From an uncultured Candidatus Saccharibacteria bacterium (GTDB taxonomy: Bacteria; Patescibacteriota; 4484-211; JAGQKX01): a stretch of 64,000 nt of DNA. The position numbers and the translations under genes are program-made. The notes beneath the pieces were generated by a model that saw only the letters and a program-made list of their open reading frames with translations, was not told the origin of the DNA and did no database searches. The DNA is taken from NCBI GenBank assembly GCA_964392315.1, contig CAYMOT010000001.1, positions 137,578 through 201,577 of the forward strand, given 5' to 3'. Within the stretch, counting starts at the first letter, position 1, and each line of letters opens with the position of its first letter. This document shows positions 1-64,000 of this stretch, piece by piece.

Positions 1-894
1 GACCTAAATGAAATACAAGCCTACCTCGAAGGCTTAAGCTTTACGAGGATTAAACTTGAGCAACAATGGCGACATATAACTGGCCGAGTAACCAAAGATG
101 GCATCTCTCAGTTCTTCAAACTTTCATCCACGCCGGACATCGCGCAAAAAACACGAAACGAATACACATGGAACCAAGCGATGCATAAGGCATTGATACA
201 TACACCCATCAGTATCCCTCGTAATTACGAATCTGGGGCATTCGGTGATTTGTTTTGGTTTACGTGCGAATTTATAGAAGGCCCACCACTCGTTGAACAG
301 CGCGAATCAAATAGGGCTGAAGCAATTTTAAATTACTTAGACGCGATTTCTCAAACGCTCACCGTGATTATGAATGAACAAACAGGTCGACAATTACCAA
401 ACGACCTCGCAAAGCCAGATACTCAAAAAGAGCGTATTCAGCTATTTCTTAATAAGGTGAACCATTGGGCAGAGAATTCTGACGGCGATACAGATGAATT
501 ATACGAATTCTTGACTTCGCATGCAGATGAGCTACAAACCGCTCCATCGCATGGCGACTTCTCTCCTTGGCATCTTATAAAACAAACTGACGGACACTTA
601 TTTCTTATAGATGGTGAACACGGACAAATAACCGGCGTTAAGTTTTATGACGCTGCATATTTTTACCACAGGATTTTCACTGGACTTATGCGGCCAGATA
701 TCGCTGATAGGTTTCTACAAACGTTCTTCAAGACATATTCAGCTGACGAGGACGATTTGCGTTGTTTTAGGGCAATACTTGCACAACGGGTAATTGGAGG
801 GTATTTTGATGCGAAAAATGACGGTCAGACGGACTTAAAATTGCATGACGAACTTAGAAATAGGATAGTATCCAATTCGCTTCTAAAGAGCTAG
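1..894 (+). CDS. Phosphotransferase (APH/choline-kinase-like) family protein, 5'-truncated by the window edge
   Basis: The frame is open from position 1 with no stop before the ATG at 181. The HGD motif (SHGDFSPWHL) and DG motif (LIDGEHG) are typical of aminoglycoside/choline kinase-type phosphotransferases. Confidence 0.6.
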   Translation, partial: DLNEIQAYLEGLSFTRIKLEQQWRHITGRVTKDGISQFFKLSSTPDIAQKTRNEYTWNQAMHKALIHTPISIPRNYESGAFGDLFWFTCEFIEGPPLVEQRESNRAEAILNYLDAISQTLTVIMNEQTGRQLPNDLAKPDTQKERIQLFLNKVNHWAENSDGDTDELYEFLTSHADELQTAPSHGDFSPWHLIKQTDGHLFLIDGEHGQITGVKFYDAAYFYHRIFTGLMRPDIADRFLQTFFKTYSADEDDLRCFRAILAQRVIGGYFDAKNDGQTDLKLHDELRNRIVSNSLLKS

Positions 895-970
895 TCTAAA
901 ACTCCAACGTTTCACTAATCGCTAGATTTTTTCTAGTACTTACATGGTGTCGAGGGAAACTTGGTGATTT

Positions 971-1792
971 TTGCAAAAAATAGACAACCGCTTGTCCCAG
1001 GACTATAATCATCATATGGCCCCTACCGAGAAACAGGATAGTAGAGAAACTGGCGTTTTAGAACCTCAACCCAATCATACCGTTAGTTCCCAAGCTGATA
1101 TATCAAAAAAAAGAATGGTGTTGACTCTAATAACAGTGATCATTTTACTGCTTGGTGTAATTTTTTATCTGCTTTATCAAGATACAAAGCAAAATCTTTC
1201 AACAAACACTCCTCCACCAACGCCTACGATGACTACTTCTCCTACAAGTACTCCAACCGTTGAACCTACTCAGCTTACTGTACAAAGTTTTAAATATGGG
1301 AGCTTTAGTTTTAAGTATCCAAATGATTGGGAGTTTATGGACAAAAGAACGGAAGAAGACTTTCCTTTGCGTAATAGACTGTTTGATGCATCCGAGGCTA
1401 CAATCGCCCTAGTCAAAAACGGCACTTATCTAATTATCGACATTGATGAAAATTCAGATCAGTCAGCACAAGGAATATTTATAAACGAAGAGGACTATAG
1501 TAGTTACATAGCAAACAAAGACGTCCTGTTGATAGAAGATGCAACCTACTACCTTGATAAGGATCATGATAGCATCCCTGATATACAGAATGCGCATGTC
1601 GGCCCATTCACAAGTTTAGCGGAATTTATCCCACAATACCAAACACCAACAGGCACGTACAAAGGCTATGCTGAGTTTATTAAAAAAGACGAGGATAGTT
1701 ATATATTTTTAATTACAAGTAACTCAGGTGGTGTTACCGATAGACAACTGCAAGAAGAGATAATTGCCATCTTGGAATCCATCACTTGGTAG
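971..1792 (+). CDS. Hypothetical membrane-anchored protein with a single N-terminal TM helix followed by a Pro/Thr-rich linker
   Basis: 273-aa ORF. Hydrophobic segment MVLTLITVIILLLGVIFYLLY followed by TPPPTPTMTTSPTSTPT and then a globular region. No family recognised. Confidence 0.45.
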   Translation: MQKIDNRLSQDYNHHMAPTEKQDSRETGVLEPQPNHTVSSQADISKKRMVLTLITVIILLLGVIFYLLYQDTKQNLSTNTPPPTPTMTTSPTSTPTVEPTQLTVQSFKYGSFSFKYPNDWEFMDKRTEEDFPLRNRLFDASEATIALVKNGTYLIIDIDENSDQSAQGIFINEEDYSSYIANKDVLLIEDATYYLDKDHDSIPDIQNAHVGPFTSLAEFIPQYQTPTGTYKGYAEFIKKDEDSYIFLITSNSGGVTDRQLQEEIIAILESITW

Positions 1793-1988
1793 CTATCCCT
1801 CCTTTTTTCTACTGCTCTTTGATTAAACTCTAGGTATAAACCCATGCAAATATACAGATTCTTCTTCCAGAATTCCTAAACTCTCTGGAAACTAAGGTTA
1901 CGGCCATATTTAAGTCAAGACTGCTAACACCCGACCACCCTATCAACATATTGACAAACGATAAATATATACTAAAATACGATATAAC

Positions 1989-2465
1989 ATGAAGCAACCT
2001 TCGACATTATTTTTAAAGATAGTACTCGTGCTTATCGCGATTGTCACACTTGCCGGCATGCTTTGGTTCCCTCAAATAGAAGGAAGGGCGGCTAACTTAG
2101 ATCTTATCAGTATTTATAGCAATCCATTTATTATCTATCTGTATATAGCTTCAACTCCAATTTTTATTGGTTTATACCAGGCTTTAACATTATTAAACCT
2201 TATTGATGCCAATAAAGCCTTTTCACAACAAGCGGTTAACACACTCAAAAATATGAAATTTGCCGCTCTTAGTCTTATTGGTTTTATTGCAGTAGCACTG
2301 ATCTACATTCGTCTCTTTGCCCAAGGGGATGATCCAGCCGGTCCCACAGTACTCGGTATTTCTATGATATTCGCGTTCGGGATAATTGCCACAGCTGCAG
2401 GACTCTTCCAAAAGCTCCTTCAAAACGCTGTTGACATTAAGTCCGAAAACGACCTAACGGTTTAA
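1989..2465 (+). CDS. DUF2975-like small membrane protein
   Basis: Four predicted TM segments. Lies immediately upstream of a YozG-type HTH regulator, which is the classic DUF2975/XRE pairing. Confidence 0.5.
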   Translation: MKQPSTLFLKIVLVLIAIVTLAGMLWFPQIEGRAANLDLISIYSNPFIIYLYIASTPIFIGLYQALTLLNLIDANKAFSQQAVNTLKNMKFAALSLIGFIAVALIYIRLFAQGDDPAGPTVLGISMIFAFGIIATAAGLFQKLLQNAVDIKSENDLTV

Positions 2466-2471
2466 ATTCCT

Positions 2472-2678
2472 ATGCCAATAATTATTAACATAGACGTTAT
2501 GCTCGCAAAACGAAAAATGTCTGTTACCGAGCTTGCCGAAAAGGTAGGTATTACGATGGCCAATATTTCTATACTAAAAAATGGCAAAGCAAAGGCAGTC
2601 AGGTTTTCAACATTAGAAGCAATTTGCAAGGCATTGGATTGCCAGCCTGGGGATATATTGGAATATAAACCAAATTAA
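2472..2678 (+). CDS. XRE-family helix-turn-helix transcriptional regulator (YozG-like)
   Basis: 68 aa. Contains the HTH signature SVTELAEKVGITMANISILKNGKAKAVRFSTLEAICKALDCQPGDIL. The start is 7 bp after the upstream gene. Confidence 0.75.
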   Translation: MPIIINIDVMLAKRKMSVTELAEKVGITMANISILKNGKAKAVRFSTLEAICKALDCQPGDILEYKPN

Positions 2679-2691
2679 TAAGGATTCATGT

Positions 2692-3183
2692 ATGATCACA
2701 CAATTTTTTACGAAGAACAAAGACATACTCAGTGTGCTTGCCGCAACTACGGCTATCTTGCTGATTCCATTTATTGCAATGCAATACACCACTGAAGTGA
2801 ACTGGTCACGGGGCGACTTCCTCATGGCAGGTGTCGCACTTTGCAGCACTGGACTATTGTTTGTATCAGTATATCGATTCGTCTCAAATTCAATGTATCG
2901 TCTTGCAGCCGGTATTACACTTTTTGCATCGCTACTGCTAATCTGGATAAATGGAGCAGTCGGGATTATCGGCGATGGCCCAATCAATCTTTTATACCTC
3001 ACGGTACTTGGTATTGAATTCCTCGGTGCGTGTTTGGTAGGTTTTAAGGCCCGTGGCTTGGCAAAAGTATCCTACACCGCCGCTATCATGACATTCCTCA
3101 TCCCAATCCTGGCGTTAATAATAAAAGAGCCCGACTTTTCTCCCGGAGTCTTACAGGTATTTTTTATCAATGCCTTTTTGTGA
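2692..3183 (+). CDS. Hypothetical polytopic membrane protein
   Basis: 163-aa ORF with 4-5 hydrophobic helices. Starts 14 bp after the HTH gene, so it is probably in the same operon. Confidence 0.4.
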   Translation: MITQFFTKNKDILSVLAATTAILLIPFIAMQYTTEVNWSRGDFLMAGVALCSTGLLFVSVYRFVSNSMYRLAAGITLFASLLLIWINGAVGIIGDGPINLLYLTVLGIEFLGACLVGFKARGLAKVSYTAAIMTFLIPILALIIKEPDFSPGVLQVFFINAFL

Positions 3184-3318
3184 TGTTGTTTGTGGGTTCG
3201 GGGGTATTATTCCAACACGCGGATACCAATCGCACAGACAACTAGTACGTTCACACAAAGATAACTCCTTACTCATTATCTACCATTTCCTTATCTGCCG
3301 GCGTATAGTACGAGGTGT

Positions 3319-4809
3319 ATGACGATTCTGAAAAATAAAAAAAGTGTACTTATAATCGGTGCAGGTATTGGTGGACTTGCAACCGCGATTCACCTTGCCC
3401 GAGCCGGTATGGATGTGGCTATCTACGAAAAAAATGCGGCACCAGGAGGTAGATGCCAAAAATTAGTGAGAGACGGTCATATATTTGACCTCGGTCCAAC
3501 CATGTATTTATTCCCAGAAATATATACTAAATTCTTTGCATCGATCGGGGAGGATATTGGTTCTTGGCTGACCCTCATTCGTACCAACCCAACGTATTCT
3601 CTTTACTTCTCCGACAATAGTCGCCTGACTCTATCGCAAAACCATGAATATATGCGTGAACAGCTCGAAAAGATTGAACCTGGTAGCTACAAGAAATTTC
3701 TTGCATACATTAAGAATGGCAAGAAATTCTACGATATTGCCGTCAATAAAATCTCCACCAATGCACTTACCTCTCCGTTTGACTATTTCAACATATCGAA
3801 CATATGGAATATTTTGAAAACCCGCTCACTACTACCCCATTATGCATATGTATCACGCTATTTTAGATCTGAAAAATTGCGAATCGCGTTCACTTTTCAA
3901 GATTCGTATCTTAGCCTTCATCCTTTTAAAACGCAAGCTATGTATTCGCTCTTTTCATACAGCGAGTTTGAACAAGGTAATTTCTTACTCAAAGGAGGCA
4001 TGTACGCTATAGTTGACGCTCTCGTTCAGATTGCACAGAAGAACGGAGTTAAAATTTTCTTCAACTGCTCGGTCAAAAAAATTATCACTGAAGACAACTA
4101 TGTTACCGGAGTACTATTGGAGAACGATGACCGCATTGACGGTGACTATGTCGTTTCAAACGCTGATCTTTCGTATACCTATGAAAACCTATTACCCTAT
4201 GATCCCTATGCGAATGACTTAAAAGCGAAGAAATATTCGAACTCTGCCATAGTGTTTCATTGGGCGTTATCAAAACAATACACCCAACTGGAAACACACA
4301 ACCTCTTTTTCAGTGAATCATATAAAACGGGGTTCGATGAAGTATTAAAACAATCAATACCACCAGAGGAGCCGCATTTTTATATTCAAACACCGTCAAG
4401 AACTGATCCCACACGAGCACCAGTAGGGAACGATACACTGACGGTTATTACACCTATTAATCATATCGATCCAAACTATCCCATAAATTGGGAAGAATAT
4501 CGAGATAGACTACGGTTATTTATTACCAAAAGGCTCTCGGGGGTGGGGATGACTGAAATGCAAAAAAACGTCAAGTTCGAGGTGAGTTACTTACCGACTG
4601 ATTGGCAAAACTACCTTAACCTACATAATGGCGCAATTTACGGACTCGACCACAACCTCCTGCAGCTTGGATATTTACGACCAAAACGTCACCATACTAC
4701 CTATAAAAACATGTTCTTTGTCGGAGCGAGCAACCACCCCGGAAGCGGCATACCAACTGTTTTGCTCTCGTCTCAATTCACATCCAAAGCTATACTGGAC
4801 AGGGTTTGA
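3319..4809 (+). CDS. Phytoene desaturase (CrtI) family FAD-dependent oxidoreductase
   Basis: N-terminal Rossmann GxGxxG motif (VLIIGAGIGGLATAIHLARAGMDVAIYEKNAAPGGRC). Length of 496 aa and overall pattern match the CrtI/amine-oxidase family. Confidence 0.8.
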   Translation: MTILKNKKSVLIIGAGIGGLATAIHLARAGMDVAIYEKNAAPGGRCQKLVRDGHIFDLGPTMYLFPEIYTKFFASIGEDIGSWLTLIRTNPTYSLYFSDNSRLTLSQNHEYMREQLEKIEPGSYKKFLAYIKNGKKFYDIAVNKISTNALTSPFDYFNISNIWNILKTRSLLPHYAYVSRYFRSEKLRIAFTFQDSYLSLHPFKTQAMYSLFSYSEFEQGNFLLKGGMYAIVDALVQIAQKNGVKIFFNCSVKKIITEDNYVTGVLLENDDRIDGDYVVSNADLSYTYENLLPYDPYANDLKAKKYSNSAIVFHWALSKQYTQLETHNLFFSESYKTGFDEVLKQSIPPEEPHFYIQTPSRTDPTRAPVGNDTLTVITPINHIDPNYPINWEEYRDRLRLFITKRLSGVGMTEMQKNVKFEVSYLPTDWQNYLNLHNGAIYGLDHNLLQLGYLRPKRHHTTYKNMFFVGASNHPGSGIPTVLLSSQFTSKAILDRV

Positions 4810-4866
4810 GACACAGAACTCTTTTTTTCATGGAATCTGCTAACTCGTGAAGAACAATACCTGAGC

Positions 4867-5640
4867 CTATAGATATTGTTTGCGGAGGACTAAATAAGCA
4901 TTGGCCAAAACAAGTAGAGCAATACTGACTAATGTCATTGAAACAACCGAAGGATACGCATAACCAAACCCTGTGGTTGAAGTGTGCTTGAGCCAAATGC
5001 CAAAGTACGCCCACACGGGCACCAAGCCATACGCAATGCTTTTATCCTTAAACATACGGACGGCTGCGATTGCCACTCCAACTAATAGAACTACTATCAT
5101 CCACACATCATCTCCAATTCCGAATCCATTCCACTTCAGGTCGACCAAGAGTGCCGTGATATTCGCGATCGTCGCCACCGTAATCCAGCCAAAATATACT
5201 CCGAAGGGAAGCTTGATTAATAACTTTTCTTTCATTGTAAGAGTATGCATATTAAGAACGTCGGCAATTTTAATAAGTACAACAAGTAGCCCTACCATTA
5301 AAAGCACCGTAAGCCAGATTTGTTGATAATGCCACGCGAAAATCCATACACTGTTTATGACAGAGCTTGCAATGAATAGTATATTTACCCGATGAGTCAG
5401 TTGGGCATCTAACTGATTTGACACAAGCTGAGATACCGAATACAACCCCAGTAATAGGTATATGAGTCCCCAAATGGAAAAGGTGATAGGCGCCGGCGCA
5501 AACAAGTTCGGATACGAATCAGAAACAGCGCCAGTCGTTATGCCATTTATAGGAAGAATGTTGGCCAGTGCATTAACGGCAACCATTACAATGAACATAC
5601 CTAATGCCACTACTTTTATGAGCTGATCGTTTTGCAACAT
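4867..5640 (-). CDS. Hypothetical integral membrane protein (about 7 TM, Trp-rich)
   Basis: 257-aa ORF, convergent with the CrtI-family gene. Strongly hydrophobic. Family not assigned. Confidence 0.45.
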   Translation of the reverse strand: MLQNDQLIKVVALGMFIVMVAVNALANILPINGITTGAVSDSYPNLFAPAPITFSIWGLIYLLLGLYSVSQLVSNQLDAQLTHRVNILFIASSVINSVWIFAWHYQQIWLTVLLMVGLLVVLIKIADVLNMHTLTMKEKLLIKLPFGVYFGWITVATIANITALLVDLKWNGFGIGDDVWMIVVLLVGVAIAAVRMFKDKSIAYGLVPVWAYFGIWLKHTSTTGFGYAYPSVVSMTLVSIALLVLANAYLVLRKQYL

Positions 5641-5661
5641 CTATATTAATGATAGCACTCT

Positions 5662-5997
5662 ATGCAAAAATTACTTTATAATACAAACATGCCAAGCAAA
5701 ATCTCAGGCGGGACCGTACACAACATGCCGTCAGATTTACGAGAAGCACTCTCATCATCTCCACCTGCGCTCACAGCATGGGAAAGTCTTACTCCACTCG
5801 CCCGCAATGAATGGATTTGCTGGAATACATTTGTCAAACAAGCCAAAACACGAGAAGACCATATCAGACGAACAATTGTAGAACTTCAGGAAGGGAAACG
5901 CCGACCGTGTTGTTGGCTCGGGTGCATCCACCGGGCTGACAAAAAAATAAGCCCGTCAGTAAAAGGGATTCTAGAAAAGAAATCTAAGTCTAAATAA
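5662..5997 (+). CDS. YdeI/OmpD-associated family protein (putative)
   Basis: 111 aa. The C-terminal pattern WICWNTFVKQAKTREDHIRRTIVELQEGKRR resembles the YdeI family. Confidence 0.45.
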   Translation: MQKLLYNTNMPSKISGGTVHNMPSDLREALSSSPPALTAWESLTPLARNEWICWNTFVKQAKTREDHIRRTIVELQEGKRRPCCWLGCIHRADKKISPSVKGILEKKSKSK

Positions 5998-6010
5998 CAA
6001 AATTTTAACC

Positions 6011-6433
6011 TTATTCTTTCCGCAGGATCTTTTCCATCACTTTGCCTTTTGCTAATTCATCGATGAGCTTATCCAGATAGCGAACATTCTGCACAATAGG
6101 ATCTTTGATACCTTCTACACGAATACCGCAGATTACGCCTTTGATCAAAGTTCGAGCTGGATTAAGTTTGGGAGCTTCGTTAAAGAAAGTTTCAAAGCTT
6201 ACTTGTTTTCCTAATTGTTGTTCAAACTCACCCTGATCATACCCGGTCAGCCACCGAATAATCTCGTCAACTTCATCTTTGGTGCGCCCTTTCCGCTCTG
6301 CTTTTGTAATGTACAGAGGATACACACGAGCAACACTCATTGTATAAATTCGCTGTTTGGACTTTTCGTCTTGCTTCACAAGTTCGATTTTAGCATGGTG
6401 TATGCATTTATGTGATTTCACGATGACCATCAA
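6011..6433 (-). CDS. DUF2200 family protein
   Basis: 140 aa. The motif [37 protein letters not shown] is characteristic of DUF2200. Confidence 0.55.
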
Positions 6434-6448
6434 TTTGCAGGTGATACA

Positions 6449-7519
6449 ATGTCGTTAATGAAAGCTCAATCATTTGCCGCACCATCTGCCAAAGAACCTC
6501 TCAGGTATTACGAATTTGATAGACGCGAACCACAACCGACAGATGTAGAGATCGATATTCATTATTGTGGCGTTTGCCACAGCGATATCCATACCGCACA
6601 GGGTGATTGGGGAGAAGTCGAATATCCTTGTGTACCGGGACACGAGATTGTCGGTATGGTGACTCGTGTCGGTACTGCAGTAAAAGACTTTCGGGCTGGT
6701 GATCGGGTAGGCGTCGGTTGTATGGTGAATAGTTGCGGTGAATGCGAGGCATGCAAAAAAGGATTTGAGAATAGTTGCTTCAAAGAAACAATTTGGACGT
6801 ACAGTTCGCTAGATCCCGTTGACGGGACTGATACCAAAGGCGGCTATTCTAGCTTGATAGTAGTACCCGAGCATTTTGTACTACATCTTCCCGATTCCTT
6901 AGAGTTGTCAGTCGCTGCGCCACTGTTGTGTGCAGGGATCACAACGTATTCACCACTTCGTCACTGGGATGTCGGAACCGGAACAAAAGTTGGAATTATA
7001 GGACTTGGTGGGTTGGGGCACATGGGAGTCAAATACGCCAAGGCAATGGGTGCAGAAGTCTGGGTCATCACATCGTCTGAGAGTAAAACAGCAGTTGCGA
7101 AATCATACGGTGCAGACGGCGTGATAGTTTCGAGTTCTGAGAATGATATGGAAAACGCCTCCCATAACTTCGACTTTCTGCTCGATACAATTCCCCACGG
7201 GCATGATCTTACACCGTATCTGAAGTTGCTTAACGTTCATGGTACTATCTGTCTGGTTGGACCAATCGAACCCATGCCGGGGTTTCATTCAGGGGATATT
7301 ATTAACGGACAGAAATCAATTGCAGGTTCCGGTATCGGAGGCATTAAGGAGACTCAAGAAATGCTTGAATACAGCGCTGAACATAATGTATTACCCGACA
7401 TTGAAATCATCAACATACAAGAAATTAACAAGGCGTGGGACTCACTCATTAATAAAAAGATGGCAAAGCGGTATGTGATCGATATGAAAAAGTCATTTCC
7501 CGCCCCTCCTATCGATTAA
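6449..7519 (+). CDS. NADP-dependent zinc-type alcohol dehydrogenase (cinnamyl-ADH / YahK-like)
   Basis: Zinc-binding motifs GVCHSDIH and [10 protein letters not shown], a structural zinc Cys cluster CGECEAC, and the Rossmann motif [10 protein letters not shown]. Confidence 0.85.
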
Positions 7520-7602
7520 ATTATAACCACCAACACATTCTAATTAATCTAAACGGTATTCATTGATTTAAAACAGTGAAGGGAGGTCGTTTTCTGAATT
7601 GT

Positions 7603-8118
7603 CTAGGAGGACCATTCGCCGGCTTTTCTAATTGCTTCAAGGTCAAGTTTTTTCATTGGCATAAAGGCAGCTGTTACCGCTTCAGCTTTTTGTGGGTCTC
7701 TCATCATTTCATCCAAAATCCGTGGGACTACTTGCCACGTAACACCGAATTTGTCGGTACACCAGCCGCATTGTTCAGCTTCTGGAACTGCAGATAGTTT
7801 CTCCCAGAAGTAATCAATTTCTTCTTGTGTTTCGCACTCAATAATAAAAGAGGTGGATCCGTTAAGTTTATATTGTTCAAGAGGACCGCCATTGAGAGCC
7901 ATGAAGCTGATCCCGTCAAGCTCGCATTCAGCTGTCATAACGTAACCTCCTGGTTTGCCGGCAACTTCTTCAAATTCAGGTGATGTAGGTGCTTTTGTGA
8001 TATCTCCACGTTTTGCTTCGTGGTTTCCGGGAGCTGAATTAAACGTATCTATGTAGTAATTTACTGCCTCTTCACCATCATTGTTAACAAACCAGATGCA
8101 GGTAATTAGTTTACTCAT
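7603..8118 (-). CDS. VOC/PhnB-like protein (3-demethylubiquinone-9 3-methyltransferase-like domain)
   Basis: 171 aa. N-terminal KLITCIWFVNNDGEEAVNYYIDTF and C-terminal CGWCTDKFGVTWQVVP are typical of the PhnB/YjdN glyoxalase-like family. Confidence 0.65.
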   Translation of the reverse strand: MSKLITCIWFVNNDGEEAVNYYIDTFNSAPGNHEAKRGDITKAPTSPEFEEVAGKPGGYVMTAECELDGISFMALNGGPLEQYKLNGSTSFIIECETQEEIDYFWEKLSAVPEAEQCGWCTDKFGVTWQVVPRILDEMMRDPQKAEAVTAAFMPMKKLDLEAIRKAGEWSS

Positions 8119-8202
8119 TTTTCCATCCTAACATGCTAGAGATACTTTTATGTATTAGTCTTGTAAGAATACGAATCTTGGCCATGAGGTTATTATTTAA
8201 AG

Positions 8203-8277
8203 TGGCTCCGCGGGGTGGACTCGAACCACCAACCTAACGGTTAACAGCCGTTTGCTCTGCCATTGAGCTACCGCGGA
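8203..8277 (-). tRNA. tRNA-Asn (anticodon GTT)
   Basis: The reverse complement folds by hand as a 75-nt cloverleaf: acceptor TCCGCGG/CCGCGGA, D stem GCTC/GAGC, anticodon stem AACGG/CCGTT with loop CTGTTAA, T arm GGTGG-TTCGAGT-CCACC, and an encoded CCA. Confidence 0.85.
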
Positions 8278-8353
8278 ATATGTGGCTGCAGGTATTGTAT
8301 TGAATTTAAGCCTAAGTTGCAAGGATTCAACGTGGCTTTGGTATTATCAAGAA

Positions 8354-8869
8354 ATGAAAATTAAAGATATGCTGGCAGGCGGTAACCCCAGAACCCTCAA
8401 AGGAGTTGAAGACGTCATTGCCAAAGTTACCAAAACCCCTGAATTGCTCGATGAATTGTTTACCTGCCTTTTTGTTGATGACGAAATTGTCAGGTTGCGC
8501 GCATCCGACGCGTTAGAAAAAATCTGCGTAATGTACCCCGATTGGTTTGTAAAATACGTCCCACATTTACTCAATAAAGTCTCCAAAATCCGCCAACCAT
8601 CGGTCCAATGGCACCTTGCACAAATGCTCGCAGTAATCCCACTTACCAAATTCCAACAACTTAAGGCGATCGATATATTGGTGTCGAATTTGGAAACTAT
8701 GGATGATTGGATAGTCACCAACCTTACATTAGAATCACTTGCCCATTTCACCAGGATTGGTATATTCGACGTAAACAAAATGGTCGAAATTTTAAATAAA
8801 TATGAATACGATAAACACAAGTCAGTTGTATCTCGTACCAAAAAAATCAAGAGAGAATTTATGCGCTAA
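8354..8869 (+). CDS. Hypothetical alpha-helical (HEAT/armadillo-like) protein, possibly related to the DNA-alkylation-repair fold
   Basis: The track ORF starts at 8282, which abuts the tRNA. The first in-frame ATG at 8354 (MKIKDMLAGG) is preferred. The protein is helical and repeat-like. The family assignment is weak. Confidence 0.4.
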   Translation: MKIKDMLAGGNPRTLKGVEDVIAKVTKTPELLDELFTCLFVDDEIVRLRASDALEKICVMYPDWFVKYVPHLLNKVSKIRQPSVQWHLAQMLAVIPLTKFQQLKAIDILVSNLETMDDWIVTNLTLESLAHFTRIGIFDVNKMVEILNKYEYDKHKSVVSRTKKIKREFMR

Positions 8870-8935
8870 TGTACTTAATTTGACACTCCTCCCACCTCAT
8901 AGTATAGTTCATGTATCCATCCTGCCCAAAACAAT

Positions 8936-9520
8936 ATGGCAAAAATCCTAGCCGCTATCTTTGCTGCATTAATGAAAATTATTTCTCCGGAACCTGCACT
9001 GCAGGAAGATATAGCATTACCTATCGTTCCCACTATTATCCAAACCGAGTCTGTACCAGGTGCCGCCCGTCTCACTACCACAGATACTATTCAAGTGCCT
9101 GCAGAAAAGAACCACTCCGTAGTACCGACACTCCCTCCTACCCCGCTACCTACCAAAATGGCAGAGAGAACGTATGTCGAGAAAGAACCAAAAATTAGTG
9201 ACGAAGGATATATTGTGATGATCAAGGAAAGAGAAGAACAGGAGCACAAAGAGGTTCCCTGCTTGGGTTGTAAGCAATATATCAGTCCAATTCCTATGCC
9301 TACGCGCATAATAACCCCAACCTACACACCAAGGCCAACACACGAAATCAAACCTACACCTACCTATTATCCAACTCCGTTTCCTACGCGTTTCATAACT
9401 CCAATATACGAATGGCCGGAACCAACACCATGCCCATCGGTCTCACCACATCTAGACAAATTGCCTGAAGGCACACAAATCAACCCAATCTACACCGAGC
9501 CCATCTATTGCCTGGACTAG
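8936..9520 (+). CDS. Hypothetical Pro/Thr-rich secreted or surface protein
   Basis: 194 aa with a hydrophobic N-terminus and low-complexity repeats PTPTYYPTPFPTRFITPIYEWPEPTP. Confidence 0.4.
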   Translation: MAKILAAIFAALMKIISPEPALQEDIALPIVPTIIQTESVPGAARLTTTDTIQVPAEKNHSVVPTLPPTPLPTKMAERTYVEKEPKISDEGYIVMIKEREEQEHKEVPCLGCKQYISPIPMPTRIITPTYTPRPTHEIKPTPTYYPTPFPTRFITPIYEWPEPTPCPSVSPHLDKLPEGTQINPIYTEPIYCLD

Positions 9521-9537
9521 TAATTTATTTAGATTAG

Positions 9538-10125
9538 CTATTCGGTAGGAATGAATTTGATGCTCGTGAACGAAAACGCTGCATAAGTTGACTGTTCTTT
9601 GGTCACACTCACCATATTATCTCCTTCCAAAATCGTTGCTGTGCCAACTTTTTGCCATACCATGCCCTGCGTATCTTCCGACTTGTGTTGGTATAACAAT
9701 TTGCTGGTATTGTTCACAAAAATTGTCACATTTCGATCCCCATCTTGAAACGTACCGTCATCACTCGTGTATATCCAAAGTTCATATTGTCCTGCTGTTT
9801 CTGAGGTGAAGGGAATTGTTACCTTTGCTCCTTCAACGGCAAGATATGCTTCAAAGCCACGTGAGGTTTCTGCTAGATAGGTCATACCTTCACCGTTCAC
9901 CCCAAAGTCGTTTATAATCCCATCTTGTGCTTGAATAAGTATTGTACCCGGAATGTCGGTTGGTGACCCTTGCGTAGATGTTTCTGGCTCCAGGATTGCC
10001 TCTTGCTCAAGCGATGAGTTTGCAGGCGTCTTTATCAACGTATACGCCATGATCCCCACAACGACCACAATCAACAATCCTACCGCCAATTCAATCATAG
10101 TAAAACCTCGTTCTCGCATATTCAA
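9538..10125 (-). CDS. Type IV pilin / pseudopilin-like protein with prepilin N-terminal cleavage/methylation motif
   Basis: The N-terminus MNMRERGFTMIELAVGLLIVVVVGIMAY has G|FTMIE with Glu at +5, which is the class III signal-peptide motif. Confidence 0.7.
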   Translation of the reverse strand: MNMRERGFTMIELAVGLLIVVVVGIMAYTLIKTPANSSLEQEAILEPETSTQGSPTDIPGTILIQAQDGIINDFGVNGEGMTYLAETSRGFEAYLAVEGAKVTIPFTSETAGQYELWIYTSDDGTFQDGDRNVTIFVNNTSKLLYQHKSEDTQGMVWQKVGTATILEGDNMVSVTKEQSTYAAFSFTSIKFIPTE

Positions 10126-10194
10126 ATCGTACGCTTCGATAATGACATTCGCAACAAAGAGAAGGCGCCCGGCAATGCCGCGCGCCTTTCTTGG

Positions 10195-11406
10195 TTATTT
10201 CAATCTGCTCCGAAACGCAAACAGGATGTACAGCAGAAGGATTCCTCCTACTATACTAATAGCCAGAAACACTGAATGACCAAGAGCTGCACTCATTACA
10301 ATGTAGCTCCCCCCAATCATCAGCTTCCGCAGTGAGAAAACTGTGGAGCGAATGGTATTGAATTCAGACCGTGGTACCAATTCATCCACGGCCACATCCA
10401 TCAGGCTGATCCACCCATCGATAATGGTGAACCAAATCACTATCCCAACCACAGCCAACAGCCAGCTTTTAGCAAGCAATGCAACAAGCACGGTTACCAT
10501 ACCGATGATAGGCATATACGCACTGATTGTTACATACTTACTCCCTAAGCAACGTTGTAGTGGTGCACTTGTTAACGAGTACACCATTTCGAAAACCATA
10601 CCAAGCGACCCTACCATTCCAAACCATATGAGCGGGAAACCTACCTCTTGCAAAATCATCTGGTTGAACCAGATGACCGTACCGGTAAGGGCAGAAATGG
10701 TAGAAAAATCGAAGGCGATTCTCTTGATGCTTGGTTGAAACTGCACAACCCTGAAGGCACTAGTCACCACTTCCCGAATAGAGCGATGGTTAATAAGTTC
10801 GGCAGTTTCACGTGATGGGAGGAACATACACAATAAAGCTGCTGCCCCAAACATCAGACCTGACAGCCAATATACCCATTGATACCCAACAGCTACCGCC
10901 AATATACTACCACTAAACCCTCCTAAGAGCGTGCCGACTCTCCGTGCTATCTGGTACTTATTGCGGGCATGGGTTTTGACGTATCGATCTGCTTCAATAT
11001 TTCCAGACACTGACACGCTGGACAGCAAGAGCGATACATCCGCGCCTGAGACCAACGCGAACCCTAGTGCAACTAAAAGCTCTCCGAGCAAGAAGAAGCC
11101 AATGACAGGCCTCACAACGTACACTGATATGCCGAGGGCCGCTACCATAAATCCACTGATCACTGACACTTTTGCGCCATATTTATCGGCAATCACCCCT
11201 GTCGGAAGCTCCAAAACCGCCGACCATACCATAAACCACAGTTGGATCTGTGGAATGACCGACAACGGGAGGTTTCCCCATTCCGTAAAAAACGGGACAA
11301 GCACCCCACCAAAAAAATGTAGGCTCGAAACAAAGCCTATTGCATACATCAACCATCTGTAACGCTCCATCACTTTTCTCCTATCTAATTTGTGAAATTG
11401 CGACAT
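10195..11406 (-). CDS. MFS transporter
   Basis: 403 aa with about 12 TM helices and a two-half repeat organisation. Confidence 0.7.
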   Translation of the reverse strand: MSQFHKLDRRKVMERYRWLMYAIGFVSSLHFFGGVLVPFFTEWGNLPLSVIPQIQLWFMVWSAVLELPTGVIADKYGAKVSVISGFMVAALGISVYVVRPVIGFFLLGELLVALGFALVSGADVSLLLSSVSVSGNIEADRYVKTHARNKYQIARRVGTLLGGFSGSILAVAVGYQWVYWLSGLMFGAAALLCMFLPSRETAELINHRSIREVVTSAFRVVQFQPSIKRIAFDFSTISALTGTVIWFNQMILQEVGFPLIWFGMVGSLGMVFEMVYSLTSAPLQRCLGSKYVTISAYMPIIGMVTVLVALLAKSWLLAVVGIVIWFTIIDGWISLMDVAVDELVPRSEFNTIRSTVFSLRKLMIGGSYIVMSAALGHSVFLAISIVGGILLLYILFAFRSRLK

Positions 11407-11659
11407 ATCTCAGCTTTTTAAGCTGATGACTGCCGCTTATGAGGTGAGAGGAATCAAACCATACGCATCAACCATCAGCTTTCGAGAACCGTGCTGCATG
11501 TATGCAGTATCGGCAACAACTGATGTTTTGATTTCCGGACCAAGATTCAATTGTTTCTGACAAACTCCTCTAAACATGCGAGACAGTATACACCAACACT
11601 ATAGGGCAGTAAAGACCTGGCTTGTGTTTTTAAATTAGTGGCGTAGAATACCTGCTGGT

Positions 11660-12454
11660 ATGAAAGAAGAATTTAAGAAAGACATCACAATCAACATACC
11701 CACAAAAAACAATCCTCTCTTACAAGAGGCATTAGATCGAATCAACCAGCACGAAGAATTGAAAACTATTTGGAAAGTGGTAAACGTCAATGCTATGGAT
11801 CGGCTTGCCATGAGCGATCATGGTCCGATTCATGTGCAAATCGTCGCTAATAGCGCACTGCGGATGATCCGTATTCTCATAAAAAACAACATTGAACCTT
11901 CAGTGTGTTCTGCATATGGCCTTAGCACTGACTACGGAGAATTAATTGTTGTGCTTGCCGGATTACTCCACGATATGGGGATGACCATAAATCGCAAAGG
12001 TCATGAAGAGTTTAGTCTGTTTATGACGCATTCACTACTGCGAGAGTTACTTTCGTTCTTGCCCATCGATGAACGGGTAATTGTCACCGCTGAGGTGCTT
12101 CACGCAATCATCTCTCACCGTAGCGATGGGAAACCTATAACCCTTGAAGCGGGAATTCTGCGAGTCGCTGACGCACTCGATATGACCGCAGGCAGATCAC
12201 GGATTCCATTTTCTAAGGGCGGTGTAAACATCCACTCTCTTTCAAATCAGGCAATAGAATCGGTGACAATTAATGAAGGTACTGAAAAGCTGGTTGAGAT
12301 CGTCATCACCTTAAACAACTCTGCGGGAATGTTTCAAATAGATGAACTGCTTTCGGAAAAGCTCAAAGGGTCAGGTCTGGAAAAACATGTAAGTGTAAAG
12401 GCAATACTAGAGGCAGAGACCGAGAAAAAACTCATCAGTGAATTCTCGCTATAA
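11660..12454 (+). CDS. HD-domain metal-dependent phosphohydrolase family protein
   Basis: An H...HD arrangement (SDHGPIHVQIV ... LLHDMGM ... downstream D residues). About 260 aa, resembling archaeal/Thermotoga-type HD proteins. Confidence 0.55.
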   Translation: MKEEFKKDITINIPTKNNPLLQEALDRINQHEELKTIWKVVNVNAMDRLAMSDHGPIHVQIVANSALRMIRILIKNNIEPSVCSAYGLSTDYGELIVVLAGLLHDMGMTINRKGHEEFSLFMTHSLLRELLSFLPIDERVIVTAEVLHAIISHRSDGKPITLEAGILRVADALDMTAGRSRIPFSKGGVNIHSLSNQAIESVTINEGTEKLVEIVITLNNSAGMFQIDELLSEKLKGSGLEKHVSVKAILEAETEKKLISEFSL

Positions 12455-12459
12455 CCTAT

Positions 12460-12505
12460 TTCCCGCACGAATTACCGCACGTTTCCCGCACTTATCCCCA
12501 CACAT
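12460..12505. repeat. Cluster of TTTCCCGCAC-like direct repeats (left cluster)
   Basis: Read directly from the sequence: tatTTCCCGCACgaattaCCGCACgtTTCCCGCACttatCCCCACAca. Related copies lie at 15727-15790. Confidence 0.6.
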
Positions 12506-12686
12506 CCGTTTGTACCACCTTTCCTTGCTTGATTTTTAAGAAATACTATGAGACAATATCGTCCGACTGTTGGACGTTGTGGACGTTCTCACTTCTTCGT
12601 TGCATTTTGTGGATTGCGAAATCTCTGTGAGGGACATTCCCTCTCCTATATTCTCCAACCCGTCTTTCAACGGGAAGGAGAACACC

Positions 12687-12956
12687 ATGAACGACCAACA
12701 GCAGGCTGACCGCTACGACCTCAACCTCGGTGATGAAGGATTTGCTGAACTCTTGAGACGAGTCGTGGATATCACGCTCAGGCCAAAGAGGTACAGCGAC
12801 TTGCTAATTCACCCCGGTGGTACCGCGTTCGGCGGAACCGTAATCCTTAACTTTGGCCCCGAGTACGGTGGGGCGAGGTTAGACGTAACAGGCGTCTGTT
12901 ATGTTCCAGGAGAGCGGTCCCTCATCGAACCGGAAGAGCCAGAAGAGGAAGAGTAG
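12687..12956 (+). CDS. Small hypothetical protein (89 aa) with acidic Glu-rich C-terminus
   Basis: The ATG at 12687 is preceded by GGAAGGAG at about -8. The track ORF starts earlier at 12570, but that region has no RBS. The coding region is visibly more GC-rich than its surroundings. It ends at a strong hairpin. Confidence 0.4.
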   Translation: MNDQQQADRYDLNLGDEGFAELLRRVVDITLRPKRYSDLLIHPGGTAFGGTVILNFGPEYGGARLDVTGVCYVPGERSLIEPEEPEEEE

Positions 12957-12964
12957 CGTGCAGC

Positions 12965-12992
12965 GAGCCCCGTCTAGCAGAAGACGGGGCTC
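12965..12992. terminator. Intrinsic-terminator-like hairpin shared by convergent genes
   Basis: Stem GAGCCCCGTCT (12965-12975), loop agcaga, stem AGACGGGGCTC (12982-12992), followed by atcccctttt. Confidence 0.55.
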
Positions 12993-13025
12993 ATCCCCTT
13001 TTCCCAAGGTTACTCCTGCACTATA

Positions 13026-15710
13026 TTAACCAATATTTGTCACCTTGCCATTTTCTGCCTGGATCTTATGCAACGTAGAAAGGCGCTGACCGAGAACACT
13101 GTCAGGGGGTAGCGTTTCGTGGTTAGACATAATGACAGTTAATTCTTCATCGTCTAGCCATTCCAGTATCAATGCCTCTGCTTCTTTGCGCAATTCACCA
13201 CTCAATTCCTTGAGTGGTTCATCGAGCAATATCGTCCTAACCCTTTGCACCCCTTGCTCACCTTGATGTTTCTTTGCAAATTCTATTTGAAACTTTATCC
13301 GCCAAAGACCCAGCAACTGTCGTTGTCCTCCCGATAAGCCAGTTTCCTGACTTCGCACAAATGTACTTACAACCCTTTCTTTTTCGAGAATCTCTGCCGC
13401 AACATGCGCCTTTGTTTCAGCGTTTAGGTCATCATAGGAAAGTTTGTAGTTATCAGGTTCATTTGCTTGATACTTTTGATACATTTCTCTAAAGCGATGT
13501 GACCCCGCCAGCACCTGGCCAGCGAGCAATCGATCCTGGTCGAATCGTAGACCTGCCAAATTTGCAGCAAGGCTACCTTCAATTGTGTCAACGGCCTGCG
13601 GTTTAATCCCTATACTTTCACGATATGCCCGTTTATCTACTTCCCCAAATCGGAAACCTCCTACAGTCATTAGTCCTCCATCAGCTCCCTCTCCGTACAA
13701 CACTTCATAAAAAGTGGACTTTCCTCCACCAGGAGAACCAACTAATTGATACTTTTCTCCTTGCTGTATATTGACTTGTTCAGCGTCAAAATATTTATTG
13801 CCCTTAGCATCAACACGTTGTATTCCAACTAATCGAATATCATTTGATGTAGGGATTTCTTTTCCTATTTGAGAATCTTGCAGCATTATTGAATTATAAA
13901 ATTCAGCAAGTGCACGAAGTTGCGGAGTCGTACGCATAATGCTCGCTCCGGTACCTACCGCGGCTTCTGCTATTTGTGCCTGGGCTGATGACTGTGCGAC
14001 TACTTCATCCAGATTAACACCCTCTATACCTAGTGCATAAAGAGTGGAATTTAACAAAAGTGCAACGCCCCTCGGCCCAACCTGTGGAAGTCTATAGTTC
14101 CTTCGCATACTTGACTCCCTTGAAGCAAGTGACCGTTCAGCATCTAGGACATCTTGAACATGTAGCGAATCTACATAACCTTCTCCTCCCGCTCCCATCA
14201 AATCTGCCCTTGTATTGTGCGTTGCAACGGTGGCAGCTTGCCTGCTGCGTTCAATTGCTGACTCTGCCTTCATCTGTAGTGCCATTGCGCCAGAATGCCA
14301 GCCCGTGTTCACAAGAATTGCAGCAAGTTGTTCACCTTCAGGAGATGACTGGGTCAGATATATTCCTGAAACGAGCGAATTTATTAATGCGGGAATAAGT
14401 TCAGCTGGAATACTTGATAGGATCTTCTGCAAACGATGGGTTTGAATTTCTAGCGCACGAGGTGAAGAACTAAAACCTGCTCTATTTATAGACACAATAT
14501 CTGGCTGTGCTTGCACTACCTGGCGGGTTACTTCGAGGACTGTCCCTTCGAACCCTTCTTTCCCTTGAGATAATTCACGTACAAGAGATTCCGTTTTATG
14601 TGCCTGAAATGTACGGGCTATATGTGCTCCCATCATTGCAGCTGCTCCACCTGCCACCAACCACGGATTTTTGGTCAGAAGTCCTTTTGGTACCAGTACC
14701 CCTGCCCCTAACTCACCTGCTGATGATGCTGCTGACAACGCAGCGATTTTTGCCAAAGAGACCTTATGGTCTCTCCCATACAATGCCAATATCTTTCGAT
14801 ACATCCCCCATGTTCCAATACCCTCCCCACCATCCATAGCCTTTTGAACTTCTTGAACAATGTTCCCAAAGTCATCTTCATACTCAGGATATTCTTTTTG
14901 CAATTGTGCTGTGATTTGCTCGGGCGTAAGTTTTGCTTCAACACCACGAGCAATTTTTTCCTGTAATAATCGTGCATTAGTTGCGTAAAGGGCTTCTCTT
15001 ATAAAATCACCGGAAGTATAAAGATCCGCCTGTTTGTCGAAATCTTCTGCGAGTTCTGTTTCGTTGTATCTCAATAATCCTGCACCCACAAGTCTCCGCT
15101 GATCTGAAAGAAGACCCCTATCCTCTTCAGTGTCTCCCCAATGCGTGGGGTTGAGAGGATCCTGACCTGTATCTATATATTCAGGCTCATCTTTTGATAA
15201 CGGATCAAAAAGACCCAGGGAATGTTTTTCGTCAAACTCTAAGTTAATATTTTGTTCGATTGCTTCTCGAAGCGTAAGTGGATTTTTACCCGGCAATCTG
15301 GGGACAAACGCATCATCTGATTCGTCTAAAGAAGTTACACTCGCAATCGCCGCATCTATGTCAAACGATTCTCCATCGTCTGCCATTTGCTGGCGAATTT
15401 TCTTGACCTGCGCAAATTCCAACACACCAGTCGCATGGTAATCAAACCTTCGCGCAGCGAGTTCAACCTCTTCTTCTGTAAACAACCGTTGCTCTCGCAC
15501 TCGTTCAGTAATTGCTTGAATCAATTCGCTCGTGGCAGCCCGGGTAAACGGTTCAAGGTCTTCACGCAATGTCCCGTATTCTTCAGACCAAACACCTTCT
15601 TCTGGAGAATTGCCTAATTTGTCCAATCTACGCCTAATAGGCTGTTCGGTTGCACCTGAGACCTTATCTTTAATATTCAAAATATCTTGCACACGTTCGC
15701 CATCCGACAT
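13026..15710 (-). CDS. Large hypothetical protein (894 aa): uncharacterised N-terminal domain of about 620 aa fused to a C-terminal ABC-type ATPase domain
   Basis: The C-terminal part carries Walker A (LVGSPGGGKST), ABC signature (LSGGQRQL), Walker B (RTILLDEPL) and an H-loop (SNHE). The N-terminal part is acidic with no recognisable motifs and only one short hydrophobic hairpin (IAALSAASSAGELGAGVLV...NPWLVAGGAAAMMGAHIA). Confidence 0.7.
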   Translation of the reverse strand: MSDGERVQDILNIKDKVSGATEQPIRRRLDKLGNSPEEGVWSEEYGTLREDLEPFTRAATSELIQAITERVREQRLFTEEEVELAARRFDYHATGVLEFAQVKKIRQQMADDGESFDIDAAIASVTSLDESDDAFVPRLPGKNPLTLREAIEQNINLEFDEKHSLGLFDPLSKDEPEYIDTGQDPLNPTHWGDTEEDRGLLSDQRRLVGAGLLRYNETELAEDFDKQADLYTSGDFIREALYATNARLLQEKIARGVEAKLTPEQITAQLQKEYPEYEDDFGNIVQEVQKAMDGGEGIGTWGMYRKILALYGRDHKVSLAKIAALSAASSAGELGAGVLVPKGLLTKNPWLVAGGAAAMMGAHIARTFQAHKTESLVRELSQGKEGFEGTVLEVTRQVVQAQPDIVSINRAGFSSSPRALEIQTHRLQKILSSIPAELIPALINSLVSGIYLTQSSPEGEQLAAILVNTGWHSGAMALQMKAESAIERSRQAATVATHNTRADLMGAGGEGYVDSLHVQDVLDAERSLASRESSMRRNYRLPQVGPRGVALLLNSTLYALGIEGVNLDEVVAQSSAQAQIAEAAVGTGASIMRTTPQLRALAEFYNSIMLQDSQIGKEIPTSNDIRLVGIQRVDAKGNKYFDAEQVNIQQGEKYQLVGSPGGGKSTFYEVLYGEGADGGLMTVGGFRFGEVDKRAYRESIGIKPQAVDTIEGSLAANLAGLRFDQDRLLAGQVLAGSHRFREMYQKYQANEPDNYKLSYDDLNAETKAHVAAEILEKERVVSTFVRSQETGLSGGQRQLLGLWRIKFQIEFAKKHQGEQGVQRVRTILLDEPLKELSGELRKEAEALILEWLDDEELTVIMSNHETLPPDSVLGQRLSTLHKIQAENGKVTNIG

Positions 15711-15726
15711 AGCTCTAGTATATACC

Positions 15727-15790
15727 CCAATTCCCGCACAAACTCCCGCTTATTTCCCGCGGTTATTCCCGCACTCGCTGTTTCCGTGCT
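15727..15790. repeat. Cluster of TTCCCGC(A)C-like direct repeats (right cluster), immediately upstream of the 894-aa gene
   Basis: aaTTCCCGCACaaacTCCCGCttatTTCCCGCggttaTTCCCGCACtcgctgTTTCCGTGC. It lies in the 52-bp gap between the 279-aa gene stop and the 894-aa gene start. Confidence 0.6.
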
Positions 15791-16602
15791 TCACTATCAG
15801 CTTTTTTTTGTCGTATATTCAATCCAACCGCTTGCCCCATTCTGTTTTGTTTTAATTTTTCAAACGTCTCTCTATTTTTGACAATATCAGTTAAACCTCC
15901 AGAAAGATGATAATCTACGTTCAACAAAGACAATGCACGATGCATTTGCTCACCATCTAGATCTAAGGCCGCTTGCAATTGATCCATACTTTCACCTGAA
16001 CGACGCATATGGAAATCCATGCGGGTGTTTACCTTTTTCTGTGTATTAGATACAGGATCGAAATAGAGGATGGTCAAACGTATGCCATTTGGGTCAAATC
16101 GCCATTCCGCCCTATCTGGTGTTACCTGGTAATAGTCTCCTGCTTTGATCGTATCCTTATAATCGCGGGTTGCCTGAAGCGTCATCTCTATCCCTGAGAG
16201 ATTCACTGCAAACATTTTTTCGGCTAAGACATCCGCATGGGGATCAAAATTTTCAAGCTTATCGAGGTCACCATCGCAAAACAACGCATCAACCTGTGTC
16301 GCCAAATGCAATTCTGCCATGGCGTTAAAATATACTCTGCCTTCATTTTCTTCATATCCGCCCTGGAATTCACCTGACACCTTTTGCAATTGGCCTCGAA
16401 AGGCTTCGGCAAGGCGGGAGTCGGCGATGGCTTCTGCGTAGTTTTCGCCTATTGTTGTAGCATATTCGGAAATTTCGTCGTGGAGACGTTGTAGATACTC
16501 ATGTGAATCAGGCAATTCTATGCGTGATATCTCCTTATTCGCTTGGAAAGAAAACCTTTCTGCAAAACCTGCCAATAGTGCTTGTCGTGCTTCTTCGCTC
16601 AT
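15763..16602 (-). CDS. Hypothetical protein (279 aa), no recognisable domain
   Basis: The ORF sits 9 bp downstream of the exonuclease/GIY-YIG gene on the same strand and is probably co-transcribed with it. Confidence 0.5.
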   Translation of the reverse strand: MSEEARQALLAGFAERFSFQANKEISRIELPDSHEYLQRLHDEISEYATTIGENYAEAIADSRLAEAFRGQLQKVSGEFQGGYEENEGRVYFNAMAELHLATQVDALFCDGDLDKLENFDPHADVLAEKMFAVNLSGIEMTLQATRDYKDTIKAGDYYQVTPDRAEWRFDPNGIRLTILYFDPVSNTQKKVNTRMDFHMRRSGESMDQLQAALDLDGEQMHRALSLLNVDYHLSGGLTDIVKNRETFEKLKQNRMGQAVGLNIRQKKADSEARKQRVRE

Positions 16603-16611
16603 ATTAATATT

Positions 16612-17997
16612 TTACACACTTTGGGAACCTAAACGTACAATATGTGCTGGATTCTTGTGTATATAGCCGCTTAGAATCTTATAGGTATCATATTCAAAGG
16701 TGCGTTTTTTTGAACGAACATCATCGAGATCTTCCTCACCAGCGGCCGACCCCAAATAGCACCATTTATCTAAAACATGCGCTTCGCTCATTTCAAATTC
16801 CGGGTTATATTCGCGAATTGCGACAGGGCCATCGTACGGCCATGACTTAAGGCGGTATTCACCAAATGCTACATCAAAACGCGCATTGTATTCAGCCGGT
16901 GCTTCATGCCCAGAGCACGCGCCATGACACCGCTTCAAGTGATACCCAAAACACGCCCCCCGTGTGTTCTCTAGTCCCATAAACCGATCACATAAATGAT
17001 GTTGTGCAGTTAATAACGCAATATGTTCCTTTGCTTGTTTCTTTGAGCGGTATACCCCAACAATGCGCTCTACCTCCGCAGCATCAATGCCGCTTTTCTC
17101 TTCTAGTGTAACTGTTTTATATCCATCATCCTGCAACATCTCTTTTGCCAGGATAAGCCGACGCGTCCTTCTGAGCTGCTTATTAAAAATCGGCATACGT
17201 TCTTTGATTGCCTGCGACTCTCGTATGAGCGCGCCAACCTCACCCGCGGTTATTTCGTAATCAATATCGCGGATCTCCTGCAAAAACTTGAGTGCATTCG
17301 GATCGTCTACATAAAAATGGTCTTTGACCCGTTGCCGAATATTTTTACTTTTGCCGACATACAAAAGTGTTCCGTTATCGCCATAAAAATAGTAGACACC
17401 ACTCGTTGATGGCAATTTTTCAATAATCTCAGGTGCGATATATGACGGCAACTGCGTCAACCGGATAAGCCGCTTCAAGGTCTGCTCAAAGTATTCCTGT
17501 CCAGCCTCCTGTTGGGCTATCTCAAAAAAACGCACTGTAGCTAACGTATCGTCGAGCGCACGATGCCGATCCGCACATGCAATGCCAAACCTGGAGATAA
17601 TGCTATCAAGCCCATGGCTTCTGTATTGGGGATAGAATACGCGTGACAGCTGCACGGTGCAGAGCCTACTTGGTCGAAAATCGCAGTTAAGGCGAGCGAA
17701 CTCTTTGCTCAAAAAGCCAAAGTCAAACCCTACATTATGTGCGACTAAAACAGCGTCTTCAAATCGCTCATGCACCTCGTCGGCAATCTGGGCAAAGGTA
17801 GGCGCATCGCGCAAAACCTGCGGATCAATTCCCGTCATCTCCTGTATAAATGAACCAACATATGCTTCGGGATTTACGAGCGTTTGAAACGTATCGATTA
17901 CCGTCCCATTCTCGTATCGTACAATTGCAATCTCGATGATCCGGTCATCCTTTGCACTATATCCGGTTGTTTCCACATCTACAAATGCATATACCAT
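16612..17997 (-). CDS. DnaQ-like 3'-5' exonuclease domain fused to a GIY-YIG nuclease (Cho/UvrC-N-like) domain
   Basis: The N-terminus has the DEDD exonuclease motifs FVDVETTG, HNVGFDFGFL and H...D. The central region has GIY-YIG (GVYYFYGDNGTLLYVGKSKNIRQR). A Cys-rich segment follows, as in UvrC/Cho. The architecture matches the exonuclease-Cho fusions known from mycobacteria. Confidence 0.75.
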   Translation of the reverse strand: MVYAFVDVETTGYSAKDDRIIEIAIVRYENGTVIDTFQTLVNPEAYVGSFIQEMTGIDPQVLRDAPTFAQIADEVHERFEDAVLVAHNVGFDFGFLSKEFARLNCDFRPSRLCTVQLSRVFYPQYRSHGLDSIISRFGIACADRHRALDDTLATVRFFEIAQQEAGQEYFEQTLKRLIRLTQLPSYIAPEIIEKLPSTSGVYYFYGDNGTLLYVGKSKNIRQRVKDHFYVDDPNALKFLQEIRDIDYEITAGEVGALIRESQAIKERMPIFNKQLRRTRRLILAKEMLQDDGYKTVTLEEKSGIDAAEVERIVGVYRSKKQAKEHIALLTAQHHLCDRFMGLENTRGACFGYHLKRCHGACSGHEAPAEYNARFDVAFGEYRLKSWPYDGPVAIREYNPEFEMSEAHVLDKWCYLGSAAGEEDLDDVRSKKRTFEYDTYKILSGYIHKNPAHIVRLGSQSV

Positions 17998-18076
17998 GCG
18001 CCAATGCTACCACGCCATCCAACTCGTATTCATCTAGAAATCTGTCTACCACCCCCCACATGCTACAATTTCACCA

Positions 18077-18757
18077 ATGAACGTATCCGAAGCCAAACCT
18101 TTTTTTAAAGTAATCGCAATCTACGGTATCCTGATCTTGGTCTTTGCTGCATTGCTCCCCCTGTTGTTCCGGGAGGATTTTCAGCAATACATCATAGACC
18201 TCGGTCCTTATGGCCCCCTTGCAGTCATCGTCTATACGGTCGCTTCACATGTATTAGCCCCCATAACTGGTGCGCCTGCAATGATTACCAGTTTTGTCAT
18301 CTATGGATTCGCTCAAACCATGCTCTATGAATATATTGCAAGCATTATCAGTTCGGTGATTAGTTACCACATCGCGCGTCATTACGGCAGAAAGGTAATA
18401 CGAAAGCTGGTAGGAGAACAACCACTCAAAGATATTGACGCGTTTGTCGCACATTCAGGGCTGAAGGTGCTCATAATTACCCGCCTTTTTGGTATCACTA
18501 TTTTTGACATCGTATCCTATGCTTCAGGAATCGCAAAAATACCCTTTAAGCCATACTTCTTTATAACCATTACTACAAACGCCTTGCTGCGGATCATCTA
18601 TATTATCGCTCTTCGGGATCTAGACTTCACTACCCTACGGGGACTTGGTACCTGGTTTGGGCTTATATTAGTCATCGGTACAGTACTTACCTATCTCATA
18701 CGTCGCTACCTGTTACGGGACACTACCCAAGTAAACGAGCATACGCCTAACGGCTAA
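18077..18757 (+). CDS. TVP38/TMEM64 (DedA-like) family membrane protein
   Basis: 226 aa and polytopic. The VTM-like core PITGAPAMITSFVIYGF ... HYGRKVIRK is typical of the DedA/SNARE-associated family. Confidence 0.6.
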   Translation: MNVSEAKPFFKVIAIYGILILVFAALLPLLFREDFQQYIIDLGPYGPLAVIVYTVASHVLAPITGAPAMITSFVIYGFAQTMLYEYIASIISSVISYHIARHYGRKVIRKLVGEQPLKDIDAFVAHSGLKVLIITRLFGITIFDIVSYASGIAKIPFKPYFFITITTNALLRIIYIIALRDLDFTTLRGLGTWFGLILVIGTVLTYLIRRYLLRDTTQVNEHTPNG

Positions 18758-18779
18758 TACACGTGATACGATATAGAGT

Positions 18780-19850
18780 ATGCACGACACGCCCCAACCT
18801 ACGTCGAGTTTGCGCACACATGTACTGGGATTCTTCTTAATCTTATTGTTCTTCGATACTATTGTTGCAGCTGTGCTCAGTACGTACGGTAGAATGCTGG
18901 AAAAAGCAGGAGCTTGGCCGTGGGGTATCTCATTAGGTCAAATCAGCGGTGCAGCGATTGTGCTCACCAATCTTCTCCTGATCGCCTGGTACATCGAAAA
19001 AAAACTACAACCACTCGAAGAGCTCAGTGCACTTGCAACAAGGCTTGGAAAAGGAGACCTTTATAGCCGCACGACTATTCAAGAAAATACCGAGATTGGG
19101 CAATTGGCACATAACCTCAATGTAATGGCAGATCGCATCACCGAACAAATAGAGTCGCTACAGAAAGCGAATGATCTCAAACAGGAATTTATCGCGATTT
19201 CATCACATAATCTCCAAACACCACTTATCGTCATCAGAGGATACTTGGAGCAGGTAGCAAAATCATCTCATCCAACACCGGAGCATATTCAAAAAGCGCT
19301 CGACGGAATTGCAAAACAAACAACTCAGCTTAATTACCTGGTAAAACGACTTTTGGAGATTAACCAACTACAAGGAGAACTCATATCTCTCCATAAGCAT
19401 AACACAGACTTTGTTGCCCTTACCCAAGACGCTATTAAAAAATTTGAAGCGTATGCCCGTTCAAAAGACATAACAATTTCGTTCGTTGCACCCGATGTAC
19501 CGGTAACTGCACGTTTCGACCCAAAATGGGTCGCGTATGTTTGGGAGAACCTGCTAGATAACGCCGTTAAGTTTACCTCTTCACACGGTACCATCAAAAT
19601 CACTATTGGTAACACACAAGAGGGAGTGTTTGGCGAGATCTTGGACACAGGAATAGGCATCCCCGAAGCAGAACAAGAGCAGATGTTTTTGCCCTTTCAT
19701 CGGGCACAGGAGGTGTTGGATGCATCGTATGCAGGGGTGGGGCTTGGATTATATGGCGCCAAGCTCGTCATCGATCGCCATCAAGGAAGTATTCGACTAC
19801 GCTCTCTCGAAGGTGGAGGCACTACCGTCCGTTTTACCCTTCCTCAATAA
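18780..19850 (+). CDS. Sensor histidine kinase (2 TM, HAMP-like linker, HisKA, HATPase_c)
   Basis: H-box FIAISSHNLQTPL, N-box LLDNAVKF, and G-boxes ILDTGIGIP and GVGLGLY. Confidence 0.8.
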   Translation: MHDTPQPTSSLRTHVLGFFLILLFFDTIVAAVLSTYGRMLEKAGAWPWGISLGQISGAAIVLTNLLLIAWYIEKKLQPLEELSALATRLGKGDLYSRTTIQENTEIGQLAHNLNVMADRITEQIESLQKANDLKQEFIAISSHNLQTPLIVIRGYLEQVAKSSHPTPEHIQKALDGIAKQTTQLNYLVKRLLEINQLQGELISLHKHNTDFVALTQDAIKKFEAYARSKDITISFVAPDVPVTARFDPKWVAYVWENLLDNAVKFTSSHGTIKITIGNTQEGVFGEILDTGIGIPEAEQEQMFLPFHRAQEVLDASYAGVGLGLYGAKLVIDRHQGSIRLRSLEGGGTTVRFTLPQ

Positions 19851-20380
19851 GATGCACCCGATTCGATCAGAAGCGCGGTCACACGTTCTAAGAGTGCTCG
19901 ATGGAATTCAAGCATCTCTGAGGCAAGATTTGATAACTCTGGTACATATTTGGCCGCCGTATATCCACCAATTAGTCCCCAATGCACAATAGCGGCACCT
20001 TCGAAAAAACCAAGCCATTCCAGAATCTCAAGATGGTCGTTCCATTCATCTTGAAGATAGAGGTCACGCATATTCACCAGCTTTGCAGACGTCCGAGCGG
20101 CTTTGTCATGCACACTCTGCGCATCATCGATATGCTGCAGGAAACTCTCCATTTGTTCGAGTGCTTTATTTTTTTGTTCAAGTATTCGATCCATCTCTTG
20201 CTCTTCGAAAACACGCATAAGCGCTTCTTGCCCTCTATCAAATGTGTCCAAACCTACCTGTGTAAAAGCCAATACCTCACCGACCTTTCTTAATACATGA
20301 GCATCGTACATATCCGAATCTGTCATAGCGAGAGTATACCATGGTAGAATATTTTCAAATGCCACAGGTCTCACTATCAT
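19844..20380 (-). CDS. Hypothetical helical protein (178 aa)
   Basis: ORF only. Overlaps the kinase stop by 7 bp. No family recognised. Confidence 0.35.
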   Translation of the reverse strand: MIVRPVAFENILPWYTLAMTDSDMYDAHVLRKVGEVLAFTQVGLDTFDRGQEALMRVFEEQEMDRILEQKNKALEQMESFLQHIDDAQSVHDKAARTSAKLVNMRDLYLQDEWNDHLEILEWLGFFEGAAIVHWGLIGGYTAAKYVPELSNLASEMLEFHRALLERVTALLIESGASY

Positions 20381-20469
20381 CTGCCCCTTCCTTTGTTCCC
20401 AATCGAAAAAACATTTGCATATTTGCTTATTTGTATTATTTTTTTATTACTTGATAGGGGGTGAGACGT

Positions 20470-21036
20470 ATGCTCTCAAATTTAGTTAAACAAACCACAG
20501 ACGCAGTGGTAAATGCAATAAACGGCGCTGATGATATTATGTCCGCGGTCCGTTCTACCGTACGTAATCAAGTTACCGGAGTCCTCGGAGATGCTGATGC
20601 GATTGCTACGGGAGGAATGGAAGCCGTGACGAGTGTTGTATCTGGTGCCGTCAAGAGCGCGGGAGAAGTCGGGGAGTCGGTCACTACTGTTGCCGTCAAC
20701 ACCGTCGGTGGTGCTATTACTGGTGTCGCTGATGTCGGTGGTGATATTATTGACGCAGTGGGCAAAACGGTACGAAGCGCTATCTCTACAACCGCTGAGG
20801 TTGGTGGGGACGTCGGTGCTGTTGCCGTGTCAGTTGTGCAAGAGGCGATTAAAACTGCTGGTGACGTTGGTGTAAATACCGCTGAAGCAACAGAAGCAGC
20901 AGTGCTCGGCGCAGTCCATGCTGCAGACGAAGTCGGCTCTGACACCGCTAACGCGGTCCGTGACGCACTCCTTGGTGCTGCCGCATTACCGCGTGATGTC
21001 GTTGAACGAGTAATTAACGGAAGTGAAAAGGAGTAA
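20470..21036 (+). CDS. Tandem-repeat protein built from about 8 copies of a 22-residue (2x11) Ala/Val/Gly-rich repeat
   Basis: AGGGGG sits 8 nt before the ATG at 20470. The protein contains units AVKSAGEVGESVTTVAVNTVGG, AITGVADVGGDIIDAVGKTVRS, AISTTAEVGGDVGAVAVSVVQE, AIKTAGDVGVNTAEATEAAVLG and AVHAADEVGSDTANAVRDALLG. These correspond to about 66-bp DNA repeats. Confidence 0.5.
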   Translation: MLSNLVKQTTDAVVNAINGADDIMSAVRSTVRNQVTGVLGDADAIATGGMEAVTSVVSGAVKSAGEVGESVTTVAVNTVGGAITGVADVGGDIIDAVGKTVRSAISTTAEVGGDVGAVAVSVVQEAIKTAGDVGVNTAEATEAAVLGAVHAADEVGSDTANAVRDALLGAAALPRDVVERVINGSEKE

Positions 21037-21066
21037 CCGTTAGATTTATGCTCTCGGGATGTCATC

Positions 21067-22353
21067 TTGTATGGCATCCCCATGAGCACTCTTGGTATGA
21101 ATACACTGCCACTAAGAAGTACATTTATACGCATCATCACAAATGACCTTCCTGATACCGAAGACCATGCTCTTATCCAACGCATCAAGGCACTCAATCT
21201 TGTCGGGTTCCTATTGATATGTGCGGTATTTGTTCTTGGGCTCGTTGCCTATTTTATTAAAGGAAATACTACTTTTGGCATAATGCAATTTTTGAGTGCT
21301 GGGGCTGGTCTTGTATACCTTGCAATACAGCGAAACTTGCCTTCTGCATTATCACTACACGGGGGTATTGCAACACTTATTAGTGTAATCTTCTTACTAA
21401 CACTTCCTGACGGTATCGCGAGTTCTCACACGTTTTGGCTTTACCTCGTTCCCGTGTATTCATTCTACTTAACGGGGGTACGAGGTGGTTTGTGGTGGTC
21501 AGGAGTTACTTTTGTGATCGCTGTAATTTACATGTCACTCCCGTATCTTGGTTTACATGAACAGCCAGTCGATATCCAGTTTGTCTTGGATTTCAGCCTA
21601 TCTTTCATGGTAATCATATTTTTCGCGTTTTGGTACGAGTATTCACGTACACAATACATGTCGGAGCTATCCTCAAAAAACCAAGAGCTCGAACGTCTTA
21701 TATACACCGTGTCACACGACCTCAAAACACCAGTTGTTTCCCTCCTTGGATATATCGAGTTCATTAAAGAAGAAATACAAACCGGGGACACTCAAAAACG
21801 GGATGAGGATATAAATAAGCTGCAACAAATCACGCTCAACATGCGACAAATGATCAATGACCTTCTCAATCTCAGTCGTGTCAAAAAGACTGGTGACTAT
21901 CAGAACGTATCAACCGGTGATCTTGTCGTCAAATTATTGACTGAAACTGAACCACAGATACAAGAAAAGCATATCACGGTACACATGGAAGGCAGATTTC
22001 CGACAATCCTTGCTGATCCAAGAAAACTTGAAGAGATATTTAGAAACCTTATATCAAACGCCATTAAATATATTGGCAACCCACCCGAACCCACAATCAC
22101 TGTTGGGGTGCGTGAACATAAAGACGAATACCGTTTCTTTGTTCGAGACAACGGTATTGGCATCAAAAAATCCGAACTTACCAATATCTTTAAACCGTTC
22201 TACAGCAAGTCAGATATTTCTATCGGATCGGGTATTGGTCTCTCTATTGTTAAAGGGTTTGTAGAAGATATGGCGGGCAAAGTGTGGGTAGAATCACAAG
22301 AAAATCGCGGCAGCACATTCTGGTTCTCCCTGCCTCATGGGCACAAAACCTAA
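21067..22353 (+). CDS. Sensor histidine kinase with multi-TM N-terminal sensor domain
   Basis: About 6 TM helices followed by HisKA (YTVSHDLKTPV), N-box (LISNAIKY) and G-boxes (VRDNGIGI, GSGIGLSIV). Confidence 0.8.
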   Translation: MYGIPMSTLGMNTLPLRSTFIRIITNDLPDTEDHALIQRIKALNLVGFLLICAVFVLGLVAYFIKGNTTFGIMQFLSAGAGLVYLAIQRNLPSALSLHGGIATLISVIFLLTLPDGIASSHTFWLYLVPVYSFYLTGVRGGLWWSGVTFVIAVIYMSLPYLGLHEQPVDIQFVLDFSLSFMVIIFFAFWYEYSRTQYMSELSSKNQELERLIYTVSHDLKTPVVSLLGYIEFIKEEIQTGDTQKRDEDINKLQQITLNMRQMINDLLNLSRVKKTGDYQNVSTGDLVVKLLTETEPQIQEKHITVHMEGRFPTILADPRKLEEIFRNLISNAIKYIGNPPEPTITVGVREHKDEYRFFVRDNGIGIKKSELTNIFKPFYSKSDISIGSGIGLSIVKGFVEDMAGKVWVESQENRGSTFWFSLPHGHKT

Positions 22354-22412
22354 TACTTCATATACACTTGTCGACCTAGCACACGAGCCCGTACCCTTTT
22401 ATACTTGGTGAC

Positions 22413-22766
22413 ATGAGCTTCAATGGATATAGGGCTAACATGCCGTTTGTGCCAACTGGTACTTTTTCTGGAGAGGCATTTCAAGAGAATGCGTCTGAGC
22501 ACTTCCCGCTGGACCTCAACAAAAAACTTATACAGCACCCAGTCGCTACGTACTACATGCGTGTTGGGGCTGGTAACCTGCAAAAATTCGGCGTACAGGA
22601 ACATGACATTCTTATTATTGATCGTGCTATTACGCCCAAGTTAGATTCTCTTGTCGTGTATTTTGCCGACGACATCTTTACCATTTCCCCTACACACCTC
22701 CTACCTGCTAATACTCAAACTTGGGGGGTCGTGACGTATGTGATACGCAACATGAGAAACTCCTGA
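22413..22766 (+). CDS. UmuD-like S24 peptidase-fold protein lacking the catalytic Ser/Lys dyad
   Basis: The stretch [18 protein letters not shown]...[11 protein letters not shown] aligns with the UmuD/LexA C-terminal domain. The position of the nucleophilic Ser (the GDSM motif) reads GAGNL. No HTH domain is present. Confidence 0.55.
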
Positions 22767-22773
22767 AATAACT

Positions 22774-24039
22774 ATGTTTGCGCTTATAGATTGCAACAAT
22801 TTCTTTGTCTCGTGCGAGCGCGTATTTCGGCCAGATCTGGAAGGAAAACCAGTGGGCGTTCTTTCAAATAACGACGGTTGTTTTGTTGCACGCTCAAACG
22901 AGCTTAAAGCACTCGGTGTTCCCATGGGCGCACCTGCCTTCGAATACCAGCATATTATAGAACGACACCACGTTATTACGTGTTCGGCAAACTTTCATCT
23001 TTACGCGGATATGTCACGCCGTATTATGCAAATAATCCGTGACAGTGCGCCTCATACTGAAATTTATTCAGTCGATGAGGCATTCGTTGACCTGTCTGGC
23101 GTACACACTCCTCTCATATACGCACACACACTTCGTGCGCGCATTATGCAATGGACTGGGATATCAGTGTCTGTAGGTATCGCACACACAAAGACACTTG
23201 CCAAACTTGCAAACGAATACGCAAAAAAACATTCAGACACTGACGGAGTGTCATATATTGACCTGCAACATGACGCTAAAGCTGCACAAGAAATCATGTC
23301 CTCTATTCCAGTTCAGGATGTTTGGGGTGTTGGTTGGCAATATACAAAATTTTTAAAAACGCATGGTATTAACACCGCAATTGACCTCTGTAACACAAAC
23401 GACACCTGGCTTCGCAAACAAACATCAATTTCGCTCCAACGAACCGTACTAGAATTGCGAGGAATCGCCTGCTTTAGGCTAAATGAACACCACGAGGACC
23501 AAAAAACCCTTATTTGCTCACGTACGTTTGGCGCACCAGTAGAGACACGCGCCCAGCTTATACATGCGCTTACCGGCCATGTCGAAAAAGCAGCAGAAAA
23601 GCTACGGCAACAAAATCTCGCCACAGGAACAATTCGGGTACATATTCGCACTAACCACCACAACAAGACTGATACATAATATGCTGCATCTCAGGAAGTC
23701 GACCTGCCGATCGCGACTTCCTACACACCCACACTCATCCATGCTGCAGCCCAAGCATTAAACAGAATTTATCGGCCAGGGCTGCGGTACAAGCACGCAG
23801 GCGTTTTGCTGCGTAATATATTTCCCAGTAATCAAATACAGCTGAATCTTCTTCATACTCTTCCCAATATCACCAAACAACATATGCTCATGTCTGCGCT
23901 CGATACGATTAATCAGAAGTGGGGCAGACATACTCTAGGATACGCGGGAAATTTTGTAACAGAACGCAAGTTGTACAATCGAAGATTCTGCTCTCCAGCC
24001 TACACAACATCTTGGGATGAAATACCACACGTGGGTTAA
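22774..24039 (+). pseudogene. umuC: umuC-like Y-family DNA polymerase interrupted by a single in-frame TAA at 23677-23679 (N-terminal 301 codons plus a C-terminal DUF4113-like 120 codons in the same frame)
   Basis: N-terminus [18 protein letters not shown]...[11 protein letters not shown] is the Y-family palm. After the stop, the same frame continues as YAASQEVDLPIATSYTPTLIHAAAQALNRIYRPGLRYKHAGVLL...SPAYTTSWDEIPHV, which is the UmuC C-terminus. The combined length is about 420 aa. Confidence 0.7.
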
Positions 24040-24040
24040 A

Positions 24041-25288
24041 CTATTTCCGTACTAATACCACAGCATTCGGAAGAAGCCGTCCAGGACCGGCTTTGTACGC
24101 ACCACTGATATACAACGCAGTAGAACCGCCACCATCTAGATTGAGCGCATGTTTTGCCCCCAACGACTGCATTATTGCTGCCATATTTGGGACACTTGCA
24201 CCTGTTGCAACGACCAAATATACATTGGCATCATCCGTCCCTATCGCGCCACGTGTTCCTCGATTATGTTGTGCCGAATCGAGAGAGTAGTTTCCCACAT
24301 CATTCTGGCCATCTCTTACAAGCATAGGGAAATTAGAAATGCCAGCAGTAAGGGCCTGGCCCACGTATCCTTTGTTCGCGCCAGCGTAGCTAACTGAAGA
24401 TCCATTAATCGCAAGCAAGGCAAAATTATTCCATTTCAGTGCTGCTTGATTTCTCCAGCTACCCGTGTTTGTGTCATATAACGGGAATGTATACGCATAA
24501 TCCCCACTACAAGACGTATATTCTGGGGGGCAGAAGTACGTACCGTGAATACCGGCATATGCACCATTCTCAGATACATACTGAGCAAGTGTTTTTGTTG
24601 GGCATCCGTCAGTACAATCGGATGCATTTGCCGCGACAGTTTTCACTGCATACTGTGAAAGGGGTAACTTGATTACATGCGCGGAAAATGTCCCTTGATC
24701 AGTAGAAACAGATTGATACGAGTATCCAACCGCCGCGGCGACTGGAGGCCTCGTCGGAATAGGGGTAGGCGTCGGCAAGGTGGCCAAATACTGCTGATAC
24801 TGAGAATTTAACGTATCCTGTGCAGATGAGATGCTCTCAACCAATGGATCAAACTCCTGCTTTAGAAACTGCTCTCCCCATTGGGGCAGTTGGTTTTTGA
24901 CGCCTCCTACATCAAGGCCACGGGCGGAGTTTCGGTCAATTAATTCCACCGTTTCTTGATAGAGCGCATATACGGATTCAATTTTCTGAAGTCGTTCTCC
25001 CTGGGCATCTTGCTTGAATTTCTCGTATTCTTCAGTTATCAGGTCTTTTGAGTTTTGAAGCGCCAGCAGATCCAAGAAGCGATAGTGGTCTTGCTCGAGG
25101 AGAGTGTCATATGCCTCCTGTAGGGTAGCACGATCTTCGGTGAATGAGGTAAAGTCACTTCGCAGTGAACCAAACTCTTGCTCTATGCCGTACACGCGAT
25201 ACATACCATACGTAATCAGCCCAGAGAATACACATCCTACGAGTAACAAGAAAAAACCTGCTTTGCGTGAAGTATGCATAGCATCCAT
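24041..25288 (-). CDS. Membrane-anchored phosphodiester glycosidase (NAGPA-like, DUF2233) family protein
   Basis: N-terminal TM helix, a coiled-coil-like region, a PTPTPIPTRPP linker, and a C-terminal domain ending in NLDGGGSTALY. Confidence 0.5.
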   Translation of the reverse strand: MDAMHTSRKAGFFLLLVGCVFSGLITYGMYRVYGIEQEFGSLRSDFTSFTEDRATLQEAYDTLLEQDHYRFLDLLALQNSKDLITEEYEKFKQDAQGERLQKIESVYALYQETVELIDRNSARGLDVGGVKNQLPQWGEQFLKQEFDPLVESISSAQDTLNSQYQQYLATLPTPTPIPTRPPVAAAVGYSYQSVSTDQGTFSAHVIKLPLSQYAVKTVAANASDCTDGCPTKTLAQYVSENGAYAGIHGTYFCPPEYTSCSGDYAYTFPLYDTNTGSWRNQAALKWNNFALLAINGSSVSYAGANKGYVGQALTAGISNFPMLVRDGQNDVGNYSLDSAQHNRGTRGAIGTDDANVYLVVATGASVPNMAAIMQSLGAKHALNLDGGGSTALYISGAYKAGPGRLLPNAVVLVRK

Positions 25289-25314
25289 TTCAGAATAGTA
25301 GCATACTTAACCTG

Positions 25315-26640
25315 TTACTTTAAGGTGAATCGTTCGGTGAGGATTCGGTGTTTTGGCACACCAAGGCCTTTCAGCACCTTCCGTACACCTTTTGTCATAG
25401 GCAAGGGACCGCATATAAAATATGTGGCTGTCTGTATGTTAATGACTTCCTCCTGGATTACCTCCTGAGTAATATTTCCGTATCGCTCACCCTCAACGTG
25501 CTCAGCTGAGTACACGTGCACTACTTTGAGGTTAGAGAACCTCTCCGCCATCACAGAGAGCTCATCTTTAAAGACAACTTCTTTGGGAGTCCTATTGCCA
25601 TAAAGAAGCGTAACGCCATGTCGAAAGCCTTTTTTTGCCATCGTCCGAAGCATACTCATCAAGGGAGTTATCCCCACTCCCCCCGCAATAAATACAAATG
25701 GCCCTTCCATACCTTGATAACTAAAAGCACCGTATGGTCCATCAATAAGCGCTTTATCACCTGGACTCACTTTGTCTAACTGTGAAGTGTAATCGCCTAG
25801 CTCTTTGATGGTAAAAGATATTTCTGCCTCCTGGGGGTCTGACGAAAGCGTAAAGTGGTGCTCCTCGGAAGAAAGCCCTTTTGAGAAAAACCGGACAAAT
25901 GCAAACTGCCCGGGTGCATATACCATGGCGTGATCTGCGGCACGCAAATAAATACTTCGCACATCACGAGCCTCTTGCACTACACGAGTCACTTTATACT
26001 GCTGATACTTGAGGCGATGGCGAAAGAAAATTCGATACACAATGAGCACCCCTGAGATGACCGCCAACACAAGCCACCACCAAAACACCCAGTTTCTCGC
26101 TGCAATATTGGAGCTGACAAACAAACCATGCACGAACCCTAGTAGTACTATTCCGTACGCAAGATAATGCAGTAACCGCCACCTCTCATACGACAATCCA
26201 AACCGGTGCGAATATAATGCACCAATTACCGTCACTACGATCAAGCCAAGTGCAGCATACCCAACGTAGTGTCCAGGCTGAAGACCATTTATAACTTGTT
26301 CTAAGGACAGCCCCAATTGACGGAGAGGGCCATAGTAGACAAGTGCGGGATGGATAAAAACAAGAAGCGTTAGGATACGTGCATTCATACTGTGCCACTT
26401 GAGTAACGTATCGTACCCTATCCCATGCTCCAAAAAAGAAAGCCTACTCGAAAGGATTAATTGTCCCACCAGCATTGTTAAGCTAACCAATCCCACTCCT
26501 CTCCCCATGGCGATCATCCAAGTAATGCGCGATGATGGCTGCGCATAAATGACAGAGACAACAAAAAGCAGGACTAATAGTGCAACATATCCCCAAAGGA
26601 TGTTTCTCTTTTTATTTGGTGCATAGAGCTGTTTCGCCAT
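25315..26640 (-). CDS. NOX/FRE-like ferric reductase: transmembrane ferric-reductase domain fused to FAD- and NAD(P)-binding domains
   Basis: An N-terminal 6-TM region is followed by HHFTLSS (an HPFT-like FAD-binding motif) and GGVGITP (an NAD-binding motif). The C-terminal CGP motif is also present. Confidence 0.7.
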   Translation of the reverse strand: MAKQLYAPNKKRNILWGYVALLVLLFVVSVIYAQPSSRITWMIAMGRGVGLVSLTMLVGQLILSSRLSFLEHGIGYDTLLKWHSMNARILTLLVFIHPALVYYGPLRQLGLSLEQVINGLQPGHYVGYAALGLIVVTVIGALYSHRFGLSYERWRLLHYLAYGIVLLGFVHGLFVSSNIAARNWVFWWWLVLAVISGVLIVYRIFFRHRLKYQQYKVTRVVQEARDVRSIYLRAADHAMVYAPGQFAFVRFFSKGLSSEEHHFTLSSDPQEAEISFTIKELGDYTSQLDKVSPGDKALIDGPYGAFSYQGMEGPFVFIAGGVGITPLMSMLRTMAKKGFRHGVTLLYGNRTPKEVVFKDELSVMAERFSNLKVVHVYSAEHVEGERYGNITQEVIQEEVINIQTATYFICGPLPMTKGVRKVLKGLGVPKHRILTERFTLK

Positions 26641-26644
26641 AGTG

Positions 26645-28054
26645 TTACTCTACTGGAAGTGACAGATACGATAAGATTGCATTTCTTATCTCTCCTGTCT
26701 CAATACGAGGTTGGGCATAATCGTAAATTTTTGTGGCAATTGGTTCCAGTGCAATTATTTTGCCATCGTGCACAAACATACGCACCAGCAACCCCTCACC
26801 CGTTTCTTCTGACCACATCTGGTCAAACACTAAGTTACCCAAGCCGTAAAAGACTGGGGTTTCCTGCATAAACTCCATTGTTTGCACCCAGTGCGCCTGA
26901 TCTCCTACTATCATATCCGCACCTGCGTTACTAAATACCCGGGCCCATGCAACCTGCGCTTCTGTGTGAGGAACATGGGTATACTCAGGACCCCAATTTG
27001 GATAGACAACCACAATATCTACCTGACTTTTGAGTGCCTGAATTTCCTCCGTAACACGATGCTCATCTTGTAGACAAGTAACCCCCCAGACAGCTGATGT
27101 ATCCGCACATGGCGCGGTACCAAAAACGTTATTGTACGCAAGAATCCCGACGGTTGTTTGTGTTTCTCCTTCGCCCAGTGTCACTCGTATCGGCGTTGCT
27201 GCTGAGGCATATGTGTTGCCTAACCCTGTATGTGCCACATTATATTCATCCAAGAACTGGATTGTTTCTTCCATACCACTTTGGCCATAATCTCCGATAT
27301 GATTACCAGACACCGATACACCATCAACCCCTGCGTCAGCCATACCTTTGACATATCGCGGTTGCCCACAAAACTGTAGGGTATATCCATCATATACACA
27401 GCCCGAGGTGATTGAGCCTTTAAAGTTGATAAACGCGTAGTCTGCACGTTGCAATACCGGCGCAATACCCTCCCATGGGTACGAAATGCTGCCGTATTTT
27501 TCAATTCGCTCAGCAACCCCGCGCGAAAGAACCACGGTTCCGCCAAATAGCACCTCGTGCACCTCTTCCGGGGCCACTTCATTAGTAGATACGTCAGCCA
27601 GCTGTACACGCATGGGCCAGTCTGATGTGTCAAATAAAGCCTTGTCTTGTACTGATACTATTCTATGTCGTGGTGTTAGTTCTGAAAGAGGAATCAACGC
27701 GACTTGTGTGCTATCTATATCCGCAATCTTTGCTATATCTTCCTGTTTTGCTGCTACAAGCGTCGTTGAAAGTTCGTTCCAAATCGGAAGCGTCTCTACA
27801 CTTTCTTTATATTCCTGCGCGATTAATAGGTTCCCCGAGAATGAAGCGAGGTCAGAAAGAGCAATATTCCTAAACCCAGTAACCGGAACAAAATACACAT
27901 CGTGTAGCACAGGACTAGGCGAGATTGTTACCTCCGTTGTGGACACCGGCACTTCTGGCTCTTCGTCTGGACGGTTTAATAGCAGAAATGCGGTACAATT
28001 CACAACAACAAGTACAATTACCAAAAATGCAATCCTTTTACCATTCATATACAT
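26645..28054 (-). CDS. CapA-family metallophosphoesterase (poly-gamma-glutamate synthesis-type) with N-terminal membrane anchor
   Basis: The motifs SGNHIGDYG, GADMIVGDQAHW and GLGNLVFDQ match the PGA_cap metallophosphatase family. Confidence 0.7.
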   Translation of the reverse strand: MYMNGKRIAFLVIVLVVVNCTAFLLLNRPDEEPEVPVSTTEVTISPSPVLHDVYFVPVTGFRNIALSDLASFSGNLLIAQEYKESVETLPIWNELSTTLVAAKQEDIAKIADIDSTQVALIPLSELTPRHRIVSVQDKALFDTSDWPMRVQLADVSTNEVAPEEVHEVLFGGTVVLSRGVAERIEKYGSISYPWEGIAPVLQRADYAFINFKGSITSGCVYDGYTLQFCGQPRYVKGMADAGVDGVSVSGNHIGDYGQSGMEETIQFLDEYNVAHTGLGNTYASAATPIRVTLGEGETQTTVGILAYNNVFGTAPCADTSAVWGVTCLQDEHRVTEEIQALKSQVDIVVVYPNWGPEYTHVPHTEAQVAWARVFSNAGADMIVGDQAHWVQTMEFMQETPVFYGLGNLVFDQMWSEETGEGLLVRMFVHDGKIIALEPIATKIYDYAQPRIETGEIRNAILSYLSLPVE

Positions 28055-28085
28055 ATTATACGTGTTTGTGTGTAATTACTCGACT

Positions 28086-28883
28086 ATGAAGCGTGCTACA
28101 TTTCTTATCGGAACTCTCATATCTGCCCTTGTTGCTGGCTACGTATATCCATACTTTAGGTCAGATCAAGAAAAAACAGCTGTTACCCCTCAATCTGGCC
28201 ACATCGAAGTATCCCCCTTACAACCATCACCAATACCACCACAGCCCATTGTCGTGGTACGTGAAGAGCGCGTAGTTGATACACAACAGACAATCATGTA
28301 CCGTCCACAAAACCCTGAGCATGTGCAGGTTCTCATTGTATTTAGCCACGGAAGCAACGAACAGGTGAGCCCTACCGTAGTGCCCAATACATTTGCTGAT
28401 GCACTCCCGGTGTATGGTGAATATTTTGCAAAACAAGGAGGACTCTTTATTGCATCAGAAATGTACGGTGAAAACTGGGGTTCGTCACAAGCGCAAGACC
28501 ACCTTATAACCATTATTCGACTTCTAAAAGGGGAATATCCAACCATACAGCCAGTTTTTTTGTTAGGGTTTAGTATGGGAGGGCTCCCAACCTTACGAAC
28601 CGCCAAACGTATTCCCTCAGAAATTTCCAAAGTAGCGCTTATCGCCCCAACTATATCTATGGACGACTGGAGTAGCCAAGATGCACTAGCACTCGCGTCG
28701 ATCCCTATCACCATATGGCATGGGGATAAGGACGTGAATGTGCCGCTTGCCTTGTCTATGGAGTTTATGGAGCGATTTACGTCTTTTGGCCATACTAATA
28801 TCACCCTCCACAAAATCCCCGGGCAAGTCCATGGGCATTTTGTGCACCCAGAAGAGCTCTGGCAATTCTTCACTGAATCATAA
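28086..28883 (+). CDS. Alpha/beta-hydrolase (esterase/peptidase-like) with N-terminal anchor
   Basis: The first ATG at 28086 (MKRATFLIG...) is preferred. The long upstream extension in the ORF track (from 27486) is antisense to capA. Contains the GxSxG nucleophile elbow LGFSMGG and a late His (VHGHF). Confidence 0.6.
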   Translation: MKRATFLIGTLISALVAGYVYPYFRSDQEKTAVTPQSGHIEVSPLQPSPIPPQPIVVVREERVVDTQQTIMYRPQNPEHVQVLIVFSHGSNEQVSPTVVPNTFADALPVYGEYFAKQGGLFIASEMYGENWGSSQAQDHLITIIRLLKGEYPTIQPVFLLGFSMGGLPTLRTAKRIPSEISKVALIAPTISMDDWSSQDALALASIPITIWHGDKDVNVPLALSMEFMERFTSFGHTNITLHKIPGQVHGHFVHPEELWQFFTES

Positions 28884-28903
28884 ACAGTTGCTACAATGAA
28901 ACT

Positions 28904-30235
28904 ATGGATCCAAATTCGTCGGGAACAACACCGCCCGAGCAAACTGCACAAACTCCTCAACCAAATCAAGTGAAACCGACGATAACCGAAGCGTTGGGGA
29001 AACACCCCAAGGTCGCCATCACTCAAGCTCCCGGTGATATGTCCAAAAAGATATTGCTCCTTGGTGCGTTTTTTGGGATATTGCTGATTGCAGTATTCCT
29101 CTTTCTCTTAACGAACAGACCGAGTACTGAGCAGGATCCGCTTGCGCCAACCCCCACACCAAGCCCCATAGACCCAACCCCAACCCCTACCCCCACGCCT
29201 GCACCGCGCGCACAACGATATGTGGCCTTTATAAAAAATGACCCGCACTCAAACGTGTATATCGTTGAGTCATCAGGTGAAACTACAACAAAGATTACCA
29301 ATAATTCCGATGATCGGACTGTCTATAGCCTCATCAATTGGCAAACGTATGACACCATGGTATATGCCAAATGCGGTGTTAGTGGTGGTGGATGCCAAAT
29401 TATCAAACGGTCCATTACCTCGGGTGAAGAGACAGTTGTTATTGATAGTAGACAGTTTCCTGCTGGTACTGAAATAAGAGCACTTCAATATGATAATAAA
29501 GGAGACACGTTAGGGGTATATTATGAAGCCCCTGATGGTCGCGCGTTCGCAACGCTCTTTGAAGATGACCGACAGATATCACTTAAAGAGTTTCCGGTCA
29601 AAAACCCCCGTGAAGCAGTATTTGCAGATGAAATATCTGTCACATTTTCTCCTGACGATGCCCATGTAATCATCGTGACAACCGTACATTCGCCAAACAC
29701 TGATCCAAAATTTCCGACACTATACGTTTTTAATACCGACACTGGGGCTGCACTTTTTGGGCTGGGAAGCAATAGCCTATTGGCCCATACACCGCATTGG
29801 ACGTCAAACCTGACATTCTTGTTTTCACAAGACGATCAAATACTTGAAAAGAATATTCGCACTCAAGGGGAGATTATCGTATTACCCACCGACCCCAGAA
29901 ATTTGGAGGTTTCAGAACTTTATGATGGAAAGTACACCGCAGATAATACACTTACGTTCTGGACTACCCTAGAAGATGGAAGGACCAGTATAGGAATATC
30001 AACGGGATCTCCTCTTCCAAATTGGCTGGTACTAAAAACAAACAATTTTTATAAACCTGAATGGTACTCAGCAACCCTGGTGGCAGCTCTTGAAACCCGC
30101 GAGGCGCCTTCTAGTGAGCAAGGAGCGTTTTTACCAACCGGCAGAATGATGATGATTAATGTTCTCAACAGCAGCAGTTACGAACTTACCGATACCGGTG
30201 TTGTAGAGTTGGCAGTCGAACCATTACAAAAATAA
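28904..30235 (+). CDS. Hypothetical membrane-anchored beta-propeller (TolB/PD40-like) protein with PT linker
   Basis: A TM helix is followed by PTPTPSPIDPTPTPTPTPAP and then repeated beta-strand-rich units. Confidence 0.4.
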   Translation: MDPNSSGTTPPEQTAQTPQPNQVKPTITEALGKHPKVAITQAPGDMSKKILLLGAFFGILLIAVFLFLLTNRPSTEQDPLAPTPTPSPIDPTPTPTPTPAPRAQRYVAFIKNDPHSNVYIVESSGETTTKITNNSDDRTVYSLINWQTYDTMVYAKCGVSGGGCQIIKRSITSGEETVVIDSRQFPAGTEIRALQYDNKGDTLGVYYEAPDGRAFATLFEDDRQISLKEFPVKNPREAVFADEISVTFSPDDAHVIIVTTVHSPNTDPKFPTLYVFNTDTGAALFGLGSNSLLAHTPHWTSNLTFLFSQDDQILEKNIRTQGEIIVLPTDPRNLEVSELYDGKYTADNTLTFWTTLEDGRTSIGISTGSPLPNWLVLKTNNFYKPEWYSATLVAALETREAPSSEQGAFLPTGRMMMINVLNSSSYELTDTGVVELAVEPLQK

Positions 30236-30343
30236 AAACATACGGTTACTAAACCGGAGTTTTTTGTTCCACTGTGAGTAATACTATTAGAGTGCTCATT
30301 CCAGTCTCAAAAGGCATGCGGTTTTTGCGCTCTTGGAATAATT

Positions 30344-31117
30344 ATGACGTATCTTGACGCAATAATATTGGGGGTAATACAAGGTGTTACTGAGTTTATT
30401 CCTGTAAGCAGCGATGGCCATTTAGCATTGGCAGAAAATCTAGGACTTGTCGGTGATGTCCCCTTCTTTTTTACCGTAAGCGTCCACTTAGGAACGCTTA
30501 TCGCTACGGTGTTCTTTTTTCGGAATATAATCCTCGATCTTATCAGGCGATTATTTCAGAAAGATACCACCGCCTTCTCTTTTTTGTTTGCACTTGGAGT
30601 CGGAACAATTCCTGCTGGTATCGCCGGGATACTTTTGAACGACTCGATCGATCAGCTGAGTACATCCCTGGCCGTTACAGGTTTTGGTTTTTTATTGTCT
30701 ATGTGTTGGTTACTCGGTATTTACCGAGTGCCTGCTCGTGAAAAGAAACAAACTGCATCCCTGAAAGATGCTGCCATTATTGGGCTTTTACAGGCAACGG
30801 CGTTACTTCCTGGTGCCTCGCGGTCGGGCGCTACGCTGTTTGGTGGAAAGCTGCGAGGGCTCTCTTCAGAAGACGCATTTACCTTCTCGTTTTTGTTATC
30901 GATACCGGCAATTCTTGGAGCCTTAGCATTGCAACTCCTTAACGCTCAGGTGAGCGCTGTACCTCAAAGTATTGTGGGGGGTGTAATGTCAACAATTGTA
31001 GGCATTGGGGCACTCACATTTCTCAAAAAAGTAGTTGTTTCAAACAAACTCTATGTATTAGCCGTATACTGTGGGATCCTGGGCGTTGTATCCTTACTGC
31101 TCGCTTATTCGAGGTAA
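30344..31117 (+). CDS. uppP: Undecaprenyl-diphosphatase
   Basis: The N-terminus [21 protein letters not shown] and the PGxSRSG motif ([10 protein letters not shown]) are diagnostic for UppP/BacA. Confidence 0.85.
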
Positions 31118-32226
31118 TCCTTCAGTTTGCGAGCTCGGGTTGGGTGCTTTAGTTTCCGTAGCGCCTTTGCCTCTATTTGTCGAATCCGTTCTCGAGTCAC
31201 GCCAAAAAACTTTCCTACTTCTTCAAGCGTTCTATTTCTCCCATCTTCTAGGCCATATCGTAGTTCAAGCACTTTCTTTTCACGAGGGGATAGTGTGTCA
31301 AGCACCTCACGCATATGTTCCTTGAGCAATTCAGAAGATGCTGCTTCGTCCGGCTTTGCAACCACTTCGTCTTCTATAAAGTCCCCCAATCGCGATTCTT
31401 CATCATCGCCAACCTTCTTCTCAAGAGAAATAGGTTCCTGCGCTATTTTAATAATTTCACGTGCTCTGTCAGAAGGAATGCCCATTTCTTTGGCGACTTC
31501 TTCGGGCGAAGGTGGACGCCCAAGGTCCTGTGCCATCCGACGGCTAATCCTAATAAACTTATTGATCGTCTCAACCATGTGTACCGGAATACGGATGGTA
31601 CGTGCCTGATCTGCGATAGCTCTGGTTATTGCTTGACGAATCCACCACGTTGCATATGTAGAAAATTTGAACCCTCGACGCCAGTCATATTTCTTCACTG
31701 CCTTCATAAGTCCGGTGTTTCCTTCTTGTATCAAATCGAGCATGTCCAAACCGCGTCCAAGATACTTCTTTGCTACCGACACAACAAGCCGTAGGTTAGA
31801 ACGTATCAAAATTTTTACTGCTTCTTGATCACCCTGCTCTACGCGCTTTGCGAGCGAAACTTCCTCCTCATGTGTTAGGAGTGGCACTTGGCCTATTTCG
31901 GATAGATACATTCGTGCGGGGTCAGAAGGGGATTTACTTGTACGGCGGGTAATCTTTTCAATCTTCTCTTGTAGGTCACGTTCTATGCTTTTTTCTGCCT
32001 TTTCGACCGTTTCTCCTGAAGATACGTCCAAGACCTCAATATTATGTTCTAACAGGGTATTATACAAACTATCAAGCTGCTCAATATTTTCTTCGGCAGT
32101 GGGGAATATCTCTATGATAGAATCAAGCGTAATATACCCCTGTTTCTTGCCTTTCCGAATAAGTTTTTTGATGTTGAGTGCCTCTGCGCGTGATGTCATA
32201 ACAGTATCCCCTGTATTGTACAACAA
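31105..32226 (-). CDS. rpoD: RNA polymerase sigma factor RpoD (sigma-70)
   Basis: Region 2.4, 3 and 4 motifs [27 protein letters not shown] and [20 protein letters not shown]. The true start may be the internal M (MTSRAE...) 27 nt downstream of the ORF start. Confidence 0.9.
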
Positions 32227-34032
32227 CTACTGGATTATCTTCATTTCTCTGAGTTGTCGCGTATGCATACGGATCTCTTCATGAATCTGCTGAATCTCCT
32301 CTGACCCCTCAGGCAATTGTTCTTTAATACGTGTCAGTTCCTTAATCCTTCTTCTAAAGTATGATTCCTCTAAATGAGACAACGTTTGCACGAGTTCATG
32401 CGCTGCAGACGAATCGTCTCTAAGCACATCACCAAAATCATACATGATGATCTTGTGCATACGTTCCTGCAAATCTTCTGGTAAAGATTGTATACTACTT
32501 GTCAACGAATCTGGACTTTTCCGCAGTGCATCCTGGATATGTTCAAAAATTGCCCGCAGATCTGGTTGGGTAAATACGTCTGGATGTGCTGTTGAGAGGC
32601 TATTTTGTATCTCTGTTTTTTTTAACACTTCATCCGACACATTCCCTAATAGGGCAATCATGTATTCCTCAATCCGTTCTTGGCGTGAGACCGGTTTTTC
32701 AAAGTTGGGAAGAGAGGTACTAGTTGCAGTAATGTTGGCAGAAGTGGCCTGTTGTGATTGCTTCCACAAAGTAAAGTCTTTCAACAGGGCAGTTAACGGC
32801 ACTGAGAGTTCACGCGAGAGCATTTCTAAGTACTGGTTCTGTACTACACTGTCAGACAGTGCATGCACAAATTCAAACACGTGTTCTGCGACTTTTTTTG
32901 CGTCATACGCAGAACTACCTGGGTGTAACTGCCGGGCACGCTTCAAAAAATAATCGAATGCACTCATAGCATGTACAAGATCGTTCCGAAACGCACTCGG
33001 ATCTTTTCTCACTGCCTCATCTGGATCCTTGCCATGAGTCAACTGCACAATTTTTATTTCAAACCCCTCAGACGCAGCCTCACGCGCTGCTCGCTCACTT
33101 GCCATCCTTCCAGCCTCATCCATATCAAATACCACCATAATACGTGTACAAATGCGTTTAAGGAGCTTCAGCTGCTCAACAGTGAGACCGGTACCAAGCG
33201 GAGCTACCACTTGTGTAAGCCCATTCTGATGCAACGAAATAACATCCACATTACCCTCCACGAGTACTGCATATCCTTTTTTCTGGATTACCTCTTGCGC
33301 TTTATCGTATCCATAGAGCAAGCTACCTTTCTTAAAGAGTATAGTTTCAGGGGTGTTTATGTACTTCGCCTGCTCGTCTTTTTTGAGCGTTCTCCCACTA
33401 AATCCCACAACCCGCCCCATATGGTCCGATACCGGAAACATCACCCTATCCCGAAATCGATCATACATCCCGATTCGTGATCGGTTCGAAGGGACAGCAA
33501 GGCCTGAATCTATAATCTCAACTTGAGCATAGCCCTTCTTAAGAAAATAGGTGCACCCTGCATCCCACGAATCTAATGCATATCCTAGGCCGAAAGCTTG
33601 TACGCTCGTAGACGAAACTTCGCGTGACTGAAGATACTCATACGCAATGCGACCTTCCTGCTTTTGCACATTTGCCTGGAAATAATCTGCTGCGTCTGCG
33701 AGAAGCCGCAATAAACGTTCTTTCTTTTGTCCTCTTGCGGGATCGCTCGTTTTTTGTAAAGTTATTCCTGCTCGTCTCGCCAAAAGTTCTAAAGCCTCAC
33801 CAAACGAAAGGTTCTCTTTTTCCATCACAAAACTGTACACATCTCCTCCTCGCTGACACCCAAAACAATAGTACATACCTTTGTCCGGACGTACAAAAAA
33901 TGAGGGGGTTTTCTCAGCGTGAAAGGGACATATACCTTTGAAGTTTTTGCCTGTTTGGGTGAGTTTTGTGTACTGACGAATAGTTTCAACAATATCGATC
34001 TTCTCCCGCACATTCTCGACGTCGTCTTGCAT
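32227..34032 (-). CDS. dnaG: DNA primase
   Basis: CHC2 zinc finger CPFHAEKTPSFFV...YYCFGC and a Toprim domain (EGNVDVISL...DMDEAG). The stop abuts the rpoD start, which is the classic dnaG-rpoD operon arrangement. Confidence 0.9.
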   Translation of the reverse strand: MQDDVENVREKIDIVETIRQYTKLTQTGKNFKGICPFHAEKTPSFFVRPDKGMYYCFGCQRGGDVYSFVMEKENLSFGEALELLARRAGITLQKTSDPARGQKKERLLRLLADAADYFQANVQKQEGRIAYEYLQSREVSSTSVQAFGLGYALDSWDAGCTYFLKKGYAQVEIIDSGLAVPSNRSRIGMYDRFRDRVMFPVSDHMGRVVGFSGRTLKKDEQAKYINTPETILFKKGSLLYGYDKAQEVIQKKGYAVLVEGNVDVISLHQNGLTQVVAPLGTGLTVEQLKLLKRICTRIMVVFDMDEAGRMASERAAREAASEGFEIKIVQLTHGKDPDEAVRKDPSAFRNDLVHAMSAFDYFLKRARQLHPGSSAYDAKKVAEHVFEFVHALSDSVVQNQYLEMLSRELSVPLTALLKDFTLWKQSQQATSANITATSTSLPNFEKPVSRQERIEEYMIALLGNVSDEVLKKTEIQNSLSTAHPDVFTQPDLRAIFEHIQDALRKSPDSLTSSIQSLPEDLQERMHKIIMYDFGDVLRDDSSAAHELVQTLSHLEESYFRRRIKELTRIKEQLPEGSEEIQQIHEEIRMHTRQLREMKIIQ

Positions 34033-34054
34033 GGGTGTATTGTAACATCCAGTT

Positions 34055-34738
34055 TTAATACGGGTCAGGATACCACTTGGCGTATCGCACCTTCTTGAGT
34101 TCGACCGTTGAGTCGGTTATGGTTAAATAACTTCCGTAGCCATTTTTGATATCTCCCAATACAATGAGTCCATTTTTGCGTTCATCACGCGCCATATGGA
34201 CGTGTCCAAATACAAAGAGTTTTCCTTTCTCATAATTGCTCTTTGCAAACTCTCTGAATATGAGCCATCCGTGCAACTTGTCGGGGAAAAAGTATTTTGA
34301 ATAATATCCGAAGAGTTTGTAACCCAATGACTCCGCTTTACTATAGAGATACTCAACAAAATTCATTTTACGCGTATGCCGTTTACGATCCACATACGGA
34401 TCAAGACGATGACCATGTTCAATATAGAATGTAAGCCCATTACTCAGCAGTATATGATTGTCTTTTTGTTCTATTGAAAATTGTGCGGTTTTTTCGTTAC
34501 AGGCTGCTTTTGCATCATGATTGCCATAAATATAAATAGCATTTCTTTCGAGGAGCAACGGAAAAAGGGTATTCCATCCTGAGACCAAAAATTCATCAAT
34601 CGTACAGTGATCACTATCCCAGAAATCTCCGTTAATAATAACTTGGTCTGCGTTCTTAATTATCGATTCTAGGAAGACATACTTTTTTTCTTCCATCTTG
34701 GGGGTAAGGTGCGTATCAGAGAAAATGACTGTCTTCAC
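34055..34738 (-). CDS. Calcineurin-like metallophosphoesterase
   Basis: Motifs DxH (FSDTHL), GDFWD and GNHD. The ORF-track N-terminus (up to 34879) runs antisense through tRNA-Ser and is rejected. The start is uncertain; a GTG at 34738 is proposed. Confidence 0.55.
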   Translation of the reverse strand: MKTVIFSDTHLTPKMEEKKYVFLESIIKNADQVIINGDFWDSDHCTIDEFLVSGWNTLFPLLLERNAIYIYGNHDAKAACNEKTAQFSIEQKDNHILLSNGLTFYIEHGHRLDPYVDRKRHTRKMNFVEYLYSKAESLGYKLFGYYSKYFFPDKLHGWLIFREFAKSNYEKGKLFVFGHVHMARDERKNGLIVLGDIKNGYGSYLTITDSTVELKKVRYAKWYPDPY

Positions 34739-34790
34739 AAGTCTAGTGTACCACGCTACATCAACGAATGTGCTACAATCGGGGAGATCT

Positions 34791-34878
34791 GGAGGGATGC
34801 GGGAGTGGCCTATCCGGCTCGCTTGGAAAGCGACGCGCTCGCAAGGGCACGAGGGTTCGAATCCCTCTCCCTCCGCCA
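34791..34878 (+). tRNA. tRNA-Ser (anticodon GGA), type II with long variable arm
   Basis: 88 nt with acceptor GGAGGGA/TCCCTCC. The D-arm contains GAGTGGC. The anticodon loop TTGGAAA gives anticodon GGA. There is a long variable arm, a T arm GAGGG-TTCGAAT-CCCTC, and an encoded CCA. Confidence 0.8.
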
Positions 34879-34888
34879 ATAAACTTGA

Positions 34889-36025
34889 TTATCCCAGCAT
34901 CTTTTCCCACCATTTCTTCGGGTGTTTTTCGAGTTGTAGGAGGCCAGTGAGGTGCTCTTTTTGTTCTTTTGAGAGCTTGGTGGGTGTCTCAACTCGTACC
35001 GTGACAACTTGATCTCCGTTTCGATGAGCGCGCGGACTTTCTATTCCTTTCCCTTTGAGGACTATCTCTTCACCAGACTGAATGCCTGGCTTGATAGTTA
35101 CCGTTTCTTCGCCATGTATTGTAGGCACGGTAATCGTATCACCCAGCGCTGCTTGAGCAAACGATATTGGCAGCGTGATATGGATATCATTGTCTCTTCG
35201 TACGAAGAATTTATGCTGCTGCACCTTAAATCGGATGTATAAATCTCCTGCGCCTCCACCACGCTCACCAGCACTACCGCGTCCGGAAAAGCGCAAACGG
35301 GTTCCTGTATCTACACCCGCAGGTACTGTAAATGTAAACTGCTCTTCGGTCTGAATCCGGCCGTTCCCTCTACAATTAGTACACTTATCTTTAACCACTT
35401 CACCTGTACCCTGACAGGTAGGACACGCAGTTACCGTACTAAACATAGCACCAAACACACTTTGTTGTGACCGAACTTGCCCTTGTCCACCACAAGTAGT
35501 ACAGGTCGCCGGCTTAGTCCCTTCTTTTGCACCACTGCCATCACAAACCGTACACGTAACATATCGTGAATACCGCAGCGTCTTTTCGGCACCATGTACT
35601 GCTTCATCAAAAGTAAGCTCCACCCGCGCCTCAAGGTCTGTTCCTCGTCTTCGTGAAGTCTGGGTATTAGTCCGGAAGCCGCCTCCGAAGAATTGTTCAA
35701 AAATATCAAATGGATCGGAAAATCCACCGAATCCGGCATTTCCAAACCCAGCGTATGCATTGCCAAATCCGCCAAACCCTCCTTGTCCAGCACCGGAAGC
35801 GGGGTCGAACGCCGCATGTCCGAATCGATCGTATGCTGCCCGTTTTTCCTCATCAGATAATACTTGGTATGCTTCACCAACCTCTTTAAACTTTGCCTCT
35901 GCATGAGGTTCTTTGTTTAGATCTGGATGGTATTGCTTGGCAAGTTTTTTGTATGCCTTCTTTATTTCGTCTGGTGATGCACCTTTCGATACACCAAGAA
36001 TGTCATAATAATCTTGCTTTGCCAT
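34889..36025 (-). CDS. dnaJ: Chaperone DnaJ
   Basis: J domain with HPD (YYDILGV...HPD), a G/F region, and four CxxCxGxG zinc-finger repeats. Confidence 0.9.
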
Positions 36026-36129
36026 AATAAAAAAAGGAGCCTTCAGGAGCCGCTGAGCACAACTCCGAAACTCCTTTGATCATGAACCTATTTATTCTAC
36101 GTCACCTACACTTCTCTATTCGTTCGGGC

Positions 36130-38025
36130 TTATTTCTCATTATTCTCTTTCTCATCCACTACCTCCCCCTCAACTGGCTCCGTCCCATCAGTTGTCTGAC
36201 TTTCCTCCCCAGGGGCGGCCGCACTAGACTCGGATTGCTTGTATAGTTCTGACCCAATCTTTTGGATTGTCTCACTTAATTCATTCATCCCTTTTTCTAT
36301 TTCTTCAGTACTTTCACCCTTTAGCACGGTTTGCAACGCGTCTAGTTTCTCTTGTACTTGATCTTTGATTGACTGATCGACTTTATCTCCGGCATCCTTG
36401 AGGGCCTTTTCGGCAGTATATACGAGCGTTTCCGCACGATTTCGAACCTCTATTGCCTCTTTCTTCTTTTCATCCTCAGCCTTGTGTGCCTCTGCCTCCT
36501 GGCGCATTTTTTCAATTTCGTCCTTATTGAGTCCCGTTGAATCGGTAATGGTGATCTTTTGCTCGGTGCCGGTTGCCTTGTCTTTCGCTGAAACATGCAG
36601 GATACCATTCGCATCAATATCAAATGTTACCTCTACCTGGGGAATACCTCGTGGCGCGGGGGGAATACCAGACAATATGAATTTACCGAGCGTCTTGTTG
36701 TCAGGCGCCATAGGCCGTTCTCCTTGCAAGACATGAATTTCTACCGACGTCTGATTGTCTGCCGCAGTTGAAAATATTTGGCTTTTTGAGGTAGGTATGG
36801 TGGTATTACGCTCTATAAGTGGAGTCATAACACTTCCTAATGTCTCGATTCCCAATGTCAACGGTGTTACGTCCAGCAACAACACGTCCTTTACTTCTCC
36901 GCCTAACACCCCAGCCTGTATCGCTGCGCCGATCGCGACCACTTCATCCGGATTAACACCTTTGTTGGGCTCTTTACCGAAGTACTCTTTTACCGCCTCT
37001 TGTACGCGTGGCATGCGCGTCTGTCCTCCTACAAGAATAACCTCGTGGATGTCTTCTTTTTTCACACCTGCATCTTTTATTGCCTGGTCAACGGATTTGA
37101 ATGTTCGAGCCACGAGTTCTTCGGTCAACGATTCTAGTTTTGCACGAGTAATTCGTACTTGTAGGTGTTTTGGCCCTGATTGATCAGCGGTGATGAATGG
37201 AATATTAACCTCTGTTTCCTGTTTGCTGGAGAGCTCAATCTTTGCCTTCTCAGAAGCATCACGAAGCCGTTGCAGTGCCTGTTTGTCCTTCATCAAATCA
37301 ATTGCCTGTTCTTTTTTGAATTCAGCAACGAGATGTTCAATAAGGACATTATCAAAATCATCTCCCCCAAGGTGTGTGTCTCCTGCAGTTGACTTAACCT
37401 CAAAAACCCCATCGCCCACCTCAAGAATCGAAATGTCAAACGTTCCACCACCCAAGTCATACACCGCGATAAGTTCATTATCTTTTTTATCGAGCCCATA
37501 CGCCAACGACGCTGCGGTAGGTTCGTTGATAATACGCTTTACCTCAAACCCTGCGATTTCTCCTGCTTGCTTCGTTGCCTGGCGCTGCGAGTCGTCAAAG
37601 TAAGCCGGCACGGTAATAACTGCAGCATGCACTTTCTCCCCGAGGTAACTCTCCGCGTCTGCTTTCAGCTTTGCAAGAATCTTTGCAGAGATTTCCTGTG
37701 GTGTATATTTTTTACCCTCGACCTCCACAACCGCCATGTCATCCTTACCTCCAGCTATTTCATACGACACATACTCTTTAGCACGCTTTACTTCGGGATC
37801 TTTTTCTTTAAGTCCCATGATTCGCTTAATACTTTGGATGGTCTTTTGTGGCGCTACCACTAATTGACGCTTGGCAGGCTCACCAACAATATTGTCTATC
37901 ACGTCGACGACGCTAGGTATCGTATTGCGCCCCTCTGCTGACGGGATAACTTTGGGTTGGCCACCCTCCATTACCGCAACGACTGAATTAGTTGTTCCGA
38001 GGTCGATTCCGACTATTTTTGACAT
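36130..38025 (-). CDS. dnaK: Chaperone DnaK (Hsp70)
   Basis: [18 protein letters not shown], and [17 protein letters not shown]. Confidence 0.95.
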
Positions 38026-38062
38026 AATTTCAAGTTAAACACCAAATACTACTATGTGCTGT

Positions 38063-38449
38063 TTATTTTTTAACCTTTACTCTCCCATGACGCACGATCT
38101 TTTCATGTAGTTTGTACGCATGAGAGTATACGGTGTCAACCGTCTCACCCTCACCGTCGATAGCTTCCATAAGATTAGCGTCAAATCTTGTACCTTCAGT
38201 AATTTCCACTTTCTCAAAACCTTCTTGTGCCAATAAATCACTAAATTGCTTCATAACCATCTCAAACCCTTCAAGCACACTCAAAATTTTCATGAGTAGC
38301 ACTTGGTTAGAGAATTTTATGACATCCTGCTTCTCTTTTTCAAAACGTTTTTGTAAATTCTGATAATCAGCCAGTGCTCTCTTAAGCTGATCACTCAAAT
38401 CTCCCTGCCCACTTTGGTTTTGGTCGTGTGCATCCTTTTTATGCGTCAT
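38063..38449 (-). CDS. grpE: Nucleotide exchange factor GrpE (short form)
   Basis: 128 aa with a GrpE-like coiled coil (ALADYQNLQKRFEKEKQD) and a C-terminal beta domain. It sits between hrcA and dnaK. Confidence 0.7.
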   Translation of the reverse strand: MTHKKDAHDQNQSGQGDLSDQLKRALADYQNLQKRFEKEKQDVIKFSNQVLLMKILSVLEGFEMVMKQFSDLLAQEGFEKVEITEGTRFDANLMEAIDGEGETVDTVYSHAYKLHEKIVRHGRVKVKK

Positions 38450-38458
38450 ATAGTATCG

Positions 38459-39187
38459 TTACCAAGATCGGGTCATTTGATCCAAAATCCGCTTGAAGTA
38501 CCGAACGAGCGGCATAATACGTGCGTAATTCAAGCGCATTGGACCTAACACCCCTAGCTGGGCCATCTGCCCATTGGGAAGGGAAAATCGTGCATAAATC
38601 AAACCACATTGCGAAAGCCCTGTGATCCCCATTTCATCTGCGAGCAACACCCCAACCTCTTGCTCAGGCACTGCATTCTCAAATATAGACAACAACACCT
38701 CAGCGCGATCGAGCATGTGCAATACACTGCGCGTAAGATCTATATTGTAAAACTCAGGGTGGCGCAGAACGTGTACACTTCCCGCATGATATACCCGCCC
38801 ATCCGTCGTCACTACAATAGCAAGGTTTTGTGCCTCATCTGCAAGCGCGGTGACCATCTGACGAAGCATTCTATCGACATCATGCCGCTGTTCCCAAACC
38901 CGCTGCTTGATTGTAACCTCCGCGACGACCGGGATTTCCTGCTCTTCCATCAGCTGTTTTATATACAGACGATAGGCGAGCGGACCGGGAATACGTCCTG
39001 CAGATATATGCTCTTTTACAAGGTACCCAAGCTCTACCAAATCAGCCATCTCATTACGCAATGTGGCTGGAGACACGTGTAGATCATACTTTGAAGCAAG
39101 GGTTTCTGACCCTACTGCTTCTGCTGTCTCGGTATATTCCCGCACAATTGCCTTGAGAATTTGTAACTGGCGATCAGTAAGATCCAT
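38459..39187 (-). CDS. hrcA: Heat-inducible transcription repressor HrcA (short form)
   Basis: N-terminal winged helix LTDRQLQILKAIVREYTETAEAVGSETLA. It is the first gene of the hrcA-grpE-dnaK-dnaJ cluster. Confidence 0.7.
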   Translation of the reverse strand: MDLTDRQLQILKAIVREYTETAEAVGSETLASKYDLHVSPATLRNEMADLVELGYLVKEHISAGRIPGPLAYRLYIKQLMEEQEIPVVAEVTIKQRVWEQRHDVDRMLRQMVTALADEAQNLAIVVTTDGRVYHAGSVHVLRHPEFYNIDLTRSVLHMLDRAEVLLSIFENAVPEQEVGVLLADEMGITGLSQCGLIYARFSLPNGQMAQLGVLGPMRLNYARIMPLVRYFKRILDQMTRSW

Positions 39188-39319
39188 ATTATCAACCGAT
39201 ATAACACATCTGCCAAACCAATGTCAACGGGTAGGGCACATAAGCAATTTTATGGCTACACAAAAGGTTAAAGAGCACTACCTACCAACCCACCAATACA
39301 TAGCACTCGATTAAAGGTA

Positions 39320-39348
39320 TTGACAAAGACAGACCTAATTTATATCAT
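39320..39348 (+). promoter_or_regulatory. Candidate sigma-70-type promoter for hsp20 (TTGACA, about 17 nt, TATCAT)
   Basis: TTGACA at 39320-39325 and TATCAT about 17 nt downstream, roughly 125 nt before the hsp20 ATG. Confidence 0.3.
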
Positions 39349-39474
39349 GAACACAATTCCAACAATCAGCACATATACACATTGACATCTGCAACAGTTT
39401 TCTGACGCGCAGCTGTCTGTTTGTACATTTGTTGATTAGGATATTTGACTACTAACTTGGAGGAGGTGAAAACT

Positions 39475-39906
39475 ATGTCACGCATAATTAGATGGGATCC
39501 GTTTCATGAGCTGCGGCAAGTAATGAATACTTGGCCAACAATGGACATGGATGATGACTTTGGAAGCGCACTTGCTGTTGATGTAAGCCAAGACGATACC
39601 AACGTCTACATCGAAGCTGACCTACCGGGATATTCACCGGATGATGTAGATATCACAGTCACTGCCGACCAGGTAACCATCAAAGCTGAAAAAAGAGAGG
39701 AAACGGAAGAGAAGACGAAAGAATACATACGACGCGAACGCCGGTCTGGATACACTGCACGCACCGTTGCGCTTCCCGCACCAGTAGTGAGCGAGAATGC
39801 AGCAGCAGACTTCGAAGACGGGAAACTTACTCTCACGCTGCCAAAAGTGGAGGAAGTTCGCCCAAAACAGATTAAAGTTAAAGCGAAGAAGAAAGATGAA
39901 GAGTAA
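39475..39906 (+). CDS. Hsp20/alpha-crystallin family small heat-shock protein
   Basis: The GGAGGAGGTG RBS sits 7 nt before the ATG at 39475. The alpha-crystallin domain is present (AVDVSQDDTNVYIEADLPGYSPDDVDITV...GKLTLTLPK). Confidence 0.85.
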   Translation: MSRIIRWDPFHELRQVMNTWPTMDMDDDFGSALAVDVSQDDTNVYIEADLPGYSPDDVDITVTADQVTIKAEKREETEEKTKEYIRRERRSGYTARTVALPAPVVSENAAADFEDGKLTLTLPKVEEVRPKQIKVKAKKKDEE

Positions 39907-39956
39907 CGTGCTATACTCCCTACAAGGAGGTATGTACTATGTACACACACATCCTG

Positions 39957-39980
39957 GAGACTCCCGGCTCAGGGAGTCTC
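39957..39980. terminator. Hairpin between convergent hsp20 and trpS
   Basis: GAGACTCCC-ggctca-GGGAGTCTC (9-bp stem) followed by tttgtag. Confidence 0.45.
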
Positions 39981-39994
39981 TTTGTAGGGAACCT

Positions 39995-41005
39995 CTAGAC
40001 ACCTGGATAGTTTATCCGCATAGCCTCGCGAACCTGACTCATTGTTTGCATTGCTTCATGCTTTGCCCTTTCTGTTCCTTCTTGTAATATACCCCACACC
40101 TCATCAGGATGGCTTTCAAAATAGTGATGCCGTTCTCTTATTGGTTCGAGAAATGTATTTAGTGCAATTGCAAGTTTTTGCTTGACTTCGACATCGCCGA
40201 CCGTACCTTCACGGTATCGCTGCTTTAAATCAGCGACTTCGTCGTGATTAGGATTAAACGCATCATGATAGACAAACACCGGATTGCCCTCTACCGTACC
40301 CGGGTCAGTCGGGTGTACTCGGCTTGGATCAGTGTACATCCCCATCACTTTGCGCGAAACCTCCTCGGCAGAGTCCCGCAGATAGATAGTATTGCCAATA
40401 CTTTTACTCATCTTTGCGCCTCCATCAGTACCAACAAGTCGTGCCACCTCTCCTACTTTAGCCTCGGGCTCTGGAAACACAGTGCCATATAGCGCATTGA
40501 AACGGCGTGCGATTTCGCGAGTCTGTTCGATGTGGGGCACCTGATCTTCGCCCACAGGCACCACCTCGCCCTTAACAATTAAGATGTCTGCAGCCTGTGA
40601 CACCGGGTACATTAGAAACCCTAGCGGCAACGACCGCGCCATATCTTTTTGCTGTATTTCATCCTTAACGGTAGGGTTTCTTTCAAGGCGTGCAACCGTA
40701 ACGAGATTAGCAAAAAAAATCGTAAGTTCAGCAATTTCGGGAATTAATGATTGAATGAAAAACGTTACCTTTCGAGGATCCACACCTGCAGCAAGATTGC
40801 CTATTGCCGCATTAATAACATTTTCTCGAACTTTCTCTGGGTTATCAAAATTATCGGTTAACGCTTGCACGTCAGCATTCAAGATAAACGTTTCATACTC
40901 ATCCTGCATGGTGACGCGACTTTTGAGCGTGCCAACGTAGTGGCCAAGGTGCAAATAGCCCGTAGGACGATCTCCCGTAAGTATCCGTTTCATACACCCG
41001 ATCAT
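39995..41005 (-). CDS. trpS: Tryptophan--tRNA ligase
   Basis: Class I HIGH (TGYLHLGHYVG) and KMSKS motifs. 336 aa. Confidence 0.9.
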   Translation of the reverse strand: MIGCMKRILTGDRPTGYLHLGHYVGTLKSRVTMQDEYETFILNADVQALTDNFDNPEKVRENVINAAIGNLAAGVDPRKVTFFIQSLIPEIAELTIFFANLVTVARLERNPTVKDEIQQKDMARSLPLGFLMYPVSQAADILIVKGEVVPVGEDQVPHIEQTREIARRFNALYGTVFPEPEAKVGEVARLVGTDGGAKMSKSIGNTIYLRDSAEEVSRKVMGMYTDPSRVHPTDPGTVEGNPVFVYHDAFNPNHDEVADLKQRYREGTVGDVEVKQKLAIALNTFLEPIRERHHYFESHPDEVWGILQEGTERAKHEAMQTMSQVREAMRINYPGV

Positions 41006-41080
41006 AGCATAAATTATCGACTGACTGCCTGTACAAAAACACCATCTTCACGAAATGATTACACCCGATACAATAACACT

Positions 41081-42010
41081 ATGCGTTCTTACGAAACAAT
41101 TCTCAGTGCATGGCACAAGACACTCATGTATAGCAACATATTTGACTATCCTCTTACCAAAGATGAAGTATACACATACTTACTCTCAAAACGTCACGTA
41201 CCACAAAAAGACTTTGATGAGTGGTTTTACAAAAACACGACGCTGTTGCACCAACGCTATTCTAATGAGTCAGAATATTGGACCCTTCCAGGAAGAGACA
41301 CACTTGTACCTAGCCGCAAAAAAAGGTACCGAATTTCAGAGAAAAAGCTCTCTGAGGCACGGCTGATTACTCTGCCGCTATTTTTCCTACCATGGGTACA
41401 GTTTATAGGGGTAACGGGTACGGTAGCTGCATATAACGCACGCAAAGAAGACGACATTGATATATTGATTATTACTACACCACACCGCACTTGGATTACA
41501 CGATTTCTGGCCCTTACCTACTTGTCCCTTATTAGGAAACGTTTTGATACACGAAAACAATCACTTCATAATACTTATTGCATCAACCATCTTATGAGTA
41601 CGGACAAACTCGAGTCAAAGCAACAGGATGTCTATATAGCTAACGAAATAATGCGTGTGCGACCCCTGTGGGAACGAAACAATACCTTTAATAGATTTTT
41701 GCGTGACAATTCGTGGCTTTTTGATATCGTACCCACCTGGTATACCATGACCTATAAGCCGTCAGCTCCACAACAAACTAAGACATCTGAAAGCGGCACG
41801 TTTACTCAGCATCTTACTTTTATACTCCTTGCGCCATTCAGAACGCCGTTTGTGTTTATGTCGTGGTTAGTTGATATCAGTGAAAAATTCGTCAAAAAGT
41901 GGCAAATAAAGAGGGCAGAACCAAGAAGCACTCGTGAGGATCTCCTCACACACCATATTCATGATAATCGAGCATGGATTTTGAGGGAGTTCGCCAATGC
42001 GTTACGTTAA
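41081..42010 (+). CDS. Hypothetical protein with a possible Pol-beta-type nucleotidyltransferase motif
   Basis: Start taken at the ATG at 41081, because the track ORF extends antisense into trpS. GVTGTVAAYNARKEDDIDILII resembles an hG[GS]...DxD nucleotidyltransferase motif. Confidence 0.35.
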   Translation: MRSYETILSAWHKTLMYSNIFDYPLTKDEVYTYLLSKRHVPQKDFDEWFYKNTTLLHQRYSNESEYWTLPGRDTLVPSRKKRYRISEKKLSEARLITLPLFFLPWVQFIGVTGTVAAYNARKEDDIDILIITTPHRTWITRFLALTYLSLIRKRFDTRKQSLHNTYCINHLMSTDKLESKQQDVYIANEIMRVRPLWERNNTFNRFLRDNSWLFDIVPTWYTMTYKPSAPQQTKTSESGTFTQHLTFILLAPFRTPFVFMSWLVDISEKFVKKWQIKRAEPRSTREDLLTHHIHDNRAWILREFANALR

Positions 42011-42012
42011 CA

Positions 42013-43656
42013 CTACATCATTCCACCCATATCTGGCATTCCACCAGCCGGCATCGTATCTTTTTCTTCCTTTATCTCAGCGACTAATGCTTCTGTCGTC
42101 AAAATATTAATAGCAACCGAAGCGGCATTCTCTACAGCTAGACGAGTCATTTTTACTGGATCTATGATCCCAGCTTCTACGAGATCGGTAAATTCCCCCG
42201 TCATGACATTAAACCCGAAATTCCCCTCTTTGCTTTCTAGTTCGCGTAAAACCCACCCCGCATCATATCCAGCGTTTTTTGCCAATTGGCGAACCGGTGC
42301 TTCTAATGCATTGTAAACAATTTTATAGGCAATTGACTGGTCACCGTCTCCGTGCATCGCTTCTTTCAATACAGTGCGGGCACGCAGGAGCGCAACTCCA
42401 CCCCCCGGAACAATTCCTTCTTCGATAGCAGCTTTTGTCGCATTTACCGCATCTTCTACCCGGTACTTCCGCTCTTTCATTTCAGTTTCTGTCGCTGCAC
42501 CAACCCCAAGAACCGCAACGCCTCCTGCTAACTTTGCTACTCGTTCTTGCAATTTCTCTCGATCATAGTCTGAATCTGTTTGATCCATCTGTGCGCGGAT
42601 CTGTGAAACACGGGCTTCTATTGTTTCTTTAGAGCCTTTACCGCCAACAATAGTACTATCGTCCTTTGTACTAATCACCCTATCTGCTTGGCCTAAATCA
42701 TCCATAGTCACACTCTCCAACGTGCGACCTATCTCTTCTGAGATCACTTGCCCTCCGGTAAGAACTGCAATATCTTCAAGCATAGCCTTTCTTCGATCAC
42801 CAAATCCTGGTGCCTTTATAACGAGGACATTAAACGTCCCTCGTAGCTTGTTCACCACAAGTGTCGCAAGCGCCTCACCTTCAACATCTTCTGCAATAAT
42901 TACAAAATTCTTGGTGACTTTTACGAGATTCTCGAGCATGGGAAGGAGTTCGCTGATAGCACTAATTTTTTTGTCTGTTATGAGAATATGCGCATTTTCC
43001 ACCACTGACTGCATACGTGCACTGTCTGTAATAAAGTACGCAGAAGCATACCCACGATCAAACTGCATACCTTCGCGATAATCAACTTCAAACCCTAACC
43101 CTTTTGACTCTTCGACCGTCACCACACCTTCATCCCCAACCTTTTCTAGTGCATCTGCAATGCGTTCACCGATTTCTGCATCAGCGGCGGATATAGTGGC
43201 GATTTGCATTTTCTCCTCTCGTGTTGAAACGTCCTTTTTTATACCTTTAAGTGCGTCTACAACTTTTTCAGAGGCGTGGGTAATTCCGGATCGAAGTACC
43301 ATGGGATTCACCCCTGCAGCAATGTTCTTTAAACCTTCCTCCACTAGCGCTTGAGCCAAAACTATTGAAGTAGTCGTACCGTCTCCAGCAAGGTCGTTCG
43401 TCTTACTCGCTGCCTCACGCACCATCTGCGCACCCATATTCTCAAAGGGATCTTCCAATTCAACGGCTTTAGCAACGGTGATACCGTCGTGGGTCAAGTT
43501 GGGACTCCCAAAGCTCTGCCCAATAGCAACATTTCGCCCTTTGGGTCCTAGCGTTGTGATGACCGCCTGCGAAAGCGCATCGACACCTTTTTTTAGTTTT
43601 TTTCGCGCTTCGTCCGAATAAATGATTTGTTTAGCCATATTCTTTATCTCCAGCAA
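42013..43656 (-). CDS. groEL: Chaperonin GroEL
   Basis: [15 protein letters not shown]...DGTTT motifs and the C-terminal GGM tail. Confidence 0.95.
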
Positions 43657-43666
43657 AGAAAGATTA

Positions 43667-43969
43667 CTAACCCTCTATCTTTGCCAAAATATCTTTGTAC
43701 GCAACTAAAAGTAATTCTTCTCCATCCACCTTTACTTCTTGCGGACCGTACTTCGTAAACACAACCCTATCTCCAACCGTAAGATCATCAATTGCCACCC
43801 TTTTGCCCTCTTCATTCCGTGCTCCAGGTCCAACAGCAATTACTTCGCCCTCTTCAGGTCGTTCCTTCGAAGCTGTATCGGGCAAGATAATACCGCTCTC
43901 GGTTTTTTCTTCTTTTGTATATGGTTTGATCAAAACCTTGTCGTTTAATGGAGTTACGCTTTTTGACAT
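43667..43969 (-). CDS. groES: Co-chaperonin GroES
   Basis: LNDKVLIKP...GIILPDTA...GEVIAVGPG. Start taken at MSKSV. Confidence 0.9.
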
Positions 43970-44016
43970 AATAGTAATACTTCGCATTTTGAATTGTATG
44001 CAAAAAATTTATTGTG

Positions 44017-45387
44017 TCAAGACCTGAGTTGGGTAAGTGTTTGGTTAAGCAAGAAGGCTGCTTCATCGAGTCCTTTTTGCGCATTTCCTTGCTGTGCACT
44101 TCTTACCGCGGTCGATAGCCCCGAAACCGCAACATCATTCAGTACTTCATCATGCGTTGCACCTGCGAACATCCACGAAGTCGCGGTGGGAAATTGGCGT
44201 ACATACGGACCCAATCTAGGATCATTACTGAGCGCTCCTGCCATATCTGGACGAGGATAGGGCTCTCCAAAACCTCGCACACTCGCCGCAGTTTTGTAAA
44301 ACTCAGCCAAGGTATCTTGCTCAGTCATATGCTTTAGTAAGCGCCAGGATTCTTCTGGGTCACTTCCATTCTTTGGCACGACTTCCACCCAATAAGTCGC
44401 CCAGTTGACGTCTGCTGTTCTCCCAGACAACTGGGGCGCAGGTGCTACTTTCACACTAAAGGGAGGATCCGCATTTAGGATTTCCAATAAGCGGTATGAG
44501 GGGATAAAGAGCATTGCGACCTTTCCTTCGATAAACGCTTGCGTCGAGCCGCCTTCCCAGGTAGGTTCAAATGAATCTACCACAGTGCTGTATTTAATAT
44601 AGTAATTGAGAACATCTCGCCCGAGGTTACTCCTTCCGTCAGGTGAGGTCGTCGTATTGAATGCTATTTCTCCTTCTGCGTCAACAAACTGAACTCCGTT
44701 CTGTGCAAACATTAATCCAAGCAGGTCTGAAAAATTGTCTACATTCTCAGCATATCCCATTGCTATGGCGCCTTGTATCAGTTGCCCTTGGTTGTTTTTC
44801 TTGTTTAACGGTTTTACGAATTCTTCAAAGTCATCCCAATTGACCGGAGGCTCGGAATATCCCGCTTGCGCAAGGAGATCCTCATTGTATACCAAGGCAA
44901 GACTGTCAAGCCCCAATGGCATTCCATAGGCACTACCTCCTATCACAAGATCTTTGGTTACAACTGGATAAAATCTACTTGAAAATTCACTGGTGGTCAT
45001 GATGTCTTCAGGCAATGGCGCAAGCAAATCAGTTAAAAAGGGAACCCATGTTGCATGCACACGGACAATATCTGGCGGATTTGTAGTAGCGAGTCGAGAG
45101 CGAACCGTTGCAAAATGTTGGCGAGGGTCACGCATCTGATACGCAACCGATACATGTTCACGTTGGGTTTGTTTATATGTATCAAACAATGGTTGCATAA
45201 TCGTGTTTGGCTCCCACAAACCCCAATACTCAAGGGTAATTGGCTTTCGGCTTCCACCACCAATAAACGGCACCCATTCCGGAAACTGAATTTCTATTCC
45301 GATAAGTGGAACAGTACAGCCAGTCAGTGCAAATGAGAGAACCACAAAATACGTAGCAAGAAGAGCGCGTTTTGCTCGAGAAGTCAT
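44017..45387 (-). CDS. Extracellular solute-binding lipoprotein (ABC-transporter SBP family 1, sugar-type)
   Basis: Lipobox LTGC after a signal peptide. Overall SBP_bac_1-like pattern. No cognate permease or ATPase genes are adjacent. Confidence 0.65.
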   Translation of the reverse strand: MTSRAKRALLATYFVVLSFALTGCTVPLIGIEIQFPEWVPFIGGGSRKPITLEYWGLWEPNTIMQPLFDTYKQTQREHVSVAYQMRDPRQHFATVRSRLATTNPPDIVRVHATWVPFLTDLLAPLPEDIMTTSEFSSRFYPVVTKDLVIGGSAYGMPLGLDSLALVYNEDLLAQAGYSEPPVNWDDFEEFVKPLNKKNNQGQLIQGAIAMGYAENVDNFSDLLGLMFAQNGVQFVDAEGEIAFNTTTSPDGRSNLGRDVLNYYIKYSTVVDSFEPTWEGGSTQAFIEGKVAMLFIPSYRLLEILNADPPFSVKVAPAPQLSGRTADVNWATYWVEVVPKNGSDPEESWRLLKHMTEQDTLAEFYKTAASVRGFGEPYPRPDMAGALSNDPRLGPYVRQFPTATSWMFAGATHDEVLNDVAVSGLSTAVRSAQQGNAQKGLDEAAFLLNQTLTQLRS

Positions 45388-45411
45388 GTTAAAATACTAG
45401 CATCGCCGTTT

Positions 45412-46506
45412 ATGATACGTCAATTGTTCCCTTTATTTATCGGGAGTTTTTTTATTTCACTCGTACTGACTCCGTTTGCTATACGCCTTAGCCGCCGTTT
45501 CCATATCGTTGACGACCCTACCAGAACACACCCAGGCAACATTACCCATCGATCCATACCCAGATCAGGTGGTGTCGCAATGTATATCGCATTCTCTATC
45601 GTTAGTTGGCTCTTCTTCCCCCACGAGCCAATAGTAAATGCATTGATTATTGGTGGAGGGGTCATAGTGCTTGCAGGAATTATTGACGACAAATATAACC
45701 TTTCACCCTATACTCGATTATTTGTTATATGGCCGCTTGCTTCGCTTTTTGTCATTGCCGCCGGGGTTTCGTTTTACATGACCAATCCTCTCGGAACCGG
45801 GTTGCTCTATTTTGACTGGCTGGTAATACAAACACCGTTCGCTGCAATTCCGAAAATAATTCTTCCTGCGCACCTTATAATCATTGGCTGGGCAATATGG
45901 GTTATCAACATGGTCAAGCTTTCAAAAGGAGCAAGCCAACTACCGGGTATGGCATTTTTCGCCTGTATCACCATCGCGGCAGTGGCTCTCAAATATTCTA
46001 GCGGCAACCCTACCCAGATCCTTACCGCGTCACTTGCAGTCATCCTTGCTGGCGCGGTGCTTGCGTTTGTTCCGTTTAATTTTCCACCAGAGCGTATGCT
46101 ACCCGGTGATAGCGCGGCGGCGTTTATTGGATTCATTCTTGCAACACTATCGATTTTGTCAGGTAGCAAACTCGCTGCCGCAGTCATCGTTCTAGGAGTC
46201 CCTGCTATCGATATGGCCGTTGTTATTCTTTTGCGTATAAAAAAGGGCAAGAACCCACTTACCTCAGCAGGGAAGGATCACCTATACCATAAACTTATGC
46301 AATTAGGGATTCGGAAGGAGCTGGTCATTCTATTGTATTGGACCGTGACTGCCATTCTAGGTGCACTCGCTGTTTTACCCGGAGGAAGCAGAGATAAAAT
46401 CGTTGTGCTCATCGCCCTTATTGTGTTTATCACAGGCATTATCGTCTACATTCACCGGAAAACCGACGGTGCGTCACCACAGGAGCCAAGCGCTTCGAAC
46501 ATGTAA
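45412..46506 (+). CDS. Glycosyltransferase family 4 polyprenyl-phosphate sugar-1-phosphate transferase (WecA/TagO/MraY family)
   Basis: About 10 TM helices, the HxxxIPRxGG motif (THRSIPRSGGV) and a DD motif (IIDDKYNL). Confidence 0.7.
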   Translation: MIRQLFPLFIGSFFISLVLTPFAIRLSRRFHIVDDPTRTHPGNITHRSIPRSGGVAMYIAFSIVSWLFFPHEPIVNALIIGGGVIVLAGIIDDKYNLSPYTRLFVIWPLASLFVIAAGVSFYMTNPLGTGLLYFDWLVIQTPFAAIPKIILPAHLIIIGWAIWVINMVKLSKGASQLPGMAFFACITIAAVALKYSSGNPTQILTASLAVILAGAVLAFVPFNFPPERMLPGDSAAAFIGFILATLSILSGSKLAAAVIVLGVPAIDMAVVILLRIKKGKNPLTSAGKDHLYHKLMQLGIRKELVILLYWTVTAILGALAVLPGGSRDKIVVLIALIVFITGIIVYIHRKTDGASPQEPSASNM

Positions 46507-46509
46507 TGC

Positions 46510-47268
46510 TTAAATTCGTGGCTGTAGGAGCAAAGGAAGAGTAATCGGTGCTGTCTCAGTGTCGTTTCTGCCTATTATCACAATATTCATTGTTGCAGAT
46601 GCCTGAGATGGAATAGTAATTGGTGTCGTATTTGCCCCTGCGAGCTTTCCGTCAGTTATTACAAGGTTTGCTCGAAATATCGACGCTCCCTGCTCAAAAG
46701 ACCTCGTTAAAGGATCCACCAAAAGTTTCCCTTCTTCTACTGCCCGAACGATCACCATCTCTCCATCGATAACCACCGCATGTACCCCAATACCTACCGA
46801 GGAATCCTCCACCGTTAGCGCAATATCACCAACGCGTGCCGGGGCCATAAGAGTCGTGTTATGTATAGCATCAACCGACGCAAGGGAGGCAACAAGCATG
46901 CGGTAACCTTCGGCTGGACGCGGCAAATCCTCTAATACTAACTCCAGGGTGAGTGCGTTATTGCGCTTATTGTAGATCGTATAAAGCGTATGATATGCCG
47001 CCAGCTTTCCTTTAAACGAGGTGAGGTTGAGGGTATCTTTGAACATATTCCCGTGTTGTTCTGAAGTAAAAGATGCGTGTTCTCCAAAATCAAAGAAATT
47101 CGGTAACACCACAAAATCCCCACCTTCAGTTGCAACACCTGCAACAGATGAACCTGTCTGCGTCATCTGGGTCAAAACATGTGCCATACTTACCGGCAAT
47201 ATAAACATGAACGCCAGTACACCTATAAGAAGTGCGTTAATAATAAAAGATAATGGTGCGTGATTCAT
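46510..47268 (-). CDS. Hypothetical N-terminally anchored protein
   Basis: 252 aa with one TM helix. Its start overlaps the stop of the upstream membrane-protein gene by 4 nt (ATGA), which suggests translational coupling. Confidence 0.4.
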   Translation of the reverse strand: MNHAPLSFIINALLIGVLAFMFILPVSMAHVLTQMTQTGSSVAGVATEGGDFVVLPNFFDFGEHASFTSEQHGNMFKDTLNLTSFKGKLAAYHTLYTIYNKRNNALTLELVLEDLPRPAEGYRMLVASLASVDAIHNTTLMAPARVGDIALTVEDSSVGIGVHAVVIDGEMVIVRAVEEGKLLVDPLTRSFEQGASIFRANLVITDGKLAGANTTPITIPSQASATMNIVIIGRNDTETAPITLPLLLQPRI

Positions 47269-47777
47269 GACAACATCTCCCGTTCAATATCTGCAATAAT
47301 CAGCCATGTCAAAAATGCCGCAATCGTGAACCCGATTGCGGTCGTCCACCCATATGCTAAACCTGCTACTGCATGCACAATACCAAGTAACACAAACAAC
47401 CACAGGTATGATAGCCATACAATTGCCTGGTGATACACATCTACCGATGAGGTAACGAGTCTAGTCAAATCCCACGATAGTAACCGCAGCACAAGCTTCG
47501 GAGAGATATGCGTGTCATGTAGATGCACCGCCCGAAAGATAATCCATAAGAGCCCCGCACCAAGCACAATGAGCACCATAAGGTTGGAATATGAATTAAC
47601 AACAAGAAGCGCATCACGAGAGGGTAACTCTATTCCAAACGAAGACTGGACGTTAATTCTCCACACATATCCAAGCAGGCTTGCAATTCCCCACATACCC
47701 AACACTTTCGCGCCAATAACCAAAACCGCGGGAACGATTGCTTCGTCAATTAATCTCAAAAGGATGCGTGAAATCAT
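47265..47777 (-). CDS. Hypothetical polytopic membrane protein
   Basis: The ORF-track start at 47969 would overlap lepA by about 125 bp. The internal Met at 47777 (MISRILL...) is preferred. Confidence 0.35.
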   Translation of the reverse strand: MISRILLRLIDEAIVPAVLVIGAKVLGMWGIASLLGYVWRINVQSSFGIELPSRDALLVVNSYSNLMVLIVLGAGLLWIIFRAVHLHDTHISPKLVLRLLSWDLTRLVTSSVDVYHQAIVWLSYLWLFVLLGIVHAVAGLAYGWTTAIGFTIAAFLTWLIIADIEREMLS

Positions 47778-47844
47778 GGCAGTGCAATAATCTACTAAAC
47801 TATAGTCACGTTTTACCGCACGGGTCAAGGGGGAAAGGGTATAA

Positions 47845-49599
47845 CTACAAATTTTTAATAAACTCACGGAACACATCCGTGGGGACGCTGATTTGTCCGA
47901 GTTGTTTAAGCCGTTTTTTGCCTTTTTTCTGCTTCTCAAGAAGTTTGTCTTTGCGGGTCCTATCTCCACCGTATAGCTTGGCAGTTACATCTTTTCGTAC
48001 CGCTGGAACGTCGGCACGTGCAACAATCTTTCCATTGACCGCCGCTTGTACCGGCAACTTAAACTGCTGACGAGGGAGGATTTCTTTTAAACGTTCAACC
48101 ATTTTCTTACCTTGCTCTACTGCAAGCGTTCGGACCGTTTGTATTGAAAGGGCATCTATTTCTTCACTGTTGAGTAAAATCGAAAGGGTCACCACATCCG
48201 CTGGACGGTAACCAATGGGTTCATATTCAAAAGACGCATATCCAGACGTCGCTGATTTCAAATGATCATAAAAGTCCGACATAATAGACAGTAGCGGCAG
48301 CTCAAACACCATCTTAATTCGATCTGTCGCACTTTCAAAAATATTTTGGGTGTCAATCAGCTGTCCTCGGAAGTTGGCGCATACATTGAGCACATTACCT
48401 ATGAAACTATTCGGCACAATTATGTCAGCTCGCACCCATTGCTCATGGCCGTCCTTGAACTCTACGGTGGGGGTAGTCACGATGACCTCGACTCCCAATT
48501 CTCGCTCGAGGCGTTCTTTCACAATATCTACATGCAACAGACCCAAAAAACCACACTTAAACCCAAAGCCCAATACCCGCGAAGTGGTCGGCTCAAATGA
48601 CAACGCTGAATCATTGAGCGCAAGCCGCTCTATTGATTCACGCAGAGCTTTATATTCTTCGTTCTCAACAGGAAACAATGAAGCGAATACCAGCGGCTGC
48701 ATAGGCCGGTAACCAGGCAATCCTGAAACAGCAGAATCTTTGTGCGTTAGCGTGTCACCCACTCGAACTTGCGAGATATCTTTAATACCAGATGCAACAT
48801 AACCAACCTCTCCCGTAGACAATATTTGTGCAGGAACAAGCCCTTCAACCAAATACCCCAGCTCTTGCACGACAAATTCCTCATGTGCGTGGACAAACCG
48901 TGCATGAGATGCGTGCTCTAATGACCCATCGACGACCCGAATCATCGCAACAACCCCTCGATGCGCATCATAGAAACTGTCAAAAACGAGCGCCCGCAAC
49001 GGATTCTCTGCTGCACCCCGCGGCGGAGGTATACGTACAAGAATCTGTTGTAATAGTGCCTCAACACCATCCCCTGTTTTTCCCGAAGTATATAGAATTT
49101 CATCCTCCGAAAAGCCAAACGTGTGCTTCAACTCTTCAGTTACCTCCTGAGTGCGCGCCTGAGGCAAGTCGATCTTGTTGACTACGGGGATGATCACCAA
49201 TCCCTGCTCTACCGCGCGATATGCGTGGGCGAGGGTTTGTGCTTGAATTCCTTGGGCTGCGTCTACCAGCAAGATTGCCCCTTCGCATGCGGCAAGAGAC
49301 CGAGTGACTTCATACGTAAAATCCACATGCCCGGGAGTATCAATAAGGTTCAATATGTATGTTGAAGATTGGTTGGAACTGTCCAACTGGTCATCGTATT
49401 GATAATGCATCCGTACTGCTTGAAGCTTAATAGTGATACCACGTTCACGTTCAAGTTCTAATTTGTCCAAAAACTGAGACTGCATATGTCGAACATCAAC
49501 AGTCTTAGTGATTTCAAGCATACGATCAGCTAGCGTTGACTTGCCGTGATCAATATGGGCAATAATACAAAAGTTGCGTATAAGATTTACTGAAGACAT
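47845..49599 (-). CDS. lepA: Elongation factor 4 (LepA)
   Basis: Start taken at MSSVNLIRNFCIIAHIDHGKSTLADR (G1 motif). G3 DTPGHVDF and G4 NKID are present. The track adds a 35-aa N-terminal extension, which is rejected. Confidence 0.9.
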   Translation of the reverse strand: MSSVNLIRNFCIIAHIDHGKSTLADRMLEITKTVDVRHMQSQFLDKLELERERGITIKLQAVRMHYQYDDQLDSSNQSSTYILNLIDTPGHVDFTYEVTRSLAACEGAILLVDAAQGIQAQTLAHAYRAVEQGLVIIPVVNKIDLPQARTQEVTEELKHTFGFSEDEILYTSGKTGDGVEALLQQILVRIPPPRGAAENPLRALVFDSFYDAHRGVVAMIRVVDGSLEHASHARFVHAHEEFVVQELGYLVEGLVPAQILSTGEVGYVASGIKDISQVRVGDTLTHKDSAVSGLPGYRPMQPLVFASLFPVENEEYKALRESIERLALNDSALSFEPTTSRVLGFGFKCGFLGLLHVDIVKERLERELGVEVIVTTPTVEFKDGHEQWVRADIIVPNSFIGNVLNVCANFRGQLIDTQNIFESATDRIKMVFELPLLSIMSDFYDHLKSATSGYASFEYEPIGYRPADVVTLSILLNSEEIDALSIQTVRTLAVEQGKKMVERLKEILPRQQFKLPVQAAVNGKIVARADVPAVRKDVTAKLYGGDRTRKDKLLEKQKKGKKRLKQLGQISVPTDVFREFIKNL

Positions 49600-49722
49600 A
49601 TTTCTTGTGTCATTATAAAGCAAAAACGAGGCATAACGCCTCGTCTTTGCATAATGTGCTAATTGTGTTGTCATTTCTGACAATACAACCATTATATACA
49701 CCACACTCGTTCACGCAAACCC

Positions 49723-51378
49723 CTAGTCTTCTAGCAGAGACGGCTGATGGGTATCGTGGACTTTTTTCGCGGTGCTAACTGCTTCTCGTATATCGCGCAG
49801 TTTCCATAAGATTTTGAAGAACATCGTTATCTGATCAACCCCTAACAGCCACGTTGACACCAAGTATGTTACTCCTCCTGTTGTGAGCACTAACCAAACG
49901 AGAACAAGAAGATTGACTACACGTGTGGTATCCAAAAATACTTGGTCAAGATATCTCACCGGCACGTATACCATCACTGCCATGAATATCCCGGATACTG
50001 CAATATTAATTGCAGGCATAAACAATAACCGCTTGTCAAAATGTAACCGCACATCCAGAAGCCACAGAAGTAATATAAATTCAAGCACTGTCCCGATGGT
50101 GATGCCAAATGCCAAACCACTCACCCCCCAAGGGCCCATAAACGTCGCTGCCAGTAGCACCCCTACAACACCCCCGAGCACACTTATCAGGACCGGCAGC
50201 TTGGTCTCACACAACGCAAAAAACGCTCGTAAAATGAGCGTGTTGCTTGCATTTGCGACAAGCCCCAAGGAAAGTAACGCCATCACCCACGCAGTCAACA
50301 CTGTTGCTTCCCAATCAAAAACTCCAGTACCAAGGACTAAACGGACTACCGGAATCTTTAGCACTATCAAAATCACCGTCATGGGTACTACAAGAAATAA
50401 GATTTGATGCCATGAAGCAATAAAGGTTTCTTTCATGTGTCCGTGATTTTTACGGGCGGCTTGTTCAGACATTGTCGGCAAACTTGCTTGTGCAATAGCA
50501 ACCCCTACAATATGCAAGGGGACTAAATAAATACTCTCGGCAAAACGCAAGATAGAAATTGAACCTGCGGTAAGTAAGGAGGCAAAGTTCGTAATTACAA
50601 CACCCTTAATCTGCTCAACCCCTACGCCAATGGTGCGAGGTAATGACAGATATACCAAGCGTTTTAGTTCTTCTCCCAATTCTAATGTTGGATGGTACGA
50701 AAACCCAAGATGGAGAAGCAACGGCACTTGAATCAACAAATGTAAAAGTGCACCCACGATAACTCCCCAGGCCAACCCTTCTACCCCCATGAAAGGGTAC
50801 AGTACAATAAGGCCAAAAATTGCACCGAGGTTATACAGAAGTGGCGACAGGAAGGGAATAAAAAAACGCCTGAATGATTGCAAGGTTCCGGCGACATAGC
50901 TGGAAATACCGAGTATAACCGGAGCAAGAAGCAGAATTCTCATGAGAGAAACAAGCTCAACGCGCTGAGAAGCGGTAAATCCGGCAGCGACAAAATAACT
51001 GATTTGCTCTGCAAATAGCCACATAACGGCACCTACCACGGAAAACGCAATGACCGTCCAATTCATCACGCTACTCGCAAATGTCCACGCTTTGCTGCTT
51101 CCTTTGTTAGTAATATATTCGGTAAAAAGCGGTATAAACGCTGCATTGAGTGAACCAACAATAATTAGTTGATACATGAGGTCAGGGATGCGATCGGCTG
51201 CAACAAAAATATCATACGTCACACTTGCCCCAAGTACACCCGCATACAACCGCACTTTTACCAGGCCAAGAACTTTACTCAACAACATCAGGAATCCAAT
51301 AACAAGCGCTCCTGAGAGAATAGTTGTATGTTCTTGGTATATGAGCTTTTTGCCGTTTTTGAAAATAGAAGCAACCAT
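49723..51378 (-). CDS. murJ: Lipid II flippase MurJ (MviN family)
   Basis: 551 aa with about 14 TM helices. The N-terminus SKVLGLVKVRLYAGVLGASVTYDIFVAADRIPDLMYQLI is typical of MurJ. Confidence 0.75.
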   Translation of the reverse strand: MVASIFKNGKKLIYQEHTTILSGALVIGFLMLLSKVLGLVKVRLYAGVLGASVTYDIFVAADRIPDLMYQLIIVGSLNAAFIPLFTEYITNKGSSKAWTFASSVMNWTVIAFSVVGAVMWLFAEQISYFVAAGFTASQRVELVSLMRILLLAPVILGISSYVAGTLQSFRRFFIPFLSPLLYNLGAIFGLIVLYPFMGVEGLAWGVIVGALLHLLIQVPLLLHLGFSYHPTLELGEELKRLVYLSLPRTIGVGVEQIKGVVITNFASLLTAGSISILRFAESIYLVPLHIVGVAIAQASLPTMSEQAARKNHGHMKETFIASWHQILFLVVPMTVILIVLKIPVVRLVLGTGVFDWEATVLTAWVMALLSLGLVANASNTLILRAFFALCETKLPVLISVLGGVVGVLLAATFMGPWGVSGLAFGITIGTVLEFILLLWLLDVRLHFDKRLLFMPAINIAVSGIFMAVMVYVPVRYLDQVFLDTTRVVNLLVLVWLVLTTGGVTYLVSTWLLGVDQITMFFKILWKLRDIREAVSTAKKVHDTHQPSLLED

Positions 51379-51565
51379 ACTACAGACACTACAAATGCTA
51401 AGATTTGTTGTGTAATACCCATTGTACTGAGTTTAGACTAAAAATTAAGACTTGATATTTGGATAAAATCGTGAAGCACACTTATTTCGTCACTCTAAGG
51501 GCTTATCTTGTTGCTTGGACCACAATTACGTGGTATAGTCAGCAGGATCAAATAACCAGAATAGT

Positions 51566-51799
51566 ATGCCAAACACTGCATCTGCAACAAAAGCGCTCAG
51601 ACAATCAAAAAGAAAGAAGGCGAGTAACGATATTCAGAAAGTGGCCTATCGGAAAGCAGTAAAGGAAGTACGTACAAAACCTTCTGCCGAAGCACTTACT
51701 ACTGCATACTCAAAAGTTGATTTAGCAGCAAAAAAGAATGTTATCACCAAGAAAAAGGCAGACCGAATCAAAAGCCGCCTTTCTCGACTTATTCAGTAA
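51566..51799 (+). CDS. rpsT: 30S ribosomal protein S20
   Basis: 77 aa, basic and helical. The ASATKALRQSKRKKASN pattern matches S20. It is adjacent to a convergent holA-like gene, a neighbourhood known from Firmicutes. Confidence 0.7.
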   Translation: MPNTASATKALRQSKRKKASNDIQKVAYRKAVKEVRTKPSAEALTTAYSKVDLAAKKNVITKKKADRIKSRLSRLIQ

Positions 51800-52643
51800 T
51801 ATACTGCAATAAAAAGTCTGGCAATTCGTCTTCTATATCTCCTTCTCCCATTTTTACCCGGTAATCTATCTGCACCAAATGGCTGTAAGCATTTTTAAGT
51901 TCTTGTACATCCCACTGCCGAATTTGCTGTTTGAGTTTTTGAACAACAAAGGGATGATTGCCCGTTAATCCATCAGTTTCAGTTGCTAAAAGTAGTAATC
52001 TCACTTGCCGGGCAAGCATACTCAGGAGGTAAAACTGATCCGCCCCAGACTCAATAATTCGCGCATACTGCGCAAGTGCCATCATTGTTCTATTCCCAAA
52101 CGCATCTACAAATTCAAATATGTTTTCTTCGAGGGTTTTTTTGGAAATGATCTCACTATGCTCAGTGGTAATGGTATTGCCGTACGCGGCGAATGCAGAG
52201 AGTTTTTCAAGTTCGTGGTGCCATAACCACATATTCGCCCCATGCCTATCCCACAAAAGCTGCAGCACTTGTGGATCTACAGGAAAGCCTTTACTGCGCA
52301 CCCAAGCAAACATTTGTCCCTTATCCTTTTGTGAAAATTCCTCTTCTACCCCAGACTGGACAATTTTCTTGAACATGGAGCTTCTTTTATCAACCTTTTG
52401 TGTTTCTACAAATACAATATCCTGTTCGGAGTGATCATCAAGCCACGTGGGGGAAATGCTATTAAGGAGATTGCGGAGGACGAGTATAGGTTGTTCTCCA
52501 AATAGCCCTTGTTGCGTTCCGTGAGACGCCAAAAGCGATAAATCTTCAACATCGTCGATGTAAACACGTTCTCTGTCTGCGGTTAATGCAGTGATACGCT
52601 CTTGTATTGAATAATCGTCTGCTCCGTGTAGAAGGTAAAACAT
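51789..52643 (-). CDS. holA: DNA polymerase III delta subunit (HolA)-like protein
   Basis: The N-terminus FYLLHGADDYSIQE matches the delta-subunit clamp-loader family. Size and genomic context (next to rpsT) also fit. Confidence 0.55.
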   Translation of the reverse strand: MFYLLHGADDYSIQERITALTADRERVYIDDVEDLSLLASHGTQQGLFGEQPILVLRNLLNSISPTWLDDHSEQDIVFVETQKVDKRSSMFKKIVQSGVEEEFSQKDKGQMFAWVRSKGFPVDPQVLQLLWDRHGANMWLWHHELEKLSAFAAYGNTITTEHSEIISKKTLEENIFEFVDAFGNRTMMALAQYARIIESGADQFYLLSMLARQVRLLLLATETDGLTGNHPFVVQKLKQQIRQWDVQELKNAYSHLVQIDYRVKMGEGDIEDELPDFLLQYITE

Positions 52644-52644
52644 C

Positions 52645-53823
52645 TTATTCCGTAGGGGCAGGGTAGAAGTTCGCTTCTATCCATTCATGAATCTTCGTGT
52701 AGTTGTTCTGACCGATCGTAGGAATTAAAACGTACGCACCTGCAAATAACCCTGGATCAGGTGCATATAAAAGCGGCGGATCTATATCCGGCCCACCGAG
52801 GACATGTCCTTTCAGTTCAAGTGCATTTAAATCTTTTGCAATGCCGTAAAAAAGCGGTAACTCACCAAGCTCAATATTTGTGGTGACATTTTCAGACACA
52901 GCCTGATATAGCCCTTGGATTCGTTGAAGGTTAAACAGTGTTTCAGTTGACATAACTTTTGTAATAAACGCCTCAATGACTTTTTGCTGCCGCTTTGCCC
53001 GTGCAAAATCGCTACCCTCCGCACCCAAGGCATGCCGACTGCGTGCATATTTGAGTGCAGTCTCTCCATCCATCGTTTGCCATCCTTCGGCAAACTGAAC
53101 ATGCTCATACCGCTCCTCCCATATTGCATTTTCATATCCCGCACGTGGATACATATAATCATCAAATGCGTTTTCCACATAGACCTCTAGTCCTTCTACC
53201 GCGTCGACTCCTTTTACAAATGCTTCAAAATCTGTCCGCATCCAGTAATGGATAGGCATTCCGGTAACGTCCTCAACCACTGCTTTTAGTAATCCCATAC
53301 CACCACTATCTGGATATCCATACCGATCACCCAACGCATGCACCGCATTGATCTTGGCATGCTGCTCTGCAACATCCTCGAATGCAGCAATCCGCACCCA
53401 AAGATCTCGGGGAAGAGAAAGCATGTTAACCACACCTCGTTCGGAATCAATGGAGGCGATAATTATAGTATCAGCGAGAAACCCATTCCTCGTGAGCGAT
53501 CCATCCGGCCCCGCATATTGATACGGCTGGAAACTGCGCTTATCTATTCCCACCAGCAGAACGTTCGTATTACCATGCTCATCTTTAGCTATTTTGGGAG
53601 CACCAGGCAACATAAACGAAATGGCGGTCGCGGACTCATCCCACACCGCTGCAAGCGTACGTACCACGGGAGTCAATAGCAACTTTAAGCCAAACAAGAC
53701 GATCGCCAGTCCAATAATGACACCGACTGATTTTCGAAGACGGGAGGGTTTCTTGGGAGCTGTTACTCGGCGTGTTGAACGATTTTTATTTGATTTTACG
53801 GGCAGAGATTTCTGGTAACGCAT
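52645..53823 (-). CDS. LCP (LytR-CpsA-Psr) family cell-envelope glycopolymer transferase
   Basis: TM anchor, then the LCP core (NVLLVGIDKRS ... MLSLPRDLWV). Confidence 0.7.
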   Translation of the reverse strand: MRYQKSLPVKSNKNRSTRRVTAPKKPSRLRKSVGVIIGLAIVLFGLKLLLTPVVRTLAAVWDESATAISFMLPGAPKIAKDEHGNTNVLLVGIDKRSFQPYQYAGPDGSLTRNGFLADTIIIASIDSERGVVNMLSLPRDLWVRIAAFEDVAEQHAKINAVHALGDRYGYPDSGGMGLLKAVVEDVTGMPIHYWMRTDFEAFVKGVDAVEGLEVYVENAFDDYMYPRAGYENAIWEERYEHVQFAEGWQTMDGETALKYARSRHALGAEGSDFARAKRQQKVIEAFITKVMSTETLFNLQRIQGLYQAVSENVTTNIELGELPLFYGIAKDLNALELKGHVLGGPDIDPPLLYAPDPGLFAGAYVLIPTIGQNNYTKIHEWIEANFYPAPTE

Positions 53824-53847
53824 AAAACAGTTACGGTTATACCATTT

Positions 53848-54594
53848 TTACAAATTATGGAGAAGCGCAGCAAAGTCTTGGGCGGAAAGGCTCGCATTAC
53901 CAGGCATGGCACCGGCAACCTCAACCAAATGCCAATACGTACGGATGTTTTCTGCATTTACACTGCCACCATACAAAACAGGGATGTCGGTGCCCGCTAT
54001 CGAAGAGACTCTTTCGAGCGATTCCGCACATTGCTCGGCAGTAAGAGGCTTGCCGCCGAAGGTTGAGATAGCAGAAATGGGTTCGTATACGAGCATTATA
54101 TTTTCACGCGCTTCGCGTGATACATGTTCAAGGATGGATGTAATATGCGCTTCGAACCATCCATCGTTTACATCCACCGCTTCCTGCGGTACTCTTCCTT
54201 CACTCGTTATTTGATCTGCGATACAGACAAAACAACGCAAATTACCGTCAAGTGCCTGCGCCACTTTTTGAGCCACGATTGTATTGGTGTCTCCGAAATA
54301 CATACGTCGCTCCGAGTGCCCTATGATCACACTATCGACAAGATATTTTAACTGTTGTACTCCTACTTCTCCGGTATATGCGCCATCTGGATACGCACTA
54401 ATATCTTGTGCCGCAAGGCCAATGGGCAACTCCAGCATATCTATGGTTTCCCGCATAACCGGAAGGAGCGGAAACGGTGCCGCGACGACAATATGCGCAG
54501 GTACGGAAGGAGCCGACTCTTTAATATCATGCAACCATGCCACTGCCTCTTCCTCCGTTTTATGTTGTTTCCAATTCGCGACAATGTATTTCAT
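53848..54594 (-). CDS. tpiA: Triosephosphate isomerase
   Basis: IVANWKQH and IIGHSERR, with catalytic Lys/His/Glu in canonical spacing. Confidence 0.9.
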   Translation of the reverse strand: MKYIVANWKQHKTEEEAVAWLHDIKESAPSVPAHIVVAAPFPLLPVMRETIDMLELPIGLAAQDISAYPDGAYTGEVGVQQLKYLVDSVIIGHSERRMYFGDTNTIVAQKVAQALDGNLRCFVCIADQITSEGRVPQEAVDVNDGWFEAHITSILEHVSREARENIMLVYEPISAISTFGGKPLTAEQCAESLERVSSIAGTDIPVLYGGSVNAENIRTYWHLVEVAGAMPGNASLSAQDFAALLHNL

Positions 54595-54633
54595 ACATAG
54601 CTCTACCTAACACCTCCATATCAATAGGCATTA

Positions 54634-55647
54634 TTAAGAGAGTGCTTCCAACCCCGGCAGCGTTCCTTCTCCCAAATATTCAAGCATAGCACCACCACCA
54701 GTAGACACAAAGTCAAATTTCTTTAAGAGCCCAAACGCATTCATTGCTGCGATTGTGTCACCACCACCAATAACAGTACGTGCGCCTGAATTTAAAACTG
54801 CCTCAGCTATTCGGCGAGTCCCGTGTGAAAATTCTTCCTTTTCATAGACCCCCATCGGTCCATTCCACACAATAGTAGCTGCCTTATCTATATACGTTTC
54901 GAACAATTCGGCACTTTTAGGGCCAATATCCTCTATGCCAATAGCGTCAACTGGGAACCGTACACCTTTAATTCCCTCAAGTTCTTTAGCAAACATCAAC
55001 TTGCCACCAAGAAGTATGGTATCCGCATACGTAGACATACCTGATACGATTGGAACTTTGGTATCAGCCTTGCCGCCCCCCATGATCATAACCAGCGGCC
55101 TGGCTGGATTTTCTCGGATGGCTTTCAGCTCTTTGACCTCTTCGCTTAAACGAAGCCCGGCATACGCAGGGAGTAGCCGTGGGACACCTACTATTGACGC
55201 ATGATCCCGGTGTGATGCAGAAAATGCCTCATTCACGTACACATCAGCAAACGAAGCGAGCAATCTCACGAATGGTGCGCGGTTTTCCTCCTCTTCTGCA
55301 TAAAAACGCAAATTTTGTAGTACAACCACACGGTCTTTTGTTAAGAGAGATCGTACTTCCTGAGGATTGGTATACCAGTTTTCAGAGAAACCTACAGCTA
55401 TGCCCAAAAATTCTGAAAACCATTTAACAATCGGGGAAAGCGTATACGTTATATCGTACCCCTCCGGCCGTCCCAAGTGACCACAAACGACTATCTTTGC
55501 ATTCATCTTGAGCAAGTATTTAAGTGTTGGCAACATCATACGCAGCCGAAAATCCTCGACCACGTGACCCTTTTCGACCTCCACGTCCAGGTCCCCACGA
55601 ACGAGCACTGTTTTGTTGACCTCACTGTATTCTTTTAAAGATCTCAT
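54634..55647 (-). CDS. pgk: Phosphoglycerate kinase (compact form, 337 aa)
   Basis: VLVRGDLDV near the N-terminus and the C-terminal GGGDT...STGGGA motif. Confidence 0.85.
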   Translation of the reverse strand: MRSLKEYSEVNKTVLVRGDLDVEVEKGHVVEDFRLRMMLPTLKYLLKMNAKIVVCGHLGRPEGYDITYTLSPIVKWFSEFLGIAVGFSENWYTNPQEVRSLLTKDRVVVLQNLRFYAEEEENRAPFVRLLASFADVYVNEAFSASHRDHASIVGVPRLLPAYAGLRLSEEVKELKAIRENPARPLVMIMGGGKADTKVPIVSGMSTYADTILLGGKLMFAKELEGIKGVRFPVDAIGIEDIGPKSAELFETYIDKAATIVWNGPMGVYEKEEFSHGTRRIAEAVLNSGARTVIGGGDTIAAMNAFGLLKKFDFVSTGGGAMLEYLGEGTLPGLEALS

Positions 55648-55778
55648 GTACCAATAGTAACACGCACCTGAAACAAATCTAAAATTCTATCTGGAGGATT
55701 TGTATTATCGTTTGCATCTAAAATCAGGAAGGTAAAAGTAGTTTAGGACATTTGGTAACGTTTAAAAGTCGGTTTACA

Positions 55779-56249
55779 CTAGCGTCTACGTCTATTATCT
55801 GCCCCGCCTAAAGAGAATTCTCGTTCCTTTCGTGCTTGTGCAGCTTCCCCATAGAGATCACGTATATCTTCGCTTGAGGTTTTAGGTTGAAAATCTTTTG
55901 CACCTTCGCTTGTGTAAACTGGCTCACTGTGAGGGGTTTGTTGTACCCTTGTAGAAAATCTACTGCCCTCAACCGGCATAGTTTGAGGGGCTACATCACG
56001 AGTCTGTTGAATTTCCCTCCGGCGCCTTCGACCTTCAAGTAGATATTTCTTCATGCCCCCAGAATTTTCGTCTCTTGAGCGTCCTGCTCTCTTCCGCCCG
56101 GTATGTCTATCTTGTCGACCGACCTGCCGGTCGTTTGCAAGTGAGCTTCCTTGTTTTTCCGCAACTAATCCTGCGTGCTGTTGTTCACTTTCAAATCCAT
56201 CAGGGCTGTCATGTAATAAGTCTGGATTAAATGGAGATTCGCCTGACAT
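55779..56249 (-). CDS. Hypothetical Arg-rich low-complexity protein encoded between gap and pgk
   Basis: 156-aa ORF on the operon strand. Basic and disordered-looking composition. It may be a non-coding spacer instead. Confidence 0.3.
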   Translation of the reverse strand: MSGESPFNPDLLHDSPDGFESEQQHAGLVAEKQGSSLANDRQVGRQDRHTGRKRAGRSRDENSGGMKKYLLEGRRRRREIQQTRDVAPQTMPVEGSRFSTRVQQTPHSEPVYTSEGAKDFQPKTSSEDIRDLYGEAAQARKEREFSLGGADNRRRR

Positions 56250-56252
56250 AAG

Positions 56253-57329
56253 TTATTTGCTAATCTCGACCGCCATCTCGACGAGGCGGTTGGAGTATCC
56301 CCACTCGTTGTCGTACCATGCGAGAACTTTCACCAAGTCTCCATCGACTACACGAGTCAGCGAAAGGTCAACAATTGCGGAATAACTGCTACCTATAATA
56401 TCTGAGGACACGAGTGGTGCATAGGTTACGGCGAGAATATTTTCATAGAAAGGATTTTTGCTTGCTTCGACAAATGCCTCATTCACTTCTTCAACCGTGG
56501 TAGGCCGATCAACCAACACCGTAAAGTCTGACAAAGACCCTGTTATAACCGGAACTCTAATGGCCAATCCGTCAAATTTGCCCGTTAAATTAGGAAACAC
56601 CTCCGATACAGACTTCGCAGCACCAGTTGCAGTAGGGACTACATTTACCATAGCAGAACGAGCCTCTCGCAGGTCGGTTTTAAGCCCAGTCGGCGGAGAA
56701 TCTACCAGTTCTTGACTGGCGGTTACCGCATGTACTGTCGTCATCATTGCCTTTTTGATGCCAAACGTTTGCTGAATCACCGCAGTGACCGGAGAAATAC
56801 AATTTGTTGTACACGATGCATTCGAGATTACATCCTGCGCATCGTACTTGTCGTGGTTAACGCCTTTTAAGAAAAATTGAATGTCACCACCCTTGGTTGG
56901 AGCAGAAACAACCACACGCTTTGCACCTGCCTGGATATGTGCCCTCGCAGAACCATCTTTTGTGAAAAATCCAGTACACTCAAGCACCACATCGACCTTA
57001 AGGTCACCCCAAGGGAGCTGTGCGGGGTCTTTTTGCGCAAATACACGTACTCTGTGGTCGTTTACTATTAGATATACTTCCGAGGGTGCGGTGGCTACGC
57101 TATAGTCAACAGGAACCGTATCATCATCAAAATCTATAAGAACACCATCTTCTTCAACTTTTACCGAATTACCATACTCACCATACACTGAATCGTAAAT
57201 GAGCAAATGTGCAAGCACGCGCGCGTTCGTCAAGTCGTTTATAGCAACGATCTCTACATCGTCACGCTCAAACGCAATTTTAAATGCTTGCCGTCCGATA
57301 CGACCAAATCCATTAATAGCTATACGCAT
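56253..57329 (-). CDS. gap: Glyceraldehyde-3-phosphate dehydrogenase
   Basis: INGFGRIGR and ASCTTNC. Confidence 0.95.
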   Translation of the reverse strand: MRIAINGFGRIGRQAFKIAFERDDVEIVAINDLTNARVLAHLLIYDSVYGEYGNSVKVEEDGVLIDFDDDTVPVDYSVATAPSEVYLIVNDHRVRVFAQKDPAQLPWGDLKVDVVLECTGFFTKDGSARAHIQAGAKRVVVSAPTKGGDIQFFLKGVNHDKYDAQDVISNASCTTNCISPVTAVIQQTFGIKKAMMTTVHAVTASQELVDSPPTGLKTDLREARSAMVNVVPTATGAAKSVSEVFPNLTGKFDGLAIRVPVITGSLSDFTVLVDRPTTVEEVNEAFVEASKNPFYENILAVTYAPLVSSDIIGSSYSAIVDLSLTRVVDGDLVKVLAWYDNEWGYSNRLVEMAVEISK

Positions 57330-57341
57330 ATGAAAAATATA

Positions 57342-57617
57342 TTACTCACTGATATGTGAATCGATCCATGCCTTAAACGCATCTTTTGGCGTTGCGCCTA
57401 TTTTGCGATCTACTTCTGCTCCATCCCGTTCAATAATAAAGGTAGGGATGCTCATTACTCCAGCCTTTTGGACTTTTTCCCGATTCACGGGATCATCCAC
57501 ATCAAGCTTCTGGAACTCGACTTTCCCGGAATATAAAGGCTCGAGCTCTTCTAAGATAGGCTCCATGTGGTGGCATGGCCCACACCAATCTGCGTAGTAA
57601 TCTATGAGCGTGATCAT
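57342..57617 (-). CDS. trxA: Thioredoxin
   Basis: WCGPC active site. 91 aa. Confidence 0.9.
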   Translation of the reverse strand: MITLIDYYADWCGPCHHMEPILEELEPLYSGKVEFQKLDVDDPVNREKVQKAGVMSIPTFIIERDGAEVDRKIGATPKDAFKAWIDSHISE

Positions 57618-57726
57618 TGAATGAGCATATCACACTCGCCATACACGAGCCACGTGTATTTTGAATTGATATAACAACAATTTCTAATCTATTGCTGCTT
57701 GTAGCGACACGCGATATGATTACAGT

Positions 57727-58650
57727 ATGTTTGTAGCTAAAATCAGGGATATGGTACAGCGTAACGCAAAAATTCTCATGATCTTGGCACTGGTGCTGCT
57801 TGGTGTTTCCTTGCTCCTCAAGACAACTTTTAACTCTCAATCCAGCTCCGAATTAAGCATGGTAAAACCAGGTATCGGCAGTGCTCCTTCCCGGCAAATC
57901 TCAGATGATGCCGGCGTATCGGATGAATATAGCCCTCAACCCACGATACCCGCGTCTTCGAGCCCAGACCTGCGACTGATTATTAAGAACGCCTCTCTAT
58001 CTATTACTACCACTAACATCGACGACAGTACGCAAACCATTAAAGATCTCACTGCTGCATTAGGCGGGTTTGTCGTCCAGGCAAACATCAGCACAGCAAG
58101 TTACAAGGGAGACTCACGCTACGGCAGTATTATTATCCGTGTGCCTTCAGAACGTTTTGATGAAGCAATGACGACTATTAAAAATGCCGCAAAGGAAGTA
58201 ACAACAGAAAGCGTCACCGGGCAAGATGTGACCGAGGAGTATACCGACCTTTCCGCCCAACTCAAAAATCTGGAAGCAACTGAGGCAGAACTACGGGAAC
58301 TGTTTGCACGTACCGGCTCGGTTACAGAAATCTTACAAGTGCAAAAAGAGCTCACCACGATACGGAGCCAAATAGAGGTACTTGCTGGCAGAATACAATA
58401 CTTAACCAATAGCGCAAAAATGTCCGCAATTACCGTATCACTTACCGAAGAAGATGAATCAATTGTTGTCAACAAAGAATGGAACCTCTTCACCATAGCA
58501 AAGGAAGCAGCCCAAGATTTGGTTACCTCACTACAAAATCTCGCAAGCACACTTACGTATGCACTTATCTATTACGGTCCCTATGTAGGTGTCATCGCGC
58601 TTATGGCGTGGATCATCGCCCGAAAAACACGGCGTACGAAGATGGGGTAG
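57727..58650 (+). CDS. DUF4349 domain-containing membrane-anchored protein
   Basis: An N-terminal TM helix and the pattern IIKNASLSITTTNIDDSTQTIKDL...SVTGQDVTEEYTDLSAQLKNLEATE are characteristic of DUF4349. A C-terminal TM helix is also present. Confidence 0.55.
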   Translation: MFVAKIRDMVQRNAKILMILALVLLGVSLLLKTTFNSQSSSELSMVKPGIGSAPSRQISDDAGVSDEYSPQPTIPASSSPDLRLIIKNASLSITTTNIDDSTQTIKDLTAALGGFVVQANISTASYKGDSRYGSIIIRVPSERFDEAMTTIKNAAKEVTTESVTGQDVTEEYTDLSAQLKNLEATEAELRELFARTGSVTEILQVQKELTTIRSQIEVLAGRIQYLTNSAKMSAITVSLTEEDESIVVNKEWNLFTIAKEAAQDLVTSLQNLASTLTYALIYYGPYVGVIALMAWIIARKTRRTKMG

Positions 58651-58670
58651 TTTTCTGATATTATACGTGC

Positions 58671-60647
58671 GTGGCAGATACTACCCTTTTAGATTCCCTC
58701 AATCCAAACCAACAGGCAGCCGTCATCCATGAAGGCGGGCCGGCGCTCGTGCTTGCAGGTGCCGGGAGCGGCAAGACACGCGTACTCACCCACCGAGTAG
58801 CATACCTTATTGAACAGGGCACCAAACCAGACGCAATCCTCGGAGTAACGTTCACGAATAAGGCGAGTAAGGAAATGCAAGCGCGCATCGCGAAGCTTCT
58901 TGTGCAGTCTGACCTCTCGTTTAAAACGAAACCACTTCTGGGGACATTTCATTCGATTTGTGCACGCTTTCTCAGACGACACATCCAAAATCTTGGCTAC
59001 TCCAACGACTTTGTTATCTATGACACATCCGATCAAGTTGCTGTCATCAAAAAGATTGCTCATGACTTAGAAATAGACCCTAAGCGGTATGCGCCTAAGG
59101 CAATTCTTAACGCCATATCCTCCGCAAAAAATGAATTACTTTCGCCCGAGGAATACCGAACATACGTGCGTGGTCCATTTCAGGAACAGGTTGATAAGGT
59201 CTACCCGCGATATCAAAAGGCGCTCAAGCTATGCAATGCGGTTGACTTTGACGACCTTCTAATGCTGACGGTCAAGTTATTTCAAAACCACCAAGAGATA
59301 TTGGAGACTTACCAAGAGGTTTTTCAGCATGTCCTTATAGACGAGTATCAAGATACCAACCAAGCTCAGTACATGCTCGCACGACTGCTTGCCAGTAGCC
59401 ATCAGAACATATTCGCAGTAGGAGACATGTCGCAAGCAATTTATAGTTGGCGGGGTGCGAATATTCGTAATATCTTGCAGTTTCGTCACGACTATCCCAC
59501 TGCAGTGATTTATAACCTTGAGCAAAACTACCGTTCTACCCAAACCATACTCGACGCAGCGACCGCGATTATCAAACCGAACAAGACCGCCCACCCGATA
59601 TTAAACCTCTGGACCGAAAATAATAGAGGGGAACTCATTATTCTTTATGAGGGCAATGACGAGAGTGACGAGGCGTATTATGTCTGCCAACAAATTAAGC
59701 GCTTGCTTATTGAAGGCTATGCGTATAGTGACCTCAGCGTGCTGTACCGCACCAACGCGCAATCACGTGCTCTCGAAGAGCTTTTCATCCGTGAAGGTGT
59801 GCCATACCAACTCATCGGAAACGTTAAATTTTATGACCGAAAGGAAATTAAAGACGTACTTTCGTACCTAAGGCTTACGTTTAACCAAAGCGACGAGGTC
59901 AGCTTCGAGCGGATAGTCAATACACCACCTCGTGGAATCGGCCCCGCGACCATCGGAAAAGGTGGTCCCAAGCTGGACTCATTTTATGAACTACTACATA
60001 AGTTTCACGAGAAGTCTCAAGACACGAATGTCTACGACCTCATAGACTATATTCTGGATGAGATTAAGTATGAAGATTACTTAGATGACGGGACAGAAGA
60101 AGGCATTATGCGATGGGAAAATGTAAAAGAACTGCGTTCAGTAGCTGCAGAATTTGCACACCTTCCAGCGAGAGAATCATTACAATCATTTCTTGAAAAT
60201 GTTGCGTTAGTGGAACAAACAGACATGACACAATCAGATACTAAAACTGAACTTGTGCCAAAGGATACCAACAAAAATGCCGTTACGCTCATGACATTAC
60301 ACGCAGCAAAAGGACTTGAGTTTCCGGTTGTGTTTATGGTGGGCATGGAAGAAGGTATCTTCCCGCATGCAAAAAGTATTATGGAGCAAGGAGAATTGGA
60401 AGAGGAACGAAGGTTGTGTTACGTAGGAATTACACGTGCGATGCAGCGACTGTATATGACCTACACACGAAGACGAGTGTATTTTGGAGAAAGAATGCCA
60501 AATGCCCCCTCGAGATTTTTAGGGGACCTCCCTTCACAACTTATCAAAATTGAACGATCTGACATAATGGAATCGTATCGCCCTAAACCTCGCTTCGATC
60601 GGTATGGATACGGAGGAAACTACGATGACGAGACCATTTATTTTTAA
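58671..60647 (+). CDS. pcrA: ATP-dependent DNA helicase PcrA/UvrD (SF1)
   Basis: LNPNQQAAV, Walker A AGAGSGKT, and VGITRA near the C-terminus. Confidence 0.9.
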   Translation: MADTTLLDSLNPNQQAAVIHEGGPALVLAGAGSGKTRVLTHRVAYLIEQGTKPDAILGVTFTNKASKEMQARIAKLLVQSDLSFKTKPLLGTFHSICARFLRRHIQNLGYSNDFVIYDTSDQVAVIKKIAHDLEIDPKRYAPKAILNAISSAKNELLSPEEYRTYVRGPFQEQVDKVYPRYQKALKLCNAVDFDDLLMLTVKLFQNHQEILETYQEVFQHVLIDEYQDTNQAQYMLARLLASSHQNIFAVGDMSQAIYSWRGANIRNILQFRHDYPTAVIYNLEQNYRSTQTILDAATAIIKPNKTAHPILNLWTENNRGELIILYEGNDESDEAYYVCQQIKRLLIEGYAYSDLSVLYRTNAQSRALEELFIREGVPYQLIGNVKFYDRKEIKDVLSYLRLTFNQSDEVSFERIVNTPPRGIGPATIGKGGPKLDSFYELLHKFHEKSQDTNVYDLIDYILDEIKYEDYLDDGTEEGIMRWENVKELRSVAAEFAHLPARESLQSFLENVALVEQTDMTQSDTKTELVPKDTNKNAVTLMTLHAAKGLEFPVVFMVGMEEGIFPHAKSIMEQGELEEERRLCYVGITRAMQRLYMTYTRRRVYFGERMPNAPSRFLGDLPSQLIKIERSDIMESYRPKPRFDRYGYGGNYDDETIYF

Positions 60648-60838
60648 AGTCATCACATTAATAAGATCGTACTGCCTAAAACACCGAAATGAATATTCAG
60701 GATATTATCTAAAGAAATCTTAGTATTTGCCTTACTTTAAACAAAAAGATGCACTGTATCGATAGGTAGGTTCGGAAATGGTAGACCCTCAATTAATTTG
60801 CATTTGGGGAATATGCTTTCTACAATTGCCATACTACT

Positions 60839-61591
60839 ATGGCGTCAGACCCGGACCTGCCAGTGGCAGACCAGCGCGCACACCACGCTCTTATTCCGAT
60901 TGCTTCACTGTTTTTTTCATTAACCGGAGTATTTGGTATTGCCTCTCTTTCAAACCCAGACATTCCCGGCGACGTTGCAGGACAAGCTTTCCCCCAAGAA
61001 CAACCTCATATTGCACTGTATCCAACTCATACCACGACAACAAGCACCGGCTTCACAACCACCCAAATAATTGAGGAAGAACCCATACCTCACACAACAC
61101 AACACCTACCAAATCCCGCCATGGACGCAGACACAACACAAATCACGCAAAAAGGGAGCAACGGACACATTTCGCGAACATTTGCTATAGACTGGTATTA
61201 CGATGAAGAGGTCTCCCGAACACTCCTGAGCGAAGAACGTACTGAACCGGTCGAAGAAATCATAGAATACGGCACAAAACCACGCTCTATGGAGACACCA
61301 ACAGGATCTTTTGCATACTCAAGAACAATGAAAGTCTACGCAACGAGTTATGACGGATCTTGCAAAGGTTGTAGTGGCATCACCGCAACAGGCACCCGGG
61401 TGTATCATGGCATTTGCGCTGTAGATCCTCGTGTCATCCCACTAGGTACAAAATTCTTCGTCCCCGGATATGGTGTATGCACAGCAGCTGACACCGGAGG
61501 CGCAATTAAAGGAAACAAGATTGATGTCGGTTTTGAAAATATTAAAACTGGCTGGTGGTCAAGTAGGTGGGTTGAAATTTATATCCAATAA
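60839..61591 (+). CDS. 3D-domain (MltA-like) cell-wall-associated protein
   Basis: The C-terminal VYATSYDGSCKGCSGITATGTRV...GICAVDPRVIPLGTKFFVPGYGVCTAADTGGAIKGNKIDV matches the 3D domain with its three conserved Asp residues. The start is uncertain. Confidence 0.55.
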   Translation: MASDPDLPVADQRAHHALIPIASLFFSLTGVFGIASLSNPDIPGDVAGQAFPQEQPHIALYPTHTTTTSTGFTTTQIIEEEPIPHTTQHLPNPAMDADTTQITQKGSNGHISRTFAIDWYYDEEVSRTLLSEERTEPVEEIIEYGTKPRSMETPTGSFAYSRTMKVYATSYDGSCKGCSGITATGTRVYHGICAVDPRVIPLGTKFFVPGYGVCTAADTGGAIKGNKIDVGFENIKTGWWSSRWVEIYIQ

Positions 61592-61595
61592 CGAG

Positions 61596-62330
61596 TTACT
61601 TACTTTTCGACAGTCTCAATAAATCCCGTGTCTCCATAATAAAGATAAAAAGAATGCTAAAAACGAGCGATGTTATCACGAACAATTTTTTTCCCGCAGG
61701 CATGCTGTACATATAAAAGAACACACCTACCGGCACGATAATCTGCATCAATCGATCATTAATGGTTGGCTCCCATGGACTAAACATGACATGCATGATT
61801 TCCAAAACCAACAAAAGAAGCGACGTGATAATGTTCAGCTGAATGCTTGGTTCAGAAAGATCAATAATACCTAAAAACATAAGGTTAAACGGCAACTCTG
61901 GCTCTGGAGTCCAACTATACAGAAGGTGCATATCCCTGCCTTCAAGGCCACCGGCAAAGATGCGAAAGAGCATCAACGCAATAAAAATCTGAATACCCAA
62001 ATTTGCCATCTCAGACGTAATAAGTTTTCTTCGCGATGCAACAAGCTTATTCTTTTCGGCCTTATACCGAAGCGGATCAGAACCTTCATGTCGTCTACGA
62101 AGCAGTTCATATTCACGCCCTATTTGCTCCTTTTCTTCATCCGTCGCACGAGAACCTAGCGTGAGCGGCAAGAGAAGAAAACGGATCACCAAACTCAGCA
62201 ATATAACCGCAATACCCATATCAGGCTTTTCTACTATTAGAGAGAGTCCTTCATAAAAAAGCACCAGTAAATTAAAAAAGAACTGGTATAGTATGCTAAA
62301 CGGAGGTATGTTAAAAAAAGCGTCCAACAT
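61596..62330 (-). CDS. yidC: YidC/Oxa1-family membrane insertase (short form)
   Basis: GIAVILLSLVIRFLLLPLTL and IQIFIALMLFRIF resemble YidC TM2 and TM3. The internal Met start is preferred so that the gene does not overlap the divergent ksgA start. The track ORF begins at 62369. Confidence 0.5.
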   Translation of the reverse strand: MLDAFFNIPPFSILYQFFFNLLVLFYEGLSLIVEKPDMGIAVILLSLVIRFLLLPLTLGSRATDEEKEQIGREYELLRRRHEGSDPLRYKAEKNKLVASRRKLITSEMANLGIQIFIALMLFRIFAGGLEGRDMHLLYSWTPEPELPFNLMFLGIIDLSEPSIQLNIITSLLLLVLEIMHVMFSPWEPTINDRLMQIIVPVGVFFYMYSMPAGKKLFVITSLVFSILFIFIMETRDLLRLSKSK

Positions 62331-62358
62331 CAGCACAATTGTAGCACGTGACGAGGTT

Positions 62359-63102
62359 ATGGCAGACAAATCACTCGGTCAAAACTTCTTAAAGGATAGG
62401 CATATACTTGATTTCCTTCTACAAAACGCACAGCTCGCCAGCGATGACATTGTCGTTGAAATCGGCCCAGGGCAAGGGATTATCACTAAACATCTCGCAC
62501 CACGGGTTAAACACGTGTATGCAGTCGAGCTTGATCCAGATATGATTGCGCGTGCCAAAGCTGCAACTGAAAACTACACCAATATCACATTCCTGCACCA
62601 AGACATCCTTACGTTTGATCCCACAAAACCTCCGCTTAATCACGGTACATATAAGGTTATTGGCGCGATACCCTACAACATCACTTCCCCCATTATTCAT
62701 CTCTTTCTTACAACCGCACACCGTCCCTCCTCGCTTACGCTCATAGTACAAAAAGAAGTCGCCGAGAAAATGGTTGCCCAGCCACCACACGCTTCGTATC
62801 TATCAATGTTTATTCAAAGCAGTGCGAAAGCAGTAATCCTTAAAAACAATATCGCACCTGAAGTATTCACCCCTCCGCCGAAAGTTAAGTCTGCCATAAT
62901 ACATATAACGTGTGAGGCAAATGACATCCCCACAAAGGAGTTTAGCGACTTTCTCCATCGAGGGTTTAAACATCCACGCAAAATGCTGCACGCCGTGTTT
63001 GATCGAGAACTTCTCCATACGGCAGGCATCTCCTCTTCACAACGCCCGTCCGAAGTGACACTTGATCAATGGATACGTCTATTTGAGATTGTGAGAAAAT
63101 AA
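62359..63102 (+). CDS. rsmA: 16S rRNA (adenine1518-N6/adenine1519-N6)-dimethyltransferase
   Basis: LGQNFLKD and the SAM-binding motif VVEIGPGQGIIT. 247 aa. Confidence 0.85.
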   Translation: MADKSLGQNFLKDRHILDFLLQNAQLASDDIVVEIGPGQGIITKHLAPRVKHVYAVELDPDMIARAKAATENYTNITFLHQDILTFDPTKPPLNHGTYKVIGAIPYNITSPIIHLFLTTAHRPSSLTLIVQKEVAEKMVAQPPHASYLSMFIQSSAKAVILKNNIAPEVFTPPPKVKSAIIHITCEANDIPTKEFSDFLHRGFKHPRKMLHAVFDRELLHTAGISSSQRPSEVTLDQWIRLFEIVRK

Positions 63103-63106
63103 GCCC

Positions 63107-64000
63107 ATGCAAGTATCGTTTGATTATTCAGACAAAGCACGTTGGAATGAATTTATCACGACTTCGTCCACAGGACATATGCTGCAGACATGGGAATACG
63201 GTGAGGTGCGACAAGCAATGGGAACGGACATATGTAGAATCGCAGTACATCAAGACGAACATATTCTCGCTGTAATGCAGATGTCAATTCATCCTGTTCC
63301 TCAAGTGCCGTACTCAATAGGCTATGTTCCACGAGGTCCACTATGCAACGATGCTTCGGAAGAGGCACTCCGTGAACTGCTGAGTGGGTTAAAGAATTTT
63401 GCAAAAAAACAACGATTAGCTTTTATAAAAGTTGAGCCAAATATTTCAGTTACCGATCCGGCACGAGAAATGTGGGAAAAGCTATTGCAGGAATATGGCG
63501 TCCGGTCTCCAAACCCGAGATTTATGAATGCCACTTCGTTGCTTGACCTTACAAAGAATGAAGACGAACTATTAATGCGGTGTCGAAAAAACACCCGTTA
63601 CGCTATCAGAAAATCCCAAAGTACCGCTATCGCCTTCAGTGAGGACACGTCCCCGCACGGTCTTGAGACGTTTTATACATTACTCCAAGAAACCGCACAG
63701 CGACAACACTTTCAGCTAGCATCCCGCCCCAAAAAATATTTTGAGCAATTGCTTGCACAATTCCAAGGAAACGCGCACATTTACCTCGCATCAGTACAAA
63801 ACGAACCCGTAGCAAGTGTGCTTACTATTTATGCAGGCCAAACGGCATACTATCCCTATGGTGCTTCATCAACCAATGCACACGGCACTACTGCAACAGA
63901 AGGTCTCCTGTGGCACAGCATTATGAAGGCAAAAGACGCGGGAATGCGAACGTACGACCTGTGGGGCGTACTGCCAAAAGAGGACAAAAATCACCCCTAT
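63107..64000 (+). CDS. FemAB-family peptidoglycan aminoacyltransferase, 3'-truncated by the window edge
   Basis: The ATG is at 63107 and the frame is open to position 64000. WNEFITTSSTGHMLQTWEYGEV is a typical FemAB N-terminus. Confidence 0.65.
   Translation, partial: MQVSFDYSDKARWNEFITTSSTGHMLQTWEYGEVRQAMGTDICRIAVHQDEHILAVMQMSIHPVPQVPYSIGYVPRGPLCNDASEEALRELLSGLKNFAKKQRLAFIKVEPNISVTDPAREMWEKLLQEYGVRSPNPRFMNATSLLDLTKNEDELLMRCRKNTRYAIRKSQSTAIAFSEDTSPHGLETFYTLLQETAQRQHFQLASRPKKYFEQLLAQFQGNAHIYLASVQNEPVASVLTIYAGQTAYYPYGASSTNAHGTTATEGLLWHSIMKAKDAGMRTYDLWGVLPKEDKNHPY

Follow-up and report, generated by a model that had tools for sequence, protein, structure and literature searches.

A seven-unit repeat array between convergent Cho-like exonuclease and HD-domain genes, and its interruption by inserted genes, in a Candidatus Saccharibacteria lineage

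Two clusters of short direct repeats bracket a convergent gene pair in a 64-kb stretch of DNA (the window) from an uncultured Candidatus Saccharibacteria bacterium, which raises the question of what these repeats are and whether they belong to the genes between them. An earlier note had proposed that they could be operator arrays for one regulator controlling both genes, or boundary remnants of an inserted segment of about 3.3 kb. Here, we have compared the locus with its counterparts in relatives, and we find it reasonably probable that the clusters are a split seven-unit array and, jointly, that this array would form a phased double-stranded DNA platform for a sequence-specific DNA-binding protein.

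Repeat clusters and neighbouring features

The features of the locus are as follows, with units counted from the side of the Cho-like exonuclease gene (Cho).

11660..12454, + strand: gene of an HD-domain protein (HD), the conserved flank on the cluster 1 side
12460..12503, units on the + strand: cluster 1, units 7, 6, 5 and 4' (TTCCCGCAC at 12460, TTACCGCAC at 12472, TTCCCGCAC at 12483, TCCCCACAC at 12495)
12504..15730: inserted segment of 3,227 bp, between unit 4' and unit 4
12544..12549, + strand: TACTAT, a -10-like box assigned to the 89-aa gene, 40 bp past unit 4'
12687..12956, + strand: 89-aa ORF, with the Shine-Dalgarno sequence GGAAGGAG upstream
12965..13002, + strand: hairpin GAGCCCCGTCT/AGACGGGGCTC with a T-rich tail, between the convergent 89-aa and 894-aa genes
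13026..15710, - strand: 894-aa ABC-type gene, encoding a C-terminal ABC ATPase domain
15717..15722, - strand: TATACT, a -10-like box at 8 bp from unit 4, followed after 6 nt by the ATG of the 894-aa gene
15731..15774, units on the + strand: cluster 2, units 4, 3, 2 and 1 of the ancestral array (TTCCCGCAC at 15731, CTCCCGCTT at 15743, TTCCCGCGG at 15754, TTCCCGCAC at 15766)
15763..16602, - strand: 279-aa ORF, between the Cho stop codon and unit 1
16612..17997, - strand: Cho-like exonuclease gene (DEDDh exonuclease and GIY-YIG/Cho domains), the conserved flank on the other side

Both clusters are real and lie where the earlier note had placed them, with four units each and the same 12-11-12 spacing, all eight units being on the + strand; the 89-aa ORF and the 894-aa gene are convergent, also as described. 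A fifth copy that the note had assigned to cluster 2 (TTTCCGTGC, 15781-15789) falls inside the 279-aa ORF and its motif is lost in other haplotypes, and we do not count it as a unit of the array. The 279-aa ORF itself, which went unmentioned in the note, overlaps cluster 2: its stop codon lies within the cluster, and unit 1 makes up its last codons (GTG CGG GAA TAA).

The exact 9-mer TTCCCGCAC occurs six times in the 64 kb, always on the + strand, and is the joint commonest 9-mer. The clusters hold four of these copies; the other two (39137 and 39773) are isolated and within ORFs. Allowing at most one mismatch, there are 28 matches in the window, against 11.9 ± 3.4 in shuffles. A chain scan with a position-weight matrix found only clusters 1 and 2 as chains of at least three units in the window, compared with a mean of 0.2 such chains in shuffled sequence. 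Since this matrix was derived from the cluster units themselves, the independent evidence in the scan is the absence of other arrays, which agrees with the earlier note, where no such clustering had been seen by eye elsewhere in the window. No further arrays were found in ∼208 kb comprising the window and the loci of relatives, a partly redundant sample to which the uniqueness of the array applies. Commonness of the motif at random positions, which by the note would refute its reading, was not seen.

From the unit 4' side, the insert contains the 89-aa gene with its promoter and leader, then the hairpin, and then the 894-aa gene together with the 20 bp upstream of it. TACTAT is inferred to be a promoter element of the 89-aa gene, as AATACTATGAGACAAT is identical in the window and in the L141 lineage while the remainder of the leader is only 66-75% identical; no good -35 element was found for this gene. 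At the promoter of the 894-aa gene, GGTATATACT is kept in five haplotypes. TATACT would act as the -10 element there, and its distance from the ATG suggests that the transcript is leaderless. The hairpin was read from the sequence itself and fails the tail rule of a simple terminator scan; it is probably an intrinsic terminator.

The array in relatives and its conservation

In relatives without the 89-, 894- and 279-aa genes, the Cho and HD genes are directly convergent, and the empty-site spacer between them is 97 bp (L153, L159-168 and L169). A single uninterrupted array of seven units fills this spacer in L153 and L159-168, and seven units are likewise present in L169 and L157. Read on the Cho strand, the unit consensus is (G)TGCGGGAA(T/A)(T). 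The intact arrays have the spacing 12-11-12-12-11-12 over ∼81 bp, with L157 ending in 13, and 12-11-12 is the spacing of each half in the window and of each half in L154, another lineage. The array begins 0-5 nt from the Cho stop codon in relatives, and 5-14 nt separate the HD stop codon from unit 7.

Searches with tblastn found no trace of homologues of the 89-, 894- and 279-aa proteins in the empty-site relatives, and the homology of the flanks to relatives breaks off at ∼16676 in the Cho flank and, by blastn, at 12504 in the HD flank. Because the relatives have empty sites and lack homologues of the inserted genes (the cassette), the 3,227 bp between the clusters represent an insertion. The idea of an inserted segment in the earlier note therefore holds for the most part, but the repeats are part of the target array and are not remnants of the boundaries of the segment.

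Comparison with relatives shows the clusters to be two halves of one old seven-repeat array, whose central unit 4 is now found on both sides (4 + 4). The orthology of cluster 1 to units 4-7 of the intact arrays comes from both sequence and 12-11-12 spacing, and unit 1, which reads TGCGGGAATAA on the - strand, recurs as the first unit past the stop codon of Cho in L153, L154 and L157. Cluster 1 is kept in the L141 lineage, with TTCCCGCAT as the fourth unit and with a fifth unit in addition, and the units of cluster 2 are kept in five haplotypes. Motif loss in gene-carrying relatives, which the earlier note had envisaged, was not seen: the repeats are present in every one of them (L003 and L141-149). 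Near-duplicate units flank the inserts, with ATGCGGGAAT at either end of the insert in L141 and GGTGCGGGAA at either end in L154; blastn itself aligns L141 cluster 1 to cluster 2 of the window, with 79% identity across 53 nt.

The insert of L154 is an unrelated 148-aa gene at the same array position as the insert of the window. It is preceded by TACAAT, then 6 nt, then the ATG, the layout seen in the 894-aa gene. In L157, a DUF1444 gene is inserted at the locus outside the array. Homologues of the 279-aa protein are found only in the lineage of the window and are missing from relatives; judged from this distribution, the 279-aa gene is a second, separate lineage-specific insertion, outside the bracket formed by the clusters.

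By the comparative evidence, selection acts on the array. Between the lineages, Cho and HD are saturated at their four-fold sites (0.25-0.43 identity), and the arrays of those lineages are 66-81% identical, a whole-array value that is inflated by the ease with which repeats align in shifted registers. When orthologous units of three intact arrays were compared, the identity was 0.83 in the core versus 0.48 outside it, with a four-fold identity of 0.31-0.43 among these lineages. In a matrix of 43 units, T2, G3, C4, G5, G6 and A9 carry 1.4-1.8 bits each, and on the C-rich strand conservation is as high at non-C positions as at C. Both half-arrays keep their cores though they are now on different transcripts. 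Between the window and L141, cluster 2 differs at 2 of 28 core sites versus 5 of 18 non-core sites, the core differences being below the neutral rate of ∼0.27 (binomial P = 0.009). Variable sites among the five cluster 2 haplotypes show the same direction (3/28 in the core versus 6/18 in the spacers), which is weak alone (Fisher P = 0.12).

Possible roles of the array

The array is most likely a phased platform for a sequence-specific DNA-binding protein. About one protomer would bind to each 8-bp core, head to tail, and the A/T-rich 3-4 bp between cores would be spacers. Such a platform could serve as a roadblock or insulator between the convergent genes, as a regulatory site, or as a chromosome-organising site, and it would resemble winged-helix response regulators on direct repeats, or the centromere or iteron arrays of plasmids. 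A role at the DNA level is preferred over one at the RNA level because the non-C positions are conserved, the spacing is exact and the cores are kept on separate transcripts. As a half-array now lies directly 5' of each cassette gene, the same protein may since the insertion influence both, as a secondary effect, and the half-arrays may be secondary operators of these genes. A search for the binding protein yielded no candidate: no helix-turn-helix protein or response regulator is encoded beside the array, and two nearby histidine kinases have no partner encoded in the window. The ancestral position between two 3' ends is unusual for an operator and counts against the DNA-binding reading, and the fit of the C-rich strand to the published definition of a Rho-loading site counts against a purely DNA-level one (PMC6407284).

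This architecture, a core of 7-8 bp and an A/T spacer with a period of ∼11 bp, is that of ArcA and PhoB-type direct repeats (PMC3798270), and comparable layouts are known among centromere-like and regulatory repeat arrays of plasmids. The stbDRs of R388 are two sets of five 9-bp repeats with 2-bp spacing, bound by StbA (PMC3098194), and tubC, bound by TubR, is a discontinuous site with blocks of direct repeats (PMC6009700). They share with the present array short direct repeats of ∼11-12 bp period, often in two blocks, and a single locus per replicon, cooperatively bound by a small DNA-binding protein. They differ in lying upstream of a partition operon whose product binds them, on plasmids or prophages, whereas the present array is chromosomal, no partition genes adjoin it and its split was made by the insertion.

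The array could instead be a Rho-loading (rut) site on the HD-sense transcript, which would terminate HD in a spacer without a hairpin terminator; we consider this unlikely. About 80 nt of unstructured, C-rich and G-poor RNA, with pyrimidine patches every 11-12 nt, would match the Rho hexamer, which has six RNA-binding sites. The C/G ratio of the HD-sense strand (3.2-3.4) is in the top 1.5% of 78-nt windows in the 64 kb, the minimum free energy of the HD-sense array is -5.3 kcal/mol (z = +0.6), so that the array RNA is unstructured, and the array starts 5-14 nt past the HD stop codon with no terminator hairpin in the empty-site spacer. However, rut sites need C-richness and no fixed 8-mer, and in this array G, A and T within the unit are conserved to the same degree as C, and the exact 12-11-12-12-11-12 spacing is kept. 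The cores of cluster 2, which is no longer downstream of HD, still evolve more slowly than the neutral rate. In composition and placement the HD-sense array does fit the rut definition of RhoTermPredict (78 nt, C > G, C residues every 11-13 nt), being an unstructured stretch of ∼80 nt, rich in C and poor in G, in which C patches recur every 11-13 nt and which directly follows a stop codon (PMC6407284). Known rut sites are poorly conserved in sequence, whereas here both the 8-mer and the spacing are conserved, even in the half-array that is off that transcript.

It also seems improbable that the clusters let one regulator control the 89-aa and 894-aa genes jointly, as operators or activator sites, with the four-unit module as the functional unit and the seven-unit arrays as leftovers of cassette loss. 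A conserved -10 box without a good -35, as found at the 89-aa gene, is typical for activator-dependent promoters. A half-array is directly 5' of each cassette gene, unit 4 is only 8 bp from TATACT and the units span the expected -35 region of the 894-aa gene, and in L154 the 148-aa gene begins ∼30 bp from a four-unit half. Four direct repeats at ∼11 bp would accommodate two dimers of an OmpR/PhoB-type regulator (PMC3798270). Yet all seven units are kept, with cores and spacing, in three deeply diverged lineages without the cassette, which is not expected if they served the cassette genes only. Moreover, the halves are oppositely oriented relative to their genes and differ in how far they lie from the -10 boxes (8 bp versus 40 bp), an L004 homologue of the 894-aa gene (46% identical) has no such repeats upstream, and no regulator gene is nearby. 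As genomes lacking these genes also carry the conserved array, there between the 3' ends of convergent genes, control of the two genes, as the earlier note had proposed, would not be its original role. Pho boxes and ArcA boxes of the OmpR/PhoB family resemble the array in having cores of 7-8 bp with A/T-rich spacers of 3-4 bp, in being head-to-tail repeats ∼11 bp centre to centre, and in four-repeat modules that take two dimers. ArcA sites consist of two to five direct repeats at 11 bp (PMC3798270), whereas the present array has seven units, above the documented range, with a period of 11.7 bp. Sites of this family are found at promoters and form a regulon; the present array was ancestrally between two 3' ends, is the one site found in ∼208 kb, and has no response regulator near it.

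Quite improbable, in our view, is a dedicated insertion site, with the array or its central unit as the target of a recombinase or transposase acting in trans and the target unit duplicated on insertion, after the model of attL/attR or a target-site duplication of 10-12 bp. Unrelated cargos do occupy the same central unit in two lineages (the 894- and 89-aa genes in the window, the 148-aa ORF in L154), and this unit is on both sides of the insert in each, near-identical copies flanking the insert as in such systems. Insert-bearing lineages have 8-9 units versus seven in intact arrays, both within-array insertions are at unit boundaries, and recombination tracts stop at the edges of the array. 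However, there are two events only, whose positions would coincide by chance about 1 time in 7, and a single unit within a tandem array would be the target. End motifs, terminal repeats or inverted repeats common to the cassettes are absent, and no integrase, transposase or other recombinase gene is nearby. Two other insertions at the locus, the 279-aa gene and the DUF1444 gene of L157, are outside the array, and unit number also shifts by slippage, as the five units in cluster 1 of L141 indicate. Homologous exchange anchored in the conserved flanks could alternatively swap cargos in one old slot. Slippage generates tandem repeats of short units, and the variation in unit number from seven to nine would suit a neutral minisatellite, or a chance cluster without function. 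This last reading is hardly credible and already contradicted by the conservation data, as the positional orthology of units, the cores and the spacing are kept across lineages with saturated synonymous sites and no comparable arrays arise in shuffles.

The inserted genes

The 89-aa protein matched no known family. An identical copy is found on nine contigs, and the GC content is ∼0.55 around its ORF versus ∼0.45 nearby. The AlphaFold2 models of the 89-aa and 279-aa proteins are unusable (pLDDT 50 and 46, respectively). The 894-aa protein is very rare, with three clusters among 5.8 billion sequences, and its N-terminal 620 aa fall in four clusters among 1.84 billion representatives. Its Pfam ABC_tran domain covers residues 646-805, and a PDB profile search matches the middle of the protein with the transmembrane region of ABCB-type exporters.

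Repeat clusters around the inserted gene pair

Two short clusters of direct repeats bracket the genes for an 89-aa and an 894-aa protein (together referred to as the cassette), which lie between an HD-domain gene (HD) and a gene for a Cho-like exonuclease (Cho).

11660-12454, plus strand: HD-domain gene; cluster 1 lies between its stop codon and the 89-aa ORF
12460-12503, plus strand: cluster 1, units starting at 12460, 12472, 12483 and 12495 (TTCCCGCAC, TTACCGCAC, TTCCCGCAC, TCCCCACAC)
12544-12549: conserved -10-like hexamer (TACTAT) of the 89-aa ORF
12687-12956, plus strand: 89-aa ORF, with a strong Shine-Dalgarno sequence and a leader of ~130 nt
13026-15710, minus strand: 894-aa gene; cluster 2 lies between its ATG and the stop codon of the 279-aa ORF
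15717-15722 region: -10-like hexamer (TATACT) of the 894-aa gene, 6 nt 5' of the ATG
15731-15774, plus strand: cluster 2, units starting at 15731, 15743, 15754 and 15766 (TTCCCGCAC, CTCCCGCTT, TTCCCGCGG, TTCCCGCAC)
15763-16602, minus strand: 279-aa ORF, whose final codons (GTG CGG GAA TAA) form one repeat unit
16612-17997, minus strand: Cho-like exonuclease gene with DEDDh and GIY-YIG domains, upstream on this strand

Both clusters, which an earlier note had picked out by eye, consist of four units on the plus strand and share the same 12-11-12 spacing. The note had counted a fifth copy in cluster 2 (15781-15789); this copy falls inside the 279-aa ORF and its motif is not retained in other haplotypes. 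That such clustering occurs nowhere else in the window is borne out by a matrix-and-chain scan, which returned no further chain of at least three units (shuffled sequences gave 0.2 on average). The exact 9-mer is found six times in the 64 kb, making it the joint most frequent 9-mer, and four of these copies are in the clusters while the remaining two are isolated within ORFs.

Several simple readings of the repeats were rejected. Outside the arrays the 7-mer is neither over-represented nor strand-biased, as would be expected of a Chi-like or uptake sequence, and the GC skew does not switch at the locus, as it would at a replication origin or terminus. A G-quadruplex could be formed from the GGG runs with loops of 8-9 nt, but would not explain why T, C and A are conserved. 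Rfam covariance models were run on window 12400-13050 and on positions 6300-6650 of L153, a relative lacking the cassette, and had no match at E <= 1; at the gathering threshold, two tRNAs were the only matches across the window.

A -10-like hexamer placed exactly 6 nt before an ATG, with no Shine-Dalgarno sequence, is present both in the window (15711-15722, TATACT) and in the related locus L154 (11885-11896, TACAAT). This layout suggests that the 894-aa gene may be read from a leaderless transcript, and that such transcripts may be in use in this clade. A candidate antisense promoter after cluster 2 (TTCACT-18-TATATT) was discarded, as it is not conserved among other haplotypes.

The intact array at empty sites and its conservation

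More distant orthologous loci were reached via proteins homologous to Cho. L153 and ten P0020-lineage contigs (L159-168) have Cho and HD as convergent neighbours with nothing but 97 bp in between, and this spacer holds one unbroken array of seven units: TTGCGGGAATAA CTGCGGGTAAT GTTCGGTTAAT GACGCGGGAATT GTTTCGGGAAAT ATGCGGGAATA GGTGCGGGAATT. Comparison with relatives lacking the 894-aa gene, as the earlier note had advised, leads to a single array in the Cho-HD spacer. Two further relatives, L169 and L157, likewise carry seven units from the Cho stop codon onward, followed in L157 by a DUF1444 gene. The order in L154-156 is Cho, four units, a 148-aa ORF, four units and HD. The 89-, 894- and 279-aa proteins are without homologues in all of these relatives, whose homology to the window breaks off at ~16676 towards Cho and at 12504 towards HD.

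The spacing of the intact array is 12-11-12-12-11-12 (with a final gap of 13 in L157), and that of each half-array in the window and in L154 is 12-11-12. Therefore, counting from the Cho side, cluster 2 corresponds to units 1-4 and cluster 1 to units 4'-7, and the inserted segment is 12504-15730 (3,227 bp). The insert has a copy of unit 4 at either end in the window, in L154 and in L141, a contig that also carries the cassette; both copies of this central unit are ATGCGGGAAT in L141, and both are GGTGCGGGAA in L154. The clusters had been tentatively explained as boundary remnants of an insert of ~3.3 kb. The empty-site relatives confirm that the insert is real, but the repeats belong to the target and not to the insert. 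The 279-aa gene is a separate insertion, located between unit 1 and the stop codon of Cho.

Between these lineages, the identity at four-fold sites of Cho and HD is 0.25-0.43, which amounts to saturation, whereas the arrays of the same lineages are 66-81% identical and their spacing is conserved to the base. Among positionally orthologous units of three intact arrays, identity is 0.83 in the 8-bp core and 0.48 elsewhere. A matrix of 43 units takes the form of a TGCGGGAA core with a W-rich spacer, in which T2, G3, C4, G5, G6 and A9 carry 1.4-1.8 bits each; the units are spaced by 11 bp (n=11), 12 bp (n=21) or 13 bp (n=2), with a mean of 11.7.

The gene order Cho, 279, 894, 89, HD is also found on contigs from other samples (L003, L141-149). 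Cluster 2 is retained in five haplotypes, and cluster 1 is retained in the L141 lineage although identity in the neighbouring leader is no more than 66-75%. The cluster 2 copies of the window and L141 differ at 2/28 core sites and at 5/18 non-core sites; against a neutral rate of ~0.27, taken from four-fold sites of Cho, the low number of core differences has a binomial P of 0.009. Across the five haplotypes the contrast is weak (3/28 versus 6/18 variable sites, Fisher P = 0.12).

No second array was found in ~208 kb, comprising the window and the partly redundant loci of its relatives. Since cores and spacing are conserved despite saturated four-fold sites, and the array is confined to a single locus in this sequence, a neutral minisatellite is excluded. 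What was a local oddity is now a defined and testable element: seven phased 8-bp cores spanning 81 bp, which selection has maintained at a single chromosomal position in lineages with saturated synonymous sites.

Wider searches returned little of relevance. A four-core pattern had only three unrelated GC-rich matches among metagenome contigs, a collection from which the clade is apparently absent. TYCCCGC-N8-CCGC-N4-TTCCCGC proved too loose for genome contigs, where the matches listed, none of them from the source genome, were chance ones in GC-rich genomes. Scans of viral sequences gave nothing related, with phage tandem repeats of TGCGGG units at about the chance rate, and the motif strings retrieved only primers and unrelated matches from the literature. 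One GC-rich phage-like contig, L152 (268-340; also L151), has TTCCCGC units at 12-11-12 and further copies directly after a terminator; this may be coincidence, since the spacing was imposed by the search pattern.

The edges of the array are where recombination tracts start and stop. L135, L138 and L140 share with the window a block of 1,246 bp (window 12449-13694) at 100% identity. It reaches from cluster 1 through the 89-aa gene and the terminator to the 3' end of the 894-aa gene, which encodes the ATPase. Within their overlap, L003, L136, L137 and L139 agree with the block as well, L139 with a single mismatch. In the flanks, these contigs diverge by ~10-25%. On the left the block stops at the edge of the array, which points to a recent recombination tract or sweep. 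Similarly, the otherwise identical empty sites of L153 (5900-6400) and L159 differ only in the last ~500 bp of Cho (62-78% identity), and the divergent tract ends exactly where the array starts.

Candidate roles of the array

We favour the reading that the array would act as a binding platform at the DNA level, because it combines a conserved 8-bp core with an A/T-rich spacer, a fixed period of ~11.7 bp and a head-to-tail layout. One protomer of a binding protein would occupy each unit, head to tail, and the assembly could serve as a roadblock or insulator, or as a chromosome-organising site. Genes near the array encode neither a helix-turn-helix protein nor a response regulator; the window as a whole yielded no response regulator, and the two histidine kinases close by lack a partner in it. 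Such a binding protein, if found, would make a new pair of cis-element and protein in an uncultured clade.

The array resembles known repeat-array binding sites, yet its context departs from that of each family compared. Direct repeats of the ArcA and PhoB type number 2-5 and recur every 11 bp (PMC3798270). Like OmpR/PhoB-type sites in general, for which two or more direct repeats ~10-11 bp apart centre to centre are expected, the array is built of direct repeats with a core and an A/T-rich spacer. In empty-site relatives, however, it lies between convergent stop codons and not at a promoter, and it is single in ~208 kb, unlike the sites of a regulon. Plasmid R388 carries stbDRs, two sets of five 9-bp repeats with 2-bp spacers bound by StbA (PMC3098194), and tubC consists of split iterons bound by TubR (PMC6009700). 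With such centromere-like arrays (stbDR, tubC, parC type) the present one shares the confinement of direct repeats to one locus, within the sampled sequence. However, they reside on a plasmid or prophage next to the gene for a binding protein, with or without a motor protein, while the housekeeping genes dnaK, groEL and TIM indicate that the window is chromosomal.

The HD-sense strand of the array might instead be a Rho-loading site. It offers ~78 nt downstream of an ORF, starting 5-14 nt past the HD stop codon, in which C exceeds G (ratio 3.2-3.4, in the top 1.5% of windows), C patches recur every 11-12 nt in agreement with the RhoTermPredict definition (PMC6407284), and structure is lacking (minimum free energy -5.3 kcal/mol, z = +0.6). 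Rho loading would not account for the conservation of the non-C positions and of the exact spacing, nor for the constraint on cluster 2, which is off the HD transcript. A CsrA-type sponge of GGA motifs in the Cho 3' UTR is conceivable, although cluster 1 is no longer on the Cho transcript. The earlier note had offered one regulator controlling both cassette genes. The half-arrays do abut both cassette promoters, and a shared operator is possible as a secondary use; this leaves unexplained why arrays are kept between convergent 3' ends in cassette-free lineages, and control of the two genes was not the ancestral function. Given that the array ancestrally separates the 3' ends of two genes, its original role is unlikely to have been that of a classical operator.

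The array could also be a dedicated insertion site. Unrelated genes have entered this position repeatedly, two of the cargos at the same central unit, which was duplicated, and 8-9 units are present in lineages with inserts compared with 7 in intact arrays; that recombination tracts end at the array edges is consistent with this reading. Direct duplicates of unit 4 are what an att-type site or a target-site duplication would leave. On the other hand, there are two such events only, the cassettes and their surroundings contain no recombinase or transposase gene, the cargos have no common end motifs to define an element, and two further insertions at the locus missed the array. If site-specific, the central-unit insertions would represent a new kind of cassette-capture site. 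That the seven-unit array is at once a hitherto undescribed chromosomal nucleoprotein platform and, at its central unit, a reusable landing site for unrelated cassettes, duplicating the unit each time in an integron- or att-like manner with no adjacent recombinase, strikes us as improbable.

Cargo and neighbouring genes

The cargo in the window is unusual. The 894-aa protein has an ABC ATPase domain at its C-terminus, and its middle part aligns with the membrane domain of ABCB-type exporters. It falls in only 3 clusters among 5.8 billion sequences, and its N-terminal 620 aa in only 4 clusters among 1.84 billion representatives. Searches of the cassette proteins against PADLOC, NCBIfam and Pfam matched solely the ABC domain and, weakly, mad3; the 279-aa and 89-aa proteins were modelled by AlphaFold2 with pLDDT values of 46 and 50, too low for a fold search. 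The middle of the 894-aa gene (window 13700-14900, about residues 270-670) is hypervariable, with 47-75% nucleotide identity to L003 and L141 and almost no indels, between flanks that are 80-100% identical. Two allelic forms occur there, the window type and the P0002/L141 type, whose members are mutually identical in this region.

The sole distant full-length homologue (46% identity) is in L004 (1-5534), between mutS and mutL. Counting the Cho-like neighbour in the window, DNA-repair genes accompany this very rare family of ABC-type proteins in each of the two settings. The Cho-like protein itself has its closest named homologues, ~43% identical, spread over several phyla; the other neighbours of the array are the HD protein, VTT/DedA, histidine kinases and an MFS transporter.

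Between the MFS and HD genes (11407-11659), where Rfam has no match at the gathering threshold, there is a small ORF-like sequence conserved in part with a 56-aa ORF of L153 (LMVDAYG / LMLDAYG); it could represent a leader peptide or another small protein, or else an RNA element. Just upstream of the MASE6 histidine kinase gene is a GC-rich (0.57) ORF of 191 aa (20461-21036) with degenerate V/G/D/A-rich repeats and no family match. At 22774-23679, preceded by a UmuD-like ORF of 117 aa, the ORF for a Y-family polymerase (IMS) is 301 aa long, compared with 420-431 aa in the relatives L154, L157 and L159, and may reflect a frameshift or truncation.

Follow-up and report, generated by a model that had tools for sequence, protein, structure and literature searches.

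The 64,000-nucleotide stretch of DNA analysed here (the window) carries on its forward strand two adjacent genes that recall the E. coli umuDC operon for Pol V (UmuD'2C-RecA), in which a small S24-fold gene likewise precedes a Y-family polymerase gene. The first gene (22413–22766) encodes a protein of 117 aa with an S24/UmuD' fold that is devoid of the Ser/Lys dyad and of a beta-hairpin. Public gene calls begin it at the second ATG (22440, 108 aa); all lineages keep the nine N-terminal residues that precede this start, and in the same frame. It lies directly upstream of umuC, separated from it in the window by 7 bp, and this arrangement is common to all relatives. The second, umuC-type gene (22774–24039) is a single frame whose 421 sense codons are interrupted once, by a TAA at codon 302 (23677–23679) in the context TAAT. 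Translation and Pfam agree with the original prediction that this gene is one frame broken only by that TAA (...HNKTDT*YAASQEVDLP).

Codons 1–301 of umuC (22774–23676) encode the palm, fingers, thumb and first half of the little finger, as judged by Pfam, NCBIfam and an alignment with E. coli UmuC. This 301-aa part matches the Pfam models IMS (127 bits), IMS_HHH and positions 2–55 of IMS_C. The untranslated 3' remnant (23680–24039; codons 303–421 plus the normal TAA) would encode 119 aa, including the rest of the little finger, and matches IMS_C positions 59–109 followed by DUF4113 (56 bits), which bears out the DUF4113-like tail first read after the stop. The order IMS, IMS_HHH, IMS_C, DUF4113 is therefore complete across both fragments and is the same as in the intact sister protein (P0001); because the IMS_C profile continues from position 55 to position 59 across the break, the stop interrupts a single continuous UmuC within its little-finger domain. 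The catalytic carboxylates are kept, with Asp6 in LIDCNNFF (22783–22806) and Asp101/Glu102 in SVDEAF (23068–23085), and LIDCNN and SVDEAF align with LCDVNA and SIDEAF of E. coli UmuC. Both the intact sister (390 bits) and the 301-aa fragment (303 bits) score under the cut-off of the NCBIfam UmuC model NF002955 (431 bits), which is nonetheless by far the best model for either, with DinB models reaching at most 157 bits.

Three further motifs lie 3' of the TAA: a beta-clamp-type motif, QIQLNLL (23833–23853), the RecA-NT/DUF4113 region (23881–23949; alignment and Pfam) and the UmuD'-binding C-tail SPAYTTSWDEIPHVG (23992–24036), the first and last placed by alignment and the roles of all three assigned after published work on UmuC (PMC6511836, PMC11791011). 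The gene thus resembles E. coli umuC in its IMS, IMS_C and DUF4113 domains, its catalytic Asp/Glu, its clamp-type motif, RecA-NT region and conserved C-tail, and differs from it in being truncated at codon 302. A truncated product would have only half of its little finger and would be missing the clamp and RecA-binding motifs as well as the tail that binds UmuD, and therefore the polymerase is almost certainly inactive. The umuC of the sampled strain is then a newborn pseudogene or loss-of-function allele, the sequence change being observed and the loss of activity following from established knowledge of UmuC.

Upstream of the operon, an alignment of six lineages reveals a conserved block, ATACACTTGTCGACCTAG (22362–22379, forward strand), in which the positions A.ACA.TTGTCG..CTAG do not vary, although protein identity among these lineages is only ∼50% and the remaining intergenic DNA has diverged. 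The block occurs once in the window, and a relative in the WWE3 lineage has AGACATTTGTCT in its place. This conservation marks it as a candidate operator, or a promoter element, for the umuD-like–umuC operon. It matches none of the LexA motifs considered for a possible SOS box. A −10-like hexamer, TATACT (22400–22405), lies 7 nt before the start codon at 22413 and is likewise invariant in the six aligned lineages, in all of which the ATG follows 6–7 nt downstream; this spacing suggests a leaderless mRNA. A consensus scan upstream of the umuD-like gene found no standard sigma-70 −35/−10 pair, and the ORFs scanned in the window include neither lexA nor recA. Separately, an 893-aa ABC protein encoded at 13026–15710 was considered as a UvrA paralogue and rejected, as it matches only transporter-type ABC models.

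The original prediction listed a recent nonsense mutation as one source of the umuC stop and remarked that the TAA is one substitution from a Tyr codon. The former is supported and the latter has no bearing on its origin: codon 302 is CAA (Gln) in sequences L001–L004, each of the eight variants in a sister cluster of 95% identity encodes an intact 421-aa UmuC with Gln302, and Gln also occupies this position in the aligned clade outgroups, relatives of 58–62% identity. Tyr is thereby excluded as the ancestral residue, and the change is a C-to-T transition. The same stop is present in L005 and L006 and absent from the sister variants and more distant relatives, which all have Gln. Downstream of the stop, the window and its sister differ by 20 synonymous and 5 nonsynonymous changes (dN/dS 0.066; P = 5e-9 against neutrality), where neutral drift along the whole branch would have given 27–38 nonsynonymous changes. 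The members of the 421-aa cluster each differ from the window haplotype at 18–21 residues, and the UmuC amino-acid changes that were polarised with outgroups comprise 4 derived in the window, 2 derived in the sister and 13 that are ambiguous. As judged from these comparisons, the TAA is a genuine and very young nonsense mutation that arose by a single C-to-T change.

A sequencing or assembly error that conceals a functional umuC, also named in the original prediction, is extremely unlikely as the source of the TAA. Although the codon is one base away from a sense codon, the T is found in the NCBI contig and again in two Logan assemblies of separate runs, which are 100% identical to the window over 8.2–8.7 kb, TAA included. 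These Logan contigs, which were built with a different assembler and probably derive from the same samples as the window rather than from an independent strain, rule out an assembler artefact. Moreover, no intact UmuC of the window's own haplotype is present in a collection of 15 billion proteins. The stop is known here from assembled contigs, and a minority intact allele may exist in the same population.

In the upstream protein, sequence and predicted fold both point to UmuD, as originally proposed. Profile comparison with the PDB retrieves UmuD and UmuD' (1umu, 1i4v, 1ay9 and 8gmt) with E values of ∼4e-11, compared with 2e-4 for LexA. The AlphaFold2 model has a pLDDT of 81.6 overall and 84–97 in the core, and its best Foldseek match is 1ay9 (TM 0.67/0.72, rmsd 2.5), making E. 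coli UmuD' the closest counterpart both structurally and in sequence. MAFFT and HMM alignments place Asn55 (22575–22577) at the position of UmuD Ser60 (GAGNL versus SGDSM) and Ser92 (22686–22688), or a gap, at that of Lys97 (FTISP versus FTVKK), confirming that the catalytic Ser and Lys are missing; the same is seen in every aligned member of the clade. So aligned, the protein cannot self-cleave by the known mechanism. Relative to UmuD, some 20 residues of the beta-hairpin are also absent. An invariant Ser19-Gly20 aligns with the scissile Cys24-Gly25 of UmuD and is followed by EAF in place of FPSP, and 19 residues precede this Ser-Gly. The N-terminal arm is invariant within the clade and its sequence is wholly unlike GFPSP; it is modelled with pLDDT <50, and residues 1–30 are predicted to be disordered.

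The protein falls under the cut-offs of both Pfam PF00717 (15.7 versus 23.3 bits) and the NCBIfam UmuD model NF007621 (58.3 versus 110 bits), the latter of which scores the nearest canonical homologue (P0125) at 166 bits. It has no match to the YolD/YqjX family PF08863 at E values up to 1, and no Pfam match to a DNA-binding domain, which would mark a protein of the LexA/phage-repressor type, was found in its 117 aa. The lack of an HTH had been counted among the signs of decay; the HTH is indeed absent, but to our knowledge UmuD proteins never carry one, and its absence is therefore not a loss.

The original prediction viewed the whole umuDC-like locus as decaying, with the missing Ser/Lys pair and the umuC stop as twin symptoms of pseudogenisation. 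Besides that stop and the sub-threshold profile scores, such a reading can draw on a sister population (L100/L101) in which the umuD-like gene has acquired an independent nonsense mutation (W104, TGG to TGA). It is contradicted by the umuD-like gene itself, for which dN/dS is 0.034 against the 95%-identical sister and 0.145 between two deeper relatives, and by the presence of the dyad-less gene directly upstream of an intact umuC of 420–431 aa, among the same neighbouring genes, in five of five other clade lineages (L002, L007, L093, L094 and L097). These clade members were gathered by exact look-ups, the GTDB and metagenome matches listed comprising only canonical or distant UmuDs. The invariance of the arm and of the upstream element, and the low dN/dS of the umuC codons beyond the stop, also argue against decay, and we regard it as quite improbable for the locus as a whole. 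Because the gene is under purifying selection and is found beside intact umuC in all five other lineages, the dyad-less state is old and maintained rather than decaying. A WWE3 genome with the same gene order encodes a canonical UmuD with AAGFPSP, GDSM and FTVKRL, and the dyad would thus have been lost once, long ago. The purifying selection could serve a function unrelated to UmuC. For the present day, two nonsense alleles in closely related populations suggest weak selection on the operon.

According to another account, the umuC stop is tolerated or even used: near-cognate read-through of UAA (as Gln, Tyr or Lys) would release a trickle of full-length UmuC, with the codon serving as an attenuator, or else the two parts would act as a split enzyme. 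The perfectly kept frame and downstream codons are compatible with this account, yet they are equally expected of any very young mutation; and although read-through of the UGA in the sister's umuD-like gene would restore Trp, CAA to TAA and TGG to TGA are the only single substitutions by which those codons can become stops. The commonest terminator in the window is moreover TAA, closing 32 of 51 ORFs (TAG closes 13 and TGA 6), and TAAT terminates 8 other ORFs. The earlier statement that genes in the window end with TAA or TGA was thus incomplete, both being used alongside TAG, while its conclusion that recoding is unlikely stands; general recoding of TAA is excluded by the 32 ORFs that it closes. 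TGA is a true stop here as well, since the umuD-like gene of the window ends with TGA where its sisters have TAA. The window encodes tRNA-Asn and tRNA-Ser and no suppressor tRNA, these two being its only Rfam matches to known RNA elements, and all relatives have a sense codon at 302. Also against this account are the first in-frame start past the stop, a TTG 42 codons downstream, and a break that lies within a folded domain. We found no support for the regulated read-through that had been suggested, and a tolerated or exploited stop is in our estimation very unlikely. A wider proposal, in which these Patescibacteria, lacking the self-cleavage catch of UmuD, might throttle a mutagenic polymerase by leaky nonsense codons, both stops being expression-attenuating alleles and not dead genes, strikes us as a long shot; it draws on the positions of the two independent stops, at each of which near-cognate read-through would bring back the original residue (UAA at Gln in umuC, UGA at Trp in the sister's umuD-like gene).

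Dyad-less homologues are not confined to this clade. Sampled by one conserved motif, they make up ∼6–8% of the UmuD homologues listed (6/80 in GTDB genomes and 5/80 in metagenomes), and 9 of these 11 adjoin umuC. Among the best 154 representative matches, 106 are without the dyad, and the median lengths are 114 aa for dyad-less and 149.5 aa for dyad-bearing proteins; for one dyad-less representative (P0132) the contig stops at the gene. Short dyad-less proteins adjoining umuC are found in Saccharibacteria, Ignavibacteria and unclassified metagenomic lineages. No description of such a class was found in the searchable literature, although absence there is no proof of novelty; what is described are the non-homologous YolD/YqjX partners (PMC6511836, PMC12926913) and a pre-truncated protein, HumD.

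Relative to E. coli UmuD, the window protein is without Ser60/Lys97, the GFPSP arm motif and the beta-hairpin, as reflected in its 58 versus 110 bits. Self-cleavage is the defining activation step of E. coli Pol V. Phage P1 HumD, reportedly a naturally 'pre-cleaved' UmuD' homologue and noted in the P1 record to complement UmuD', works as an accessory protein without any RecA*-mediated processing, as the window protein would. However, HumD starts exactly at the N-terminus of UmuD' (MGFPSPAADY), retains Ser (ADSH) and Lys (RIKRY) in the alignment and has no adjacent umuC, whereas the window protein has retained an N-terminal extension, has lost GFPSP as well as the two residues and is encoded in one operon with umuC; it scores 38.5 bits against the NCBIfam HumD model, for which the cut-off is 120.

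The B. subtilis proteins YqjX and YolD are non-proteolytic small partners of the UmuC-like polymerases YqjW and UvrX, are encoded adjacent to them and have an SH3-like beta core with an N-terminal arm that, by prediction, inserts into their polymerase (PMC6511836, PMC12926913). The window protein is similar to them in being a putative non-proteolytic small subunit encoded beside a UmuC-like polymerase, but they belong to another family (PF08863) and it is a true UmuD homologue, secondarily non-proteolytic given that its WWE3 orthologue is canonical. UmuDAb of Acinetobacter is likewise a UmuD homologue whose role in responding to damage has changed (PMC4807011, PMC11332147); it is larger, binds DNA via an extended N-terminal domain and self-cleaves, in contrast to the window protein, which is smaller than UmuD and has neither a DNA-binding domain nor the dyad. 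As for the broken polymerase gene, the disrupted UmuC-type gene of B. subtilis yozK-yobH (PMC6511836) and the truncated umuDC attributed to Acinetobacter baylyi ADP1 (Hare et al., 2006, as cited in PMC8565304) also retain a recognisable operon, but the lesion in the window is a single datable transition, shows no further decay and is polymorphic between close populations.

Taken together, we consider it likely that the locus is a chromosomal Pol V-type operon with an accessory subunit that has been non-cleaving since long ago and a polymerase gene that was inactivated only recently, in this strain. The host would be a Patescibacteria (CPR) bacterium related to WWE3/Microgenomates, with an operon for a Pol V-type translesion polymerase; the best named matches of its DnaK are to Katanobacteria/WWE3, Daviesbacteria, Microgenomates and Levybacteria at ∼70% identity. 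In the ancestor of the clade, the Ser/Lys dyad would have disappeared from the accessory subunit together with the beta-hairpin and the GFPSP motif of the arm, while the core fold of UmuD', the place beside umuC and an N-terminal arm, now strongly conserved, were retained. The protein most likely still serves as the small UmuC-binding subunit. Activation would then be independent of RecA*-triggered self-cleavage, leaving control to transcription, through the conserved upstream element, and to the binding of RecA to UmuC. The second step, very recent and in the sampled population, would be the single C-to-T change that converted Gln302 (CAA) to TAA.

The umuD-like protein could alternatively be inhibitory rather than activating, because non-cleavable E. 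coli UmuD does not support mutagenesis and blocks it, and the 19 residues before the Ser-Gly at the cleavage-site position remain here with no means of self-removal. Tight linkage to and co-conservation with umuC are also in keeping with a permanent brake or regulator of UmuC that resembles uncleaved E. coli UmuD2. A permanently inhibited polymerase would not, however, stay intact over such divergence, and an arm wholly changed from GFPSP yet invariant in the clade suggests that it has co-adapted with UmuC. YqjX/YolD, as other small subunits without proteolytic activity, are moreover thought to act positively (PMC6511836, PMC12926913). We judge the brake unlikely and favour a non-cleaving subunit that still assists UmuC.

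There is nothing unusual in the umuC stop, which marks a datable loss of a translesion polymerase at strain level; the more useful finding concerns the partner protein. The checkpoint taken to define Pol V is the self-cleavage of UmuD that RecA* triggers; at this locus, a true UmuD orthologue is without the dyad and yet is under purifying selection beside umuC across deep divergence. With two nonsense alleles that arose independently, natural populations seem to lose the operon readily. If confirmed, these findings would flag annotation pipelines that name such proteins "autoproteolytic subunit" or hypothetical, and the dyad-less proteins would form a natural series in which to study the function left to a UmuD core that no longer undergoes cleavage.

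The umuD-like and umuC genes adjoin one another on the forward strand (22413–24039), downstream of a MASE6 histidine kinase gene (21067–22353) and convergent with a NAGPA-family gene on the reverse strand (24041–25288). As the original prediction held, translation and Pfam searches show umuC (22774–24039, +) to be a single reading frame whose sole interruption is an internal TAA at 23677–23679, between HNKTDT and YAASQEVDLP. The IMS (127 bits) and IMS_HHH domains and positions 2–55 of the IMS_C profile lie 5′ of this stop, and positions 59–109 of IMS_C lie 3′ of it together with DUF4113; the region is one UmuC-type gene, interrupted within the little-finger domain. The catalytic residues Asp6 and Asp101/Glu102 are present, and the clamp-type motif QIQLNLL, the RecA-NT/DUF4113 region and the conserved C-tail are all located 3′ of the stop. 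The nearest in-frame start beyond the stop is a TTG, 42 codons on.

Records of the 301-aa UmuC fragment come from a 435-kb NCBI contig and from Logan assemblies. Logan contigs of two separate runs (ERR2586216 and ERR2586217; 8.2 and 8.7 kb) are 100% identical to the window, TAA included, and evidently represent the same population as the window, not an independent strain. These two contigs exclude an assembler artefact and make a consensus error very unlikely, and the sequencing error that had been offered as one explanation of the TAA is scarcely credible. TAA, TAG and TGA terminate 32, 13 and 6 window ORFs, respectively; therefore, the standard code applies, and recoding is indeed improbable, as had been supposed. 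Neither a suppressor tRNA nor a known RNA element was found in the window, and the stop context, TAAT, is shared with eight other window ORF ends. We consider it highly improbable that the two parts of umuC are expressed by programmed or leaky read-through or as a split enzyme.

The nearest related population (the sister; several SRR268680xx runs) has the same neighbor genes and ∼94% nucleotide identity in umuC, which there carries CAA (Gln) at codon 302 and encodes an intact protein of 421 aa. Because Gln302 is present in all eight protein variants of the sister cluster and in four 58–62%-identical relatives (P0003–P0006), none of which has the stop, the TAA must have come from CAA by a C-to-T transition and not, as first proposed, from a Tyr codon; Tyr occupies the equivalent position in E. 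coli and one WWE3 homologue. Past the stop, window and sister differ by 20 synonymous and 5 nonsynonymous changes (dN/dS 0.066; P = 5e-9 under neutrality for ≤5 nonsynonymous of 25), and the corresponding dN/dS values are 0.127 for the umuC codons preceding the stop and 0.035–0.069 for two neighboring genes. Since neutral drift over the whole window branch would yield ∼27–38 nonsynonymous changes past the stop, versus a 95% upper limit of 10.5 for the 5 observed, the stop is younger than roughly one-third of the time since the sister split, and probably much younger. From what is established on UmuC, a product ending at residue 301 should have no activity in lesion bypass; UmuC shortened at its C terminus neither binds UmuD′ nor supports mutagenesis (summarised in PMC11791011). 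The best-supported reading is that a very recent, ordinary nonsense mutation, directly visible in the sequence, would inactivate umuC in the window population.

The UmuD-like product is 117 aa long (108 aa in public gene calls, which begin at the second ATG, 22440). It falls under the Pfam S24 threshold (15.7 vs 23.3 bits) and the NCBIfam autoproteolytic-subunit threshold (58 vs 110 bits). A profile of its clade (the window organism, the sister, and loci L007, L093, L094 and L097) matches UmuD′/UmuD among known structures at E ∼4e-11, better than LexA (2e-4). An AlphaFold2 model (mean pLDDT 81.6; 84–97 in the core, residues 33–117; residues 1–30 disordered) superimposes best on E. coli UmuD′ (1ay9; TM 0.67/0.72, rmsd 2.5 Å). 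Alignments place Asn55 at the position of UmuD Ser60 and Ser92 or a gap at that of Lys97, bearing out the predicted lack of the catalytic dyad; ∼20 residues of the UmuD hairpin are deleted, and EAF replaces FPSP after the position of the cleavage site.

Contrary to what had been suggested, loss of the dyad does not mark a gene in decay. A dyad-less, hairpin-less protein is encoded in every clade member examined, namely the sister (95% identity) and L007, L097, L094 and L093 (49–55%), with an intact 420–431-aa umuC directly downstream in each and a conserved order of Cho-like exonuclease, VTT protein, two histidine kinases, umuD-like and umuC. For the umuD-like gene, dN/dS is 0.034 between window and sister (31 synonymous, 5 nonsynonymous) and 0.145 between L093 and L094; in deeper pairs, where synonymous sites are saturated, dN is only 0.19–0.47. 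Conservation along the protein peaks in the N-terminal arm, MPFxPTGTxSGExF, which does not vary within the clade. Comparative data of this kind indicate that the gene is not decaying. The WWE3 genome GCA_020429905.1 (L102) has the same order (MASE6 kinase, umuD, umuC, NAGPA). Because this orthologous locus encodes a canonical 131-aa UmuD (L102:1862–2257) with an Ala-Gly site, AAGFPSP, GDSM, FTVKRL and a full hairpin, loss of the dyad was a single event in the common ancestor of the window's clade, which has maintained the derived protein ever since. The conserved protein is best explained by an old conversion of UmuD to what would be a non-proteolytic accessory subunit, a new Pol V variant. 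That it restrains the polymerase as a brake, and does not activate it, is unlikely, and we favor the accessory subunit.

The window belongs to an uncultivated bacterium of the Patescibacteria (CPR). Among the matches listed, no GTDB species representative has the clade's UmuD-like protein. The window DnaK is ∼70% identical to the named DnaKs of Katanobacteria/WWE3, Daviesbacteria, Microgenomates, Woykebacteria and Levybacteria. Housekeeping genes at 31105–43656 (rpoD, dnaG, dnaJ, dnaK, hrcA, a class I (Trp/Tyr-type) tRNA synthetase, hsp20 and groEL) confirm a chromosomal, not mobile-element, context. A DEDD (RNase_T) exonuclease fused to a GIY-YIG/Cho-type excinuclease (16612–17997, −) is kept near the operon in all relatives, as is, at the same position, a 187–188-aa counterpart of a 191-aa repetitive Gly/Ala/Val/Asp-rich protein without Pfam match (20461–21036, +). 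Elsewhere (54634–57329, −), the phosphoglycerate kinase ORF is short (336 aa, two separate Pfam stretches) and is separated from the GAPDH gene by a 156-aa ORF without Pfam match, which could reflect either lineage-specific variation or disruption of a gene.

A second knockout affects the same operon. In another sister population, SRR32830374/5 (L100:3001–3285, L101:2038–2322), the otherwise invariant Trp104 of the umuD-like gene (window 22722–22724) is changed from TGG to TGA, a real stop in this lineage, so that the protein ends before the invariant C-terminal strand WGVVTYVI; the adjoining umuC is intact (421 aa). Counting the umuC TAA, close relatives have thus acquired two recent loss-of-function mutations in this operon, independently of each other. 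These mutations partly support the impression, implied by the description 'decaying', of a locus disappearing at the tips of the tree, but not on the grounds offered; decay of the whole umuDC-like locus is very unlikely.

Upstream, a block A.ACA.TTGTCG..CTAG (window sequence ATACACTTGTCGACCTAG, 22362–22379), a TATACT hexamer (22400–22405) and, 6–7 nt past it, the ATG start (22413) are invariant in six lineages among which the surrounding DNA has diverged, and in-frame conservation extends to the nine residues ahead of the second Met. These features point to a leaderless mRNA that would encode the 117-aa product, and to a conserved protein-binding site, possibly an operator, at 22362–22379. No sigma-70 consensus promoter was found upstream of the umuD-like gene, and the window contains no second copy of the block and, among the ORFs scanned, no lexA and no recA; the block is not known to match any LexA motif. 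In L093, a CTTTGACCTTTAC-type repeat occurs twice within a 337-bp insert upstream of the operon (7664–8000), and short tandem AACTGAY repeats (8325–8398) separate the umuD-like gene from umuC.

Dyad-less homologues also occur outside the clade. Alignment to an HMM of canonical UmuDs shows the dyad to be missing from 6 of the 80 best UmuD homologues in GTDB species representatives; four of the six, one from an unclassified MAG, one from a Saccharibacteria MAG and two from Ignavibacteria MAGs, are encoded immediately upstream of umuC. It is likewise missing from 5 of 80 in metagenome contigs, all five with umuC 3–545 bp downstream. Those beside umuC include L015, L018, L068 and L072 (GTDB) and L125, L151, L157 and L161 (metagenome), from Saccharibacteria, Ignavibacteria and unclassified lineages; in several, which measure just 92–115 aa, the beta-hairpin is missing as well. 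Among 1.84 billion representative proteins, the clade profile matched a single one, its own clade, at E < 1e-30, and 289 at E < 1e-10. The dyad is absent from 106 of the best 154 matches; these are short (median length 114 aa, vs 149.5 aa for dyad-bearing matches) and mostly lack the hairpin as well. The dyad-less query biases this ranking towards dyad-less sequences.

No description of dyad-less UmuD partners was found in the literature searched. The known non-proteolytic partners YolD/YqjX are non-homologous (PMC6511836, PMC12926913). P1 HumD, likewise described, is pre-truncated, starting at MGFPSP, and in alignment still has Ser and Lys at the dyad positions. The umuC stop is itself routine; a protease-dead but conserved UmuD would be a modest, testable addition to knowledge of bacterial mutasomes.
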